DNA of 64,000 bases from Macrostomum lignano (Eukaryota), in NCBI GenBank assembly GCA_002269645.1, contig NIVC01002591.1, forward strand, positions 58,645 through 122,644. Reading direction: 5' to 3'. The translations under genes and the position numbers were made by a program. Shown one piece after another: positions 1-64,000 of the stretch (positions are counted from its first letter, which is position 1; every line of letters starts with the position of its first letter). The notes under the pieces were generated by a model, which was given only the letters and a program-made list of their open reading frames with translations, was not told where the DNA came from and searched no databases.

Positions 1-409
1 AATTTTATTAAGTGGGCCTATTTAATTTACTAGGTCTAACCTAATATAGTAATGTATTGAATAAAATTCATAAAGCATACCCTATCAGGCTATTGTATGC
101 CTAGATATATTGTTACAAAATAGCATTATTCATAGAAAAGTCTTAAACTTTAATGCCCATATTCATATAACAATAGACCTAGCTTAATAAATTATATTCT
201 ATTTTAAATTATTTTTTATTTTTTTATTAAAAATCAATAAGAATGTCTAGCTGCAAAAATTCTAATAAAGCTATTTTAATTTTTCCTCAACTTGTTATTT
301 GTATTGATCAAAATTATATGGTTAAGTTGTATAAAAACATTAATATTGATCCATTTTCTTTTTTGTCATTTTACATTTTGAATGGATATTTCTTTTTCCT
401 AATTCACAG

Positions 410-2948
410 ATGCCAAGCGACTCATTGGGCGCAAGTTTGATGATTCTGTAGTCCAACAAGACATGAAGCATTGGCCTTTCACTGTCATCAATGATTCTGG
501 CAGGCCTAAGATTCAAGTTGAGTACAAAGGTGAAACTAAGACCTTCTTTGCTGAGGAGATTTCTTCCATGGTCTTGACAAAGATGAAGGAGACTGCAGAG
601 GCATACCTGGGAAAGACCGTCACTGATGCTGTTGTCACTGTGCCTGCCTACTTCAATGATAGTCAGCGTCAAGCCACCAAGGATGCTGGTGCCATTGCTG
701 GCCTGAATGTGCTGCGCATCATCAACGAGCCCACAGCTGCTGCCATTGCATATGGTCTAGACAAGAAGAGTGGCCACGAGAGGAATGTGCTCATCTTTGA
801 CCTCGGTGGTGGCACCTTCGATGTGTCCATCCTGACAATCGAAGAGGGCATCTTCGAGGTGAAGTCGACTGCTGGAGACACCCATCTGGGCGGTGAGGAC
901 TTTGACAACAGGATGGTGAACCATTTCATCCAGGAGTTCAAGCGCAAGTACAAGAAGGACATGAGTGACAACAAGCGCGCTGTGAGGCGTCTGCGCACTG
1001 CCTGCGAGAGGGCCAAGCGAACTCTGAGCAGCGCCGCCCAGGCCAACATCGAGATTGACAGCCTATACGAGGGTATTGACTTCTACACGAGCATCACCAG
1101 GGCTCGCTTCGAGGAGCTCAACGCCGACCTGTTCCGCGGCACCCTCGAGCCAGTCGAGAAGTCGCTGCGTGACGCCAAGCTCGACAAGGCGTCCATCAAC
1201 GAGATTGTGCTGGTGGGCGGCTCGACTCGAATCCCGAAGATCCAGAAGCTGCTGCAGGTGAGCAACTTGAAGTTTTTTAGATACTTCTTAGAAATTAAAG
1301 CTTGAGTAGTTAATTCAGCTGTTCTGCGAACTCAGATGATGATATTCTGTAAGGTATTCGCGGTTTCGACAGACGGACCTGCAGTGGGTTCTCTGATGCC
1401 CAAGACCTTCCTTAGTCTGATGCTGAGATTCGCACCTTCAGTAGGATTACTTATTTGCTTATTGTTAGTGTAGGCTAAAGCACTGGCCAGCCAGAGCTCT
1501 CTCAGATGATGATATTCTGTAAGGTATTCGCGGTTTCGACAGACGGACCTGCAGTGGGTTCTCTGATGCCCAAGACCTTCCTTAGTCTGATGCTGAGATT
1601 CGCACCTTCAGTAGGATTACTTATTTGCTTATTGTTAGTGTAGGCTAAAGCACTGGCCAGCCAGAGCTCTCTCAGATGATGATATTCTGTAAGGTATTCG
1701 CGGTTTCGACAGACGGACCTGCAGTGGGTTCTCTGATGCCCAAGACCTTCCTTAGTCTGATGCTGAGATTCGCACCTTCAGTAGGATTACTTATTTGCTT
1801 ATTGTTAGTGTAGGCTAAAGCACTGGCCAGCCAGAGCTCTCTCAGATGATGATATTCTGTAAGGTATTCGCGGTTTCGACAGACGGACCTGCAGTGGGTT
1901 CTCTGATGCCCAAGACCTTCCTTAGTCTGATGCTGAGGCTGGCCCAGTGGGGAGCTCGGAACAAAGCAAAGCAGTCCATCTGTAATCCCCATCGTCATCC
2001 CCACCCGCCATCTCGCAGGACTTCTTCAGCGGCAAGGAGCTCAACAAGTCAATCAACCCGGACGAGGCCGTCGCCTACGGCGCCGCCGTCCAGGCCGCCA
2101 TTCTGCACGGCGACAAGTCCGAGGCGGTGCAGGACCTCCTGCTGCTGGACGTGACGCCACTGTCGCTCGGCATCGAGACCGCTGGCGGCGTGATGACGGC
2201 CCTCATCAAGCGGAACACCACCATCCCCACCAAGCAGACGCAGACGTTCACCACCTACTCGGACAACCAGCCTGGCGTTCTAATCCAGGTGTACGAAGGC
2301 GAGCGCGCCATGACCAAGGACAACAACCTGCTGGGCAAGTTCGAGCTGTCCGGCATCCCGCCGGCTCCGCGCGGAGTCCCCCAGATCGAGGTGACCTTCG
2401 ACATCGACTCCAACGGCATTCTCAACGTGTCCGCCGTGGAGAAAAGCACCAACAAGGAGAACAAGATCACCATCACCAACGACAAGGGCCGTCTCAGCAA
2501 GGAGGACATCGAGCGGATGGTCAACGAGGCCGAGCGCTACAAGGCCGAGGACGACAAGCAGAAGGAGCGCGTCTCGGCCAAGAACTCGCTCGAGAGCTAC
2601 GCCTTCTCCATGCGCCAGACTGTCGAGGACGAGAAGCTCAAGGACAAGATCTCCGAGGACGACAAGAAGACCATCCTGGACAAGTGCAACGACGTCATCA
2701 AGTGGCTCGACGCCAACCAGACCGCCGAGAAGGACGAATACGACCATCAGCAGAAGGAGCTCGAGAAGGTGTGCAACCCCATCATCACCAAGCTGTACCA
2801 GGCCGCTGGCGGAGCCGGTGGAATGCCCGGTAGCATGCCTGGCGGCTTCCCCGGTGGCGCTCCTGGTGCTGGCGCTGCTGGCGGCCAGAGCGGCGGCGGC
2901 GGCGGCAGCGGTGGCGGCTCCGGCCCCACCATCGAGGAGGTCGACTAA
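410..2948 (+). CDS. hsp70: Cytosolic Hsp70/Hsc70, copy A (5'-partial). Exons 410-1257 and 2019-2948; the first exon lies upstream of the window
   Basis: Acceptor ...cacag|ATGCCAAGCGA at 409/410 (phase 1, [10 protein letters not shown]). Donor CTGCAG|gtgagc at 1257/1258, acceptor tctcgcag|GACTTC at 2018/2019, joining [25 protein letters not shown]. Hsp70 signatures [14 protein letters not shown] and [14 protein letters not shown]; GGMPG tail and GPTIEEVD C-terminus; TAA 2946-2948. Confidence 0.97.
1331..1427 (+). ncRNA. U14: U14-type box C/D snoRNA, unit A1 (intronic in Hsp70 A)
   Basis: Box C ATGATGA 1336-1342. Domain A TATTCGCGGTTTC 1355-1367 is antisense to the conserved 18S segment GAAACCGCGAAUG. 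Domain B CCTTCCTTAG 1406-1415 is antisense to 18S CUAAGGAAGG. Box D CTGA 1417-1420; terminal complementarity CTCAG/CTGAG. U14 is known to be hosted in hsc70 introns in vertebrates. Confidence 0.88.
1501..1597 (+). ncRNA. U14: U14-type box C/D snoRNA, unit A2
   Basis: Identical to A1, offset 170 bp. Confidence 0.85.
1671..1767 (+). ncRNA. U14: U14-type box C/D snoRNA, unit A3
   Basis: Identical to A1, offset 340 bp. Confidence 0.85.
1841..1937 (+). ncRNA. U14: U14-type box C/D snoRNA, unit A4 (nearest the 3' splice site)
   Basis: Identical to A1, offset 510 bp. Ends 81 nt upstream of the acceptor at 2018, the usual position for intronic C/D snoRNAs. Confidence 0.88.
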
Positions 2949-3803
2949 AAATAGTGTGAAATCTGACTGGAACATCAATTATCAGTGAAGAATTCTGTTT
3001 GTCAGCTTTGACCCTGGCTTGTACCTGGATTATAATACTTCCCCGAGCTGAAACATTCGCTACATGCGACTTGTCTAATTAATGATCATATGACGGTGTA
3101 CTTTTATTGCTGCTACTCCATCTCCTTGTTCGCCATCACATCCCAGTCTTGTTGATGTCAGAATTTTTGTTCTGAGGAGGATTAATAATTCAATAATAAA
3201 CAAGTTTTGTAATATTAATAACTAAAAATACCAATAATAATAATATAATCTGTTATTTTCGTCATCAAACGTAAGATTTCCTCCCACTATGTCATATAGT
3301 CTCACTTCTGTAGATTATTAAAACCGCTGTGTCATTTTTGGCTTCAGTAGTGAGATTTTTTGTCAGCCTTGTTTTTCTTTCAGCCCTTTTGACTAAAACA
3401 ATTGTTTTTTTGTCCGGGGTTGCATCGCCTTGACCTGCTCCAGTTTTCTACAAACAAATACTTAGCATACCGCATAAGTAAGCATTTCGTCTTCATTTTA
3501 AACCGAAAAAATATACAGTTTGGTTCATTTATTTCCAGGCGTTCTCGCGGCGCTAGGCCTATACTTTTCTAGGCCTTATATTCGGTTTTTCAATTATTCA
3601 GTTTCAAAAATGTCCGGTTTTGGATTATTTTTACTTGGTTAAAGAACGTCGACTGGTTCAGTATGTGGTTCAGTATTTATTACTGTATTACCGACTCTGC
3701 GGACTCATACATGCGCAACCTTGGGAATCACTCGGCCGTTTCTATTGGCAACACACACATGTAATTCGCTATTGGCTGAGAGCAGTCACGTGACTACCAC
3801 ATG

Positions 3804-4187
3804 ATTACCGCACACTTAAATCCTTTCCCATAAAAGATTGCCCAATACTAACATTTTCCATGGTATATTTCCAATTACTATTGAAAATACTACCAAATAG
3901 TGCTTCTGAAAATACTCCAATGGGAAATCCCCTGTGGCGGGAAATACTCAAATCGGGAATCTTCTGTGGGAAATACTGAAATCAGGAATTTCCTGCCTAG
4001 TGGGAAATACTGAAATCAGGAATTACCTGCCTAGTGGGAAATACTGAAATTGAGAATTTCCTGGTGGGAAATACGCAAATTGGGAATCTCCTGTGAGAGC
4101 TACTTATAAATTTGAAATAGGAAATATTAATCATTGACCTGGCAATCTTTTATGGGAAAAAGGATTTAAGTGTAGATGTACGGTAAT
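3804..4187. mobile_element. Foldback/MITE-like element with ~40-bp imperfect terminal inverted repeats and internal GGGAAATACT repeats
   Basis: attaccg-cacacttaaatcctttcccataaaagattgcc (3804-3842) is the reverse complement of ggcaatcttttatgggaaaaaggatttaagtgt...cggtaat (4141-4187). No TSD identified. Confidence 0.55.
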
Positions 4188-6087
4188 AAATGGGAAAATG
4201 GGCAATTTATTCCCATAAATTGGTCTGTCACTTGAAAAAACGTTTAAAAAAAGACAAGACCAATTTAACATGAAAAATCGATTAATGCGTCGTTATAGAG
4301 CAGCAGTGTGAGGCACAAAAATAGTGTGCAGTGTGATTAGAACTTTCCTTGACACTGTTAAGAGACCCAAACACTTTTAGTTTTGAAAATCGTGAAATTT
4401 CCTATCTCAGTATTGTTTTCCGGTGAAACCTGCCTTAAAAACTATTTCTGAACGAAAAGTTTTATGAATATTGATAGAGCAATAAGAAAGGCACAGCATA
4501 TCAAAAAGATGAACACTGGATCTGCCTCCTATCAAAAGCAATAATAATTTTTGTGCTGAAAAAATGAAAACCTCTTATCTCTGTTTACACGTGTATTTTT
4601 CGGCGAAAAGTTGCCTTCAAAACATTTACCATAGATTTCGAGTGTAGCGTCCTTCTACTTAAGTTGTCCTTGGTAATATTTAGTGTAGCTAGCAATCGAT
4701 TTCAGTTAAGCTTCCTAATTTTGTAAAGCTACATGGAAATCCATTTAATCCTGTCTGTCCTTTCTTACATGTACATTTTGCAACCATTGCACCGACTAAA
4801 TCAATGGTGCGTATGTCATTTACAAGTACATCTAACATCTACAGTGTACATTATATATACTTTATATGTACATGTATCTGCAGAAAGTTTACTTACAGAC
4901 CACGCAGACATGGACAGAGACAATTATAATGTATGCAAAGTACATGGACATGTACATGTATACGTCGCTTCTATATAATAGTGTTGCATTTAGCTTTCCG
5001 AAGTAGCGATTACATTGTACTTTTGACTCTTAATTATTGTTTGATCAGTATTCCTCGGCACAGGAGACCACTTGAACTATTTAAAATTACCGGTGTCTGC
5101 ATTTGGTACATGTACACAGATTTGTTTAGAAAGCTCCATATAGCATTTTTATTATGGAGACAAGCCATGGTTCTGAGACTCTGGGAAATATGCTTGACTT
5201 TTCATCAACTGCAGCTTTACACGTAGCTTGCTCGTATCAATAAAGTTAATAAACTACGAAAATAAAGCTGTCTTAATGGACCTGTAGACTGTAGTTGTAT
5301 GAATTAATGCATTAATGCGTAAGTTAGTATCGCATATTTACTATACGCGTATAAAGTACGAGCTGCAACCTAGGAAAATATCAATTACGGGCTCGGGCTG
5401 CATGTACATTTAGAGCCCGCGACGCAAAATCTCTACGAGTGTAAGACTTCTTTCCAAAATGATGGACTTTAAATGTACGTTTTTTATCAAACATACTGTG
5501 TAGTACAAATATTTCCAGGAAATACCGATGTCTTTAGTGAAGTCGTCGTTCGCAAGCAATTGTTTGTGGCTAAGCCGCTGTGAGTTAACTTAAGGACAGA
5601 AATATTTAACTTCCGCGCTAGGTTTCTCTGGTATTTTCATTTCATGACAACTACAAGTAAAAAAACAAATTAGTACATTGTAACTACCAAAATTAAGTGA
5701 TTTTCCAATAACCTGAGAAACTTGAGAAATAAAGGGTCCGGTAGTTTTTATAAAGATTAACATTTTTAACAAAAACCAAAAACTTAAATAAAATATTATT
5801 GGTATGTAATAAGTTGACTTTTAAGTTCGAACTGGATAATTTTGTATTTTAGTATTTAGCTTACAGGCCAGATGGAAGAGGCAGAGTAAAAAAACTGCTG
5901 TAAATTGGCATATTTAAAAAAACCAGACACCTGCAAAAGGTCGATCGCATCGATGAAATTCGATCTAACAGCCAGCATGGTACTGACGCTCGGGTACACG
6001 CAACCACTTTACTCTTACTTATAAGGTTTAGTTATTAAAAACGGACTGTCACAAAAGCCACCAAAGCAGCACTTTCGTTTAGAAACT

Positions 6088-9000
6088 TTAGTCGACCTCC
6101 TCGATGGTGGGGCCGGAGCCGCCACCGCTGCCGCCGCCGCCGCTCTGGCCGCCAGCAGCGCCAGCACCAGGAGCGCCACCGGGGAAGCCGCCAGGCATGC
6201 TACCGGGCATTCCACCGGCTCCGCCAGCGGCCTGGTACAGCTTGGTGATGATGGGGTTGCACACCTTCTCGAGCTCCTTCTGCTGATGGTCGTATTCGTC
6301 CTTCTCGGCGGTCTGGTTGGCGTCGAGCCACTTGATGACGTCGTTGCACTTGTCCAGGATGGTCTTCTTGTCGTCCTCGGAGATCTTGTCCTTGAGCTTC
6401 TCGTCCTCGACAGTCTGGCGCATGGAGAAGGCGTAGCTCTCGAGCGAGTTCTTGGCCGAGACGCGCTCCTTCTGCTTGTCGTCCTCGGCCTTGTAGCGCT
6501 CGGCCTCGTTGACCATCCGCTCGATGTCCTCCTTGCTGAGACGGCCCTTGTCGTTGGTGATGGTGATCTTGTTCTCCTTGTTGGTGCTTTTCTCCACGGC
6601 GGACACGTTGAGAATGCCGTTGGAGTCGATGTCGAAGGTCACCTCGATCTGGGGGACTCCGCGCGGAGCCGGCGGGATGCCGGACAGCTCGAACTTGCCC
6701 AGCAGGTTGTTGTCCTTGGTCATGGCGCGCTCGCCTTCGTACACCTGGATTAGAACGCCAGGCTGGTTGTCCGAGTAGGTGGTGAACGTCTGCGTCTGCT
6801 TGGTGGGGATGGTGGTGTTCCGCTTGATGAGGGCCGTCATCACGCCGCCAGCGGTCTCGATGCCGAGCGACAGTGGCGTCACGTCCAGCAGCAGGAGGTC
6901 CTGCACCGCCTCGGACTTGTCGCCGTGCAGAATGGCGGCCTGGACGGCGGCGCCGTAGGCGACGGCCTCGTCCGGGTTGATCGACTTGTTGAGCTCCTTG
7001 CCGCTGAAGAAGTCCTGCGAGATGGCGGGTGGGGATGACGATGGGGATTACAGATGGACTGCTTTGCTTTGTTCTGAGCTCCCCACTGGGCCAGCCTTCG
7101 CATCAGACTAAGGAAGGTCTTGGGCATCAGAGAACCCACTGCAGGTCCGTCTGTCGAAACCGCGAATACCTTACAGAATATCATCATCTGAGAGAGCTCT
7201 GGCTGGCCAGTGCTTTAGCCTACACTAACAATAAGCAAATAAGTAATCCTACTGAAGGTGCGAATCTCAGCATCAGACTAAGGAAGGTCTTGGGCATCAG
7301 AGAACCCACTGCAGGTCCGTCTGTCGAAACCGCGAATACCTTACAGAATATCATCATCTGTGAGAGCTCTGGCTGGCCAGTCATACATGCGCAACAGTCG
7401 GCCGAGTCGGCCGACTGATTTGGCAGCCAACCAAGGAAGTCGCAAAAAATGCCCACCCAAAAAATACCCACGCAGTAGTACTAAGTAGCTGACGAGGCAT
7501 TTTTGCCTGATAAGACAGTCATAGTTACTCCCGCCGTTTACCCAAAGTTGCGTTAATTTTGCTTTAGGGTTTTTTTTACATGTAAGTCGCATTTTTGGCC
7601 AAAAACTACGTCGCATTTTTGTTAAAACTAAGTCGCACGGCCGACCGAATTTTGGACGTTGCGCATGTATGTGGCCAGTGCTTTAGCCTACACTAACAAT
7701 AAGCAATAAGTAATCCTACTGCAGGTGCGAATCTCAGCATCAGACTAAGGAAGGTCTTGGGCATCAGAGAACCCACTGCAGGTCCGTCTGTCGAAACCGC
7801 GAATACCTTACAGAATATCATCATCTGAGTTCGCAGAACAGCTGAATTAACTACTCAAGCTTTAATTTCTAAGAAGTATCTAAAAAACTTCAAGTTGCTC
7901 ACCTGCAGCAGCTTCTGGATCTTCGGGATTCGAGTCGAGCCGCCCACCAGCACAATCTCGTTGATGGACGCCTTGTCGAGCTTGGCGTCACGCAGCGACT
8001 TCTCGACTGGCTCGAGGGTGCCGCGGAACAGGTCGGCGTTGAGCTCCTCGAAGCGAGCCCTGGTGATGCTCGTGTAGAAGTCAATACCCTCGTATAGGCT
8101 GTCAATCTCGATGTTGGCCTGGGCGGCGCTGCTCAGAGTTCGCTTGGCCCTCTCGCAGGCAGTGCGCAGACGCCTCACAGCGCGCTTGTTGTCACTCATG
8201 TCCTTCTTGTATTTGCGCTTGAACTCCTGGATGAAATGGTTCACCATCCTGTTGTCAAAGTCCTCACCGCCCAGATGGGTGTCTCCAGCAGTCGACTTCA
8301 CCTCGAAGATGCCCTCCTCGATTGTCAGGATGGACACATCGAAGGTGCCACCACCGAGGTCAAAGATGAGCACATTCCTCTCGTGGCCACTCTTCTTGTC
8401 TAGACCATATGCAATGGCAGCCGCTGTGGGCTCATTGATGATGCGCAGCACATTCAGGCCAGCAATGGCACCAGCATCCTTGGTGGCTTGACGCTGACTA
8501 TCATTGAAGTAGGCAGGCACAGTGACAACAGCATCAGTGACGGTCTTTCCCAGGTATGCCTCTGCAGTCTCCTTCATCTTTGTCAAGACCATGGAAGAGA
8601 TCTCTTCAGCAAAGAAGCTTTTAGTTTCACCTTTGAACTCAACTTGAATTTTTGGCCGACTGCCATCATTGACAACAGTGAAGGGCCAATGCTTCATGTC
8701 TTGTTGGACAACAGAATCATCAAACTTGCGTCCAATGAGTCGCTTTGCATCTGTAAGTGAATTAATTAATAGTAAAATATAAGCTTTGAAATTTGCAAAA
8801 CTAAAGCTAGGCTAGGCCTAATGACGGCAATTGTAAAGAATAGCTATGCCTCAGGATTTATAAGCAATATATAGGACATTTTAGACAGGTTTTAAAACTT
8901 TTGGGACTGTGGATTTATAATAAAATTACTTATTTCACTCGACTTAATTTAAGCCACAACTTAAACGACAGGTCAAAGCAGATATTCTTGGTCAATCGCC

Positions 9001-9292
9001 AAGTCATCGACTTATCGTAGGTACCTAATCTAATTAATGCATACTAAATTATCAAGTAAAAAAGATGACAGAAAGAATATGACTTACCAAACACAGTATT
9101 GGAAGGATTTAGCGCCACCTGATTTTTAGCCGAATCACCGATGAGCCTTTCGGTATCAGTAAATGCAACATAGCTGGGAGTTGTTCGGTTGCCCTGATCG
9201 TTGGCAATAATTTCAACCTTACCGTGCTGGAAGACACCAACACACGAGTAGGTTGTACCCAGATCAATACCAATTGCAGGAGTTTTAGACAT
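6088..9292 (-). CDS. hsp70: Cytosolic Hsp70/Hsc70, copy B (complete, 659 aa). Exons 9292-9088, 8750-7903, 7014-6088
   Basis: [21 protein letters not shown] start. GT-AG introns at 9087/8751 (phase 1, after 205 nt, the same position as the first coding intron of vertebrate HSPA8) and 7902/7015 (phase 0). Exon lengths 205+848+927 = 1980 nt; ends GPTIEEVD*. Confidence 0.97.
7096..7192 (-). ncRNA. U14: U14-type snoRNA, unit B3 (nearest the 3' splice site)
   Basis: Box C 7181-7187, box D 7103-7106. 3' flank variant TGCGAAG instead of TGCTGAG; 81 nt from the acceptor at 7015. Confidence 0.8.
7266..7362 (-). ncRNA. U14: U14-type snoRNA, unit B2
   Basis: Box C 7351-7357, box D 7273-7276. 5' stem variant CACAG instead of CTCAG. 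Confidence 0.8.
7382..7671. mobile_element. 290-bp hAT-like MITE inserted in a U14 spacer
   Basis: Perfect 14-bp TIRs CATACATGCGCAAC (7382-7395) / GTTGCGCATGTATG (7658-7671), with an 8-bp TSD TGGCCAGT at 7374-7381 and 7672-7679. The empty site is visible in the other spacers. An 8-bp TSD is typical of hAT. Confidence 0.9.
7733..7829 (-). ncRNA. U14: U14-type snoRNA, unit B1
   Basis: Reverse complement of the A-unit sequence: box C at 7818-7824, box D at 7740-7743. Confidence 0.85.
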
Positions 9293-9413
9293 ATTAAAGT
9301 TATTTGCTTAAGTTGTATTTATTAATATACTAATACAAACTAGATTTACAAATATAGCTAGCTTAGAGAACTTTCTGACGCCGTGTGTAAGGAAAAAGTG
9401 TTTGAATTGCCGC

Positions 9414-9444
9414 CTTTATAAAGGGGCGTAGAAAATTCTAGAAT
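9414..9444 (-). promoter_or_regulatory. Hsp70 B promoter: TATA box plus a perfect 3-unit heat-shock element
   Basis: aGAAaaTTCtaGAAt at 9430-9444 (nGAAnnTTCnnGAAn). TATAAAG on the minus strand at 9420-9414, ~120 nt upstream of the ATG. A further GAAnnTTC lies at ~9368-9375. Confidence 0.8.
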
Positions 9445-12400
9445 AAAATGACAAAATTACGATAACGATTGTCGTTATTTTACAAAGCCGGGCCCTTTTA
9501 CCTGTCTTCTTGTACTCACCCCTAAGAGAATATACGTGTAAAATAGGCGTAATGGCTCATTTAGTTTTATACTGCCAAGGGAAAGTGGAAACGTTAAAAT
9601 GATTTGACTTTTTTAATCTATGATATAGTTTGCGTTTAAATTGATTTATTCCCAGCAACATTGAAAAGTCTGTGGTCACCACTCGCCACTTTTGAGAGAA
9701 TACAGGTAAAGTCTGTCAAACCTTGCGAGTGACGCAACTCAGCTACGCCCCGCCCACGGCAGACTTGCTTGAGTTTTTGGGGAATGAAGTGGGTGGAGCG
9801 GTGTAAAAAGCTACATGTACCCCGAGATCAGTTTTCTCGTATTTTTTATTTCAGAGTAGTCCACAGAGAAGTGCTCTCACTGGCGCATAAAGTGGCGACT
9901 TAATTGCTGAGTATATGTTTATATGGAGCAAAGGTTATTTTTTACTAGCTAGTTGGTAATAATTACAATTTTTTGCAAAAAATTAGTAAACAATTACAAT
10001 ATTTGACTGGAAAACTATGAAATTAGAGCTTCGCATATCAGGATTTATTTATACTATAAATTTTGTACCCCGTGATGCTGAACTACTCTTAAATTTCGTA
10101 CAATTTATTATTAATTTTACAGAATTTTAAAGGCCCAGTACTGGCGCAACCTTACCCCTAGCTGCAACCTCAAATTCATTAAGGGGGGCAGACCCTATAT
10201 GGCTTGCTTATTTACATGCTTCCCAGAACGCACCCAGGCGTGGAGGGGTGCGTTCTTGCCACATTCGCCCACAACCTTCGGGCTTCAGCGGAGACCAGAA
10301 AAAATAAATAGGTGACCAAGCTCATGTTCGCCAAAATACTGTAAGATTACGATACACAGTTCTTTCGCTCGGAAATTTCTTTGGGGCAAGCGTGTACCCA
10401 TTGTGTAGAGTCCGGAATTAAGTTTTATAGACGTGCAAAGGTATAAGAATATGTTATTTTAAATGTTGTAATGGTTATTTGCAGCTTAGTTCTGTTAAAA
10501 TAAAATCTTTAATATTCTTAAACATACAATTGCAGTTTGCAGTCAACAATTATGTATCACTACGATTTTTTAAATGAAAAGGGCTGTGTTTTTTCGGAAA
10601 AATATTTTTAAGCATGCTGGCTTGATAATCCAAATTGCCTCGAACATGGTTACGTTACATGGGGTTCATGTTAACAGATAACTGCTTATTTGAGGTTTTA
10701 TTTACTTCGGTATTAAGCAAGTACAGGTCTGTCTGCACATAGTTTTTGCCTGCTTTTAGGGACAGTTCTCTTCATTTCGATATTTTTCGTAGAGATGTAG
10801 GGGCCTATTTTTATTTTGTATTTCGACAACGAATCAAAAATTTATGGACCGCTTTTTCTGGATATTGTCTATATATAGTTAACAGTGAGTAGGCATATGG
10901 CCTAGACATAGAGTTTCAACGAGCCCAGATTTTTGCTCAAGCCGAGCTCTAGTCGAGTAGCATGACCAAAAAACAAATCCGAGTAGGGCCTTAGTTGAGT
11001 TAAGGCAGGCATCGACATCGCCTGCCTTAGGCCTAGTTTTTGGTTATGGCTAATATTAGACTAGATAATAAATAAAATAATAAATTCCATTTTAGTATCT
11101 ATCTCTCTTAATTACTACCAATAGCAATAGGAAATGAGTGAAATATATAGACCTAGCCTAGCCTAGGCTTATTATCTATCTAGGCCCCAATTTGTGGTTT
11201 TGTGGTTGGGCATGTATGATATTGCTGCTCCAGTTTTACCAATCATCTTCAAATTTGACACAAACAATCTTATCTACTTTGACACATTTGTATAAAATTT
11301 TGAGTCTCAAAGTTGATATTGAAAGGTGTTGTGCACTTTTAAAGTTAGTCTGCTTTTTGTTAGCATAATAACCATCCCCACCTCTGCCTCTCTTCTTATC
11401 TGGCCAGATGTGTCCAAGGGATTTACAACTGACTAACTTTAGGCTGCCATAAGTTTGCTTTAGGCCTACATAAAGCAATTGATTTCAAAATTGACATAAT
11501 TCTTTATTGACTTATTCTTTGTCTAAATGTTAAGTCTCAACTCTGTAACTCAATCAGGATAGAAACTGTAAGCATTTAAAGTTTGTCTGCTTTTTCTATT
11601 GTTGTGTCACTTTTTTATTCCCTATAGATAGAGGAAAGGGTCAAGTTCGACTCAAGTAATAAGGATAAGTATATAAAGTAAATATAGAGTGTTTTGGAAT
11701 AAAATTTGTTTATAGCTTTCTTTGCACCATTGTGGAGAGGCTACATTTAGCTATTAGGCCCTACAGTTAAGTGAAAGATTTCTAACCACTATCTGATTGA
11801 GAGTACCTATTCTATCCTACAGTCTTTTCAAGCACTTGAGCTAATGCTATAGTTGATAAAACATGAGATGAAAGAGAACATAAGATATTTAAAGGGGGAA
11901 TGTAAAGAAAAGAAAATAGGCCTAAAGGAAAAGAAAGAAGAGATAAAAGATAAAATAGTAGAGAAGAAGCAAAGAAGAGGGGAAAGATAAGAGACTAGAG
12001 ATTAAAAAGAAGAGAGAAGAGAGGAAAGATAAAAAAGAGATAAGATGAGAAAGAAGAGAGCAGAGAACAGATAAGTTTTAAAGGACCTAAGGAATAGAGA
12101 GAAAGGCAGAGATCAGAGACTAGAGTTTGCCAGTGCATGCTTTAGACAAATGTTACCTGTCAATCCGTGGCAACCCTAATCAACAAGATCAATGCTTGCT
12201 TCAAATTTTAATCTAACACAAATTAATTCCAATTTTTTCAACTCTATCCCAACTATTAATAAACTTTTTTGAGTATGGCTTCAGATTTTAGATTGCATGC
12301 AAAAAGTTGCAGGGATTAGAATTTGGCAGGTTTAAAATCTACAGGTTTCAACAGCTTGTATAAAATAAAAATAAAGGTTTTCAACATTTATAACTCAAAA

Positions 12401-12627
12401 CTTGAAAAGAGGATATGCCAAATTAAAAATTAATATGTGCCAAAGTGGCATTTAACCTTCAAATAATTTGTGTCATTTGGGAAAAATGTGGCTAGGGCAC
12501 AAATTTGGCACAAAAAGCTCTAGTGATGTCAATCAATTTTAGTATACTAAGTTAATTTTATTGTATTTTTTTAGTACTTAACAATAATAAATTTCATGAA
12601 ATGTGTTATAAAATGCTTAACTGTTTT

Positions 12628-13244
12628 AATCCCTATAGGAAAAAGTTGTAAATCCGCGGACGGCGTCCGGCGCACTTTTGAAATTTTTCTAAAGCGCGGC
12701 GCGCGCACAGGCGCGCAGCGCCTGCGCGGCGTGCGCGCGCTGCCTTTTCTTGCTGGCTGCTGCTCTAGCAAATACATATGCATGGAAAGGGGTCATCTAA
12801 TACCTCTGTGGAAGGGGCCTATACACTTATAATTTATAAAGCTTAGAGATGTTCCGAAATTTCAATTTGAATTTTCCAAAATTAGAATTTTTATTAAGAG
12901 CAAATTTCAATTTCGAATAAAATTAGAAGTCAAAATTTGGAAGCTAAAATCGAAAAGTCAAAAATCGCTAAAAAAGCAGTAATTTCTGCTACATCTACGT
13001 GTATTTCATTTTGCATAAGCAGTAAATCGAATGTAAAAAGTGAGTATTGGTCATACTAAACTTTGTTTTTCTGCGTTTTGATTTCGGAAAATTTCAATTT
13101 TGAGTTTGGAAAGTTAACGAATTTTGATTTCGAGGAAACTGCTCTTTCGGGACATCTCTAATTATCCTAAAGCGCGGGAAAATAATTTGACTCTATTCTA
13201 AAGCGCGCGTCCGCGGGTTTTCAACATTTATTCCAATAGGGTTT
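12628..13244. mobile_element. Nested non-autonomous DNA-transposon-like elements (outer imperfect IR; inner 16-bp IR at 12844-13160)
   Basis: Outer: aatccctataggaaaaagttgtaaatccgcggacg vs cgtccgcgggttttcaacatttattccaatagggttt. Inner: tagagatgttccgaaa (12844-12859) vs tttcgggacatctcta (13145-13160), with degenerate 8-bp flanks ataaagct/attatcct. Confidence 0.5.
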
Positions 13245-13572
13245 TTAATTATAATTTTTAGTTTAATTTAAATATATTTTATTTTTAATAAAAATTTTCT
13301 GCATTTTAATTTTAAAACATGCTAGAACAATGAAAATTTGAAGTTGAACCTGTGCTTTTGGTAATGTTATGTTTTTTTATAAAAAAATGTTTCAAATTTT
13401 GTTAAATAAAACATGTTTAAAAGAGTAATAAACTGCTTTAAAAACTTACTTGCCTTTTTACAAATTAAAATTCATGGATAGCCACTAGTTTTGCTGCTTC
13501 TAGTCAGACCAAAATTAAGTACTACATAGACTGAGTGTCATTATTAATATCTCTATAAGTGAAACCTAAGAT

Positions 13573-16500
13573 ATGAATAACAATAGTACAAATGATGGTA
13601 CCTGTCAAGGAGCTGGTGGAGATCAAAGAAGCAATATGGCTGGTGTGTTCAGCTTTGATCCATCAGATATTGAGGTAATAAATTGTAATAAAGATGTCAT
13701 TTTATATTTGTAAACTTGCTCATAATTGTATTTATTTGTTTGTATCATTTTTTCACCTGAATATCAAGGAAATTCTGAGGCTTAATGATGAAGCTCATTT
13801 GGGGAATTCTGAGGTTTGATGACCAAATCTCATTAGGGGAATTCTGAGGTTTGATGACCAAATCTCATTAGGGGAATTCTGAGGTTTGATGACCAAATCT
13901 CATTAGGGGAATTCTGAGGTTTGATGACCAAATCTCATTAGGGGAATTCTGAGGCTTGATGACCGAATCTCATTAAGGGAATTCTGATGTTTGATGACCA
14001 AATCTCATTAGGGGAATTCTGAGGCTTGATAATGGAATCTCATTAGGGGAATTCTAAGGCTTGATAATGGAATCTCATTAGGGGAATTCTGATGCTTGAT
14101 AACAGAATCTCATTAGAGGAATTCTGGTGTTTAATGACCGAATCTCATTAGGGAATTCTGAGGCTTGATAACCAAATCTCATTAGGGAATTCTAAGGCTT
14201 GATAACTGAATCTCATTAGGGGAATTCTGAGGTTTGATGACCAAATCTCATTAGGGGAATTCTGAGGCTTGATGACCGAATCTCATTAAGGGAATTCTGA
14301 TGTTTGATGACCAAATCTCATTAGGGGAATTCTGAGGCTTGATAATGGAATCTCATTAGGGGAATTCTAAGGCTTGATAATGGAATCTCATTAGGGGAAT
14401 TCTGATGCTTGATAACGGAATCTCATTAGAGGAATTCTGGTGTTTAATGACCGAATCTCATTAGGGAATTCTGAGGCTTGATAACCAAATCTCATTAGGG
14501 AATTCTAAGGCTTGATAACTGAATCTCATTAGGGGAATTCTGAGGTTTGATGACCAAATCTCATTAGGGGAATTCTGAGGCTTGATGACCGAATCTCATT
14601 AAGGGAATTCTGATGTTTGATGACCAAATCTCATTAGGGGAATTCTGAGGCTTGATAATGGAATCTCATTAGGGGAATTCTAAGGCTTGATAATGGAATC
14701 TCATTAGGGGAATTCTGATGCTTGATAACGGAATCTCATTAGAGGAATTCTGGTGTTTAATGACCGAATCTCATTAGGGAATTCTGAGGCTTGATAACCA
14801 AATCTCATTAGGGAATTCTAAGGCTTGATAACTGAATCTCATTAAGGGAATTCTGAGGCTTGATGACCGAATCTCATTAAGGGAATTCTGAGGCTTGATG
14901 ACCGAATCTCATTAGGGAATTCTAAGGCTTGATAACCAAATCTCATTAGGGAATTCTGAGGCTTGATAACTGAATCTCATTAGGGAATTCTGAGGCTTGA
15001 TAACCGAATCTCATTAGGCTAATTCTAAGGGTTTATGACTAAAGCTCTTTAATAGAATTATATAAGGGCTAATGACCTTGACTTACTTTGACTTAGCTGC
15101 ATGGTGGTCTATAGACACAGCAGGCAGGTAAGGGTCACCCATTTCGCTAGCCTTGAAGGCCCGCAGACAGGCAGAGGCGTGGGGCCAGTCAGGGTGGTCC
15201 GCCGGTCCATCCTTCAGCGTGATCTTCCATTGGGAAGAAACTGGCTCGTCTAGTTGCCCGAAGGAACAGGATGAGCCGTGAGATGCTGTTGGGCTGGCAG
15301 ACCTCGTCAATGGACAGGTTTAGCCCAAGTTAGCATAGCCGGTCTCTGGTAAAGAAAAGACAGTGACAAACAAAGTGCTGAGCATCTTCATTGTCGTACT
15401 TGCAAAAAGGGCAAAGTTCGCTCTTGAGGTCACCTCTGAGGAAGCAGTGCCTGGCAAGGTAGCCGTGGCCGGTAAGGGTCATGACAAGGGCTTGAATATC
15501 CTTCCGATTTTGGTTCAGAAGAACGTTTCTGAGCCTGCAAGACGGGTAAGGAACAGCACGAGATTGCCGGCAGTTTTGGGTGCCCGCCCATCTGTCCCTG
15601 TGGAAGGAGTCAGCCCAGTTGTCGATCTGACGATTGATGACTGTCGAGGGCATAGGGACCAGGGAGGCAGGGCCAAAGAAAGAGCCAGAGCTGCCCCTCT
15701 TGTCGAGGGTGTCTGCCAGCTCGTTCCCCGGAAACCCTGCGTGCCCTGGGATCCACTTCAGCCTGGCGGCGACTGTCCGGGAGTTCGTTGTGGTGTGGCA
15801 AAGGGCCTGTAAGGCCGCTTGGCTGTCAGAGTGGATGACAATAGTCTCTCTTTTCTTACCCTTGGCGTTCAGCTCTGCAGCGCAGGAGCTGATGGCAAGG
15901 ACTTCGTTCTGGAAGACCGTGGAGAGTCTGCCAGTGTGCTGGGCATGCGTGGAAATGACACGGCCGTTGATGATGATGCAAACCCCAAAGCCGACGCGAC
16001 AATCTTTGATGGATTCTTGGCTTCTTGGCTTTTGCTTGAACGTGGGGTGACCAGTTCAGCGTGTGGTCCAGGGTAATACCCAGACATTTAGTGTGCTTGC
16101 AGAAGGGGATTTCCCTTCCGTAAAGCGTGAGCGGCCGAATCTGCCACTTGGTCCTGCTGGTGAACATGATCGCTGCGGTCTTAGTCTCAGAGAGCCTTAA
16201 ACCACAGCGGTCCGCCCATTGCTCAGCGGCGTAGATGAAGTTCTGAAGAAGGTCCCTGAGGGTATCAGGGGACGGACCAGATGCCACCGCGGTGACATCG
16301 TCCGCATATCCTACTTTCAGAATGGGGTCAGGCCGAGCATCCCGGAGGAGCTCATCGATGACCATGTTCCATAGAACTGGAGACAGCACCCCACCTTGCG
16401 GGCTACCTTTGCAGACGGGGACCGCCCTCTGGTGGCCCAGCAGATTGGCGGTGGCCGTGCGATGGCTGATCATGTACATGATCCATCTGGTGAGATGTGA

Positions 16501-19500
16501 GTGCGTTTACCTCTCACAAAGAGCTCTTCGGAACGCCTCGAAGAGGACGTTATCGAAGGCGCCAATGATGTCCAAGAAGATCCCCAGAGCAAAGCCGTTA
16601 CCAAGCACGGCCTTCTCAAGTTTATCGACCAGGACGTGCAGCGCGCTTTCAGTGGAGCGACCCACCCGAAAAGCGTGCTGGTTCTCACTGAGAGGTTTGT
16701 TCTTCAGCTCAACAGAGAGAAGGCACCAAAGCACCAGTCTCTCTATCAGCTTGACCAGGGAGGAGGTCAGGCTGATCGGTCTGAAGGATTTGATAGATTG
16801 GTAGTCCGGGCGGCCTGGCTTAGGGATAAAAATCACCTTTGCCTCGATCCATGCCTGTGGGACATAACCAAGCGTGATTCACACCCCAAGAAGGCTGCAA
16901 AGTTTACACAGGAAGCCTGGGCATTTAACCGCCTCTCTTAGGAGAGCCGGTACAATGCCGTCGGGTCCTGGGGCTTTGAAAGGTTTGAAGGAATTAGCCG
17001 CTCTCACGATGCGGTCCTCCGTGATGATAGAGGCAGCCAGCGCGTGACCTCCCTCCGAGTGATCCGGAGTGGTCGTGTTAGCTGGCTCGTTGGGGAAAAA
17101 CGCAGTGAGCATTACAGCAAGCGTTTCCCCTGGGTTGTCCGTGGACTTACCGTCGGTGTGTTTGACCGAGGAGAGCTTAGACATTTTGTCCAGCGTAAGC
17201 GCTTTAACAATTCTGGAGGTGAGGCGTGAGCCCTCTAGCTCCTTACAGTATTGTCGCCATTTTTGAGCCTTTGCATTCCTAACCTGCCTTTTAAACTCAT
17301 GGATTGCTTCATGGTAGGCGGTTTGGTCCGCTGGGCTCTTAGTTTTAGTAGCTCTGCGGTGGAGTCTCTTAGCTCTGCGACGGAGGTTGCCGAGCTCGGG
17401 ATTCTACCACGGTGCGGATTTTTCCCTTTATAGGCTTTTAAAGGGCAGGACGCCTCAAAAGCGGCGGTTAGCGCACTCATCCGCTTCTTGGCATGACGTG
17501 ATCGTGGATATTTGGCCAGGAGACCGATGGAATTCCTTCAGAGCGAGCCCGAAGGTTTCCCAATCAGTATTTCTGGCGTTCCGTCTCCACGTAACACGAG
17601 TTGCGCTACGCGCGGCCATCAGGTTGAAGGAGATGAACTTGTGATCAGAGAGTGAGGACACTGGAAGCACCCGCCACGCCCCAATACTTTGGTAGAGTCT
17701 GAGCGTAGCGTCGATCACCTCCGACCACCGTCCGTTGTCAAAGGTGGCGGTGGACCCAGAGTTGCAGAACTCGAGGGTCGTAGAGGCAACGTAGGCTAGG
17801 AGGTCTTCGCCTCTCTGATTAATGCCAGTGAGTATGGTGGGTGTTGATGTCGCCGGCAACCAAGAGCTCGTAGTTTTTACCAGAGCAGAGCTCTACCAGC
17901 GTAGCGAGGGCTCTGAGGACGACCGCAACATCGCCTGGTAGGTAAACCGAGGCAATGAGTGTGGTCTTCCCAGGAAGGAGGTCCTCGGATTGGATGACGC
18001 AAATGTCCCTGTTGGACAGGTCCGATCTGAGCCACGCACTGAGCGTTTTGGTCGCAAAGATGCAAGCTCTGGGAGGCTGGTTGGCCTCGCGAGGGTAACT
18101 ATAAAAACAATTGTAGCCGTCAGGGGCGTTTGTGTGAGATAGTGTGAGAATTTGTATCGGTTTATTATAAGTAGTATTTAACACAAAAATGTATTACTTA
18201 TTTACAAACTGCTTTCGTGCACATTAAACAGGCAAGTAGCGCCAATCCTGGCAACGCGGCAAACGGATCGGTTGTGTCTGACGCCGCCGCCGCTCCAGAC
18301 GCCAGCGATGAGGCGGCCGCCGCCGCCGCCTATCCGCCTTTGACTCCGCGCCTGCTATGCGAACCGGAAAGTCCGCCAGACACGGAAGAGAACGTCAGCA
18401 CCCAGGCTGACGGCATATTTCGTTCGTTTGTATTTGAAAGATTCGCCCGCGACAGGGAGATTGGCCAATTGGATCCGGGCACTCCGGACTCGCCCGAGCT
18501 GGCCAGGGAGCGGCCGCCGCCACTGTCTCAAGAGGCTCGAATTGGTCGCCAACTGGCCGAGATTGGCGACGATATTCAGCAGAGATATAGCAGCCAGTTC
18601 AAGGATATGATTAAATCCTTGGAGAGTCAGTTGACCGATTCTGAGGCGTCGTTTGAGGTGAGGATTTTAACAGGGAAATCCTCTTCTTAATATAAAAAAA
18701 TCGCCCCTAACTTCAGGGAAAATCGCCCCTTACTTACAAGGGAAAATCGCGCCTTATTAGGGAAAATCGCCCCTATCAGGGAAAATCGCCCAAAATTGAA
18801 GAGAAAATCGCCCCTAACTTAAGGGAAAATCGCCCCTTATTAGGAAAAATCGCCCCTTATCAGGGAAAATCGCCCATAATGGAAGAGAAAATCGCCTCTA
18901 ACCTAAGGGAAAATCGCCCCTAACCTAAGGGAAAATCGCCCTTTATTAGGGGAAATCGCCCCTAATTGAAGAGAAAATCGCCCCTAATTTAAGGGAAAAT
19001 CGCCCCTTATTAGGGGGAATCGCCCCTAAGTGAAGAGAAAGTCGCCCCTTATTAGGGAAAATCGCCCCTAATTAAAGAAAAAATCGCCCCTAACTTTGGG
19101 GAAAATCGCCCCTTATTAGGGAAAATCGCCCCTATCAGGGAAAATCGCCCAAAATTGAAGAGAAAATCGCCCCTAACTTAAGGGAAAATCGCCCCTTATT
19201 AGGGAAAATCGCCCCTTATCAGGGAAAATCGCCCATAATGGAAGAGAAAATCGCCTCTAACCTAAGGGAAAATCGCCCCTAACCTAAGGGAAAATCGCCC
19301 TTTATTAGGGGAAATCGCCCCTAATTGAAGAGAAAATCGCCCCTAATTTAAGGGAAAATCGCCCCTTATTAGGGGGAATCGCCCCTAAGTGAAGAGAAAG
19401 TCGCCCCTTATTAGGGAAAATCGCCCCTAATTAAAGAAAAAATCGCCCCTAACTTTGGGGAAAATCGCCCCTTATTAGGGAAAATCGCCCCTAATTGAAG

Positions 19501-20417
19501 GGAAAATCGCCCCTAATTGAAGTGAAAATCGCCCCTAACTTATCAGAGGAATCGCCACTGAATTACAGGAAAAAACCTAAATACCCTCAATATTCGCAGC
19601 TATTCCGCCGCGTTGCCATCCGTTTATTTCGTGATCACGTGATCAACTGGGGCCGAATTGTGGCGCTATTTTTCTTTGGCTACCGAGTCGCCGTAGAGAA
19701 AATTCGTCACGGCGTGTCCGGCTTCCTGCGTCAAATTGTTAGCTGGATTTGTCGCTTCCTGGTGACCGAACGAATCGCTAGCTGGATTGCGGAGCACGGC
19801 GGTTGGGTGAGATATGCATGTTTGCCAGTTATTATTGCCTTATCCTAAACCCCATCCTAAACCCTATCCTGAACCCTATCCTAAACCGTATCTTGAACCC
19901 TATCCTAAACCCTATCTTGACCCCTATCCTAAACCCTATCCTGAACCCCATCCTAAACCCTATCCTGAACCCTATCCTGAACCCTATCCTAAACCCTATC
20001 CTGAACCCTATTCTAAACCCTATCCAGAACCATATCCTAAACCCTATCTCGAACCCTATCCTAAACCCTATGCTAAACCCTATCTTGAACTTTATCCTAA
20101 ATCCTATCCAGTTTCAAGTGCCCCAGTAATCAAAGCTGAGAACAAACCAATCTGGAAATCCCATTCCTGGAAACACAGAATATCATTACATACTCGTACA
20201 TGTACCCTTAATTTTTTCCTAGAATACCAATTCCAGAACCCACTCAACCAGAGTATATTTACCATAAAAATTGCAGCGTTCCGTTCGCCACATCACTTCG
20301 GTTGCTATGGGCGGTGAAAATCGATTGAGTCGCAACATTAATTGGCGTCACGTGACTGGCCTATCGGCGATTATCGTCTTTTGCGTTGTTATTATTCGCT
20401 ATAATCGACAGCAATGA
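13573..20417 (+). CDS. bak: Bak-like pro-apoptotic Bcl-2 family protein (~291 aa). Exons 13573-13674 (tentative), 18232-18657, 19600-19806, 20277-20417
   Basis: Helix 1 TEENVSTQADGIFRSFVFERF and BH3 IGRQLAEIGDDIQQRYSSQFKDMI closely resemble BAK. BH1 INWGRIVALF; BH2 WIAEHGGW followed by the family-conserved phase-0 intron; C-terminal anchor VTGLSAIIVFCVVIIRYNRQQ*. All junctions are GT-AG and phase 0. Exon 1 is inferred only from the ATG, the donor GAG|gtaata and phase compatibility. Confidence 0.85.
13767..15030. repeat. 34-35-bp minisatellite (GGGGAATTCTGAGGTTTGATGACCAAATCTCATTA) with ~313-bp higher-order repeat; Bak intron 1
   Basis: Direct tandem repetition; variant patterns recur at ~14035, ~14347 and ~14660. 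Confidence 0.93.
15077..18184 (-). mobile_element. 5'-truncated, frameshifted non-LTR retrotransposon (APE endonuclease - RT - RNase H - Cys/His motif; R1/LOA/I-like), antisense in Bak intron 1
   Basis: APE motifs VAGDINTHH, NQRGEDL, SDHKFI; KAPGPDG; RT motifs FIPKPG..SFRPISLTS, FLDIIGAFDNV, PQGGVLSP, YADD. RNase H motifs TVFQNEVLAI, IHSDSQAALQAL, WIPGHAGFPGNELAD; C-terminal LTGHG...CPFC...E..QHFVCHC. Split across several frames; short TAAGTCAA repeat at the 3' end. Confidence 0.9.
18700..19560. repeat. 20-23-bp minisatellite (GGGAAAATCGCCCCTTATTA core); Bak intron 2
   Basis: Tandem repetition including a ~360-bp internal duplication. Confidence 0.92.
19843..20105. repeat. 12-bp minisatellite (CCTATCCTAAAC); Bak intron 3
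   Basis: Tandem repetition; gives the spurious PYPK/NPIL ORFs. Confidence 0.92.
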
Positions 20418-20609
20418 AAACTGAGTTGGTGCTTCACAATGTTTTTGGTAACTAATACTACTTATTTAACTTTGACAGTAGTATGTAAGATTATGCTTGT
20501 TATGGTTGCTTTTGTATAGAGCGCAGGCTTTTCATATGCCAATTGTATCATGTTAATTGCTTACGTCATGCTCATCCGAAATTTGTGACTGCGCCTGGTT
20601 TTTATGAAT

Positions 20610-21430
20610 CAACTGGAATTCCCTTGAGATCAACTGGAATTCCCCTATGAAATCAACTGGAATTCCCTATGAGATCAACTGGAATTCCCCTATGAAATCA
20701 ACTGGAATTCCCTATGAGATCAACTGGAATTCCCCTATGAAGTCAACTGGAATTCCCCTATGAAATTAATTGGAATTCCCCTATGAAATCAACTGGAATT
20801 CCCCTATGAGATCAACTGGAATTCCCCTATGAAATCAACTGGAATTCCCTATGAGATCAACTGGAATTCCCCTATGAAGTCAACTGGAATTCCCTATGAG
20901 ATCAACTGGAATTCCCCTATGAAATCAACTGGAATTCCCTATGAGATCAACTGGAATTCCCCTATAAAATCAACTGGAATTCCCCTACAAAATCTACTGG
21001 AAATCCCCTATGAAATCAACTGGAATTCCCCTATGAAATTAATTGGAATTCCCCTATGAAATCAACTGGAATTCCCCTATGAAATCAACTGGAATTCCCC
21101 TATGAAATTAATTGGAATTCCCCTATGAAATCAACTGGAATTCCCCTATGGAGTCCACTGGAATTCCCCTCTGAAATCAACTGCAATTTCCCTATGAAAT
21201 CCACAGGAATTCCCCTATAATATCTACTGGAATTCCCTTATGAAATCTGCTGGGATTTCCTATGAAATCTACTGGAATCGCACTATGAAGTTAACTAAAA
21301 TTCCTCTATGAAGTATGCCGGAATTCCCAAATGAAAAATCCAACTGGAATTCACCTATAAAATCTACTGGAATTCCCCATCAAATCTAACTGGAATTCTC
21401 CTAAAAAGTCAACTGGAATTCCCCTATGAA
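20610..21430. repeat. 22-23-bp minisatellite (GGAATTCCCCTATGAAATCAACT)
   Basis: Tandem repetition, degenerating towards the 3' end. Confidence 0.93.
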
Positions 21431-23139
21431 TCTTCATATCTAATCAACCTATTAGTCGCTGAAATTCATCATTAGTGTATGCTGTTAGCACTCTTTCTAA
21501 AAAAATCGGTAATATTACTTACTATGGCTTTTCAATAACAACTAATATGCGCATGTATCTAACAGTTGTGGTATCTGGTGTGTGGCTGCAATAAGCTGTC
21601 ATCCGCACTCTAGTGTCAAGGTTTGCAGCCTAACTCAAACAATAACTGCATATACTAAGCCTAGTCTGTTTATCTAGCATGGACCAAAGCACTACTATAA
21701 GTAGAGAGCGAGTTTATGGAAGCTAGTCAAGAATCTATTTTTTCTGCTTGTTCGCCTGTTATGATTAAGTGTTATTATAAAAATTTTATATTTTGATTGC
21801 GGATGTGCAATACAATTGGTGCACAATCAAACATCATATTTTTCTTGTTTTTATTTTGTTAAAAAAACTAAGTTGTTTTTTTTAAAAATAATTTAGGCTT
21901 AGCCAAACTAATTAAAGCTTAGCAGTAATAATCACCTGTTTTCTCACTCAATTCTTGCTAGTATAACAAAGGAAACTAGTGTTTTTTGTTCATTCTTCCG
22001 TTTTGATACTACTTATACTACTAATACTTATCCAGCAGTAGCATATTGCGGCAGTGTTTGTGGCGTATTTTGTATCCTGTCTCGGTATTTTTATGTTGAG
22101 CGTGCTTTTAAATACGAGTGCAACTTATCGCTGCAATTGTTATTTTTCATTTGATAGATCTTGACTGACCCATCTCGTGTCACAATTGAAGCTTGAGGAG
22201 TTAATAATTCCTATTTGCACAGCATGTATTTTTGTATCGGCTATGGATACCTGGTGAAAACTATTACTATTTTGTCTCATGAGTAAGATCTAAGAGTCTA
22301 CAAAAAGTAAATCTATGTCTATTTTTGGAATTAGATTTTGGGAATCTATATCTCTGTGTGAGATGGGCTTTGATTATAATCTGACTATATCTATCTCTGG
22401 GTTAATATTTTAGAATGTATAATCTACATCTTAGGTGAGAATTTTGAATATACTATTGACTGTTAGAGATTAATACAATCTGAGTAGTATTTATAGCCCA
22501 GCAGTTTTAAAGCCGAACTTGTCACTGATTGCTTACCTACTAATTATATTCAATATCAATCTGTTATTAGTCTGAGTTGCGTGTATTTGCAAGGAACTCA
22601 ACGCACGCATTTTCTTGTATTAATAATCTTGGCCCAGCAGTGTCAAAGAACGTCTAAAAAAAGCTTACATGTAGATTGAATTTGATTCTAAATTGATTTT
22701 TTTTATGTTTCACCCGTGCTTGTTTGCTGTTTATTGTTGTAGTTTTTTTTGGCTTTCCAAACTTGTCTTAATACAAGAGCTATGATTTTCTATACTTATT
22801 GTACACTCGAGTATTTGTATGCTGGAGCCTGCACACCCACCACCCCATCTCCATGCGTACTTTTTGCCATAATTAAAGCTTTAAGAACATATAAAAACAT
22901 TGTATTGTTAAGTTTTTTTAACATCGATTAATAAATCCAAGAAGAAAGTGTTAACCGATTTGCCTCTCATTTTGGAAAGCTACTTGTGTTTTGTCTTTTC
23001 TAAGTTAATTGTTACTTTATGGAAAATGGCATTTAGTGCTAAAAGGGTAGCTGGGGTTAACAGTCTATAAGTTTGACAGGTCTCTTAAAGGACTAAGCGA
23101 TCTTCTGCTTTTAGTCCCTTCTGGTTTTCTCTTGCCAGT

Positions 23140-23945
23140 CCTCCAAGCCCCTTTAGGATTATCGATTTTCTCTGGCCAGTCCCTGAAACCCTCAAGATTA
23201 TCGATTTTCTCTGGCCAGCCCCTGAAACCCTCAAGATTATCGATTTTCTCTGGCCAGTCTCTGAAACCCTCAAGATTATCGATTTTCTCTGGCCAGTGCC
23301 TCAAACCCCAGGGTTATCGATTCTTTCTGGTCAGTCCCTTAAACCCCAGGGTTATCGATTCTTTCTGGTCAGTCCCTGAAACCCTCAAGATTATCGATTT
23401 TCTCTGGCCAGCCCCTGAAACCCTCAAGATTATCGATTTTCTCTGGCCAGTCTCTGAAACCCTCAAGATTATCGATTTTCTCTGGCCAGTGCCTCAAACC
23501 CCAGGGTTATCGATTCTTTCTGGTCAGTCCCTTAAACCCCAGGGTTATCGATTCTTTCTGGTCAGTCCCTGAAACCCTCAAGATTATCGATTTTCTCTGG
23601 CCAGCCCCTGAAACCCTCAAGATTATCGATTTTCTCTGGCCAGTCTCTGAAACCCTCAAGATTATCGATTTTCTCTGGCCAGCCCCTGAAACCCTCAAGA
23701 TTATCGATTTTCTCTGGTCAGTCCCTCAAACCCCAGGGTTATCGATTCTTTCTGGTCAGTCCCTTAAACCCCAGGGTTATCGATTTTTTCTGGTCAGTCC
23801 CTCAAACCCCAGGGTTATCGATTTTTTCTGGTCAGTCCCTCAAACCCCAGGGTTATTGATTTTTTCTGGCCAGTCCCTCAAACCCCCAAGATTATCAATT
23901 TTCTGTGGCCATTTTCTTAAATCCCCAAGGTTATCGATTTTCTCT
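23140..23945. repeat. 39-bp minisatellite (CCTGAAACCCTCAAGATTATCGATTTTCTCTGGCCAGTC)
   Basis: Tandem repetition with two alternating unit variants. Confidence 0.93.
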
Positions 23946-24449
23946 GGCCTAAGCCGTCACTTTCTAATGTGCATTTAGTTTTAACACTTTTCAACTGAAC
24001 TCCATAAACATTTATATTTTGTTTTTGTTTTTTAAAAAACTCAATATTCTAATACAATAACTTATTATAACCAAAATAGAATTAATATTTATAGAGCCGT
24101 CTTCTAACAAGTGAAATAACTTTGCGCCGTTTTACTGCTGTTTTGCTTCGCAGTGTCTACTCGTATGTACGCAGCTTATCGAACCAGCAACAGTCTGGTG
24201 CCCTATTGTCCCGGGGTGAGTGCCCACCTTGTGTTTTTCGTGTATTTTGAACGTCTCCGATTCGATCTGTTCTTTTTTTGCAATCTATAGTTTTGCGCAA
24301 ATCAAAATTGCTAATTTGGATTCCTGCTATCAGTGTGATTTTTGTTTGATTACTCTCAGTAGTTTGATGCGATTATTTAACGAAATAAGATTTTTTTAAA
24401 ATTAATTAAATTAATTAATTAGCAAATCTGAGAAATTATTAGCACACCT

Positions 24450-24900
24450 GGGATGGTAAATCCCAAAGTGATTACCGTACCTGGGACAGGTACTAAGTAT
24501 TTAGTAGTCTCTGACCTGGGATGGGAAATCCCACAGTCACCATCATACCTGGGATGGGAAATCCCACAGTCACTAACATACCTGGAATGGGAAATCCCAG
24601 AGTCAAAATTAGTATACCTGGGATGGGAAATCCAGAGTCATTAGCATACCTGCGATGGGAAATCCCGGAGTTGTTAGCATACCTGCGATGGGAAATCCCA
24701 GAGTCATTAGCATACCTGCGATGGGAAATCCCAGAGTCATTAGCATACCTGCGATGGGAAATCCCGGAGTTGTTAGCATACCTGAGATGGGAAATCCCAT
24801 AGTCATTAGTATACCTGGGATGGGAAATCCCGGAGTTGTTAGCATACCCGGCATATACTAAGTAATTAGTAGTCCCTGACTTGGGATAGGAAATCCCAGA
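24450..24900. repeat. 33-bp minisatellite (ATACCTGCGATGGGAAATCCCAGAGTCATTAGC)
   Basis: Period of 33 verified at 24679/24712. Confidence 0.92.
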
Positions 24901-25238
24901 TTCATTCACCCACCTGATAAATCTTCCTTTGGTAAAAGTCGCGACTGTAAGTTAACGAAAATGTTTTCTAAAATAGCAATGGACTATTTTTAGTTTCAAT
25001 ACCATAACATGGTAATGTTTATAATTTTTATTTCTATGGCTTTACTTGAAAGATTCAACATTCAAGACTTTAATATAAAGTTAAACTTATAAAATATTGC
25101 ACTTGCAGTTTAGTATAGAATGTCTGAATTATTTTTGCCATTTGTCAACTCCGGATTTAAAACTCTTAGTTAAGGAGCCGTTCGTGTGTAGCTAATAGTT
25201 GTTGGAAGATTGAGTTATTATTAAATACATGAGCTATA

Positions 25239-27686
25239 ATGGAGCATCATCATCTTCATCTTAATCGCCAGCGTAGACTAAGTATAAGTACACTTCAACT
25301 CGATTCCGCTTCGAATGCTTCTGTCCAGTCGGCCAGATCAAAATTAAAACGATCACATCGGTCGAATTTCGCTTCGGTACGTCAGCTGTATGCTATTGTG
25401 TGATTTCTTGGAAAATAGTTTCACATTTTATTGGAAAACAGTTGTACCAAAATTGACACTTTTATTGAGTACTCGTACGTATTTGTTAATATTACTTGCT
25501 TGTATAATTTGTTAAGAGAGAGATTTTTTTCATATCGACTTTTCTCATTGTCGGTCAGTCATAAAGTTTCGATGCCATTTTTCTTGTTCTGTTGTTGCTC
25601 TTAAAAAGTTTTTTGTTACGTCGTTTTCATTAATTCACGGCAGTAAGTTAGTAACAATATGTAACTAAAGGCTGTTTGACTCTTTGAACGCGATGCGTAC
25701 TTATTGATTTTGTGGCGGTCAGGAGCAATGTACACTTCCTATTCATTTAATTGGGCAGGTCAGGAGCAATGTACACTTCCTATTAATTTAATTGGGCAGG
25801 TCAGGAGCAATGTACACTTCCTATTCATTTAATTGGGCAGGTCAGGAGCAGTGTACACTTCCTATTCATTTAATTGGGCAGGTCAGGAGCAATGTACACT
25901 TCCTATTAATTTAATTGGGGCTGGGGAGGTCAGGAGCAATGTACACTTCCTATTCATTTAATTGGGCAGGTCAGGAGCAATGTACACTTCCTATTAATTT
26001 AATTGGGGCTGGGGAGGTCAGGAGCAATGTACACTTCCTATTCATTTAATTGGGCAGGTCAGGAGCAATGTACACTTCCTATTCATTTAATTGGGCAGGT
26101 CAGGAGCAATGTACACTTCCTATTCATTTAATTGGGCAGGTCAGGAGCAATGTACACTTCCTATTCATTTAATTGGGCAGGTCAGGAGCAATGTACACTT
26201 CCTATTCATTTAATTGGGCAGGTCAGTAGCAATGTACACTTCCTATTCATTTAATTGGGCAGGTCAGGAGCAATGTACACTTCCTATTCATTTAATTGGG
26301 CAGGTCAGGAGCAATGTACACTTCCTATTAATTTAATTGGGGCTGGGGAGGTCAGGAGCAATGTACACTTCCTATTCATTTAATTGGGCAGGTCAGGAGC
26401 AATGTACACTTCCTATTCATTTAATTGGGCAGGTCAGGAGCAATGTACACTTCCTATTCATTTAATTGGGCAGGTCAGTAGCAATGTACACTTCCTATTC
26501 ATTTAATTGGGCAGGTCAGGAGCAATGTACACTTCCTATTCATTTAATTGGGGCTGGGGAGGTCAGGAGCAATGTACACTTCCTATTCATTTAATTGGGC
26601 AGGTCAGGAGCAATGTACACTTCCTATTCATTTAATTGGGCAGGTCAGGAGCAATGTACACTTCCTATTCATTTAATTGGGCAGGTCAGGAGCAATGTAC
26701 ACTTCCTATTCATTTAATTGGGCAGGTCAGGAGCAATGTACACTTCCTATTCATTTAATTGGGAGGTCAGGAGCAATGTACACTTCCTATTCATTTAATT
26801 GGGCAGGTCAGTAGCAATGTACACTTCCTATTCATTTAATTGGGCAGGTCAGGAGCAATGTACACTTCCTATTCATTTAATTGGGCAGGTCAGGAGCAAT
26901 GTACACTTCCTATTAATTTAATTGGGGCTGGGGAGGTCAGGAGCAATGTACACTTCCTATTCATTTAATTGGGCAGGTCAGGAGCAATGTACACTTCCTA
27001 TTCATTTAATTGGGCAGGTCAGGAGCAATGTACACTTCCTATTCATTTAATTGGGCAGGTCAGGAGCAATGTACACTTCCTATTCATTTAATTGGGCAGG
27101 TCAGGAGCAATGTTCACTTCCTATTCATTTAATTGGGCAGGTCAGGAGCAATGTACACTTCCTATTCATTTAATTGGGCAGGTCAGGAGCAATGTACACC
27201 CTTTCCTAAATAAAGCTGTCTTTAATAATTAACAAGCAAGTGTTGGACAGTATTTAGTGTCTGGATTTTAAACTTTGGTGATATTTGGATATCATTGACG
27301 ATTCAAATCTTTAGTCCTGCTCTACAATGTTAGTGTACTATACAAATACAAGTGCACAATGTTCCAATCCAGTGCACCTGTTAATCTCCAGGTCAGCATA
27401 TTTGCTTGGGGCGAGAATTCCGACGGCCAGTTGGGCATCGGCGGCTCCGCCCGCGACACTCTTGCCGCCGTGCCCACTCGGCTGCCGGAGGACGACGCCA
27501 ATGTTGCCGCGCTGTGCGGCGGCGACGGCCATTCGCTGCTGCTCCGACAGGACGGCTGCGTGCGCGCCTGCGGCTCCGACAGCTTTGCCCAGCTGGGTGG
27601 CGCCGGGGGCCGCGGACTCAACTGGAGCAACAACAGCGGCGGCGGAGCTGGCTGCTGCCATCGGTTCTGTCAGGTGAGCTGTCCTG

Positions 27687-27725
<39 letters not shown>

Positions 27726-27726
27726 G

Positions 27727-27793
<67 letters not shown>

Positions 27794-27965
27794 GTCTGTC
27801 TGTCTGTCTGTCTGTCTGTCTGCCTGCCTGTCTGTCTGTCTGTCTGTCTGGCCGTCTGTCTGTCTGCCTGCCTGTCTGCCTGTCTGTCTGTCTGGCCGTC
27901 TGTCTGTCTGCCTGCCTGTCTGCCTGTCTGTCTGTCTGGCCGTCTGTCTGTCTGTCTGTCTGTCC

Positions 27966-28003
<38 letters not shown>

Positions 28004-28096
28004 CTGTCTGTCTGTCTGCCTGTCTGTCTGTCTGCCTGCCTGTCTGCCTGCCTGTCTGTCTGTCTGTCTGGCCGTCTGTCTGTCTGTCTGTCTGTC

Positions 28097-28131
<35 letters not shown>

Positions 28132-30175
28132 CTGTCCGTCTGTCTGTCTGTCTGTCTGCCTGCCTGTCTGTGTGTCTGTCTGTCTGTCCGTCTCACTGCA
28201 GTCCGTTTTAGTGTTTGTCTTAGTGTCCTAGTCCTGTCTGTGTCTTTTCCCAGTATCAAACTGACTACAATGGGAATAAAGTGCAGCAAATAAAAGTAAA
28301 AGCACCGCCACCCCGGGAGAGCAGGTGACGGCCCTGGAGAACAAGTGCATCGTGTGCATAGCCGCCGGCGGCTCCCACTCCCTAGCCGTTGACGAAGACG
28401 GCCAGGTGTACTCTTGGGGCCGAAATCATCGCGGCCAAATTGGTCGAGACGAGGCCGCCAATACCGATTCGTCCAGCGGTGCTAGTGTCCGACTTGTCCG
28501 GCAGCTGTCCGGGCATCGGGTGGCGCAGGTTTCGGCCGGACAGTCGCACAGTTTAGTCCTGACTCAACAGCATCGATTGTTTGCATTTGGCGACAATAGC
28601 CGGGGCCAGTTGGGGCAGGGGAATTTTAAGCAGCCCGGCACGCTTGGAGCCTGTCTACCTGTAGCCTCGCTAAATGGCCTGCCGATTCAACTCATTGCCT
28701 GCGGCGGATATCACTGTTTAGCTCTGTCGCATAGCGGCGTACTATTTGCCTGGGGTGACAATGGGAAAGGCCAGCTAGGCTGCGGCAATACTGAGAATCA
28801 GGCCTGGCCTGTGCTGTGCAAAACTCTGCGGGGACAACAGGTGAGTTTGTCTGAGGGTGTGTGAGTAGCTGCTGAGGTATCAAAGGATGTGTGAGTAGCT
28901 GCTGAGGTGTGTGAGTAGTTATCGAAGCATTAGGGAGAAGGGGAAGCAGCAGCCCCTGAAGCTTCAGGGAGACGAGGAATCAGCAGCCCCTGAAGCGTCA
29001 GAGAGACAAGAAATCAGCAGCTCCTGAAGCATCAGGGAGACGAGGAATTAGCAGCCCCTGAAGAATCAGGAAGACGAGAAATCAGCAGCTCCTGAAGCAT
29101 CAGGGAGATGAGGAAGCAGCAGCCCCTGAAGCTTCAGGAAGACGAGAAATCAGCAGCTCCTGAAGCATCAGAGAGATGAGGAAGCAGCAGCCCCTGAAGC
29201 TTCAGGAAGACGAGAAATCAGCAGCTCCTGAAGCATCAGGGAGATGAGGAAGCAGCAGCCCCTAAAGCTTCAGGGAGACGAGGAATCAGCAGCCCCTGAA
29301 GCTTCAGGGAGATGAGCAATCAGCAGCCCCTGAAGCATCAGGGAGATGAGGAATCAGCAGCCCCTGAAGCTTCAGGGAGACGAGGAATCAGCAGCCCCTG
29401 AAGCATCAGGGAGATGAGGAAGCAGCAGCCCCTGAAGCTTCAGGGAGACGAGGAATCAGCAGCCTCGGAAGCTTCAGAAAGAAGGGAAATCAGCAGCCCC
29501 TGAAGCTTCAAGGAGAAGGGAAATCAGTAGCCCCTGAAGCTTCAGGGAGACGAGAAATCACCAGCCCCTGAAGCTTCAGGGAGAAGGGGAATCAGCAGCC
29601 CCTAAAAATGGAGGCTAACCCTTGGGTTTCAGATCCGGCACGTGGCCTGCGGCAAGGAGCACAGCGCCGCTCTGACAGCGGGCGGCGGGGTGTTCACATT
29701 CGGCTCGGACGAATCCGGCCAGCTCGGACACGGGCTCGAGCGGCCGGAAATTCGCAGATCGAAGTTCTGCCCAGACGAGTAGCAGATCTGATGGGCTCGG
29801 CGGTCACCCAGCTGGCCTGCGGACACCGCCACACCCTGGCCTACGTGGCCTCCACCGGCAGAATCTACGCCTTTGGCCTGGCCTCCCGGGCCAGCTGGGC
29901 ATCGGCGAGGACAAGGACGGCTGTAGCTTGGCCGATCCCAGACGTGCGCCCAGCGCCGTCAAGGGTCCCTGGGTGCCGGTTAGCGGCACCGGCGAGTTCC
30001 TCGAGCGTCGCCGGCTCAGCGTTGAAGGCCTTGACGAAAAGCACACGCCTTTGGTGCTGTTCGCCTGCGGCCATTCCAGCTTTCTTAAGGTGAGCTCTGC
30101 GGCTGACTGACAGACACAGACAGACAGACAGACAGGCAGACAGACACAGACAGACAGACAGACAGACAGGCAGAA

Positions 30176-30206
<31 letters not shown>

Positions 30207-31766
30207 GGCAGGCAGAAAGACACTGGCAGACAGGCGATCATAAAAAACTGACAAAAGCTTTTTTCATAAGAGAGCCGTCCTAAAATCGAGACGTGTTATA
30301 ATTTATAAACTCCCGCTATTCAGGCCGCTCTAGCGCCGCTCAGGCCCGACGCGCCGCAGTCGCCGGACGATTTCCGCTGCCATCGACCATCCTGGCTTGC
30401 TCTGGCGCCAGAGCCGCTTCAGCTGGACAAATCCTTGAAGTCAGCCGCTGTGAATCACCGCAGACAGCTGGGAGAAAGCGCCCAGTGTCTAGCCAGCTAT
30501 AATTGCGCTTTTCTACGCCGGCCATTGGAGTCGGCGCCTAGCCGGGCCGATCACGGCGTCGACATGGACGAAGCGGTGAAACTGTTGGAACAGTTGGGCA
30601 AACAGTTGAGCAAAGATGCCGAGGATGCTGTGAGTTTTTTATGGGAACTTTACTAATTACTGTTTATTAAAGTAGTTCGGGTTTTCTAATTGCCAAGACC
30701 GGTCAATATGGGTCGTTAGGTAGGTCAGTATGTGTCATTAGGTAGGTCAATATGGGTCATTCGGTAGGTCAATATGGGTCATTCGGTAGGTCAATATGGG
30801 TCATTCAGTAGGTCAATATGGGTCATTCGGTAGGTCAATATAGGTCATTCGGTAGGTCAATATGGGTCATTCAGTAGGTCAATATGGGTCATTCAGTAGG
30901 TCAATATGGGTCATTCAGTAGGTCAATATGGGTCATTCAGTAGGTCAATATGGGTCATTCAGGTAGGTCAATATGGGTCATTCAGTAGGTCAATATGGGT
31001 CATTCAGGTAGGTCAATATGGGTCATTCAGGTAGGTCAGCAGATGTAGATATGGTTCATTATGTAAGTAGGTAATTCATAGGTAAGTATAATTCATCGCT
31101 AAAATCTGTGAATCAAATTTGTTTATAGGCCAATTTGGGCTATTTGATTAAAAGCTTCATCGTCTTTTAGCAGATCTCGTGTTGGTGCAGGCCTCGGTCA
31201 CAAATAATAAGTTGGCTCCGCTATGCCGGCCGCAACCATTCCAGCTTCTAGCCGGCATCATCACTCTTCTCAACGAGCAGTGCTCGCGCAAGAACTATCC
31301 GGACGTTGAGTGCCTCAGATTCTTTCTCGTTGCCCCGCTGCTACACCTATTCGCCAGGCCCGAACTATTCGAAAATCTGCACTCCGGCTTCGCGTTCTGC
31401 TTGACCCAGCTCGACCCGGTGCCGACCCGCGTGCTGACCGGCTGGCTGGCCAAGCTGCCTACGCGTCACTTTGCTCGCCTGCTGCGCACCTTCAAAGCCG
31501 TGGCGCCGCACGTTCTGGCGCTGCCGGCTCACACCACCAGGGCCGGCGCCTTGGCAAAGGAGCGCGGCCTGACCGGCTGCATGCGGCTCATGCGGCTGCT
31601 GCACTCGGCCAATGCCGACCGGGGCGACTCCGCTCTGGTCAGGAGCAGCTTCTACCTGCCCGACCTCAATAACAGGGTGGATATTGAGAAGTGAGCCGCC
31701 TGTCTGTGTGTGTCTGTCTGTCTGTCTATCTGTCTGTCTGTCTGCCTGCCTGCCTGCCTGTCTGCC

Positions 31767-31811
<45 letters not shown>

Positions 31812-31878
31812 TAGTGCCTGTTTGTCTGTCTGTCTGTCTGTCTGTCTTAGTGCCTGTTTGCCTGTCTGTCTGCCTGCC

Positions 31879-31927
<49 letters not shown>

Positions 31928-32028
31928 TAGTGCCTTTTTGTCTGTTTGTCTGTCTGTCTGTCTGTCTTAGTGCCTGTTTGTCTGTCTGTCTGCCTGCCTG
32001 TCTGCCTGTCTCTCTGCGTGTCTGTCTC

Positions 32029-32091
<63 letters not shown>

Positions 32092-34709
32092 GGTAGTGTT
32101 TTCTGTCTGTTTGTCTTTGTGTCTGTGTTTTTGTCTGTTTGTTTATGTCTTCTGTGTCTTAGCGTGTGTATGCCTTGGCTTTTACCTGTCTGTCTCTGGT
32201 CTCCCTGCCTGTTATTCTTTCTTTTGCTTTACGTCTAATTGGTTTGTTTAGTCTCGTCGTGTGTCTGCGTGCACTTGTAAATGGGTCAAATCAAGTTGCA
32301 AATCTGTCTGTATTGTCTTCCGAAGTGTTAAATATTAACTGCCACCCCCAATATAAAAATTGCCACCCCCTGCAATCCCCATCCGCAGAGACTACATCCT
32401 GTGGGTGCAGCACAAAGGCCAGCCTGATCACTTCTCATTCTGCGACTATCCGTTTGTGTTTGACGGCGAGGCCAAGACTAAACTACTGCGCGCAGATGCT
32501 CAATTGAAAATGCATCAAGCGGTTCAGCAGGCCCAGACTCAGAATTTCTTCTCGGCTATGACTATGGCCGGTGGGATGGTCAATCCTGTGCTGCTCTTGC
32601 AGGTTGGTCTTATTGTTGCTTTTTCATTTCATCGCTGCGCGCCCTCGTTCAAATGCATTCGTGCACTCATAGCCATTTATTACTACATCATTGTTGACGT
32701 CTTGATATTATCTGTGATATCTCATCTCTCTATGATGATATCTCATCACTCCTTTATTATAATGTATCTCTCTGCTCTATGATATCTCATCACTCCTTTA
32801 TTATACCTGTATCTCTCTGTTCTATGATATCTCATCACTCCTTTATTATACATGTATCTCTCTGCTCTATGATATCTCATCACTCCTTTATTATACCTGT
32901 ATCTCTCTGCTCTATGATATATCATCTCTGCTCTATGATATATCATCACTCCTTTATTATAATGTATCTCTCTGCTCTATGATATCTCATCACTCCTTTA
33001 TTATACCTGTATCTCTCTGCTCTATGATATATCATCTCTGCTCTATGATATCTCATCACTCCTTTATTATACCTGTATCTCTCTGCTCTATGATATCTCA
33101 TCACTCCTTTATTATACCTGTATCTCTCTGCTCTATGATATCTCATCACTCCTTTATTATACCTGTAACTCTCTGCTCTATGATATCTCATCACTCCTTT
33201 ATTATACCTGTATCTCTCTGCTCTATGATATATCATCTCTGCTCTATGGTATCTCATCTCTGCTCTATGGTATCTCATCTCTGCTCTATGGTATCTCTCA
33301 TCTCTCTCATCTCTCTCATCTCTCTCATCTCTCTCATCTCTGCTCTATGATATGGCATCTCTTTTTTTTTTGATATCTCATCTCTCTTTTTTGATATCTC
33401 ATCTCTACTCTGATATCTCATCTCTATTCTATGATATCTTATTTCTCTATTAAATCCCTCTGCTCTATGTTATCTCATATCTGCTTTATGTTGCGTCATC
33501 TTTCCTCTATGATATCTCATCTCTATGATCTCTAACCTTATCTATAATACTCCATGTCTCCATTGTGTATCATCTCACTTTCCTATTCTCTATGGCATCT
33601 TATAGTATTTCCCTCATCTCTCCTCGCTATCCTCCCCCTCAGTTCTCCCATCTCCCCTCTCCCTCGCCCAGGTCCGCCGGGACAACCTGGTCGGGGACGC
33701 CATCAGCCACCTCAGCAAGTTTCCGCCCGAAGAGCTGCGCAAACCGTTGCGCGTGAAATTCGTTGGCGAAGAGGCTCAGGACGAGGGCGGCGTGTCCAAG
33801 GAGTTTTTCCAGATGATTTTCCGAGAAATACTCGACCCCCTGTACGGCATGTTCCGCAGCTTCGATTCCAATTTGATTTGGTTCAATTTCGTGTCGCTAG
33901 AAGATGCCAGCCTGTTCCATCTGATTGGCATCTTGTGCGGCCTGGCCATCTACAATAACTTCCTAGCCGGGGTGGCCTTCCCCCTGGCCATGTACAAGAA
34001 ACTGCTGGGTCTCAAGCCCACTCTAGAGGATCTGAAAGAGCTCGATCCTACAATTGGTCGCAATCTGCAGCATCTGCTAGAAGCAGAGTCTGCCGAGGAT
34101 GTCGAGTCGCTAATGCTGACCTTTGAAATCGAGTTCGACTATTACGGCGAGCTTCGCCGCCAGCCGTTGAGCGATCGGCCCGACGAGCCCGTTGTCATGG
34201 GCAACCGGCAACGCTACGTGGACGCCTACGTTGATTACATGTTCAATACCGGCTGCAAAGAGTCCTACGCTGCGTTTCACGACGGTTTTCACAAAGTGTG
34301 TGGCGGTCACGTGCTGGCCCTGTTCGAACCGGCCGAGCTGAGGGCCATGCTAATTGGCGAAGAAGACCATTTTGACTGGGCCCAGCTGCAGAAGAATGCC
34401 GAATATCTCGGCGTGTACTATGCCAAGCACGAGGTGATTGTCAATTTCTGGTCCGTGTTTCATCACGATTTCACCGAGGCTCAGAAGAGGAGATTTTTGC
34501 ACTTTCTCACCGGCTGCGACCGGGTCCCCATGCAGGGCATGTCGGCCGTGAAAATCCGCATCCAGCCTGTGCACGGCGGCGCCGCCTACCTGCCTGTGGC
34601 GCACACCTGCTATAATCTGCTAGACCTGCCCGTCTATCCTGATAAAGACTCGCTCAGGCGGAAACTGACTCAGGCTATTGAGCAGACTGAAGGATTTGCG
34701 CTGGTTTGA
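25239..34709 (+). CDS. HERC4: Small HERC E3 ubiquitin ligase (RCC1-like domain + HECT; HERC3/4-like). Exons 25239-25376 (tentative), 27392-27673, 28325-28840, 29633-30089 (two -1 frameshifts), 30324-30629, 31245(or 31191)-31690, 32389-32602, 33672-34709
   Basis: RCC1 repeats ([53 protein letters not shown]). HERC4-like linker motifs [41 protein letters not shown] from [21 protein letters not shown] to [14 protein letters not shown] with catalytic Cys; TGA 34707-34709. Junctions are GT-AG and phase-consistent. Confidence 0.88.
25716..27200. repeat. 41-bp minisatellite (GGTCAGGAGCAATGTACACTTCCTATTCATTTAATTGGGCA), ~35 copies; HERC intron 1
   Basis: Period of 41; occasional longer units carrying GCTGGGG. 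Confidence 0.95.
27690..28200. repeat. (TCTG)n microsatellite; HERC intron 2
   Basis: Direct inspection. Confidence 0.95.
28940..29605. repeat. 34-bp minisatellite (CAGCAGCCCCTGAAGCTTCAGGGAGACGAGGAAT); HERC intron 3
   Basis: Period of 34; unit contains the 12-bp palindrome CTGAAGCTTCAG. Confidence 0.93.
30110..30235. repeat. (CAGA)n microsatellite; HERC intron 4
   Basis: Direct inspection. Confidence 0.9.
30700..31040. repeat. 22-bp minisatellite (AGGTCAATATGGGTCATTCAGT); HERC intron 5
   Basis: Period of 22. Confidence 0.92.
31700..32100. repeat. (TCTG)n microsatellite; HERC intron 6
   Basis: Direct inspection. Confidence 0.93.
32700..33500. repeat. 45-bp minisatellite (CTATGATATCTCATCACTCCTTTATTATACCTGTATCTCTCTGCT) with shorter subunits; HERC intron 7
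   Basis: Period of 45 verified at 33061/33106. Confidence 0.9.
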
Positions 34710-34779
34710 GGAATTATCTGCTTTTTTATCTGATGCCAGTTTGGTTGCTTAGCTGGAGACTACCTGTATTGATTGTCCC

Positions 34780-35525
34780 AGATCCTCACTTGCTGTTCCA
34801 GCCTCCCAAATCCTCAGTTGCTTTGCCAGCCTCCCAGATCCTCAGTTGCTTTGCCAGCCTCCCAGATCCTCAGTTGCTGGGCCAGCCTCCCAGATCCTCA
34901 GTTGCTGGGCCAGCCTCCCAGATCCTCAGTTGCTGGGCCAGCCTCCCAAATCCTCAGTTGCTTTGCCAGCCTCCTAGATCCTCAGTTGTTTTGCCAGCCT
35001 CCCAGATCCTCAGTTGCTGGGCCAGCCTCCCAGATCCTCAGTTGCTGGGCCAGCCTCCCAAATCCTCAGTTGCTGGGCCAGCCTCCCAAATCCTCAGTTG
35101 CTTTGCCAGCCTCCCAGATCCTCAGTTGCTGGGCCAGCCTCCCAGATCCTCAGTTGCTGGGCCAGCCTCCCAAATCCTCAGTTGCTTTGCCAGCCTCCCA
35201 GATCCTCAGTTGCTGGGCCAGCCTCCCAAATCCTCAGTTACTTTGCCAGCCTCCCAGATCCTCAGTTGCTGGGCCACCAGCCTCCCAGAGTGACAGTTGC
35301 TGGGCCAGCCAGCCTTCCAGAGTGTCAGTTTGCTGGGTCAGCCAGCCTTCCAGAGTGTCAGTTTGCTGGGCCAGCCTCCCAGATCCTCAGTTGCTGGGCC
35401 ACCAGCCTCCCAGAGTGACAGTTGCTGGGCCACCAGCCTCCCAGAGTGTCAGTTTGCTGGGCCAGCCAGCCTTCCAGAGTGTCAGTTTGCTGGGCCAGCC
35501 TCCCAGATCCTCAGTTGCTGGGCCA
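34780..35525. repeat. 28-bp minisatellite (CCTCCCAGATCCTCAGTTGCTGGGCCAG), locus 1, just 3' of the HERC stop
   Basis: Tandem repetition; the same family occurs at 43.6 and 46.1 kb. Confidence 0.93.
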
Positions 35526-36153
35526 CCGACGCCACTTTCCCAGCCCTTATAGCCAGCGCAAAAGCATTACAACACTCCGGTTGGAAAAGGTGAAGATATT
35601 AACAAACATGTTTGCATAGGATATGATACACTACTCAAAGTAGTTGACAACAAACGAGTTATTTTTGCCTTGGCCATAAACTCTTCTTAAATATTTTAAA
35701 TAAAATCAATCTGGTGCTGCTTGTTATTTTGATATTCTCAAGCTTATGAATTTTTTCTGTTGTAAGCGATAAATTTAGCGAATTGGCTTAACAAACGCGC
35801 CTTGTGTTCTCCTGAAGTAGTACAAGGGGTGTGTACTTTTATTTTTCTATTTCTAAGTATAAAATTTGTTAATTTAACTTTTTTATCTACCGCTTTGTGA
35901 TGCCTGACTTGATGTGTGCGCATCTTGAATTATATTTTCAAAAATAAATTTGATGTATCTGAGCTGACAGTGTGGCCGAATAAATGTCCCGACTATTTGA
36001 CCTGCTTTCGTCTTTCTCTTAACCCAATTTCGTTATTCAAATATAGTTCAAGTTGTCACGGCGTCAGCAATTTAATGATATTATTGAAACCCTATAATTG
36101 CTAAAATTATGAAATTGTCTTTTAGCTCAATATGTTGCCTATCTGCCTTTAAT

Positions 36154-39100
36154 TGTCAGTTTGGCTACCAATATTACCATCTAGTGTCAGTTTGGCTACC
36201 AATTTTACCCTCTAGTGTCAGTTTGGCTACCAATTTTAGCCTCTAGTGTCAGTTTGGCTACCAATTTTACCCTCTAGTGTCAGTTTGGCTACCAATATTA
36301 CCATCTAGTGTCAGTTTGGCTACCAATTTTAGCCTCTAGTGTCAGTTTGGCTACCAATATTACCATCTAGTGTCAGTTTGGCTACCAATTTTAGCCTCTA
36401 GTGTCAGTTTGGCTACCAATTTTACCCTCTAGTGTCAGTTTGGCTACCAATTTTACCCTCTAGTGTCAGTTTGGCTACTAATTTTACCCTCTAGTGTCAG
36501 TTTGGCTACCATTTTACCCTCTAGTGTCAGTTTGGCTACCTATTTTACCCTCTAGTGTCAGTTTGGCTACCTATTTTACCCTCTAGTGTCAGTTTGGCTA
36601 CCAATTTTACCCTCTAGTGTCAGTTTGGCTACCAATTTTACCCTCTAGTGTCAGTTTGGCTACCAATTTTACCATCTAGTGTCAGTTTGGCTACCAATTT
36701 TACCCTCTAGTGTCAGTTTGGCTACCAATTTTACCCTCTAGTGTCAGTTTGGCTACCAATTTTACCCTCTAGTGTCAGTTTGGCTACCAATTTTACCCTC
36801 TAGTGTCAGTTTGGCTACCAACTTTAGCCTCTAAGTGTCAGTTTGGCTACCATTTTACCCTCTAGTGTCAGTTTGGCTACCTATTTTACCCTCTAGTGTC
36901 AGTTTGGCTACCAATTTTACCCTCTAGTGTCAGTTTGGCTACCAATTTTACCCTCTAGTGTCAGTTTGGCTACCAATTTTACCATCTAGTGTCAGTTTGG
37001 CTACCAATTTTACCCTCTAGTGTCAGTTTGGCTACCAATTTTACCCTCTAGTGTCAGTTTGGCTACCAATTTTACCCTCTAGTGTCAGTTTGGCTACCAA
37101 TTTTACCCTCTAGTGTCAGTTTGGCTACCAATTTTACCCTCTAGTGTCAGTTTGGCTACCAACTTTAGCCTCTAAGTGTCAGTTTGGCTACCATTTTACC
37201 CTCTAGTGTCAGTTTGGCTACCTATTTTACCCTCTAGTGTCAGTTTGGCTACCAATTTTACCCTCTAGTGTCAGTTTGGCTACCAATTTTACCCTCCAGT
37301 GTCAGTTTGGCTACCAATTTTACCCTCTAGTGTCAGTTTGGCTACCAATTTTACCCTCCAGTGTCAGTTTGGCTACCAATTTTACCCTCTAGTGTCAGTT
37401 TGGCTACCAATTTTACCCTCTAGTGTCAGTTTGGCTACCAATTTTACCCTCTAGTGTCAGTTTGGCTACCAATTTTACCCTCTAGTGTCAGTTTGGCTAC
37501 CAATTTTAACCTCTAGTGTCAGTTTGGCTACCAATTTTACCCTCTAGTGTCAGTTTGGCTACCAATTTTACCCTCTAGTGTCAGTTTGGCTACCAATTTT
37601 ACCCTCTAGTGTCAGTTTGGCTACCAATTTTACCCTCTAGTGTCAGTTTGGCTACCAATTTTACCCTCTCGTGTCAGTTTGGCTACCAATTTTACCCTCT
37701 AGTGTCAGTTTGGCTACCAATTTTACCCTCTAGTGTCAGTTTGGCTACTAATTTTACCCTCTATTGTCAACTTGACTACCAATTTTACCCTCTAGTGTCG
37801 ACTTGACTACCAATTTTACCCTCTCGTGTCAGTTTGGCTACCAATTTTACCCTCTAGTGTCAGTTTGGCTACCAATTTTACCCTCTAGTATCAACTTGAC
37901 TACCAATTTTACCAAACAGTGTCAGTTTGGCTACCAATTTTACCCTCTAGTGTCAGTTTGGCTACCAATTTTACCCTCTAGTGTCAGTTTGGCTACCAAT
38001 TTTACCCTCCAGTGTCAGTTTGGCTACTAATTTTACCCTCTATTGTCAACTTGACTACCAATTTTACCCTCTAGTGTCGACTTGACTACCAATTTTACCC
38101 TCTCGTGTCAGTTTGGCTACCAATTTTACCCTCTAGTGTCAGTTTGGCTACCAATTTTACCCTCTAGTGTCAGTTTGGCTACCAATTTTACCCTCTAGTG
38201 TCAGTTTGGCTTCCAATTTTACCCTCAAGTGTCAGTTTGGCTACCAATTTTACCCTCTAGTGTCAGTTTGGCTACCAATTTTACCCTCTAGTGTCAGTTT
38301 GGCTACCAATTTTACCCTCTAGTGTCAGTTTGGCTACCAATTTTACCCTCCAGTGTCAGTTTGGCTACTAATTTTACCCTCTAGTGTCAGTTTGGCTACC
38401 AATTTTACCCTCCAGTGTCAGTTTGGCTACCAATTTTACCCTCTAGTGTCAGTTTGGCTACCAATTTTACCCTCCAGTGTCAGTTTGGCTACTAATTTTA
38501 CCCTCTATTGTCAACTTGACTACCAATTTTACCCTCTAGTGTCGACTTGACTACCAATTTTACCCTCTCGTGTCAGTTTGGCTACCAATTTTACCCTCTA
38601 GTGTCAGTTTGGCTACCAATTTTACCCTCTAGTATCAACTTGACTACCAATTTTACCAAACAGTGTCAGTTTGGCTACCAATTTTACCATCTAGTGTCAG
38701 TTTGGCTACCAATTTTACCCTCTAGTGTCAGTTTGGCTACCAATTTTACCCTCTAGTGTCAGTTTGGCTACCAATTTTACCCTCTAGTGTCGGTTTGGCT
38801 ACCAATTTTACCCTCAAGTGTCAGTTTGGCTACCAATTTTACCCTCTAGTGTCGGTTTGGCTACCAATTTTACCCTCTGGTGTCAGTTTGGCTACCAATT
38901 TTACCCTCTAGTGTCAGTTTGGCTACCAATTTTACCCTCTAGTGTCAGTTTGGCTACCAATTTTTCCCTCCAGTGTCAGTTCGGCTACCAATTTTTCCCT
39001 CCAGTGTCAGTTCGGCTACCAGTTTTGCCCTCCCGTGTCAGTTCGGCTACCAATTTTGCCCTCCCGTGTCAGTTTGGCTACCAATTTTTCCCTCTAGTGT

Positions 39101-39280
39101 CAGTTTGGCTACCAATTTTACCCTCTAGTGTCAGTTTGGCTACCAATTTTTCCCTCCAGTGTCAGTTCGGCTACCAGTTTTGCCTTCCCGTGTCAGTTTG
39201 GCTACCAATTTTACCCTCTAGTGTCAGTTTGGCTTCCAATTTTACCCTCTAGTGTCAGTTTGGCTACCAATTTTACCCTG
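36154..39280. repeat. 31-bp satellite (TGTCAGTTTGGCTACCAATTTTACCCTCTAG), ~100 copies
   Basis: Period of 31; recurring private variants show block duplications. Confidence 0.97.
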
Positions 39281-39749
39281 CAGCCCTCTAATACCAGTTT
39301 TGGCTTACATTTTCTCGGAAAAATGACAATTCAAAGTCACTTCATCCGTATACCTGAGTAATGATGACAGTCAAAGCCATTTATTAACAAAACCTGTTCA
39401 ATTTTGATCACAGCACCCACACTGCCTTGCGCTAACTATGTTGTTTAGATTCATGTCTTGAACCTGCAGGCTACATGCAGAGTTTGCCTTTCCACACCAG
39501 CATATTAAAGAGCATTATTTTATTTAATGGCCCTGTTTATGATTTTTGTTATGATAAATAAATGAAAATTGCTGCCAGAACTCGCCCATCGCTGAAAGCA
39601 TGCTGTTTTCTTTTGAGTAGGCTGTCTACGATAAAAAAAAGTACAAAAGTTTGATTTGCATTTTCAATTTATTTGTCCATTAATGGTTTCTAGGATGCTT
39701 TCTGGGCGACTTTACGAGCTCAGATGTTTTCTCAGGATTGATGCATTTC

Positions 39750-42700
39750 TAGTCAGCCATCTTGTCAGCAGGAATTGGTGTGCAATGCATTTCTTGTCAG
39801 CAGGAATTGTTGTGCAATGCATTCCTTGTCAGCAGGAATTGGTGTGCAATGCATTTCTAGTCAGCCATCTTGTCAGCAGGAATTGGTGTGCAATGCATTT
39901 CTTGTCAGCAGGAATTGGTGTGCAATGCATTCCTTGTCAGCAGGAATTGGTGTACAATGCATTCCTTGTCAGCAGGAATTGGTGTACAATGCATTCCTTG
40001 TCAGCAGGAATTGGTGTGCAATGCATTCCTTGTCAGCAGGAATTGGTGTACAATGCATTCCTTGTCAGCAGGAATTGGTGTGCAATGCATTCCTTGTCAG
40101 CAGGAATTGGTGTGCAATGCATTTCTAGTCAGCCGGAATTGGTGTGCAATGCATTCCTTGTCAGTAGGAATTGGTGTGCAATGCATTTCTTGTCAGCAGG
40201 AATTGGTGTACAATGCATTCCTTGTCAGCAGGAATTGGTGTGCAATGCATTCCTTGTCAGCAGGAATTGGTGTGCAATGCATTCCTTGTCAGCAGGAATT
40301 GGTGTGCAATGCATTCCTTGTCAGCAGGAATTGGTGTGCAATGCATTCCTTGTCAGCAGGAATTGGTGTGCAATGCATTCCTTGTCAGTAGGAATTGGTG
40401 TGCAATGCATTCCTTGTCAGCAGGAATTGGTGTGCAATGCATTCCTTGTCAGCAGGAATTGGTGTGCAATGCATTTCTTGTCAGCAGGAATTGGTGTGCA
40501 ATGCATTTCTAGTCAGCCATCTTGTCAGCAGGAATTGGTGTGCAATGCATTCCTTGTCAGCAGGAATTGGTGTGCAATGCATTTCTTGTCAGCAGGAATT
40601 GGTGTGCAATGCATTTCTTGTCAGCAGGAATTGGTGTGCAATGCATTCCTTGTCAGCAGGAATTGGTGTGCAATGCATTTCTTGTCAGCAGGAATTGGTG
40701 TACAATGCATTCCTTGTCAGCAGGAATTGGTGTGCAATGCATTCCTTGTCAGCAGGAATTGGTGTGCAATGCATTTCTTGTCAGCAGGAATTGGTGTGCA
40801 ATGCATTCCTTGTCAGCAGGAATTGGTGTGCAATGCATTTCTAGTCAGCCATCTTGTCAGCAGGAATTGGTGTGCAATGCATTCCTTGTCAGCAGGAATT
40901 GGTGTGCAATGCATTTCTTGTCAGCAGGAATTGGTGTGCAATGCATTTCTTGTCAGCAGGAATTGGTGTACAATGCATTCCTTGTCAGCAGGAATTGGTG
41001 TGCAATGCATTCCTTGTCAGCAGGAATTGGTGTGCAATGCATTCCTTGTCAGCAGGAATTGGTGTGCAATGCATTCCTTGTCAGCAGGAATTGGTGTGCA
41101 ATGCATTCCTTGTCAGCAGGAATTGGTGTGCAATGCATTTCTTGTCAGCCATCTTGTCAGCAGGAATTGGTGTGCAATGCATTCCTTGTCAGCAGGAATT
41201 GGTGTGCAATGCATTCCTTGTCAGCAGGAATTGGTGTGCAATGCATTCCTTGTCAGCCGGAATTGGTGTGCAATGCATTCCTTGTCAGCAGGAATTGGTG
41301 TACAATGCATTCCTTGTCAGCAGGAATTGGTGTGCAATGCATTCCTTGTCAGCAGGAATTGGTGTGCAATGCATTCCTTGTCAGCAGGAATTGGTGTGCA
41401 ATGCATTCCTTGTCAGCAGGAATTGGTGTGCAATGCATTCCTTGTCAGCAGGAATTGGTGTGCAATGCATTCCTTGTCAGCAGGAATTGGTGTGCAATGC
41501 ATTCCTTGTCAGCAGGAATTGGTGTGCAATGCATTTCTTGTCAGCAGGAATTGGTGTACAATGTATTCCTTGTCAGCAGGAATTGGTGTGCAATGCATTC
41601 CTTGTCAGCAGGAATTGGTGTGCAATGCATTCCTTGTCAGCAGGAATTGGTGTGCAATGCATTTCTTGTCAGCAGGAATTGGTGTGCAATGCATCCCTTG
41701 TCAGCAGGAATTGGTGTGCAATGCATTTCTTGTCAGCAGGAATTGGTGTACAATGCATTCCTTGTCAGCAGGAATTGTTGTGCAATGCATTCCTTGTCAG
41801 CAGGAATTGGTGTGCAATGCATTCCTTGTCAGCCATCTTGTCAGCAGGAATTGTTGTGCAATGCATTCCTTGTCAGCCATCTTGTCAGCAGGAATTGGTG
41901 TGCAATGCATTCCTTGTCAGCAGGAATTGTTGTGCAATGCATTCCTTGTCAGCAGGAATTGGTGTGCAATGCATTCCTTGTCAGCAGGAATTGGTGTGCA
42001 ATGCATTCCTTGTCAGCAGGAATTGTTGTGCAATGCATTCCTTGTCAGCAGGAATTGGTGTGCAATGCATTCCTTGTCAGCAGGAATTGGTGTGCAATGC
42101 ATTCCTTGTCAGCAGGAATTGGTGTACAATGCATTCCTTGTCAGCAGGAATTGGTGTGCAATGCATTCCTTGTCAGCAGGAATTGGTGTGCAATGCATTC
42201 CTTGTCAGCAGGAATTGGTGTGCAATGCATTTCTTGTCAGCAGGAATTGGTGTACAATGCATTCCTTGTCAGCAGGAATTGGTGTGCAATGCATTCCTTG
42301 TCAGCAGGAATTGGTGTGCAATGCATTCCTTGTCAGCAGGAATTGGTGTGCAATGCATTCCTTGTCAGCAGGAATTGGTGTGCAATGCATTTCTTGTCAG
42401 CAGGAATTGGTGTACAATGCATTCCTTGTCAGCAGGAATTGGTGTGCAATGCATTCCTTGTCAGCAGGAATTGGTGTGCAATGCATTTCTTGTCAGCAGG
42501 AATTGGTGTGCAATGCATTCCTTGTCAGCAGGAATTGGTGTGCAATGCATTCCTTGTCAGCCATCTTGTCAGCAGGAATTGGTGTGCAATGCATTCCTTG
42601 TCAGCAGGAATTGGTGTGCAATGCATTCCTTGTCAGCAGGAATTGGTGTGCAATGCATTCCTTGTCAGCAGGAATTGGTGTGCAATGCATTCCTTGTCAG

Positions 42701-42780
42701 CAGGAATTGGTGTGTAATGCATTCCTTGTCAGCAGGAATTGGTGTGCAATGCATTCCTTGTCAGCAGGAATTGGTGTACA
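39750..42780. repeat. 32-bp satellite (GTCAGCAGGAATTGGTGTGCAATGCATTCCTT), ~90-95 copies
   Basis: Period of 32; the unit has no plus-strand stop codon, hence the 685-1053-aa pseudo-ORFs. Confidence 0.97.
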
Positions 42781-43021
42781 TGTGCATTCAGTCACACGTA
42801 CATTTTCTACATTGTAAAACATTCCAAGATGTGCGGTATTGCTTGGGATACTGTCAAAAAAACATTAAGCATTGTGTCCATTTTCGAATTAATAAATATG
42901 TATATATTTGATTAGCTACTCAATAATAAATCGCTCCATAATCTCTTAATTAAATAAGTAAATAATAGTTCCGTGATCAAACTGCGCGCAATCAATTCGA
43001 TTCAAGTAGAGAATGTGTGCA

Positions 43022-46000
43022 TTAATTAAAGTTCTCATAAATCGACGGCAGCAGCAGCTCCAGCAGGCAAATACCTGTCACATTCTCGATGGTTAATGTG
43101 TTGGTCCGATGATGAGTCACCAGTCGTTCCAGGCTCTGGTGCCAGATGCCATTCTTGGGATCTACCGAGTACTGCTGGCTGCCAGTGGAACCCGATACCC
43201 GCTGCTGGATGATCACGTGATAGGCCTCGGCTCGCTGCCATCGGATGGACAGGACGAGCTTTTCGCCGCTCTGCCTGATTAGGAAGGCGCCCGGCTGACT
43301 CCGGCGGAGTAGCCGCTCCGCTGACCATCGGTCCAGGTGATCGTGCACCAGTTGCTGGCAGCGGGAGGCCACGGAGTCTGCCGGGCCACCCAACGGGTAG
43401 GAGACCGGCCGGTGTCGCAGAAAGGCGGTCAGGCAGGTGCGGTCCAGCTGCTGATTGCAGTGGTCGCAGTGGTAGCCCTGCGTATTGGTGGCGGTTGGGT
43501 TGGTTTGGGATTGACGCCATCAGAGCTGCGGGCTGTCGTGTGCTTCTTAACTGGTGCTGATCGGGTGAGACAATTCCAAGGTCACAACTTAGTAGGTCCC
43601 CTCCCCGATCCACAGTTGCTGGGCCAGCCTCCCATATCCTCAGTTGCTGGGCCAGCCTCCCAGATCCCCAGTTGCTGGGCCAGCCTCCCAGATCCCCAGT
43701 TGCTGGACCAGCCTCCCAGATCCCCAGTTGCTGGGCCACCAGCCTCCCAGACCCTCAGTTGCTGGGCCACTAGCCTCCCAGATCCCCAGTTGCTGGGCCA
43801 CCAGCCTCCCAGACCCTCAGTTGCTGGGCCACTAGCCTCCCAGATCCCCAGTTGCTGGGCCACCAGCCTCCCAGACCCTCAGTTGCTGGGCCACTAGCCT
43901 CCCAGATCCCCAGTTGCTGGGCCACTAGCCTCCCAGATCCCCAGTTGCTGGGCCAGCATCCCAGATCCCCAGTTGCTGGGCCAGCCTCCCAGATCCTCAG
44001 TTGCTGGGCCAGCCTCTCAGATCCTCAGTTGCTGGGCCAGCATCCCAGATCCCCAGTTGCTGGGCCAGCCTCCCAGATCCTCAGTTGCTGGGCCAGCCTC
44101 CCAGATCCTCAGTTGCTGGGCCAGCCTCCCAGATCCCCCAGTTGCTGGGCTAGCCTCCCAGATCCCCAGTTGCTGTGCCAGCCTCCCAGATCCACAGTTG
44201 CTGGGCCAGCCTCCCCGATCCACAGTTGCTGGGCCAGCCTCCCAGATCCCCAGTTGCTGGGCCAGCCTCCCAGACCCTCAGTTGCTGGGCCACTAGCCTC
44301 CCAGATCCTCAGTTCTTGGGCCACTTAAACCTCCTTCTTGGATGCACTGCATGTGCTCTATTGAGTTCCCAGGATGTCAGTTCAGTGAGAAGTAAAAATT
44401 GTCTGATTCCTTTTGCTGTGAATTCATAAGCGTGCAGTTCTCCTCCAAGAAATTTCCCACCGATTAAAGGTTCGATAAACCAAAGGGACAAAATTTCTGA
44501 TTCATAAATTGTGCCAACTTTACACAGTAATTATTTCGCTTTGATGTGATGTGTTTTTTCTCTTCCGTCTTTGATAAATCGGAAAAAGGCATTCAAAAGA
44601 TTCAAAAGAAAAAATAATCACCTGCGCCCTTGCCCATCAATTGAAAAATTTTTGTCCCAGCAATTTCGCATAGAAAACTGCTGTGAGTGGTCTCAAATCT
44701 CTCCAAGCATGTCGAAATTGCTTCTTTCCTAAAACGGAACTTCTTTGGAAAGATAATTGTCGAAAAACAGGCAAAGAGCGGCAACTTTCTGAAGGCGGAT
44801 TCGAATAGAAAAGTCTATAAAATGGACTCGGGTCAGAAGCAATTTTTCCGCACCAAGATCTCCAAAAAGTTCTTGCAAAGCAGCCATCATTCTCCCGTAG
44901 CGGAAGAAAGCCATGAACTTCAGGAAACTGCAGGCTGCGATGCTGCTGGTCTGCCTGACTGCGGCTGCTCAGCAGCGGGCTGCCGCCCTGCCAGCTGGCG
45001 GATCATCGAGTGCCCCGGTAAGCTGCCTTTGAGGCTGCAGTTTAGTTGCTGGGGACTACTGGCTCTTGTTGGTTTTTGCAAAGGGAACTGCTGGCGTCCC
45101 TTGGTGCTAAATCCTCTGGTGCTGGCGCCCCCTGTTGCTGGCGCCCCTTGGTGCTGGCGCCCCCTGGTGCTGGCGCCCCTTGGTCCTGGCGCCCCCTGGT
45201 GCTGGCGCCCCTTGGTCCTGGCGCCCCCTGGTGCTGGAGCCCCCTGGTGCTGGCGCCCCCTGGTGCTGGCGCCCCCTGTTGCTGGAGCCCCCTGGTGCTG
45301 GCGCCCCCTGGTGCTGGTGCCCCCTGGTGCTGGCGCCCCCTGGTGCTGGCGCCCCCTGGTGCTGGCGCCCCCTGGTGCTGGCGCCCCCTGGTGCTGGCGC
45401 CCCCTGGTGCTGGCGCCCCCTGGTGCTGGCGCCCCCTGGTGCTGGCGCCCCCTGGTGCTGGCGCCCCCTGGTGCTAAAGCCCCTGGTGCTAAAGCCCCTG
45501 GTGCTAAAACCCCTAGTGCTAAAACCCCTGTTGCTAAAACCCCTGGTGCTAAAACCCCTAGTGCTAAAACCCCTAGTGCTAAAGCCCCTGGTGCTAAAAC
45601 CCCTGGTGCTAAAACCCCTGGTTCAATAAAAATCTTCACTTCATTTCTCCTCAAACATTTCAGCAGCCCAGCTCGGCCAGTCCCGCGGCCACGCAGATGC
45701 CGCAGCCGGAGCAGCCGCGCCTGGACGATCAGCTCAGGGCCACGCGATTCCAGCTGTACAAGAGGTGCACCAGCGTCTTCCACCCAATGGCCTGCTTCGG
45801 AATTTGGCAGCTGTGACTTCGCTGCGTCACAGCCGCTCTGCATCCGAATTTGATGAGCAGCCGAATTGGACTGCATCAAGCGTGATGACGATTGAAAGCA
45901 TCGCGAATATTGTGCTTGTTTTTTAGACCTTTAAACGCTTTTCAGTCTCTTACTACGAGTTATTTAGACCCGTGACAGTTTTAATAGAAAGGAATTTTGC

Positions 46001-49000
46001 AAATAAACGATTATCCATACAGTTTGGTCGGGTTTATGGCAGCAAATCAGTTCATAATTGGATATTAGTTTGTGTAACGCCAGATCAGTGCTACACTATC
46101 GTAGCTGCTGTCTCAGTAAGTAACTGGGCCAGCCTCCCTGATCCCCAGTTGCTGGGCCAGCCTCCCAGATCCTCAGTTGCTGGACCAGCCTCCCAGATCC
46201 TCAGTTGCTGGGCCAGCCTCCCAGAGTGTCAGTTTCTTGGCCAGCCTCCCAGATCCTCAGTTGCTGGGCCAGCCTCCCAGACCCTCAGTTGCTGGGCCAA
46301 CCTCCCAGACCCTCAGTTGCTGGGCCAGCCTCCAAGATCCTCAGTTGCTGGACCAGCCTCCTAGATCCTCAGTTGCTGGGCCAGCCTCCCAGAGTGTCAG
46401 TTGCTGGGCCAGCCTCCCAGAGTGTCAGTTTCTGGGCGAACCTCCCAGACCCTCAGTTGCTCTACCAGACTCACCAGACCTTCAGACCTCCCAGACCGCC
46501 CAGCTCACCTGAAAGTACAGCCCGGCAAAGGTCTCCCGGCACCGGGAGCACTCGCTGCCCTCCTCAAAGGTGACCCGTCGAAACCGGTGCCCGCCGCTGT
46601 TCCAGCCGTCTGGCAGGTTGGCCGCGCGCACCTCCAGCAGCTGAGTCCACAGGCTGGCGCCGACACCAGCCGACAGCTTCTTGGCTCCCGGACGGCTAAA
46701 CTGCACCAGCCCCTTGCCTGACTGCTTCAGCTGGAGGCCGCCCGGCTCACCGGCTCTGCACTCCAGTTGAAGATCGTTTTCGTACAGCGAAACGTCGAAT
46801 AGAAATGCCCAGGGCTGCTGGGACGAACCGTTCGAGGATGCCGCAGGCGTGGCCACAATGAGCTGCCGGTCGGTCAGCAGGCAGAAGCACTCTTTCTGCA
46901 CCAACGCTCGCTGCTCCTTGCCCAGTGTAGCTCGGAACTGACCATCGCCTCTGTGCAGGCCGACATTCTCCAGCTTAGTAAGATGCTCTGGTAGGCCTTC
47001 GATTGACTGCAGAATCTGCCTAGTAGCCGCTTCCTGCTCCGAGTAGCGCTTGCGCTCGTTCAGGTGGCTGAGCAGGCGGCGGCACTCCACCACAGCAAGT
47101 TCCACCTGCGGTTGAAGGAGAGGGCGGGTCCGAGATGATTCTATGGTTTGAGAAGATTTCCGAGATGATTCTATGGTTTGAGAAGATTTCCGAGATGATT
47201 CTATAGTTCTAGAAGATCCCAGAGATGATTCTCTGGTTTTGGAAGATTCCCGAGATAATTCTCCTGGTTTTAGAAGATTCCCGAGATAATTCTCCTGGTT
47301 TTAGAAGATTCCCGAGATAATTCTCCTGGTTTTAGAAGATTCCCGAGATAATTCTCCTGGTTTTAGAAGATTCCCGAGATAATTCTCCTGGTTTTAGAAG
47401 ATTCCAGAGATGATTCTATGTTTCTAGGAGATTCCCAAGGTGATTGATTCTATGGGTCTAGGAGATACCCGAGAAGATTCTATAGTTCTAGAAGATTCCA
47501 GAGATGATTCTCTGGTTTTGGAAGATTCCCGAGATAATTCTCCTGGTTTTAGAAGATTCCAGAGACGATTCTATGGGTCTAAAAAATTCCCGAGATAATT
47601 CTCTAGTTTTTGGGGATTCCGGAGATGATTCAATGGTTTTAAGGGGGAGATTCCGGTAAAGACTTTGCAAGGGATTCCCAACGGACCCACTATCACAGGA
47701 TGTTCAGCGGCACTGCTACTCTGATTCGGACGGGTTAAGCTACGACAGCAACCGTACTGTATCCTCACCGAATTAGCCGCTTGTTCAGAGATCGTCGCCA
47801 ACTCTTTTTCAGCCGTTCTGTGCAGCCTCTCGAACAGTATCTGATAGTTGAACATCTGCTTGGACGGAGAGTCGTACAAGATGCTAAAGGACTCCGCGTT
47901 GAAGTGCCGCTCCAGCAGTTCCAGTTGGCGTCGCAACTGCGGCTGCTGCTGGAAGGCCTCCTCCATCTTGGCCTTGGCCAGAGGGTAGTCCGGGTAGTAC
48001 TTGGAGTAGACTGCCGACAGTCTGGGCTTCACTTGGAGAAACATCGAGCCAAGATTTGTGCAGAAATTGGCAGCGGATTTCGACTCGGCGAGGCTGTCTA
48101 GTTGCTGCTTGAAATACTCGTGCACCTGAAGCAGATGCTCCGTGTGCTTGAACGTCGAGTCCAGTAGGTCGGAGCTCCACTCTGACAGGGGACCGCGAAG
48201 TTCCCCGTGGAATTTCAATAGTAGCGACAGGCGATCAACCAGCTGAGCTTGAAGATGACAGATCTCCGAGACGATGTTCTCCAGTTGGGCGGCAGGAGTT
48301 GAGGCGGCGGCTGCTGGAGTCTCCGGCTCCGAGTAGATGAAATCCGATTGCCTGCGAGAGGCGCAGCTCAACGGCTGGTAGTCTAAAGATGCCACTGATG
48401 GCATCCGCTCGTTGGCCGGATTTGGCTGTTTTAATTAGTAAATGATAAATGTTGTTATGTAGAAGGTAAGATAACATGACATTCGCTGGCAATCAAGGCG
48501 CAACGCCTTCGGCGAGGAAGAAGATGCGAAATAGACACAGGGGTAGATGGGGAATAGACACTGGGTAGATGGGGAATAGACTTAGGTTAGATGGGGAATA
48601 GACACTGGGTAGATGGGGAATAGACTTAGGTTAGATGGGGAATAGACTTAGGTTAGATGGGGAATAGACACTGGGTAGATAAGGAATATACACTGGGTAG
48701 ATGGGGAGTAGACACAGGGTAGATGGAGAATAGATACAGGGTAGATGGGGAATAGACACAGGGGTATATGAGGAATAGACACAGAGTAGATGGGGAATAG
48801 ACACAGAGTAGATGGGGAATAGACACAGGGGTAGATGTGGAATAGACACAGGGGTATATGGGGAATAGACACAGGGGTATATGGGGAATAGACACAGAGT
48901 AGATGGGGAATAGACACAGGGGTAGGCAGGGAATAGACGCAGGGTAGGCAGGGAATAGACGCAGGGTAGAAGGGGAGTAGACAGGGTAGATGAGAGTCCC

Positions 49001-49380
49001 CGCCGCCTCACCAGTCCCTGCAGCGACAGCAGCCTCCGCAGGCCAGTGAGCACCCTGTCGGGCCTCCGCAGCAGCAGCAGGTCCTCCGCCTCAAACAGGT
49101 CCTCCCGCTTCATCTGGAACTCATGGACGCATTTGGACAGAAAAAATTTCACATTCCTCCTACCAAACATCTCGGAATTCATCGAATAGAACGACACGGT
49201 TCCGTCTCCTTCCGGCGATATCCGGCCGTTGCTAAGGACGCTAAGAAGACAGCAGAGATCCTCGCCGTCAGCCAGCAGCCGACAAAGATCCTCGGACGTG
49301 CTGCATTGCTGCCCGAAATCGGCGTCTTTGTTCAACAACTGTCGAATTTGTTGCAGAAACTCTCCCACTGAAGCAGACAT
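43022..49380 (-). CDS. vav: Vav-like Rho/Rac GEF (~692 aa; CH-acidic-DH-PH-C1-SH2, no SH3). Exons 49380-49012, 48425-47769, 47105-46509, 43477-43022
   Basis: Exon 1 has a Vav-type CH domain (LADGEDLCCLL...RNVKFFLSKC...F.MKREDLFEAEDL). Exon 2 has acidic Tyr motifs (LDYQ, DFIYSEPE) and a DH-like region. Exon 3 has the PH region and the first half of C1 (HRF...CSRC...GLYFQ), which splices in phase 0 to GYHCDHCNQQLDRTC in exon 4. SH2 with GAFLIRQS; stop at 43022-43024. Confidence 0.82.
43605..44325. repeat. 28-bp minisatellite, locus 2 (Vav intron 3)
   Basis: Same unit and orientation as 34780-35525. Confidence 0.92.
44913..45816 (+). CDS. Putative neuropeptide precursor (85 aa) nested antisense in Vav intron 3. 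Exons 44913-45017 and 45664-45816; predicted mature cyclic peptide CTSVFHPMACFGIWQL
   Basis: Signal-peptide-like MNFRKLQAAMLLVCLTAAAQQRAAA-LP. Donor CCG|gtaagc at 45017/45018 and acceptor catttcag|CAG at 45663/45664 (phase 0). Dibasic KR at 45760-45765 immediately precedes a C-x8-C peptide and TGA 45814-45816; AATAAA at 46002-46007. Confidence 0.75.
45100..45620. repeat. Compound 16/15-bp minisatellite (GCTGGCGCCCCCTGGT block then GCTAAAACCCCTGGT block) in the neuropeptide intron
   Basis: Direct inspection; same architecture as 62440-63060. Confidence 0.92.
46125..46460. repeat. 28-bp minisatellite, locus 3 (Vav intron 3)
   Basis: Same unit and orientation as loci 1 and 2. Confidence 0.9.
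47130..47640. repeat. 31-bp minisatellite (TTCTCCTGGTTTTAGAAGATTCCCGAGATAA); Vav intron 2
   Basis: Period of 31. Confidence 0.9.
48520..48990. repeat. 22-bp minisatellite (GGGTAGATGGGGAATAGACACT); Vav intron 1
   Basis: Tandem repetition. Confidence 0.92.
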
Positions 49381-50047
49381 GTTTTCAGCGAAAGAAAGTT
49401 GCGCGGTGAGTCAGTGCCAGGTTAGAAGCTCAGACTGACTTATATGGTCCTTATCAGCCGGTGGGTCTTGTTGGGCTCCGGCTCTTCTAGAAAAAGATTA
49501 ACCACTGGAAAGGGGCCGCAGTCCGAGCTTCTTGTAAACTATGCGTGTCAGAAATATCCGGGGTTAACTTTAGCCATTTCGTCAATTAGCAAATCCATCG
49601 AACGAATTTTTATTTTATTTTAACTCGAATAAAAAACTGTTTGATTTATTTTCCTAGTTGAACTCTACTAATAGTAGAGTAATTTGATTCACTAACTCTA
49701 GTAAGTACAATGTTAAAACTGAAATATACTTTTTAGAATAATTTGAATTGCAAATCTGAAATCGATTTAGTAATTATTATTTGGTTCTGTGTTTACGAAC
49801 GGATTGCCTTCTTCTAGGAGAAGCAGATTTTTCGACGATATTTGGAAAAAAATCTCTTTGCATTTTTCTGTGCCTTCTTATCTCTGAGTCAGGCAAGCCG
49901 TGCGCTTCTGCAGTTGTTTGTGCTGTTTTGTAGAAATTCCGAGTCCACAATCTCAGCTGGTTTGGCTACCTGTCCGTGGCGCTCAAATAATTGACTGATA
50001 GTTTGTGTCTGCTCAGTTTTGCTTGAGTTGCTTATAATATTACATTG

Positions 50048-53000
50048 AGATTTGGCGCTCACTGACTCAGATTTGGCGCTCCCAGTCTCAGATTTGGCGC
50101 TTCTCTGACTCAGATTTGGTACCCCTCTGTCTCAGATTTGGTACCCCTCTGACTCAGATTTGGCGCTCCTCTGTCTCAGATTTGGCGCCCCTCTGACTCA
50201 GATTTGGCGCCCCTCTGTCTCAGATTTGGCGCTCCTCTATCTCAGATTTGGCGCTCCTCTGACTCAGATTTGGCGCTCCTCTGACTCAGATTTGGCGCTC
50301 CTCTATCTCAGATTTGGCGCCCCTCTGACTCAGATTTGGCGCTCCTCTGACTCAGATTTGGTACCCCTCTGTCTAAGATTTGGCGCCCCTCTGTCTCAGA
50401 TTTGGTACCCTCTGTCTCAGATTTGGCGCCCCTCTGTCTCAGATTTGGTACCCCTCTGTCTCAGATTTGGCGCCCCTCTGTCTCAGATTTGGCGCCCCTC
50501 TGACTCAGATTTGGCGCCCCTCTGACTCAGATTTGGTACCCCTCTGTCTCAGATTTGGCGCCCCTCTGTCTCAGATTTGGCGCCCCTCTGACTCAGATTT
50601 GGCGCCCCTCTGACTCAGATTTGGCGCCCCTCTGTCTCAGATTTGGCGCTCCTCTATCTCAGATTTGGCGCCCCTCTGACTCAGATTTGGCGCTCCTCTG
50701 ACTCAGATTTGGCGCTCCTCTGACTCAGATTTGGCGCTCCTCTGACTCAGATTTGGCGCCCCTCTGTCTCAGATTTGGCGCTCCTCTGACTCAGATTTGG
50801 CGCTCCTCTGACTCAGATTTGGCGCTCCTCTATCTCAGATTTGGCGCCCCTCTGACTCAGATTTGGCGCTTCTCTGACTCAGATTTGGCGCTCCTCTGAC
50901 TCAGATTTGGCGCTCCTCTATCTCAGATTTGGCGCCCCTCTGACTCAGATTTGGCGCTCCTCTGACTCAGATTTGGCGCTTCTCTGACTCAGATTTGGTA
51001 CCCCTCTGTCTCAGATTTGGTACCCCTCTGACTCAGATTTGGCGCTCCTCTGTCTCAGATTTGGCGCCCTCTGACTCAGATTTGGCGCCCCTCTGTCTCA
51101 GATTTGGCGCTCCTCTATCTCAGATTTGGCGCTCCTCTGACTCAGATTTGGCGCTCCTCTGACTCAGATTTGGCGCTCCTCTATCTCAGATTTGGCGCCC
51201 CTCTGACTCAGATTTGGCGCTCCTCTGACTCAGATTTGGTACCCCTCTGTCTCAGATTTGGCGCCCCTCTGTCTCAGATTTGGTACCCCTCTGTCTCAGA
51301 TTTGGCGCCCCTCTGTCTCAGATTTGGTACCCCTCTGTCTCAGATTTGGCGCCCCTCTGTCTCAGATTTGGCGCCCCTCTGACTCAGATTTGGCGCCCCT
51401 CTGACTCAGATTTGGTACCCCTCTGTCTCAGATTTGGCGCCCCTCTGTCTCAGATTTGGCGCCCCTCTGACTCAGATTTGGCGCCCCTCTGACTCAGATT
51501 TGGCGCCCCTCTGTCTCAGATTTGGCGCTCCTCTATCTCAGATTTGGCGCCCCTCTGACTCAGATTTGGCGCTCCTCTGACTCAGATTTGGCGCTCCTCT
51601 ATCTCAGATTTGGCGCTCCTCTGACTCAGATTTATCGCCCCTCTGTCTCAGATTTGGCGCTCCTCTGACTCAGATTTGGCGCTCCTCTGACTCAGATTTG
51701 GCGCTCCTCTATCTCAGATTTGGCGCCCCTCTGACTCAGATTTGGCGCTTCTCTGACTCAGATTTGGCGCTCCTCTATCTCAGATTTGGCGCCCCTCTGA
51801 CTCAGATTTGGCGCTCCTCTGACTCAGATTTGGCGCCCCTCTGACTCAGATTTGGCGCTCCTCTGACTCAGATTTGGCGCTCCTCTGACTCAGATTTGGC
51901 GCCCCTCTGTCTCAGATTTGGCGCCCCTCTGTCTCAGATTTGGCGCCCCTCTGACTCAGATTTGGCGCCCCTCTGACTCAGATTTGGCGCTCCTCTATCT
52001 CAGATTTGGCGCCCCTCTGACTCAGATTTGGCGCTCCTCTGACTCAGATTTGGTACCCCTCTGTCTCAGATTTGGCGCCCCTCTGTCTCAGATTTGGTAC
52101 CCCTCTGTCTCAGATTTGGCGCCCCTCTGTCTCAGATTTGGTACCCCTCTGTCTCAGATTTGGCGCCCCTCTGTCTCAGATTTGGCGCCCCTCTGACTCA
52201 GATTTGGCGCCCCTCTGACTTAGATTTCGTACCCCTCTGTCTCAGATTTGGCGCCCCTCTGACTCAGATTTGGCGCCCCTCTGACTCAGATTTGGCGCCC
52301 CTCTGACTTAGATTTCGTACCCCTCTGTCTCAGATTTGGCGCCCCTCTGTCTCAGATTTGGCGCCCCTCTGACTCAGATTTGGCGCCCCTCTGACTCAGA
52401 TTTGGTACCCCTCTGTCTCAGATTTGGCGCCCCTCTGTCTCAGATTTGGCGCCCCTCTGACTCAGATTTGGCGCCCCTCTGACTCAGATTTGGCGCCCCT
52501 CTGTCTCAGATTTGGCGCTCCTCTATCTCAGATTTGGCGCCCCTCTGTCTCAGATTTGGCGCCCCTCTGTCTCAGATTTGGTACCCCTCTGTCTCAGATT
52601 TGGCGCCCCTCTGTCTCAGATTTGGCGCCCCTCTGACTCAGATTTGGCGCCCCTCTGACTTAGATTTCGTACCCCTCTGTCTCAGATTTGGCGCCCCTCT
52701 GACTCAGATTTGGCGCCCCTCTGACTCAGATTTGGTACCCCTCTGTCTCAGATTTGGCGCTCCTCTGACTCAGATTTGGTACCCCTCTGTCTCAGATTTG
52801 GCGCCCCTCTGTCTCAGATTTGGTACCCCTCTGTCTCAGATTTGGCGCCCCTCTGACTCAGATTTGGCGCTCCTCTATCTCAGATTTGGCGCTCCTCTGA
52901 CTCAGATTTGGCGCCCCTCTGTCTCAGATTTGGCGCTCCTCTGACTCAGATTTGGCGCTCCTCTGACTCAGATTTGGCGCTCCTCTGACTCAGATTTGGC

Positions 53001-56000
53001 GCCCCTCTGACTCAGATTTGGCGCTCCTCTGACTCAGATTTGGCGCTCCTCTGACTCAGATTTGGCGCCCCTCTGTCTCAGATTTGGCGCCCCTCTGTCT
53101 CAGATTTGGCGCCCCTCTGACTCAGATTTGGCGCCCCTCTGACTCAGATTTGGCGCTCCTCTATCTCAGATTTGGCGCCCCTCTGACTCAGATTTGGCGC
53201 TCCTCTGACTCAGATTTGGTACCCCTCTGTCTCAGATTTGGCGCCCCTCTGTCTCAGATTTGGTACCCCTCTGTCTCAGATTTGGCGCCCTCTGTCTCAG
53301 ATTTGGTACCCCTCTGTCTCAGATTTGGCGCCCCTCTGTCTCAGATTTGGCGCCCCTCTGACTCAGATTTGGCGCCCCTCTGTCTCAGATTTGGTACCCC
53401 TCTGTCTCAGATTTGGCGCCCCTCTGTCTCAGATTTGGCGCCCCTCTGACTCAGATTTGGCGCCCCTCTGACTTAGATTTCGTACCCCTCTGTCTCAGAT
53501 TTGGCGCTCCTCTATCTCAGATTTGGCGCTCCTCTGACTCAGATTTGGCGCTCCTCTATCTCAGATTTGGCGCCCCTCTGACTCAGATTTGGCGCTCCTC
53601 TGACTCAGATTTGGCGCTTCTCTGACTCAGATTTGGTACCCCTCTGTCTCAGATTTGGTACCCCTCTGACTCAGATTTGGCGCTCCTCTGTCTCAGATTT
53701 GGCGCCCTCTGACTCAGATTTGGCGCCCTCTGTCTCAGATTTGGCGCTCCTCTATCTCAGATTTGGCGCTCCTCTGACTCAGATTTGGCGCTCCTCTGAC
53801 TCAGATTTGGCGCTCCTCTATCTCAGATTTGGCGCCCTCTGACTCAGATTTGGCGCTCCTCTGACTCAGATTTGGTACCCCTCTGTCTCAGATTTGGCGC
53901 CCTCTGTCTCAGATTTGGTACCCCTCTGTCTCAGATTTGGCGCCCCTCTGTCTCAGATTTGGTACCCCTCTGTCTCAGATTTGGCGCCCTCTGTCTCAGA
54001 TTTGGCGCCCCTCTGACTCAGATTTGGCGCCCCTCTGACTCAGATTTGGTACCCCTCTGTCTCAGATTTGGCGCCCCTCTGTCTCAGATTTGGCGCCCCT
54101 CTGACTCAGATTTGGCGCCCCTCTGACTCAGATTTGGCGCCCCTCTGTCTCAGATTTGGCGCTTCTCTGACTCAGATTTGGTACCCCTCTGTCTCAGATT
54201 TGGTACCCCTCTGACTCAGATTTGGCGCTCCTCTGTCTCAGATTTGGCGCCCCTCTGACTCAGATTTGGCGCCCCTCTGTCTCAGATTTGGCGCTCCTCT
54301 ATCTCAGATTTTGCGCTCCTCTGACTCAGATTTGGCGCTCCTCTGACTCAGATTTGGCGCTCCTCTATCTCAGATTTGGCGCCCCTCTGACTCAGATTTG
54401 GCGCTCCTCTGACTCAGATTTGGTACCCCTCTGTCTAAGATTTGGCGCCCCTCTGTCTCAGATTTGGTACCCCTCTGTCTCAGATTTGGCGCCCCTCTGT
54501 CTCAGATTTGGTACCCCTCTGTCTCAGATTTGGCGCCCCTCTGTCTCAGATTTGGCGCCCTCTGACTCAGATTTGGCGCCCCTCTGACTCAGATTTGGTA
54601 CCCCTCTGTCTCAGATTTGGCGCCCCTCTGTCTCAGATTTGGCGCCCCTCTGACTCAGATTTGGCGCCCCTCTGACTCAGATTTGGCGCCCCTCTGTCTC
54701 AGATTTGGCGCTCCTCTATCTCAGATTTGGCGCCCCTCTGACTCAGATTTGGCGCTCCTCTGACTCAGATTTGGCGCTCCTCTGACTCAGATTTGGCGCT
54801 CCTCTGACTCAGATTTGGCGCCCCTCTGTCTCAGATTTGGCGCTCCTCTGACTCAGATTTGGCGCTCCTCTGACTCAGATTTGGCGCTCCTCTATCTCAG
54901 ATTTGGCGCCCCTCTGACTCAGATTTGGCGCTTCTCTGACTCAGATTTGGCGCTCCTCTGACTCAGATTTGGCGCTCCTCTATCTCAGATTTGGCGCCCC
55001 TCTGACTCAGATTTGGCGCTCCTCTGACTCAGATTTGGCGCTTCTCTGACTCAGATTTGGTACCCTCTGTCTCAGATTTGGTACCCCTCTGACTCAGATT
55101 TGGCGCTCCTCTGTCTCAGATTTGGCGCCCCTCTGACTCAGATTTGGCGCCCCTCTGTCTCAGATTTGGCGCTCCTCTATCTCAGATTTGGCGCTCCTCT
55201 GACTCAGATTTGGCGCTCCTCTGACTCAGATTTGGCGCTCCTCTGACTCAGATTTGGCGCTCCTCTATCTCAGATTTGGCGCTCCTCTGACTCAGATTTG
55301 GCGCCCCTCTGTCTCAGATTTGGCGCTCCTCTGACTCAGATTTGGCGCTCCTCTGACTCAGATTTGGCGCTCCTCTATCTCAGATTTGGCGCCCCTCTGA
55401 CTCAGATTTGGCGCTTCTCTGACTCAGATTTGGCGCTCCTTTGACTCAGATTTGGCGCTCCTCTATCTCAGATTTGGCGCCCCTCTATCTCAGATTTGGC
55501 GCCCCTCTGACTCAGATTTGGCGCTCCTCTGACTCAGATTTGGCGCCCCTCTGACTCAGATTTGGCGCTCCTCTGACTCAGATTTGGCGCTCCTCTGACT
55601 CAGATTTGGCGCCCCTCTGTCTCAGATTTGGCGCTCCTCTGACTCAGATTTGGCGCTCCTCTATCTCAGATTTGGCGCTCCTCTATCTCAGATTTGGCGC
55701 CCCTCTGACTCAGATTTGGCGCTTCTCCGACTCAGATTTGGCGCTCCTCTGACTCAGATTTGGCGCTCCTCTATCTCAGATTTGGCGCCCCTCTGACTCA
55801 GATTTGGCGCTCCTCTGACTCAGATTTGGCGCTTCTCTGACTCAGATTTGGTACCCCTCTGTCTCAGATTTGGTACCCCTCTGACTCAGATTTGGCGCTC
55901 CTCTGTCTCAGATTTGGCGCCCCTCTGACTCAGATTTGGCGCCCCTCTGTCTCAGATTTGGCGCTCCTCTATCTCAGATTTGGCGCTCCTCTGACTCAGA

Positions 56001-56582
56001 TTTGGCGCTCCTCTGACTCAGATTTGGCGCTCCTCTGACTCAGATTTGGCGCCCCTCTGACTCAGATTTGGCGCTCCTCTGACTCAGATTTGGTACCCCT
56101 CTGTCTCAGATTTGGCGCCCCTCTGTCTCAGATTTGGTACCCCTCTGTCTCAGATTTGGCGCCCCTCTGTCTCAGATTTGGTACCCCTCTGTCTCAGATT
56201 TGGCGCCCCTCTGTCTCAGATTTGGCGCCCCTCTGACTCAGATTTGGCGCCCCTCTGACTCAGATTTGGTACCCCTCTGTCTCAGATTTGGCGCCCCTCT
56301 GTCTCAGATTTGGCGCCCCTCTGACTCAGATTTGGCGCCCCTCTGACTCAGATTTGGCGCCCCTCTGTCTCAGATTTGGCGCTCCTCTATCTCAGATTTG
56401 GCGCCCCTCTGACTCAGATTTGGCGCTCCTCTGACTCAGATTTGGCGCTCCTCTATCTCAGATTTGGCGCTCCTCTGACTCAGATTTGGCGCCCCTCTGT
56501 CTCAGATTTGGCGCCCCTCTGTCTCAGATTTGGCGCCCCTCTGACTCAGATTTGGCGCCCCTCTGACTCAGATTTGGCGCCC
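50048..56582. repeat. 22-bp satellite (TCAGATTTGGCGCCCCTCTGTC and variants), ~6.5 kb, roughly 300 units
   Basis: Period of 22; a few variable positions; large internal block duplications. Confidence 0.97.
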
Positions 56583-57129
56583 CCATTAGCTAAACGCGGT
56601 ACAAAAAAACAGATTTCTCGATTTTCTCTCGATTTTCTCTGCTTTTAAAGCATGGCTACTAATAGCTTGAGCATAGTCGAGCACAGAGAGCGCTCAGCTG
56701 CGTGATGCCGACTTGGCTAGAGAGAAGGACAGCGAGGGAAAAGCAGAGGAACACAGGCAGCTGAGAGAGAGAGGGAGAGAGAGAGAGAGTGAGTGAATTT
56801 GTGGCGGTCCCGCGCGGCCCATTTCGTGCGACGGGGCCCGAGCGCATTTAAATTATTAATTCCCTTTTTTTCTCTGTCCCGCCGTGTCGCCGACTAAATA
56901 GAGAAGCCCCTAGAAAGCTTTCGTAGAAATTACCGAAAATACTCCTGTGCCGCAGTCCCTGCTCTATCCTTTCCTCTGTCGCTGTCTGCAGGCTTTATCC
57001 ATTTTCCCGCTTTTATGTCTTCGTCCGAATCTCTGGGATAAAAATTGTTCATTACAAAATTACCGAATCGCAGAAGGCGCTGTTTTTCTGTTTTTTTTGT
57101 CTGAAGGCGTCATTTTTGGATGTTAGTCG

Positions 57130-57430
57130 GTGTCATTTATGGGTGTCAGGAGTGCCATTTGTGGGTGTCAGGAGTGCCATTTGTGGGTGTCAGGGTGAAT
57201 CATTTATGGGTGTCAGGAGTGCCATTTATGGGTGTCAGGGGGAATCATTTATGGGTGTCAGGAGTGCCATTTATGGGTGTCAGGGTGAATCATTTATGGG
57301 TGTCAGGGGGAATCATTTATGAGTGTCAGGGGGAATCATTTATGGGTGTCAGGGGGAATCATTTATGGGTGTCAGGGGGAATCATTTATGGATGTCAGGG
57401 GGAATCATTTATGGGTGTCAGGGGTGAATT
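57130..57430. repeat. 23-bp minisatellite (CATTTATGGGTGTCAGGGGGAAT)
   Basis: Tandem repetition. Confidence 0.9.
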
Positions 57431-57902
57431 TAAATGTGTGTCAGGAACGCTAAAAGTTAAACATTGATGGCAAGTAGCAATATAGTCTGAGTCAACTCCA
57501 CACTCAGAACTGTGCTGACCCACTCGTCCACAATGTGCCAGCGGGTGACAGGCATTTAGCGTGAGCAGAATTTGCACATAATTCTAGAATCCCATACTGA
57601 ATTTTGCTACTACAACAAGCCAAACACTTCCGGCAATTTCAATGCCAGCAATTGCTAAAAGCAATTCTTCATTTCCTGGAAATTTTTACATAGCAAATTT
57701 GAGTCAGTCTAGTTTAGCTGCAGTTTAATTGTGCATAGGGAGAGGGTCCGTCTCTCTTCTCTTCCTCAGCATCATCACTTGAGCTGTCACTCTCTCCTCC
57801 ATGAAACCAAGGTTGACTTAAGTAGTATGAGAACGTGACGTTTCGATTCTCAGAAAAAATTGATTTTGAAGGCTGGCTAAGAACTTCTAAACTTTGTTCA
57901 AC

Positions 57903-58295
<393 letters not shown>

Positions 58296-59589
58296 GAAAA
58301 GACCTATCGCTACTTTTGTGCTGACAAAACTGAAACTCGGTAGTGCATTTTAAAATGAGTTTCGTCATCCTAAACCGATGCAGGAATTTACGTAGGGGAT
58401 TTTAGAGGAAAGATTCAGATTCAAGCAGATAAAGAATATTAAATCCCGACCCATTGCCAACCGCGCATGAACGGCAAAACAAAAGCCACTGTTGAGTCAG
58501 CCACAGCATGCACGGGGGAAGGAGTCGAGATTAAGGCATGCGAGCATAGCCTAAGCTTGTCTCTGCATCCTGTTCCCCTCTTCCCTACATGCTAGCCTAA
58601 GCCCCTCAACATCCCCTCTTGTCTTCCCCGGTAACTCTATATCCGTTATCTCCTCCCCATTTCCCTCTGCCCCAACCGGGGCCGTCCTCGCCTTAAATGA
58701 AAATAAAAATAAGATTCCACCCAACCAACCCACCCCAAACCCCCGAAGATGTCGAGGATTATGAGGCTGAGCTGAGCATGTTGACTAAAGGAGGCTTCTA
58801 CCCAATGCTTTGTGTTGGCTCACGGGGGAATGGGGATGGCATATTAGGGGACTGGCAAAGCGGAGGCGGACAGAGAGGGGAGAGGAGAAGAGAGGGAGCA
58901 AATGAGGATTTTAATATAGGCCCGGCGCGTGTCCACCTTTCCCTCCCCTTTCCTCTCATCGTTCCTTCCTCCTCATCGCCCCCCCCCCCCGACTCGTGAG
59001 CAGGGTGAGCAGGCCTTGCATTTCTACAATCACAAATCCCATGGGAGGTTCAGAGTTCCGTCAGCTCTCTATTGTTTTTGGCTACAGCAGCTACAGGAGG
59101 GCATGCAGTTGCGTACGCCCGGCTCTGTAGGGGCGAGACTATGCGGAGAGAGAGGAAGGAGCTGCCTCTGGGTTAGGGTTGGAGTTAAAGCCCGCAGATC
59201 TCAGCCATTCTCTCTTACTATTACTACTCCCCTTCCCTCTGTCTCTCACTCTATCCGCTATTGGGTGTGGGAGGTGCAGAGGGGATCAGAGCGCCCGTCA
59301 ACCTCCCTCCTACAGTTGCAAAACTATTAGGCTTCCGCTCCTGCATGCCCTGTCTGCGCTATTCGCCAATTCTCTCTACTGTTGTGTGCGTCTCTAGTTT
59401 TTAAACTGAGTTACATTTTTGAATAATATAAACCACAGCTATACTGAAACAGTTGGATTAGCCTGTCTAACTTTGTTATTTGTTGTAATCATTTTAACTT
59501 TTTTAAGGTAAGACTTTTTAAAATGCTTGTCTAGCTTAGAAAAGATAAGATTAAGAGGGTTAATAATAAGAAAATAGTTGAGATGTTGG

Positions 59590-60180
59590 AAAGGGCAGAG
59601 GGGAGAGAGGAGAGGAGAGGAGAAAAAAGAAAGGAGAGATAAGAGAGTAGAAATGAGAGAGGGGAGAGAGAAGAGAGGGGAGAGAGGAGAAAGGAGACAG
59701 GAGACAGGAAAGATATGAGACAGGGGACGAGAGAGGAGAGAGGAGAGGGAGAGAGCAGAGGGCAGAGAAGAGAGGGAAGAGAGGAGAGATATGAGACAGG
59801 AGACGAGAGAGGAGAGAGGAGAGGGGGGAAGAGAGAGGAGAGATGAGAGGGGAGAGAGAAGAGAGGGGAGAGAGGAGAAAGGAGAAAGGAGAGAGGAGAG
59901 ATGAGAGGGGAGAGAGAAGAGAGGGGAGAGAGGAGAAAGGATAAAGGAGAGAGGAGAGAGGAGAGGGGGGAAGAGAGAGGAGAGATGAGAGGGGAGAGAG
60001 AGAAGAGAGGGGAGAGAGAAGAGAGGGGAGGGAGAAGAGAGGGGAGAGAGGAGAAAGGAGAGAGGAGAGAGGAAAGATAGGAGACAGGAGACGAGAGAGG
60101 AGAGAGGAGAGATGGGAGACTAGAGAGGAGAAAGAGAAGGGAGAGGAGTGGGGGAGGAGAGGGAGAAGGGAGAGGAGGCA
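59590..60180. repeat. GA-rich polypurine low-complexity tract
   Basis: Direct inspection. Confidence 0.9.
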
Positions 60181-60599
60181 TGAAGCCACCAGGTATATCC
60201 ACTAATTATCAGCAAGGTAGCCATGCAGCCATCAATGCATCAGTTAATCCCTGTTGCTCCGTAAAATATCAATCGATCAATGATCTGGATAAGATATGCC
60301 TTGACTTTGGAGAATGGTATAACCGCACGAGTTAAAAAGCCTTGTATGCAGTGAGGCTTTGACTGAGCATTTGCAGCTAGGTCAATACTCAAGCGATCGA
60401 TGAGATGAGCTGAGCTCGAGTTCGGCAAACAGTGCTCGCATTCCTGCTAACAGCTGGATCTGGATGGCAGATCAACAGTGCGCTTGCCGGCCAGGGTCAG
60501 CCTCAAGTCAGCATTGAGGAGGCGTGCGAGAGCGAGAGAAAAGCAAATATAAGCAGTGTAGCTCGAATTTGCGGCTGCGTTCTGGTTATTGCTGAAGGC

Positions 60600-60870
60600 T
60601 GGAGGAAGAGAGAGGAAGGGATAAAGGGAGGAAGGGAGAGATTAAGGGAGAGAAGGGAGAGAGAGGAAGGGAGAGAGGAAAGGAGAGAGGAAGGGAGAGA
60701 TTAAGGGAGAGAGGAAGGGAGAGAGAGAAATGGAGAGAGGAAGGGAGAGAGAGGAAGGGAGAGAGGAAGGGAGAGACGAAGGGAGAGAGAGAAAGGGAGG
60801 AAGGGAGAGACGAAGGGAGAGAGAGAAAGGCATAAAGAGAGGAAGGGAGAGACGAAGAGAGAGAGAGAGC
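60600..60870. repeat. GA-rich polypurine low-complexity tract
   Basis: Direct inspection. Confidence 0.88.
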
Positions 60871-61559
60871 AGAGAAGGTGCCAATAGAGGTCGAATGGAG
60901 GTGGACTGGTAATTGTAGCTGACGGCACTGGTGACTCAAGTGTTATGCAACCAACAAACTAGACGCACAATGACCTCCCAGCCTCACGCAGGGCAAAATC
61001 TCTTCAATCACTGGGAAACAATGCTTAACAGTATACCAATTCCCACAGTGAGTGTATCCATCTCCACTAGAAAATCCAGTTGATACTCAAAGCCCTCAAG
61101 TGAGCCGAATTCTACCGAAGCCGAACCAATGCGGTCCGGCCTATCGGACCAGATGCTCGAGAGGCATAAGCCTTAGCTTAATCCCTGGCCACTGGCTTTA
61201 GGGATTTCCATTAAAAGCTTTAGCAAGATATTGCACTGCACTGGCGGAGGGAGGGTAGCCCAACTAATCCTTAATGCCGAGTAGCAGCTAGAAAGCATTT
61301 ATTATTTATTATAAATATATATCCATAAATAAGGCTTCAACTTCTGCTTCTGTTTTAAATCCCCAATTTTTGGACGAAGAGAGATAAGCTCAAAGAGGTA
61401 AAGTTTAGCTGGCAAGTGGCTTAGTACGGGTAATAAAAACTCAACTCTAAATTTGATTAAGGCCCTGTTTTACTCTGCAAAGTTATTATTATTCCCAACT
61501 CTATTCTAGCTACTTCTTAGTAGGCAGTTGAGTAGATTTTTTACCGGGATACAGATTCG

Positions 61560-62115
61560 ATTATGGGATAATTCACCCTAGAGGATAACTGGGATCAGGA
61601 GTATAGATTCAAGTGTGGGATGATTCTGCCATTGGGATAATTGAGATCAGGGATACAGATTCAAGTGTGGGATGAATCTCCCATTGGGATAATTGAGATC
61701 AGGGATACAGATTCAAGTGTGGGATGATTCTGCCATGGATAACTGGGATCAGGGGTACAGATTCAGATGTGGGATGATTCTCCCAATGAGATAACTGGGA
61801 TCAGGGTACAGATTCAGATGTGGGATGATTCTCCCAATGGAATAATGGGATCAGGGATACAGATTCGGGTGGGGGATGAATCTCCCATTGGGATAATTGA
61901 GATCAGGGATACAGATTCAAGTGTGGAATGATTCTCCCATTGAGATAACTGAGATCAGGAATACAAATTCGGGTGTGAGATGATTCTCCCATTGGGATAA
62001 CTAGGATCAGGGATACAGATTCCGGTGTGAGATGATTCTCCCAATGGGATAATTGGGATCAGGGATACAGATTCGGATGTGGGATGATTCTCCCAATGGG
62101 ATAATTGGGATCAGG
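61560..62115. repeat. 52-bp minisatellite (GGGATAATTGAGATCAGGGATACAGATTCAAGTGTGGGATGATTCTCCCATT)
   Basis: Period of 52 verified at 61634/61686. Confidence 0.9.
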
Positions 62116-62188
62116 GCCACATGTCTATAAATTTCCATAGAAAAAATACCTTTCCTTCCATTTCCGAAAAAAAAATATTTGTTTCTAG

Positions 62189-63494
62189 GGACGCATTCAG
62201 ACACGACCTCCATGACTGCACAGCCCAACTCGGACAGTGGAGAATATTTGACCATAGCAACTGCAGCAAGAGCAGAGGCACCGGCACCAGCCGCTGCGGC
62301 CTCGTGTGCGGGCAGCCATTGGCGAGAATATCAGCAGGTGCTGTCAAATAATGCCAGCCATTCCATGCCCAGCTCGGTCTGGGCTGAGGCTCTGACGGAA
62401 ATGGTGAGTTTAATGATTTTTTGTCTAGGTACCAGGTATCTCTGGCGCTGGCGCCCCTGGTGCTGGCGCCCCTGGTGCTGGCGCCCCTGGTGCTGGCGCC
62501 CCTGGTGCTGGCGCCCCTGGTGCTGGTGCCCCTGGTGCTGGCGCCCCTGGTGCTGGTGCCCCTGGTTCTGGCGCCCCTGGTGCTGGCGCCCCTGGTGGTA
62601 AAGCCCCTGGTGCTAAAGCCCCTGGTGCTAAAGCCCCTGGTGCTAAAGCCCCTGGTGCTAAAGCCCCTGCTGCTAAAGCCCCTGCTGCTAAAGCCCCTGC
62701 TGCTAAATCCCCTGGTGCTAAATCCCCTGGTGCTAAAGCCCCTGGTGCTAAAGCCCCTGGTGCTAAAGCCCCTGGTGCTAAAGCCCCTGGTGCTAAAGCC
62801 CCTGCTGCTAAAGCCCCTTGGTGCTAAAGCCCCTTGGCGCAAAAGCCCCTGGTGCTAAATTCCCTGCTGCTAAAGCCCCTTGGTGCTAAAGCCCCTTGGC
62901 GCTGAAGATCCTGGTGCTAAATTCCCTGCTGCTAAAGCCCCTTGGTGCTAAAGCCCCTGGTGCTAAAGCCCCTTGGCGCTAAAGCCCCTTGGCGCTAAAG
63001 CGTGGCGCTAAAGCGTGCCCCTAAAGCCCCTGGTGCTAAAGCCGCCCGGGTGCTAAAGCCGTAAAAACCCAGTCGAAAAAATGGCGCCGATTCAAATTCA
63101 AAAGACTCGAAGTTACCCCAAGTTACCAAGCTCCAAGTTACACGTAAAGCCCAGACTACACATCCCAGCTCTAATAGGCAGCAAATTCTCATCCGCAGGA
63201 ACTCACGGGAGGCGTGCAAGCCAGCCAGCTGCTGCCGCTGTACCGCACCGCGCTGTCCAGCTGCCCCTACTCTGTGCAGCTCTGGTGCCAGCTGATCGAC
63301 TGTCAGGTGCGCTCGGGGCGACTTGGTCGCAAGTGAGAGACACCTGCGAGGCGGCGCTGAACTCTGGCCTGCACCGCGAGGATGACATCGACGCGCTGAG
63401 GACAAAAATGGGCAACTGCGCAGCCGCCTACGGAGTCTCCTGTCCAGAGGAATCTGGAGATGATGACGTCATCGCTTCTTCTAATCAGTCATAG
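62189..63494 (+). CDS. 3' exons of a HAT/TPR-like helical-repeat protein (62189-62403 and 63199-63494, one apparent -1 frameshift at 63315-63318); upstream exons not resolved
   Basis: Acceptor tttctag| at 62188, donor ATG|gtgagt at 62403, acceptor catccgcag| at 63198. The spliced product contains LYRTALSSCPYSVQLWCQLI, resembling HAT repeats (ALxxCPxSxxLW). It continues GATWSQVRDTCEAALNSGL if one G is added to GGGG. Confidence 0.45.
62440..63060. repeat. Compound 15-bp minisatellite (GCTGGCGCCCCTGGT block then GCTAAAGCCCCTGGT block), intronic
   Basis: Direct inspection; same architecture as 45100-45620. Confidence 0.92.
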
Positions 63495-64000
63495 TAATTA
63501 ATATTGGCTCAGACTGGCGATGGACTGTGCCAACAGGATTTCATAGGATCGAATTGCAGGAGCTTTGACTCTTTACTTTGCCAGTGATCCTTGGTAGTAG
63601 AAGCAATCAATGCCTTTGATGGAATCAATTCGAAATACATGTATCAGTCTAGATTTTATAAATAAGCATTCCAATGGATACTGTTACAAGCATTGTATAT
63701 TCACAGGTTTCAAATAGTTTTTGTGCTTTTCAATTACTACGAGTATATGTCTGTGTTTTCTTAAAAAATAACAATATTGTAGACGATATTGAATACAACA
63801 AATATAACCATGTGTTGTCCAAGGTCTGATTCTCACACAACTGATACATAAATCAATGCGTAGACTAGCATTTAATCGTCTATGGCCAAAAGGGGGATCT
63901 ATGGAGCAGCTAGTTTTGTGAATTTTTGGTGCAAAATTGATCCATTCCCACACAGAATATTCACAAAACGCGCAATAATGGTTTCTACTACGAAAGAATT

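Follow-up and report, generated by a model that had tools for sequence, protein, structure and literature searches.

In Drosophila and in plants, snoRNAs encoded in intronic and polycistronic clusters are released as monomers, and the members of the intronic clusters of Drosophila and rice are often isoforms that arose by local duplication. The papers of Huang et al. (2004/2005) are said, going by their titles, to describe intronic snoRNA gene clusters in Drosophila. Plant polycistronic U14 clusters and the yeast snR190-U14 dicistron are made as multi-snoRNA precursors, for which endonucleolytic separation is needed. Known sno-lncRNAs are non-polyadenylated RNAs that end in a snoRNA on either side, and they carry kilobase-scale internal sequence between their two snoRNAs. 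In human, mouse and rat, there are three U14 copies per hsc70 gene (PMC7277114), and RNase III-dependent processing of snoRNAs in yeast has been discussed (PMC7277114, PMC12508059). The chicken genome has two introns, each with two identical snoRNA loci (PMC2770669). In human introns, C/D snoRNAs precede the branch point by about 50 nt, and assembly can be independent of splicing where the external stem is long (PMC5519232). The array described below is a copy-number-variable version of the known snoRNA/host-gene pairing, and it is no new class of element.

The window, that is, the whole stretch of DNA analysed (64,000 nt), matches contig NIVC01002591.1 (GCA_002269645.1) at 100% identity over window positions 1-14000, and the organism is the flatworm Macrostomum lignano. 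The host of the array is an hsc70-type gene, whose best protein match is the M. lignano Hsp70 P0018 (99% identity). This gene, referred to as gene 1, and its array contain the following features:

410..1257, plus strand: exon of hsc70 gene 1, (D)AKRLIGR...KIQKLLQ, from its translation; the 5' part of the gene is off the window
1258..2018, plus strand: host intron, 761 nt, GT..AG, between Q351 and D352, from the sequence, the exon translations and the residue number
2019..2948, plus strand: last exon of hsc70 gene 1, ending in GPTIEEVD, with the stop codon at 2946-2948, from its translation
1331..1427, plus strand: U14 unit 1, with box C at 1336-1342, domain A at 1356-1368, domain B at 1406-1415 and box D at 1417-1420
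1331-1335/1423-1427, plus strand: terminal stem of U14 unit 1, from the sequence and the folds
1501..1597, plus strand: U14 unit 2, identical to unit 1, from the sequence and model R2
1671..1767, plus strand: U14 unit 3, identical to unit 1, from the sequence and model R2
1841..1937, plus strand: U14 unit 4, identical to unit 1, from the sequence and model R2
1428..1500, repeated at 1598-1670 and 1768-1840, plus strand: 73-nt spacer, from the repeat alignment

The array (1331-1937) thus consists of four identical 97-nt units, arranged head to tail, plus three 73-nt spacers. Tandem Repeats Finder (TRF) reported the same interval with a period of 170, 3.6 copies, 100% matches and 0 indels, and a repeat search returned three 267-nt copies spaced 170 nt apart, all 100% identical. 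The initial annotation had placed four U14-type units here within one Hsp70 intron, which is confirmed by the repeat calls and the exon translations. It had also given distances of 73 nt from the intron donor to the start of unit 1 and of 81 nt from the end of unit 4 to the 3' splice site, and both are borne out by the intron at 1258-2018. A putative branch site, cugUAAu, may be assigned to positions 1980-1986, about 48 nt 3' of the end of unit 4. Separately, a mini-exon or recursive splice site within the spacer was considered and rejected by eye: a good polypyrimidine-AG (UUAUUGUUAG) is present, with no adjacent donor that would spare the snoRNA.

Each unit is closed by a 5-bp terminal stem (CUCAG at 1-5 with CUGAG at 93-97), which forms in both the minimum-free-energy and the centroid folds. 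Box C (AUGAUGA, positions 6-12) agrees with the RUGAUGA motif near the 5' end; box D (CUGA, positions 87-90) lies near the 3' end, separated from the terminal stem by 2 nt (UG), and a D'/C'-like element, CUGAUG, is found at 63-68. Domain A (AUUCGCGGUUUCG, positions 26-38) was aligned to the consensus AUUCGCAGUUUCC by Rfam and by model R2. Domain B, which is shortened, is CCUUCCUUAG at positions 76-85; the canonical form is CCUUCCUUGGAUGU directly upstream of box D. In the alignments to both covariance models, the units lack 3 nt ahead of box D relative to canonical U14, and the fifth-position rule applied upstream of box D would select an A, three nt downstream of the canonical 18S C. Of the earlier statement that both diagnostic 18S-antisense elements occur in every unit, the presence of the two elements stands, but domain B is 3 nt nearer to box D than in canonical U14, and for the methylation guide the statement holds only in part. 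The 12-mer ATTCGCRGTTTC occurs 7 times in the window, compared to 0.02 occurrences expected by chance. When the unit, the spacer and the whole intron were folded thermodynamically, the z-scores (0.06 to 0.31) were no better than for shuffled sequences; uninformative folding energies are expected for C/D snoRNAs.

In permissive mode, Rfam returned SNORD14 (RF00016) as the top family for 7/7 units in the window, with full-length matches in which boxes C and D and domains A and B were all aligned. The scores (19.7-24.2 bits) are below the gathering threshold of 64, and a search of the whole window at gathering thresholds gave no match. The clam U14s likewise score under this threshold (39-58 bits). 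With R1, a covariance model trained on the three Mercenaria U14s alone, the units went undetected and only AT-rich noise was returned, also when the filters were off; R1 was replaced by model R2, built from 10 mollusc hsc70-intron U14s of 3 species, 7/10 of which pass Rfam gathering. In a scan of 131 kb on both strands, R2 found each of the 17 Macrostomum units, at 27.5-33.8 bits (unit 1 of gene 1 at 29.5 bits, E 1.4e-4), and no other match at E<=10. The covariance-model check proposed by the initial annotation is therefore divided: the Rfam model leaves the units far below gathering, but the mollusc model recovers them with E values of 1e-5 to 5e-4. The A-to-G variant of domain A, AUUCGCgGUUUC, is common to the Macrostomum units and to the Littorina U14s that pass gathering. 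As is typical of U14 in animals, the Macrostomum units lie on the sense strand of an hsc70 intron, and so do those of Littorina, Sinanodonta and Mercenaria.

The SNORD14 score under gathering and the non-canonical spacing of domain B would both be expected if the units were not U14, but another C/D snoRNA or a dead relic whose antisense boxes resemble those of U14 by chance. We consider this extremely improbable, as an independent, mollusc-derived model matches 17/17 units and nothing else, the order and spacing of the motifs agree along the full length of both models, and the host is the classical U14 host (PMC7277114), which also hosts U14 in three molluscs. With SNORD14 as the top family and with the R2 matches, the identity originally proposed, U14-like box C/D snoRNA genes with several per hsc70 intron, holds. 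On balance, the reading that we favor is that the units are probably functional-looking U14 (SNORD14) box C/D snoRNA genes in an intron of a constitutive hsc70 gene, the arrays having grown by unequal exchange.

U14 is a stable nucleolar RNA of about 90-130 nt that fibrillarin binds and on which 18S production depends. Pairing of domain A with the 5' region of 18S rRNA would serve the essential chaperone role of U14, and the methylation-guide register of domain B would be shifted by 3 nt. The 18S sites relevant to U14 pairing would be ...GAAAC(C/U)GCGAAU... and ...AUC(C/U)AAGGAAGG.... At least 120 environmental 18S sequences, which are anonymous, contain GAAACCGCGAAU; among the 86 of these that are readable at the domain B site, 18 also carry CUAAGGAAGG and 68 carry CCAAGGAAGG. 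An exact 30-mer complement including GUC was not found in metagenomes. Where the common GAAACUGCGAAU is present instead, domain A would still be paired through a G-U wobble.

The window contains a second hsc70 gene, with these features:

6088..9292, minus strand: hsc70 gene 2, complete and convergent with gene 1, with exons 9292-9088, 8750-7903 and 7014-6088
7902-7015, minus strand: U14-bearing intron of gene 2, 888 nt, from the exon boundaries
7733..7829, minus strand: gene 2 U14 unit 1, identical to the reference unit, from SNORD14 and R2 matches
7266..7362, minus strand: gene 2 U14 unit 2, with variant U2A, which breaks one terminal-stem pair, from SNORD14 and R2 matches
7096..7192, minus strand: gene 2 U14 unit 3, with variant CU93-94GA in the 3' half of the terminal stem, from SNORD14 and R2 matches
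7382..7671, minus strand: 290-bp non-autonomous transposon in the first spacer of gene 2, from its terminal repeats and target-site duplication

The three minus-strand units of gene 2 had been overlooked in the initial annotation. The transposon is bounded by 14-bp terminal inverted repeats (CATACATGCGCAAC), and its insertion duplicated an 8-bp target site (ACTGGCCA, at 7679-7672 and 7381-7374). In intron 1 of gene 2, the Rfam search detected no other snoRNA.

Altogether, six hsc70 introns on three contigs carry 4, 3 (with the transposon), 3, 3, 2 and 2 units, with private point variants; the two contigs outside the window account for 3+3 and 2+2 of these. The smallest array observed has two units, and a single-unit intron was seen in 0/6 cases. 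Unit variants across the arrays include U2A, A6G, C44A and CU93-94GA, with U2A present in the middle unit of all three 3-unit arrays. Because the six introns on three contigs differ in unit count, the multi-copy state is both real and variable. The particular count of four identical units might still be an assembly or polishing artefact, the true array being shorter or longer: the identity across its 607 bp is 100%, whereas variants occur within the 3-unit arrays, and the only other retrieved copy (L001/L002) belongs to the same assembly record as the window, so that this 100%-identical four-unit count rests on one record. We regard such an artefact as very unlikely, however, as the assembly was made from long reads, which easily reach across an array of 607 bp, and five further introns, on this and two other contigs, have 2-3 units each, along with variants of their own and, in one intron, an inserted transposon. 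Since these five introns hold their units independently, the multi-copy state itself is not an artefact.

In all six introns, the array begins and ends exactly at unit boundaries, and the outer flanks are the same across arrays. The flanks of unit 1 can pair with one another, the spacer start UUCGCA (1429-1434) with the 5' flank UGCGAA (1325-1330), giving a duplex of dG -12.3 (p 0.014). The flanks of the last unit pair as well, CACUGGCCAGC of the last spacer (1821-1831) with GCUGGCCCAGUG (1938-1949), at dG -20.3 (p 0.026). Complementary flanks are found only at the first and last units; those of the inner units are chimeric and mismatched (dG -5.2, p 0.70). This flank-pairing pattern is an observed property of the loci, as are the anatomy, the family assignment and the copy-number variation of the units. 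Chimeric inner flanks fit the pattern that unequal crossing-over would produce. The initial annotation had suggested that an intron of about 250 nt with a single U14 was amplified, which does not agree with six introns of 2, 2, 3, 3, 3 and 4 units, none having one, or with unit-exact array ends bordered by unrelated outer flanks; unequal crossing-over between two pre-existing copies fits these observations, and a simple segmental duplication does not. The ancestral intron would have carried U14 twice, each copy being enclosed by complementary flanks that formed an external stem, and unequal crossing-over or replication slippage between the copies would have generated arrays of 2-4 repeats, each made of a unit plus a 73-nt spacer. 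A genome very prone to tandem repeats would have provided the background for such growth. Judging roughly from the TRF table, minisatellites make up ~45% of the window.

Between contigs, identity is 99.2% for the units, 98.6% for the spacers and 86-92% for the outer intron flanks. Units and spacers are thus conserved to nearly the same degree, and the cause could be concerted evolution instead of selection. Domains A and B, box D and the core of box C are free of variants, a pattern that is not significant with only ~5 variant events (roughly p 0.1, an estimate).

As to the expression, processing route and function of the units, we infer the following from the genes. After splicing and debranching, every C/D kink-turn motif would recruit the core C/D proteins. 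For splicing-coupled assembly, the 3'-most copy would be at the canonical branch-point distance, and the first copy would be helped by its external stem, while exonucleases would trim the ends of the intron. Freeing monomers of ~90-97 nt would need endonucleolytic cuts in the spacers, followed by trimming; each hsc70 transcript would then give U14 in proportion to the number of copies it carries. The genomic arrangement of an intronic snoRNA cluster (2-4 units per intron) is present, and folding revealed no significant spacer hairpin.

The flanks also bear on how many copies are productive. Possibly, though we think it doubtful, only the end copies are, with the inner ones being neutral by-products of unequal crossing-over that are poorly assembled or degraded, such that copy number barely affects the dose. 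This is consistent with complementary flanks being confined to the first and last units (inner units, dG -5.2, p 0.70), with the stem-breaking U2A in middle units and CU93-94GA in the last unit of gene 2, which hint at relaxed constraint, and with tandem expansion as a background process, given the estimated minisatellite share of the window. However, the inner units retain their C and D boxes, the 5-bp terminal stem and both antisense elements, and in the four-unit array of gene 1 all copies are identical.

Another possibility is that the spacers stay uncut, which would leave linked multi-U14 RNAs of 267, 437 or 607 nt, resembling sno-lncRNAs and capped at both ends by snoRNPs, with the spacers protected against exonucleases. 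The presence of two or more snoRNA genes in one intron, the prerequisite for sno-lncRNAs in mammals (PMC4234469), is found in 6/6 introns (2-4 units, six genes). The lack of a significantly stable spacer hairpin that would mark an RNase III site, and spacers conserved as well as the units, point the same way. Nevertheless, we judge this outcome unlikely: for its essential function, U14 has to pair with pre-18S as a free snoRNP; snoRNA clusters of Drosophila and plants give monomers; and the free variation seen here (2-4 units, with a 290-bp transposon tolerated in one spacer) argues against a defined long RNA. Quite unlikely, too, is a broader proposal, in which lophotrochozoan hsc70 introns would be a natural exception to the rule of one C/D snoRNA per intron, the M. 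lignano array would be unusually processed (by a novel animal endonuclease activity acting on the conserved spacers, or into stable concatenated U14 RNPs with a function of their own), and copy number among homeologues would tune the U14 dose, and with it 18S production, relative to chaperone expression.

Outside Macrostomum, the mussel Sinanodonta woodiana has 10 SNORD14 matches in a single annotated hsc70 intron at aa 373/374, and the clam Mercenaria mercenaria has 3 in an hsc70 intron near aa 508, where 81 nt separate the end of the last one from the acceptor. No U14 was present in the hsc70 loci examined from Haliotis, Helobdella, Schistosoma margrebowiei, Pollicipes and Schistocerca. It was also absent from P0101, an hsc70-like gene of Xenopus tropicalis chosen as the vertebrate positive control, which is evidently not the U14-hosting paralogue. 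The premise that animal introns normally carry one snoRNA each, on which the initial annotation had based the rarity of the array, is overstated in view of the 10 U14s of the mussel intron and the 3 of the clam intron, the two chicken introns with two identical loci each (PMC2770669) and, going by their titles, the Drosophila clusters of Huang et al. A search of a limited set of papers found no description of Macrostomum snoRNAs, or of U14 in molluscs or flatworms.

The U14/hsc70 pairing, first described in mammals, now extends to a flatworm and three molluscs, and we therefore argue that it is at least as old as the common ancestor of bilaterians; the occurrence of several U14s per hsc70 intron recurs within Lophotrochozoa. 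M. lignano is a laboratory model in which transgenesis is available. Its array of 2-4 units of 170 bp, variable among paralogues, could suit the study of several C/D snoRNAs in one intron, and the questions it could address include: endonucleolytic release; dependence on position and external stem; and sno-lncRNA formation.

Compared with known systems, the closest is the U14 of vertebrate hsc70/HSPA8, which shares with Macrostomum the family features, the host gene, the sense strand, the intronic site and the presence of several copies per gene. The vertebrate copies, however, are placed one per intron in three introns, whereas Macrostomum has 2-4 identical copies head to tail in one; the Macrostomum domain B is 3 nt nearer to box D, and the Rfam score is under gathering. 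The intron position differs as well, being Q351|D352 in Macrostomum and aa-373 in Littorina and Sinanodonta; in vertebrates, too, an intron at the aa-373 position hosts U14. The mollusc hsc70 introns resemble those of Macrostomum in having several U14s each, but the mollusc copies are scattered over introns of 5-8 kb with irregular spacing and are diverged (39-75 bits), in contrast to the flatworm intron, which is under 0.9 kb and holds a compact, evenly spaced tandem repeat of 170 bp whose units are nearly identical. The intronic snoRNA clusters of Drosophila and rice likewise have more than one snoRNA gene per host intron; those of Drosophila, unlike the Macrostomum array, are mainly H/ACA and usually reside in hosts other than that of U14. 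Mammalian sno-lncRNAs of the Prader-Willi region and RPL13A derive from introns with two or more snoRNA genes (PMC4234469), an arrangement also present in Macrostomum, where, however, the spacers are 73 nt and up to four snoRNAs are stacked. Finally, the U14 clusters of plants and yeast share with Macrostomum a precursor that carries more than one snoRNA. They are either transcribed on their own, outside introns, or consist of different snoRNAs clustered in an intron, whereas the Macrostomum precursor would be the spliced intron of a protein-coding gene in which all cistrons are the same snoRNA.

Tandem Repeats Finder reports the array at 1331-1937 with a period of 170, 3.6 copies, 100% matches and zero indels, and a second repeat search concurs. 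The initial annotation had placed a four-unit repeat here in an Hsp70 intron, and both the repeat searches and the flanking Hsp70 reading frames agree with it; the distances of 73 nt from the donor to the first unit and of 81 nt from the end of the last unit to the acceptor are likewise exact in the sequence. The three 73-nt spacers of this host gene (gene 1) are identical to one another. The closest protein is Macrostomum lignano Hsp70 BOX15_Mlig022022g1 (99% identity, 100% query coverage), followed by mollusc, insect and vertebrate hsc70/Hsc70-4 at 85-90%. Positions 1-14000 of the window match contig NIVC01002591.1 of assembly GCA_002269645.1 at 100% identity. A convergent, complete hsc70 gene (gene 2) carries three more units, absent from the initial annotation, in the homologous intron.

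Host genes and U14-like units in the window
410-1257, plus strand: gene 1 exon, translation Hsp70
1258-2018, plus strand: gene 1 host intron, GT..AG
1331-1427, 1501-1597, 1671-1767, 1841-1937, plus strand: gene 1 units, all four identical, 97 nt
2019-2948, plus strand: gene 1 exon, Hsp70 translation with C-terminal GPTIEEVD and stop
9292-9088, 8750-7903, 7014-6088, minus strand: gene 2 exons, complete hsc70, convergent with gene 1
7902-7015, minus strand: gene 2 unit-bearing intron, homologous to the gene 1 host intron
7829-7733, 7362-7266, 7192-7096, minus strand: gene 2 units

In each unit the terminal stem has CUCAG as its 5' half and CUGAG as its 3' half. Between these lie, in order, box C (AUGAUGA), 13 nt, domain A (AUUCGCGGUUUCG), a short stem, a D'/C'-like CUGAUG, domain B (CCUUCCUUAG), a single U, box D (CUGA) and UG. 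At curated Rfam thresholds there were zero matches anywhere in the window. In a permissive search, SNORD14 was the top family for every window unit (19.7-24.2 bits versus a gathering threshold of 64), and these matches span the full model with all four conserved elements aligned. An independent covariance model was built from ten aligned U14s of mollusc hsc70 introns. Seven of them exceed the Rfam gathering score (five of the mussel Sinanodonta woodiana, two of the snail Littorina saxatilis), and the remaining three, of the clam Mercenaria mercenaria, score 39-58 bits. Searched on both strands of 131 kb (the window, a pair of paralogous loci from Macrostomum and the hsc70 loci of six other animals), the model recovered exactly the 17 Macrostomum units and nothing further at E<=10; the units scored 27.5-33.8 bits, with E values of 1e-5 to 5e-4 that are rough owing to a shortened calibration. 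The domain A variant AUUCGCgGUUUC is common to the Macrostomum units and the Littorina U14s. Because of the mollusc-model matches and this shared variant, we accept the units as U14 on sequence grounds, with two caveats: the Rfam scores lie under gathering, and domain B is displaced by a 3-nt deletion before box D, seen with the Rfam and mollusc models alike.

The standard box D+5 rule sets the methylation target, and the deletion would take the canonical 18S target C out of the place five nucleotides upstream of box D. The box D+5 target would then be an A three nucleotides downstream, or methylation guiding may have been lost. The essential pairing of U14 with pre-18S rRNA goes through domain A, which is intact in the Macrostomum units. 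Base-pairing with pre-18S rRNA is the essential U14 function (reviewed in PMC7277114). As to the complementary sites, GAAACCGCGAAUGGCUCAUUAAAUCAG occurs in at least 120 environmental 18S contigs; the domain B site is readable in 86 of them, reading ACAUCCAAGGAAGG in 68 and ACAUCUAAGGAAGG in 18. As these 18 contigs hold both motifs, the 18S motif pair predicted in the initial annotation exists in nature, in environmental 18S. A longer exact 18S complement including GUC was not found in the metagenome search. The G of the domain A variant would form a G-U wobble even where the 18S has the common GAAACUGCGAAU.

The convergent hsc70 pair recurs on NIVC01000065.1 and NIVC01000064.1 with flanks about 96% identical, so that the assembly holds three copies of the whole pair; exons within each pair are 97-99% identical. 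A recent genome duplication has been reported for M. lignano, and the triplicated pair is consistent with such a duplication plus gene conversion.

Units per homologous intron
Window, gene 1, plus strand: 4 units
Window, gene 2, minus strand: 3 units, 290-bp transposon in the first spacer
NIVC01000065.1: 3 and 3 units
NIVC01000064.1: 2 and 2 units

The middle unit carries U2A in all three of the three-unit arrays; A6G (still RUGAUGA), C44A and CU93-94GA occur in one unit each, and there are three spacer variants among the six introns. As unit-bearing homologous introns with private variants lie on other contigs, the stacking of U14 in an hsc70 intron is no assembly artefact, and the claim of several U14s in one intron stands, with 2-4 units in each of the six. 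The count of exactly four perfectly identical units in gene 1 rests on one assembly record.

The transposon in gene 2 is non-autonomous; its terminal inverted repeats are 14 bp long (CATACATGCGCAAC), and its target-site duplication, ACTGGCCA, measures 8 bp, a length typical of hAT elements. Further copies of its repeat end lie nearby at 3706-3719 and 11205-11218. The minisatellite load is very high across 13771-63060, with many arrays besides those listed, and strand-composition skews are strong at 32-40 kb and 50-56 kb.

Transposon, repeats and neighbouring gene
3935-4093: 34-bp tandem repeat GTGGGAAATACTGAAATCAGGAATTTCCTGCCTA, about 5 copies, in the 3.1-kb gap between the 3' ends of the convergent hsc70 genes
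7382-7671: transposon, 290 bp, first U14 spacer of gene 2 (minus-strand gene)
About 13573-17292: annotated Bcl-2 family gene, 291 aa, PF00452, adjoining the hsc70 pair; its span includes a 35-bp minisatellite at 13771-15039
36154-39279: 31-bp unit minisatellite, 101 copies
39761-42789: 32-bp unit minisatellite, array of about 3 kb
50048-56583: 22-bp unit minisatellite, 298 copies

All arrays open at the 5' flank ...GUUCUGCGAA and close at the 3' flank GCUGGCCCAG..., exactly at unit boundaries, and the spacer is unlike either outer flank. The initial annotation derived the array from an intron with one U14; simple duplication of this kind predicts that the spacer is a flank-flank junction, which it is not, and none of the six homologous introns has a single unit, so this origin is not supported. 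The 20 nt 5' of the first unit pair with the spacer start (UGCGAA/UUCGCA; dG -12.3 kcal/mol, equalled by 1.4% of shuffles), and the spacer end pairs with the 20 nt 3' of the last unit (CACUGGCCAGC/GCUGGCC-C-AGUG; dG -20.3, equalled by 2.6%). The flanks of inner units showed no pairing (dG -5.2, equalled by 70% of shuffles). On the proposed origin, two U14 copies, both flanked by an external stem of their own, would have shared the ancestral intron, and unequal exchange between them would have yielded inner units with chimeric flanks. The flank-pairing pattern points the same way, and the minisatellite-rich context, with arrays making up about 45% of the 64-kb window (estimated from the TRF table), fits an origin by unequal exchange. 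Between contigs, identity is 99.2% for units, 98.6% for inner spacers, and 86% and 92% for the outer intron flanks. As the spacers are conserved along with the units, concerted evolution accounts for their likeness as well as selection does.

In human introns, the distance from a C/D snoRNA to the branch point downstream of it is about 50 nt and assembly is coupled to splicing, while long external stems permit splicing-independent assembly (PMC5519232). A putative branch site, cugUAAu at 1980-1986 (read by eye), lies about 48 nt past the last gene 1 unit, which would put that unit at the canonical C/D position. An external stem flanks the first unit; the inner ones are limited to their own 5-bp terminal stem. 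Exonucleases trim the debranched intron and core proteins shield the ends (PMC5519232), so with two or more snoRNPs per intron, exonucleases by themselves would leave a linked RNA, the prerequisite of a sno-lncRNA (PMC4234469). Release of monomers would need a cut within the 73-nt spacer, in which folding against shuffles found no hairpin of significant stability. Intronic and polycistronic snoRNA clusters elsewhere yield monomers. Most likely, monomeric U14 is also the product of this array, since the job of U14 requires a free snoRNP, the spacers accept transposon insertion and copy-number change, and clusters elsewhere behave in this way.

Among intronic snoRNAs, the U14 of hsc70 is the founding example; mammals have three U14s in three hsc70 introns (PMC7277114), whereas Macrostomum has 2-4 within a single one. 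Three molluscs proved in our analysis to carry U14 within hsc70 introns. In Littorina, the intron at about aa 189 and that at aa 373 hold one each; the C/D sites of its hsc71 (729-811, 2226-2320, 4380-4474) comprise two U14s above Rfam gathering and one weak SNORD53/92-like candidate, in the intron after aa 68 (32.8 bits, E 0.004). In Sinanodonta hsc70 (CM100999.1, positions 3467-11350 of the locus sequence), a single annotated intron, at aa 373/374, holds all ten SNORD14 matches, which score 39.8-75.3 bits and of which five exceed gathering; two tRNA-like matches among them, at 7695-7767 and 10944-11016, may be SINEs. Mercenaria hsc71 (CM038768.1, positions 5791-11279 of the locus sequence) has three SNORD14-like genes (5898-5987, 6763-6854 and 11111-11199) that share a 5.5-kb intron at about aa 508; between the last of them and the acceptor are 81 nt, as in Macrostomum. 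The mussel and clam clusters mean that several U14s per hsc70 intron are not peculiar to the flatworm, and they speak against the premise that animal intronic snoRNAs normally come singly. Drosophila intronic snoRNA gene clusters were reportedly described by Huang et al. in 2004/2005. In chicken, two introns hold two identical snoRNA loci each (PMC2770669).

The host intron falls at Q351|D352 in Macrostomum, compared with aa 373 in Littorina and Sinanodonta; Macrostomum hsc70 has no intron at 373, and the molluscs and a Xenopus paralogue have none at 351. Vertebrate hsc70 introns lie at aa 373, 442, 508 and 585, positions found in the molluscs and the Xenopus paralogue, and no vertebrate hsc70 intron is known at aa 351. 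A phase 1 intron after aa 68 is common to all hsc70 genes compared. The U14 intron at Q351 could have come about by relocation of the intron, or U14 could have been captured independently.

A limited search found no literature on Macrostomum snoRNAs or on mollusc or flatworm U14, which is no proof of novelty. The array, a multi-copy intronic cluster of U14 in hsc70, is within an already known kind. Particular to the flatworm are its compact, regular, near-identical 170-bp tandem repeat, the Q351|D352 position of the host intron and a copy number that differs among paralogues. The array offers a compact test case, with natural variation in copy number, for the processing of several C/D snoRNAs within one animal intron.

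What the first reader, a model, noticed from the sequence alone, without database searches (positions are those of the whole stretch)
1404..1427. U14 domain-B guide is shifted 3 nt relative to box D: possible retargeted 2'-O-methylation
Seen: the 3' end reads CCTTCCTTAG-T-CTGA-TG-CTGAG in six of the seven units (TGCGAAG follows box D in B3). Established: canonical U14 ends CCUUCCUUGGAUGU-CUGA and by the D+5 rule methylates the C of 18S ACAU-C-(C/U)AAGG (yeast Cm414, human Cm462). Inference: if the first CTGA is box D, the AUG is missing and D+5 lands on the second A of CUAAGG, 3 nt downstream of the canonical site. Alternatively the second CTGA is box D and TCTG is a 4-nt bulge in the guide. 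Unit B3 keeps the first CTGA but has lost the second, which mildly favours the first reading. This could be a U14 with altered or lost methylation function that keeps the domain-A role in 18S processing.
Basis: partly seen in the sequence, partly recalled or inferred. Interest (0 to 1): 0.7.

Follow-up and report, generated by a model that had tools for sequence, protein, structure and literature searches.

The report
Flatworm U14 snoRNA with shifted guide
An intron of the flatworm Macrostomum lignano's hsc70 genes holds tandem copies of U14, a small nucleolar RNA needed to make 18S ribosomal RNA, and these copies lack 3 bases just before box D, so they cannot place the usual rRNA methyl group and would put it 3 bases downstream or nowhere.

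Summary
Seven 97-nt units lie in the same intron of two convergent hsc70 genes. Six end CCTTCCTTAG-T-CTGA-TG-CTGAG, and B3 ends ...CTGATGCGAAG. The window is Macrostomum lignano contig NIVC01002591.1. Two paralogous loci add 10 units with the same 3' end.

The units are real U14 homologues, with box C, domain A, a C'-like box, domain B and box D in order. Rfam SNORD14 scores only 19.7 bits (gathering score 64). A model I built from 27 diverse canonical U14s finds all 17 units at 31-35 bits (E about 1e-4) and nothing else.

All 115 canonical U14s recovered from metagenomes have exactly 4 nt between CCUUCCUURG and CUGA. M. lignano has 1. Both models align the first CUGA as box D with a 3-nt deletion, and only that CUGA gives a box C/D stem II.

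So this U14 cannot guide the canonical Cm (yeast C414). With the first CUGA as box D, D+5 falls on the second A of CUAAGG. Whether that A is methylated, or methylation is simply lost, could not be tested. The host 18S sequence, RNA ends and methylation map were out of reach.

The terminal stem is also out of the usual k-turn register. This is a new variant of a known kind, with a precedent in fly U14, which lacks domain B.

The parts
1331..1427 (+). U14 unit A1 (97 nt). 5' stem strand CUCAG 1331-1335; box C AUGAUGA 1336-1342; domain A AUUCGCGGUUUCGAC 1356-1370; C'-like UGAUGC 1394-1399; domain B CCUUCCUUAG 1406-1415; U 1416; first CUGA (proposed box D) 1417-1420; UG 1421-1422; CUGAG (3' stem strand, contains the second CUGA) 1423-1427
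1501..1597 (+). U14 unit A2, identical to A1
1671..1767 (+). U14 unit A3, identical to A1
1841..1937 (+). U14 unit A4, identical to A1; ends 81 nt before the 3' splice site
7733..7829 (-). U14 unit B1, identical to A1
7266..7362 (-). U14 unit B2; 5' stem strand reads CACAG instead of CUCAG
7096..7192 (-). U14 unit B3; 3' end is CUGAUGCGAAG, so the first CUGA is kept while the second CUGA and the 3' stem strand are lost
1258..2018 (+). Host intron of hsc70 gene A (761 nt, phase 0 after codon 351). Flanking exons are 410-1257 and 2019-2948; the gene's 5' end lies outside the window
7015..7902 (-). Host intron of hsc70 gene B (888 nt). Gene B exons are 9292-9088, 8750-7903 and 7014-6088, giving 659 aa
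7382..7671 (.). MITE-like insertion in the spacer between B1 and B2. It has 14-bp terminal inverted repeats and an 8-bp target-site duplication TGGCCAGT. It is not part of the snoRNA

Best explanation
The units are working copies of the U14 box C/D snoRNA of Macrostomum lignano. They would be released from an hsc70 intron that carries 2-4 tandem copies. Box C is AUGAUGA and box D is the first CUGA. Domain A (AUUCGCGGUUUC) would keep U14's conserved job of pairing with the 5' region of 18S during 18S processing. Relative to all other U14s sampled, 3 nt are missing between domain B and box D. That leaves a 10-nt guide (CCUUCCUUAG) at D+2 to D+11. By the D+5 rule, fibrillarin would then act on the nucleotide paired to the U at D+5. 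That nucleotide is the second A of 18S CUAAGGAAGG, 3 nt 3' of the canonical C (yeast C414). This U14 therefore cannot make the canonical Cm. It most likely either adds a new Am at +3 or merely pairs there. The second CUGA belongs to a 5-bp terminal stem (CUCAG/CUGAG) used for folding and processing and is not box D. Shown here: the identity as U14, the 3-nt difference, its presence in all 17 copies, and which CUGA aligns to box D. Inferred: expression, snoRNP assembly, the host 18S sequence and the methylation outcome. The confidence given (0.45) is for the full statement including a new Am at +3. My confidence that this is a U14 homologue unable to guide the canonical Cm is about 0.85.
For: Identity: Rfam SNORD14 aligns end to end, though weakly. 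Model R1, built from 27 diverse canonical U14s, hits exactly the 17 M. lignano units at 31-35 bits, E 1e-4 to 5e-4 in 148 kb. It hits nothing in five other hsc70 loci. Box D choice: both models align the first CUGA with box D and place a 3-nt deletion in GGAUGU. The GU before the first CUGA matches the canonical GU-CUGA. Only the first CUGA gives the usual stem II with box C (G-C, A-U, U.G), which the RNAfold minimum-energy structure also shows. It also gives CA/UG in the canonical k-turn register. With the second CUGA, internal units have no terminal stem longer than 2 bp in any register. Variation: among the 17 copies there were about 4 mutation events. One hits the R position of box C (A to G, still R). 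Two hit the terminal stem or second CUGA (U2 to A in 3 copies; B3). One hits an internal loop. None hits box C core, domain A, domain B or the first CUGA. Rarity: 0 of 115 canonical U14s have the 1-nt spacing. Placement: the last unit ends 81-86 nt before the 3' splice site, which from my own knowledge is the range reported as optimal for intronic C/D snoRNAs in mammals. [quoted passage not shown] Yeast U14 guides 18S-Cm414 and pairs through domains A and B (PMC6300602).
Against: The Rfam score is far below the gathering score (19.7 versus 64). The CUCAG/CUGAG stem starts 2 nt after the first CUGA and 0 nt before box C. The dominant canonical register is 1 and 0, seen in 54 of 101 unique U14s. 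The fold is therefore a symmetric 5x5 loop rather than the asymmetric k-turn loop. A canonical k-turn would have only a 2-bp C-stem. A 10-bp guide is at the short end of known functional guides (my own knowledge). The host 18S was not seen, so CUAAGG is inferred only from the guide. All copies are near-identical recent duplicates, so there is no covariation. Selection cannot be separated from gene conversion: the spacers are also nearly invariant, while the outer intron flanks differ by 6.5%. Expression was not tested.
Confidence: 0.45

Rival explanations
1. The RNA and box D are the same, but guided methylation is simply lost. Domain B survives only as a 10-bp pairing or chaperone element (or has not yet decayed), and U14 keeps only its 18S-processing role. 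The canonical C is either unmethylated or guided by another snoRNA, as proposed for Drosophila.
For: Fly U14 lacks domain B, and an unrelated snoRNA was predicted to guide that site. Tetrahymena U14 candidates also lack domain B (PMC6315972). The off-register terminal stem could misplace the core proteins. From my own knowledge, domain B is dispensable for growth in yeast.
Against: A perfect 10-nt complement sits right next to an intact CUGA with a good stem II. That is what a working guide looks like, so methylation at D+5 would be the default outcome if the snoRNP binds. No alternative guide for the canonical C exists in the window or in the two paralogous loci, though that covers only about 100 kb of the genome.
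Confidence: 0.33
2. The second CUGA is the true box D. The guide is then CCUUCCUUAG-UCUG-AUG, either with a 4-nt bulge or matched by a diverged host 18S. In the first units the k-turn could form with CAGAUGA as box C and the UGCGAA/UUCGCA outer stem.
For: CCUUAG-[UCUG]-AUG-CUGA resembles the canonical UUAG-type ending CCUUAG-AUGC-CUGA seen in 4 metagenome U14s. First units have a 6-bp outer stem. The sequence shared by all units runs exactly through CUGAG.
Against: Internal and last units have no terminal stem longer than 4 bp in any register with this box D. Stem II would be a single G-C pair. Both covariance models pick the first CUGA. Even with the bulge ignored, the canonical C would sit at D+4, not D+5. 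From my own knowledge, guide bulges are not tolerated.
Confidence: 0.1
3. The units are decaying or non-functional U14 copies (pseudogenes), amplified by unequal crossing-over. The working U14 lies elsewhere in the genome.
For: The Rfam score is sub-threshold. The box D region is non-canonical. All copies are recent duplicates, so conservation proves little. Copy number varies between loci: 4/3, 2/2 and 3/3.
Against: Box C, domain A, domain B and the first CUGA are intact in all 17 copies across three loci whose intron flanks have diverged by 6.5% plus indels. The host is a highly expressed gene type known to host U14 (PMC7277114). The units are suitably placed relative to the splice sites.
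Confidence: 0.07

Closest known systems
U14 / SNORD14 (Rfam RF00016; yeast snR128): a dual-function box C/D snoRNA
   Same: It has box C (RUGAUGA), domain A (AUUCGCRGUUUC) complementary to 18S helix 6, an internal hairpin, a C'-like UGAUGC, domain B (CCUUCCUURG) complementary to 18S helices 13-14, and box D CUGA preceded by GU. It is hosted in an hsc70 intron, as in human, mouse and rat.
   Different: Three nucleotides are missing between domain B and box D (1 nt instead of 4). The complementarity is 10 nt instead of 14. The terminal stem starts 2 nt after box D and contains a second CUGA. There are 2-4 tandem copies in one intron. The host intron lies at a different position (after codon 351) from the vertebrate U14 introns. 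The Rfam score is below the gathering score.
Drosophila U14 (Yuan et al. 2003, as cited in PMC6315972) and the Tetrahymena U14-like snoRNAs TtnuCD25/32
   Same: These are U14 homologues in which the methylation-guide function of domain B has been separated from the processing function of domain A.
   Different: In those cases domain B is absent altogether. Here domain B is kept as a perfect 10-mer but sits in the wrong register relative to box D. That predicts a shifted target rather than no target.
Ordinary methylation-guide box C/D snoRNAs (D+5 rule)
   Same: A 10-nt antisense element lies directly upstream of CUGA, so the rule predicts one specific target nucleotide.
   Different: The predicted target (equivalent to human 18S A465 and yeast A417 by my own numbering from Cm462/Am468 and Cm414/Am420) is not a methylation site known to me in yeast or human. 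My literature search for such a site found nothing relevant.

Membership tests
U14 / SNORD14 | Reaches the Rfam RF00016 gathering score (64 bits) | tested here: not met
   No hit at gathering threshold. Best hit is 19.7 bits, E 0.38, in a 771-nt scan.
U14 / SNORD14 | Box C RUGAUGA near the 5' end and box D CUGA near the 3' end | tested here: met
   AUGAUGA at unit positions 6-12 (GUGAUGA in one L004 copy). CUGA at positions 87-90 and again at 93-96.
U14 / SNORD14 | Domain A complementary to 18S helix 6 (consensus AUUCGCAGUUUCCAC) | tested here: met
   AUUCGCGGUUUCGAC at positions 26-40. The G variant also occurs in canonical metagenome U14s (L029, L088).. Pairing to the host 18S itself was not testable.
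U14 / SNORD14 | Domain B, a 13-14-nt complement to 18S ACAUC(C/U)AAGGAAGG ending 1 nt before box D, so that D+5 pairs with the C | tested here: not met
   Only CCUUCCUUAG (10 nt) is present, and 1 nt rather than 4 separates it from CUGA. All 115 canonical U14s have 4 nt. D+5 is a U.
U14 / SNORD14 | Overall order and spacing of elements, scored by an independent covariance model | tested here: met
   Model R1, built from 27 metagenome U14s, scores all 17 units at 31-35 bits, E about 1e-4, full length 1-113. There are no other hits in 148 kb. Caveat: the training set was chosen with a domain A + domain B pattern that these units also match.
U14 / SNORD14 | Terminal stem in k-turn register (5' stem-N-RUGAUGA ... 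CUGA-3' stem) | tested here: not met
   The canonical register (1,0) gives only 2 bp (CA/UG). The 5-6-bp stem lies at register (0,2). In the reference set, 54 of 101 unique U14s have their best stem at (1,0) and 1 of 101 at (0,2).
U14 / SNORD14 | Required for 18S processing; guides Cm at yeast C414 / human C462 | not testable with these tools
   This needs knock-down and RiboMeth-seq in M. lignano. The yeast function is cited from PMC6300602.
Intron-encoded vertebrate-type U14 in hsc70 | Located in hsc70 introns homologous to mammalian introns 5, 6 and 8 | tested here: not met
   The host is an hsc70 gene (99% identity to M. lignano Hsp70). The intron is phase 0 after codon 351. Haliotis, Helobdella, lizard and Schistosoma hsc70 have no intron there. 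The metagenome U14s L088 and L031 do sit at the positions after about aa 373 and before aa 442.

The most novel reading that the evidence does not exclude
M. lignano U14 is a natural retargeted guide. A 3-nt deletion moved fibrillarin's target from the near-universal 18S Cm (yeast C414) to an A three nucleotides downstream in helix 14, a site I do not know to be methylated in yeast or human. U14's essential processing role was kept. This would be a living example of a methylation site migrating by guide slippage within one snoRNA. The hsc70-U14 host association would also have been re-established in a non-homologous intron as a multi-copy array.
Probability: 0.4. Interest if true: 0.6.

Novelty: new variant of a known kind. 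Interest (0 to 1): 0.45.

Why it matters
U14 is one of the few essential, near-universal snoRNAs, and its Cm site in 18S helix 14 is conserved from yeast to human. Here domain B is retained but out of register with box D. That makes a natural test of two questions: how strictly the D+5 rule and k-turn geometry fix the methylated nucleotide, and whether the conserved Cm is dispensable in an animal. It also extends the classic hsc70-U14 host relationship to a flatworm, though in a different intron and as a tandem array. This bears on how snoRNAs move between introns and how several can be released from one intron. M. lignano can be cultured, treated with RNAi and made transgenic, so the predictions are directly testable.

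Tried and rejected
**Related flatworm and invertebrate hsc70 loci.** I fetched Schistosoma mattheei (L005), Haliotis (L006) and Helobdella (L008). None contains a U14 by Rfam, regex or my model, so they gave no close comparator.

**Vertebrate reference loci.** Neither Xenopus tropicalis (L129) nor the lizard Lerista (L130) hsc70-type gene carries a U14. Canonical sequences came from metagenome contigs instead.

**Other Macrostomum species.** The only close hit (P0021, 94% identity) is a spliced Logan transcript with no intron.

**Host 18S.** It is not in the window. No tool searches eukaryotic genomes by DNA. I considered querying the protein database with a translated 18S segment (frames worked out). 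I rejected this because the organism could not be identified among thousands of near-identical hits, so the cost was not justified.

**Literature.**
- Nothing on M. lignano snoRNAs.
- A text search for the CUAAGG form of the 18S sequence found only protist and myxozoan primers.
- A search for a known Am at the predicted site found nothing relevant.

**Other checks.**
- The second-CUGA reading was examined in all stem registers and with an alternative box C register (CAGAUGA). It is viable only for the first unit of each array (and reasoning).
- Evidence for purifying selection from paralogue divergence is inconclusive, because the spacers are also nearly invariant.
- A search for another guide to the canonical C (GAUGN-CUGA type) in the window, L003 and L004 found none.
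Full report
**What is there**

The window holds two convergent hsc70 genes.
- Gene A is on the + strand. Its exons in the window are 410-1257 and 2019-2948, and its 5' end lies outside the window.
- Gene B is on the - strand, with exons 9292-9088, 8750-7903 and 7014-6088, giving 659 aa.

The gene B protein is 99% identical to a Macrostomum lignano Hsp70 (P0018). The locus fetched for P0018 is the same DNA: assembly GCA_002269645.1, contig NIVC01002591.1. The host is therefore the free-living flatworm M. lignano.

Each gene has a phase-0 intron after codon 351. It spans 1258-2018 in gene A and 7902-7015 in gene B. These introns carry 97-nt units: four in gene A, with a 170-nt period and 100% identity, and three in gene B. 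A 290-bp MITE-like insertion splits the spacer between B1 and B2.

**Check of the observation**

CCTTCCTTAGTCTGA occurs 7 times, against 0.25 expected by chance. Six units end ...CCTTCCTTAG-T-CTGA-TG-CTGAG. Unit B3 ends ...CTGATGCGAAG.

Two paralogous M. lignano loci have the same layout of two convergent hsc70 genes:
- L003 (contig NIVC01000064.1) has 2+2 units.
- L004 (contig NIVC01000065.1) has 3+3 units.

That makes 17 units in all, and 16 share the same 3' end. Only five positions vary among the 17:
- position 2, U to A in 3 units;
- position 6, A to G in 1 unit, which still fits R of RUGAUGA;
- position 44, C to A in 1 unit;
- positions 94 and 95, in B3 only.

**Identity**

The unit reads, in order:

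| Unit positions | Element |
|---|---|
| 1-5 | CUCAG (5' stem strand) |
| 6-12 | AUGAUGA (box C) |
| 26-40 | AUUCGCGGUUUCGAC (domain A) |
| about 47-61 | a hairpin |
| 64-69 | UGAUGC (C'-like box) |
| 76-85 | CCUUCCUUAG (domain B) |
| 86 | U |
| 87-90 | CUGA (first) |
| 91-92 | UG |
| 93-97 | CUGAG (3' stem strand, contains the second CUGA) |

Rfam finds nothing at gathering threshold. A permissive scan aligns SNORD14 end to end at only 19.7 bits, against a gathering score of 64.

To get an independent yardstick, I scanned metagenome contigs for TTCGCRGTTTC-N(30-60)-CCTTCCTTRG. I reduced the true U14s to 27 representatives sharing no more than 85% identity and built a covariance model from them (R1). 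R1 finds exactly the 17 M. lignano units at 31-35 bits (E 1e-4 to 5e-4). It finds nothing in the hsc70 loci of Schistosoma, Haliotis, Helobdella, Xenopus or a lizard.

One caveat applies. The training set was selected with a pattern that these units also match, so part of the score is circular. Box C, the C' box, box D and the spacing are independent of that pattern.

I conclude that these are U14 homologues. Their internal sequence resembles the animal-type U14s in the sample (CCACAGA..., UGAUGCC).

**The anomaly is real and rare**

In 115 U14-like metagenome hits, the gap between CCUUCCUURG and CUGA is always 4 nt, including the six with UUAG. The single 1-nt case in that scan has no box C and lies in what looks like coding sequence. 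M. lignano has 1 nt.

Both covariance models align the first CUGA to box D and open a 3-nt gap inside GGAUGU.

**Which CUGA is box D?**

For the k-turn layout I used my own recollection of the archaeal L7Ae-box C/D co-crystal RNA, checked against the sample. In that layout:
- the first GA of RUGAUGA forms the sheared pairs with the GA of CUGA;
- the second GA of box C pairs with the C of CUGA and the nucleotide before it (stem II);
- the terminal C-stem starts directly after CUGA and one nucleotide before R.

In the reference set this (1,0) register is the best stem in 54 of 101 unique U14s, with stems of 5-8 bp.

With the first CUGA:
- stem II is G-C, A-U, U.G, as in canonical U14, and RNAfold also predicts it;
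- the (1,0) register gives only CA/UG;
- the 5-bp CUCAG/CUGAG stem sits at register (0,2) and closes a symmetric 5x5 loop.

With the second CUGA:
- stem II is a single G-C;
- internal units have no terminal stem longer than 2 bp;
- only the first unit of each array gains a 6-bp UGCGAA/UUCGCA outer stem, at register (5,2).

A6 to G keeps R. The U2 to A change and the B3 change hit the terminal stem or second CUGA, which then looks like the least constrained part. With about four mutation events, this is only mild support.

I put the first CUGA at about 0.8 and the second at about 0.1. The off-register stem remains unexplained under either reading.

**Consequence for the guide**

With the first CUGA, D+1 is U86. 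D+2 to D+11 are G85 back to C76, which complement 5'-CUAAGGAAGG-3'. D+5 is U82, which pairs with the second A. This is 3 nt 3' of the C that U14 methylates in yeast, 18S-Cm414 in helix 14 (PMC6300602).

By my own numbering, the predicted site is equivalent to yeast A417 and human A465. It lies between the known Cm414/Cm462 and Am420/Am468 sites. I know of no methylation there, and a literature search found none.

With the second CUGA, the canonical C would be at D+4 (bulge ignored) or D+8 (bulge counted).

So this U14 cannot guide the canonical Cm under either reading. No other guide for that C exists in the window or in the two paralogous loci. The rest of the genome could not be searched.

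**Retargeted or lost?**

This cannot be decided here. Three points favour retargeting:
- the 10-mer is perfect;
- it directly abuts an intact CUGA with a good stem II;
- domain A on the same RNA provides extra pairing.

Three points favour loss:
- the guide is short;
- the terminal motif is off-register;
- domains A and B are known to be separable. Fly U14 lacks domain B and another snoRNA was predicted to take over its site, and the Tetrahymena candidates also lack it (PMC6315972).

My split is roughly 0.45 retargeted, 0.33 lost, 0.10 second CUGA and 0.07 dead copies. The small remainder covers readings I did not enumerate.

**Limits**

- The host 18S was not available, so CUAAGG (rather than CCAAGG) and GAAACCGCGAAU are inferred from the guide sequences alone.
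- All 17 copies are recent duplicates. Between the window and L003, the outer intron flanks differ by 10 substitutions and two indels over 154 nt, while the units differ at 0 positions. But the 73-nt spacers differ at only 1-2 positions. Gene conversion therefore explains the data as well as selection does.
- Expression, RNA ends and methylation are untested.

**Context**

U14 in hsc70 introns is classic for human, mouse and rat (PMC7277114). Two metagenome U14s, L088 and L031, also sit in hsc70 introns, after about aa 373 and before aa 442. By my recollection of the HSPA8 exon structure, these are the positions of mammalian introns 5 and 6.

The M. lignano intron after codon 351 is not present in Haliotis, Helobdella, lizard or Schistosoma hsc70. 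The association here is therefore in a non-homologous intron.

Several snoRNAs in one intron would need cleavage in the spacers to release them all (an inference). The first and last units carry external complementary flanks, UGCGAA/UUCGCA and GGCCAGCC/GGCUGGCC. The last unit ends 81-86 nt before the 3' splice site.

**Verdict**

The sequence-level interpretation is supported, and the functional outcome is open. This is a new variant of a known kind, of moderate interest, and directly testable in a tractable animal.

Noticed in passing
window 7382-7671 (TSD at 7374-7381 and 7672-7679); also 3706-3719 and 11205-11218: A 290-bp MITE-like element sits in the spacer between U14 units B1 and B2. 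It has perfect 14-bp terminal inverted repeats (CATACATGCGCAAC) and an 8-bp target-site duplication TGGCCAGT, which looks hAT-like. Further copies of the repeat end occur elsewhere in the window.
   Followed up: partly
window 1258-2018 and 7015-7902; L003 and L004: The number of U14 copies per intron differs between paralogous hsc70 genes: 4 and 3 in the window, 2 and 2 in L003, 3 and 3 in L004. Several snoRNAs share one intron, so releasing them all would need cleavage in the spacers.
   Followed up: partly
window 1325-1330/1428-1434 (unit A1) and 1826-1833/1938-1945 (unit A4): The first unit of each array is flanked by UGCGAA...UUCGCA, which extends the terminal stem to 11 bp with one bulge. 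The last unit is flanked by GGCCAGCC...GGCUGGCC. The sequence shared by all units is exactly the 97 nt from CUCAG to CUGAG, so the array is not a simple tandem duplication of local sequence.
   Followed up: partly
unit positions 62-69 and 86-93 (A1: window 1392-1399 and 1416-1423): The 8-mer UCUGAUGC occurs twice in each unit, once at the C'-like box and once at the first CUGA. This could be chance (roughly 7%) or a trace of how the 3' end was remodelled.
   Followed up: no
window 1257/1258 and 7903/7902 (intron after codon 351, phase 0): The host intron position is not shared with hsc70 of Haliotis, Helobdella, a lizard or Schistosoma. It also differs from the intron positions that hold U14 in metagenome loci L088 and L031. 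The hsc70-U14 association therefore sits in a non-homologous intron.
   Followed up: partly
L088 1762-1823 (-) and L031 23-80 (+): Two metagenome contigs carry a U14 inside hsc70 introns. L088 has CCGA in place of box D CUGA and a 7-bp terminal stem.
   Followed up: no
L129 (Xenopus tropicalis) and L130 (Lerista edwardsae): These hsc70-type genes, both with introns, contain no U14 by Rfam, regex or my model. Hosting of U14 by hsc70 is therefore not universal among vertebrate hsc70 paralogues.
   Followed up: partly
window about 13700-63100: Most of the rest of the window consists of long minisatellite arrays with periods of 4-64 nt. Examples are 36154-39279 (31-mer x101), 39761-42789 (32/64-mer) and 50048-56583 (22-mer x298).
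   Followed up: no
L005 11254-11331 (-): An Rfam mir-3492 precursor (63.5 bits, above its gathering score) lies within the annotated Schistosoma mattheei hsp70 gene range, on the opposite strand.
   Followed up: no
window 410-2948 versus 6088-8750: The two convergent hsc70 genes are almost identical from exon 2 onward. Their last exons are very GC-rich, while the introns and flanks are AT-rich, which suggests ongoing gene conversion between the pair.
   Followed up: no

What the first reader, a model, noticed from the sequence alone, without database searches (positions are those of the whole stretch)
44913..45816. Hidden neuropeptide gene nested in a Vav intron: an elevenin-like ring in a somatostatin/AstC/MCH-like precursor layout
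Seen: two short exons missed by the ORF track splice to MNFRKLQAAMLLVCLTAAAQQRAAALPAGGSSSAP-QPSSASPAATQMPQPEQPRLDDQLRATRFQLY-KR-CTSVFHPMACFGIWQL*. That is a signal peptide, spacer, dibasic site and one C-terminal peptide with two Cys. Established (recalled, not searched): elevenin/L11 peptides have a C-x8-C ring with VF(A/H)P followed by C-x-G-V/I, but usually sit just after the signal peptide. Allatostatin C (FNPISCF, C-x6-C), somatostatin and MCH (C-x8-C-WQV) sit at the precursor C-terminus. Inference: this peptide mixes these features (CT..VFHP..CxGI, FHPMACF, terminal WQL) and may be an undescribed cyclic neuropeptide informative about family relationships.
Basis: partly seen in the sequence, partly recalled or inferred. 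Interest (0 to 1): 0.85.

Follow-up and report, generated by a model that had tools for sequence, protein, structure and literature searches.

The report
Unannotated cyclic-peptide precursor gene in flatworm
A small, well-formed but unannotated two-exon gene sits inside an intron of a Vav-like gene of the flatworm Macrostomum lignano; it would encode a secreted precursor ending in a 16-residue disulfide-ring peptide, but whether it is expressed or conserved in other species could not be tested.

Summary
Window 44913-45017 and 45664-45816 (+) splice in phase 0 (CCG|GTAAGC ... TTTCAG|CAG) into an 85-aa ORF. It has a signal-peptide-like N-terminus, a Pro/Ser/Ala/Gln spacer, K68-R69, then CTSVFHPMACFGIWQL and a stop.

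The window is Macrostomum lignano NIVC01002591.1. The host is a CH-DH-PH-C1-SH2 (Vav-like) gene on the minus strand, and the candidate lies antisense in its last intron.

Intrinsic support is good:
- The exons are GC islands, with GC3 periodicity and best codon usage in the proposed frame.
- TATAAA lies at -97 and AATAAA at +186.
- A strict model scan finds only this model in the window and none in 150 shuffles.

Two other assembly copies carry the gene. One is intact with Q84R. The other has a 1-nt homopolymer deletion and a mutated acceptor. All copies are too similar (>99%) to test selection.

No homologue, annotation or transcript evidence was found.

On family: layout, the single phase-0 pro-region intron and the F-x-P...C-F motif resemble allatostatin-C, but the loop has 8 residues, not 6. 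The elevenin likeness is mainly the ring size. Likeness to MCH or somatostatin is not supported.

Best reading: a real orphan prohormone-like gene, confidence about 0.5.

The parts
44816..44822 (+). TATAAAA, candidate TATA box 97 nt upstream of the ATG
   Evidence: The chance of a TATAAA in a 120-nt window here is about 0.05. Promoter function is inferred.
44913..44987 (+). Codons 1-25, signal-peptide-like: MNFRK (n-region), LQAAMLLVCLTAAA (h-region), QQRAAA|LP (Ala at -3 and -1)
   Evidence: heuristic and hydropathy only. SignalP was not run.
44913..45017 (+). Exon 1 coding part (35 codons), ending at donor CCG|GTAAGC; phase 0
   Evidence: GC 0.657 against 0.454 upstream. Identical in copy 3.
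45018..45663 (+). Phase-0 intron, 646 nt. It is filled by a 16-bp minisatellite (45116-45505) and a 45-bp repeat (45465-45622). The acceptor is a tandem TTTCAG|CAG.
   Evidence: The length differs between copies: 646, 799 and 826 nt. The verified introns of the Vav-like and HERC genes here also hold minisatellites and end in CAG.
45664..45759 (+). Exon 2, pro-region QPSSASPAATQMPQPEQPRLDDQLRATRFQLY, which includes an R-A-T-R motif at residues 60-63
   Evidence: Processing is inferred.
45760..45765 (+). K68-R69 dibasic site
   Evidence: Identical in all three copies.
45766..45813 (+). Predicted mature peptide CTSVFHPMACFGIWQL: C70-C79 ring with 8 residues between the Cys, and no amidation signal. 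Monoisotopic mass with the disulfide is 1836.815.
   Evidence: Copy 3 has Q84R.
45814..45816 (+). Stop codon TGA
46002..46007 (+). AATAAA, candidate poly(A) signal 186 nt after the stop
   Evidence: Chance is about 0.23.
43478..46508 (-). Host intron: the last intron of the Vav-like gene, phase 0, which splits the C1 domain. The candidate lies antisense inside it.
   Evidence: The host exons are 49380-49012, 48425-47769, 47105-46509 and 43477-43022. Their product is exactly PAA56677.1.
43600..44323 (.). 28-bp minisatellite bordering the unique 1.8-kb unit on the left
46124..46461 (.). The same 28-bp minisatellite bordering the unit on the right

Best explanation
Window 44816-46007 (+), which is NIVC01002591.1:103460-104651, holds a real but unannotated two-exon gene of Macrostomum lignano. 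It lies antisense in the last intron of a Vav-like GEF gene.

Shown here:
- An intact 85-codon spliced ORF with consensus GT-AG signals.
- Exon-like base composition and codon periodicity.
- A TATA box and a poly(A) signal in the expected places.
- The same unit in two further assembly copies.

Inferred mechanism:
- The product enters the secretory pathway through a signal peptide of about 25 residues.
- A prohormone convertase cuts after K68-R69, and perhaps after R-A-T-R63.
- C70 and C79 form a disulfide. This releases a non-amidated 16-residue cyclic peptide, CTSVFHPMACFGIWQL.
- The peptide acts as an intercellular signal (neuropeptide or peptide hormone), most likely through a rhodopsin-type GPCR.

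Family. It works like the single-copy, C-terminal cyclic peptides of the allatostatin-C/somatostatin type. It shares their layout, their phase-0 pro-region intron and the F-x-P...C-F motif of allatostatin-C. Its 8-residue loop keeps it outside the family as defined. I treat it as an orphan, possibly a divergent allatostatin-C-type peptide.
For: - Sequence and splice signals.
- It is the only strict model in the window, and none appears in 150 shuffles or in the reversed sequence.
- Exon GC is 0.66 against flanks of 0.29-0.51. GC3 is 0.79. The codon log-likelihood is +9.8 bits in frame, against -17 to -56 bits in four of the five other frames and about -4 in the other two.
- TATAAA at -97 and AATAAA at +186.
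- The intron looks like the verified introns of neighbouring genes (minisatellite-filled, CAG acceptor, phase 0).
- Copy 3 (NIVC01000064.1) keeps the ATG, donor, acceptor, KR, both Cys and the stop. The 1.2 kb of unique sequence in the unit differs from it by 0.57%. Adjacent Vav-intron, 3'-flank and intergenic sequence differs by 3.5-7.8%.
- ASTC-type features taken from PMC9048919 and PMC8786951: a single peptide at the C-terminus, one phase-0 intron in the pro-region of spiralian ASTC genes, and F-x-P in the loop.
- Permutation test against Manduca and Aplysia AstC: p = 0.00025 and 0.003.
Against: - There is no evidence of transcription.
- The GenBank annotation calls no gene here in any of the three copies. 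It does call products as short as 80 aa.
- The exact 85-aa sequence is absent from a collection of 15 billion proteins. That collection records ORFs as short as 31 aa and holds a transcript contig from a related organism.
- phmmer against 1.84 billion representatives gave only a spurious low-complexity hit. The word-based search, Pfam and a metagenome scan gave nothing.
- The only coding differences among the copies are one non-synonymous change (Q84R, copy 3) and a 1-nt deletion plus a lost acceptor AG (copy 2). As assembled, copy 2 keeps the frame only if a CAG 8 nt downstream is used.
- The low divergence of the unit extends to its non-coding parts, and divergence between copies is mosaic. 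It is therefore not evidence of selection on the ORF.
- The signal peptide is only moderately hydrophobic.
- ASTC's defining 6-residue loop and its common Asn are missing.
Confidence: 0.5

Rival explanations
1. There is no functional gene. This is a chance open reading frame with splice-like signals in GC-rich unique intronic DNA between minisatellites, at most an untranslated or unstable antisense transcript.
For: - No annotation in three copies, although 80-aa products are annotated elsewhere.
- No exact or similar protein in very large collections.
- Changes among the copies include a frameshifting deletion, a lost acceptor AG and a non-synonymous change, with no synonymous change.
- The ORF is short.
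Against: - 0 of 150 shuffles give such a model, and it is unique in 128 kb of real strand sequence.
- Independent features agree with it: the exons are sharply bounded GC islands, GC3 and codon usage fit the proposed frame only, and TATA and AATAAA lie where expected.
- The 1-nt deletion in copy 2 sits in a C4 run. The same assembly has two single-nt deletions in G/C runs that break the conserved HERC ORF in this window, so it may be an assembly error.
- The acceptor change falls in a CAG|CAG tandem, so on its own it removes just one codon.
Confidence: 0.3
2. It is a real secreted small peptide, but not a neuropeptide. It could be a gland, epidermal, reproductive or defence peptide with a C-terminal disulfide loop, released by the same kind of processing.
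For: - The gene-model evidence is the same as for the best explanation.
- There is no detectable homology to any neuropeptide family.
- The peptide is very hydrophobic and aromatic, and is not amidated.
Against: - A single dibasic site directly before one C-terminal cyclic peptide, together with a phase-0 pro-region intron, is the layout described for SS/ASTC-type prohormones.
- The similarity to AstC loops is above permutation expectation.
Confidence: 0.14
3. It is a true elevenin (L11) orthologue whose peptide has moved to the C-terminus of the precursor. This is the reading the first reader emphasised.
For: - C-x8-C ring.
- Thr after the first Cys, Ala before the second, and C-x-G-I against C-R-G-V.
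- Permutation p = 0.03.
Against: - Conserved I4, D5, F11, P13 and R16 are not kept in register. D5, R16 and P13 matter for receptor activation in Aplysia.
- There is no N-terminal extension before the first Cys.
- The peptide is at the far end of the precursor rather than after the signal peptide.
- A C-x8-C ring also occurs in EP/CCHamide.
Confidence: 0.06

Closest known systems
Allatostatin-C (ASTC/AstC) type precursors (PMC8786951, PMC9048919)
   Same: - One peptide copy at the extreme C-terminus after a basic site.
- Two Cys forming a loop.
- An F-x-P motif in the loop, and an aromatic residue right after the second Cys: VFHPMAC-F against YFNPISC-F (Manduca, recalled) and MFNVVAC-Y (Aplysia).
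- A non-amidated C-terminus.
- A single phase-0 intron in the pro-region, as reported for spiralian ASTC genes.
   Different: - The loop has 8 residues, not the 6 reported as invariant in protostomes.
- His replaces the common Asn.
- A six-residue tail (FGIWQL) follows the second Cys, where AstC has a single residue.
- No sequence-search or HMM link.
- The receptor is unknown.
- Allatostatin-type ligands had not been reported from flatworms as of PMC6114109.
Elevenin / L11 (PMC10175484)
   Same: - Eight residues between the two Cys.
- Thr after the first Cys and Ala before the second.
- Gly two residues after the second Cys, followed by an aliphatic residue.
   Different: - Lacks I4, D5 and R16.
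- F11 and P13 are shifted by one position.
- No N-terminal extension.
- The peptide is at the C-terminus of an 85-aa precursor. In Aplysia it lies directly after the signal peptide of a 151-aa precursor.
Excitatory peptide / CCHamide of lophotrochozoans (PMC12969411)
   Same: Two Cys with eight residues between them, and one peptide per precursor.
   Different: No GGN-amide or GxH-amide end and no amidation signal.
Somatostatin/urotensin-type (SSRP) and MCH precursors
   Same: A single cyclic peptide at the C-terminus and a phase-0 pro-region intron (SSRP genes, PMC9048919). MCH also has a C-x8-C ring and ends in WQV (recalled from memory).
   Different: - No W-K motif in the loop.
- Anchored similarity is no better than shuffled peptides (p = 0.97 for SST-14 and 0.68 for MCH).
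- In MCH, WQV follows the Cys directly. Here WQL comes three residues later.

Membership tests
Allatostatin-C type | Two Cys separated by six residues (invariant in protostomes) | tested here: not met
   The loop is C-TSVFHPMA-C, eight residues. The definition comes from PMC8786951 and PMC9048919.
Allatostatin-C type | A single peptide copy at the C-terminal end of the precursor, after a basic cleavage site | tested here: met
   KR, then the 16-mer, then the stop.
Allatostatin-C type | A phase-0 intron in the pro-region, the only intron in spiralian ASTC genes | tested here: met
   Exon 1 is 105 nt. The intron falls between codons 35 and 36, downstream of the signal peptide. The feature comes from PMC9048919, which notes that it does not separate ASTC from SS-type genes.
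Allatostatin-C type | Loop motifs: F-x-P in many members, Asn in most | tested here: inconclusive
   F-H-P is present and Asn is absent. Permutation p = 0.00025-0.003 against two AstC peptides. No HMM or cluster link.
Allatostatin-C type | Activates an ASTC/somatostatin-type GPCR | not testable with these tools
   This needs a receptor assay.
Elevenin | Two Cys with eight residues between them | tested here: met
   The definition comes from PMC10175484.
Elevenin | Conserved I4, D5, F11, P13, R16, G17, V18 (Aplysia numbering) | tested here: not met
   In the ungapped ring alignment only G17 is kept, and V18 becomes Ile. D5 and I4 fall on the KR site and upstream of it. R16 becomes Phe, and F11 and P13 are displaced by one position.
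Elevenin | Peptide directly after the signal peptide, followed by a long C-terminal part | tested here: not met
   The peptide occupies residues 70-85 of 85. The Aplysia layout is described.
EP/CCHamide | C-terminal amidation with a GGN or GxH motif | tested here: not met
   The product ends ...GIWQL-stop, with no Gly plus basic signal.
Somatostatin/urotensin-type (SSRP) | W-K motif inside the Cys loop | tested here: not met
   The loop TSVFHPMA has no W-K.
Generic neuropeptide prohormone | Signal peptide, convertase site, expression in secretory or neuronal cells, and a detectable mature peptide | tested here: inconclusive
   A signal-peptide-like N-terminus and KR are present. Expression and the mature peptide cannot be tested here.

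The most novel reading that the evidence does not exclude
The peptide is a genuine allatostatin-C/somatostatin-type ligand of a flatworm with an expanded 8-residue loop. That would be the first such ligand described in Platyhelminthes. It would show that the 'invariant' 6-residue protostome ASTC loop can change, producing an elevenin-sized ring by convergence or through shared ancestry of the cyclic peptide families.
Probability: 0.15. Interest if true: 0.6.

Novelty: new variant of a known kind. Interest (0 to 1): 0.45.

Why it matters
Flatworm neuropeptide catalogues are incomplete. As of 2018, allatostatin-type ligands had not been reported from flatworms, although allatostatin-like receptors had (PMC6114109).

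If this gene is real, it would add an orphan cyclic peptide to the M. lignano signalling repertoire and give a concrete ligand to test on orphan flatworm GPCRs. If it proves to be ASTC-related, it would show that loop size is not fixed in protostomes.

It also shows that short, intron-nested genes can be missed by transcript- and ORF-length-based annotation in a repeat-rich, recently duplicated genome. The practical value is modest until expression is shown.

Tried and rejected
1. Word-based homologue search with the precursor found nothing. I therefore could not survey homologues or receptors.
2. phmmer against 1.84 billion representatives gave one low-complexity bacterial hit, which I rejected.
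3. Pfam on the precursor gave nothing.
4. A JGI metagenome scan gave nothing.
5. A full-text search for peptide strings gave nothing.
Exon-level ORFs were not on record.
7. A search for paralogues in the window found none. Only the intron minisatellite recurs, at 62.4-63.1 kb.
8. I tried to test selection by comparing assembly copies. I reached copy 2 and copy 3 by reconstructing the HSP70, Vav-like and HERC proteins exactly. The unit is 99.4-99.6% identical across the copies, and divergence along the locus is mosaic, so the comparison has no power.
9. Rfam and tRNA scans of the window gave nothing.
10. The flatworm neuropeptide surveys by McVeigh (2009) and Koziol (2016) are not held in the library.
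11. MCH and somatostatin kinship is rejected: similarity is at shuffle level and the W-K motif is absent.
Full report
**What is there**

- An ATG at 44913 is preceded by an in-frame stop five codons upstream. It opens 35 codons that end at a consensus donor, CCG|GTAAGC.
- After 646 nt, the acceptor TTTCTCCTCAAACATTTCAG|CAG opens 50 more codons and a TGA at 45814-45816.
- The intron is phase 0. Most of it is a 16-bp minisatellite and a 45-bp repeat.
- The product is MNFRKLQAAMLLVCLTAAAQQRAAALPAGGSSSAP|QPSSASPAATQMPQPEQPRLDDQLRATRFQLY-KR-CTSVFHPMACFGIWQL.
- TATAAAA lies 97 nt upstream of the ATG, and AATAAA lies 186 nt after the stop.

**Organism and context**

Rfam and tRNA scans gave nothing. 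I identified the source by rebuilding the spliced HSP70 gene at 9300-6091 (-). Its 659-aa product is an exact match to Macrostomum lignano PAA56674.1.

The minus-strand ORFs around the finding carry CH, RhoGEF, C1 and SH2 domains. Joining them at four consensus, phase-0 junctions gives 692 aa (exons 49380-49012, 48425-47769, 47105-46509, 43477-43022). That is an exact match to PAA56677.1, BOX15_Mlig006464g1.

The window equals NIVC01002591.1:58645-122644 of GCA_002269645.1. The candidate lies antisense inside the host's last intron (43478-46508), which splits the C1 domain. The host has CH-DH-PH-C1-SH2 but no SH3 domains, so 'Vav-like' is the accurate name.

The unique 1.8-kb unit is bordered on both sides by the same 28-bp minisatellite.

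**Is it more than chance?**

I wrote a scan for complete models. Each model needs an ATG exon with a crude signal-peptide test, a GTRAG donor, a polypyrimidine-YAG acceptor, compatible phase, and [KR][KR]-C-x4-12-C within ten residues of the stop.
- On both strands of the real window it returns exactly one model, the candidate.
- It returns none in 150 shuffles that keep composition in 300-bp blocks, and none in the reversed sequence. With loose splice criteria, 8 of 150 shuffles give a model.

Independent features agree.
- The two exons have GC 0.66. The adjoining unique sequence has 0.45 (upstream), 0.51 and 0.29 (intron ends) and 0.42 (downstream).
- GC3 is 0.79 in the proposed frame, like the verified Vav-like, HSP70 and HECT exons (0.67-0.91).
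- A codon-usage log-likelihood trained on those exons is positive only in the proposed frame.
- The chance of the TATAAA is about 0.05, and of the AATAAA about 0.23.
- The intron resembles the verified introns nearby: minisatellite-filled, with a CAG acceptor.

**What could not be found**

- The precursor has no Pfam match.
- The word-based search found no relative.
- phmmer against 1.84 billion representatives returned only a low-complexity bacterial hit.
- JGI metagenomes hold no relative.
- The papers library does not contain its peptide strings.
- The exact 85-aa sequence is not in the 15-billion-protein collection. That collection records ORFs as short as 31 aa. It also holds a transcript contig (SRR24204641) whose HSP70 is about 90% identical in DNA to this one, so it comes from a related organism.
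- GenBank annotates no gene in this intron in any copy, although it does annotate an 80-aa product elsewhere.

These are mild negatives for expression. They are not decisive for a cell-restricted peptide gene.

**Other genomic copies**

M. lignano is a hidden tetraploid (PMC5704211, abstract listed), and the assembly holds this locus three times.

Copy 2 (NIVC01000065.1) was reached through the Vav-like paralogue PAA92047.1.
- It is 99.5-100% identical to the window across the region, introns included.
- In the unit it differs at five sites. Three are in the 5' flank. One is a 1-nt deletion in the CCCC run at 45010-45013, in the last codons of exon 1. One is A45662C, which destroys the acceptor AG.
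- The acceptor is a CAG|CAG tandem, so this change alone would only remove Gln36.
- With the deletion as well, the frame is kept only if a CAG 8 nt downstream is used (82 aa...SSSARSASP...).
- The deletion may be an assembly error. In this same window the conserved RCC1 region of the HERC gene needs two single-nucleotide insertions in G/C runs (about 29750 and 29885) to read through. GenBank accordingly annotates only the 587-aa C-terminal ORF, which my model matched exactly (PAA56676.1). Copy 3 has the two extra bases.

Copy 3 (NIVC01000064.1) was reached through HERC paralogue PAA92097.1.
- It keeps the ATG, the C4 run, the donor, the AG acceptor, KR, both Cys and the stop. It has one non-synonymous change, Q84R.
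- The unit differs from copy 3 by 7 substitutions in 1221 nt (0.57%). For comparison, Vav-like exon 4 differs by 1.1%, the adjoining intron by 3.5%, the 3' flank by 5.6% and intergenic DNA by 7.8%.
- But the unit's own non-coding parts are just as similar. Other blocks, such as HERC 28.3-32.1 kb including its introns, are nearly identical too. The pattern is therefore mosaic and is not a test of selection on the ORF.

KR and both Cys are conserved in all three copies, but that says little at this level of divergence.

**Comparison with known families**

Elevenin.
- Aplysia elevenin is RPRIDCTRFVFAPACRGVSA. It has two Cys eight residues apart, conserved I4, D5, F11, P13, R16, G17 and V18, and a peptide that follows the signal peptide (PMC10175484).
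- The candidate shares the ring size, the Thr after the first Cys, the Ala before the second, and G-I for G-V.
- It lacks I4, D5 and R16. F and P are one position out of register, and the peptide is at the other end of the precursor.
- Ring size alone is weak evidence, because lophotrochozoan EP/CCHamide also has C-x8-C. That family is amidated with a GGN end (PMC12969411).

Allatostatin-C.
- It is defined by two Cys six residues apart and one peptide per precursor (PMC8786951).
- Koch et al. add that many members carry F-x-P and most carry Asn in the loop. They report that the protostome loop is always six residues (ten in echinoderm SS1). They also report that all SS/ASTC-type genes share a phase-0 intron in the pro-region, which is the only intron in spiralian ASTC genes (PMC9048919).
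- The candidate meets the layout, the intron feature and F-x-P, and it ends the loop with ...A-C-F like ...S-C-F. It fails the loop size and lacks Asn.

Permutation test. I anchored each alignment on the second Cys and shuffled the non-Cys residues. The results were:

| Reference peptide | p |
|---|---|
| Manduca AstC (sequence recalled) | 0.00025 |
| Aplysia AstC | 0.003 |
| Aplysia elevenin | 0.03 |
| MCH (sequence recalled) | 0.68 |
| SST-14 (sequence recalled) | 0.97 |

The SSRP W-K motif is absent. McVeigh et al. (2018) state that allatostatin-type ligands had not been reported from flatworms (PMC6114109).

**Verdict**

- The gene model is well supported by intrinsic signals, at roughly 0.65-0.7 that it is a real gene.
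- There is no evidence of expression or of conservation between species.
- Its most likely function is a precursor of a secreted, disulfide-cyclised 16-mer that works like the single-copy C-terminal cyclic neuropeptides. Overall confidence in this reading is about 0.5.
- It cannot be filed as allatostatin-C (loop size fails) or as elevenin (conserved residues and layout fail). Allatostatin-C is the closer functional analogue.
- It is an interesting lead rather than a finding about the evolution of these families.

Noticed in passing
window 29735-29925 (HERC RCC1 exon, + strand): The conserved RCC1 reading frame shifts twice within 150 nt, at G/C homopolymer runs (CGGCCGG and CCCGGGCC). GenBank annotates only the 587-aa C-terminal ORF (PAA56676.1). 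Copy 3 has two extra bases here. This points to single-base deletion errors in the assembly, or to a decaying duplicate.
   Followed up: yes
window 463-2948 (+) and 9300-6088 (-): Two near-identical HSP70/HSC70 genes lie tail to tail as an inverted duplication. The same pair is present in all three assembly copies.
   Followed up: partly
window 27000-46050 compared with L007; window 1-11000 compared with L002 and L006: Divergence between the assembly copies is strongly mosaic. Some blocks are 100% identical, introns included (HERC 28.3-32.1 kb against copy 3; the Vav-like region against copy 2). They sit next to blocks that are 84-95% identical. This suggests gene conversion or mixed haplotype and homeologue assembly.
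   Followed up: partly
window 15856-18184 (-): Fragments of a non-LTR retrotransposon: a reverse-transcriptase ORF and two endonuclease (Exo_endo_phos_2) ORFs with broken frames.
   Followed up: partly
window 18217-19848 (+): A Bcl-2 family gene. Pfam Bcl-2 matches the ORF at 19495-19848, and the annotation gives a 291-aa product. Its intron holds a 64-bp/106-bp tandem repeat (18697-19538).
   Followed up: no
window 36154-42789, 50048-56583 and many introns: There is a very large minisatellite load: a 31-bp unit x101, a 32-bp unit x about 90, a 22-bp unit x298, and TGTC microsatellites in HERC introns. The 28-bp unit that flanks the candidate also occurs at 34776-35525. The candidate's intron repeat recurs at 62453-63060.
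   Followed up: partly
window 45660-45666; also HERC acceptor 28320-28325: There are tandem NAGNAG acceptors: CAG|CAG in the candidate and GAG|CAG in HERC. In copy 2 the upstream AG of the candidate's pair is lost, which alone would shift splicing by one codon.
   Followed up: yes
window 63081-63494 (+): An ORF whose end reads ...MGNCAAAYGVSCPEE, which looks like a myristoylation-type start. It may be the first exon of a gene running off the window. It has no Pfam match.
   Followed up: no
L005 (Logan SRR24204641 contig 48158): An intronless HSP70 transcript contig about 90% identical in DNA to the window's HSP70. It comes from a related organism, so related transcriptomes are present in the public collection.
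   Followed up: partly
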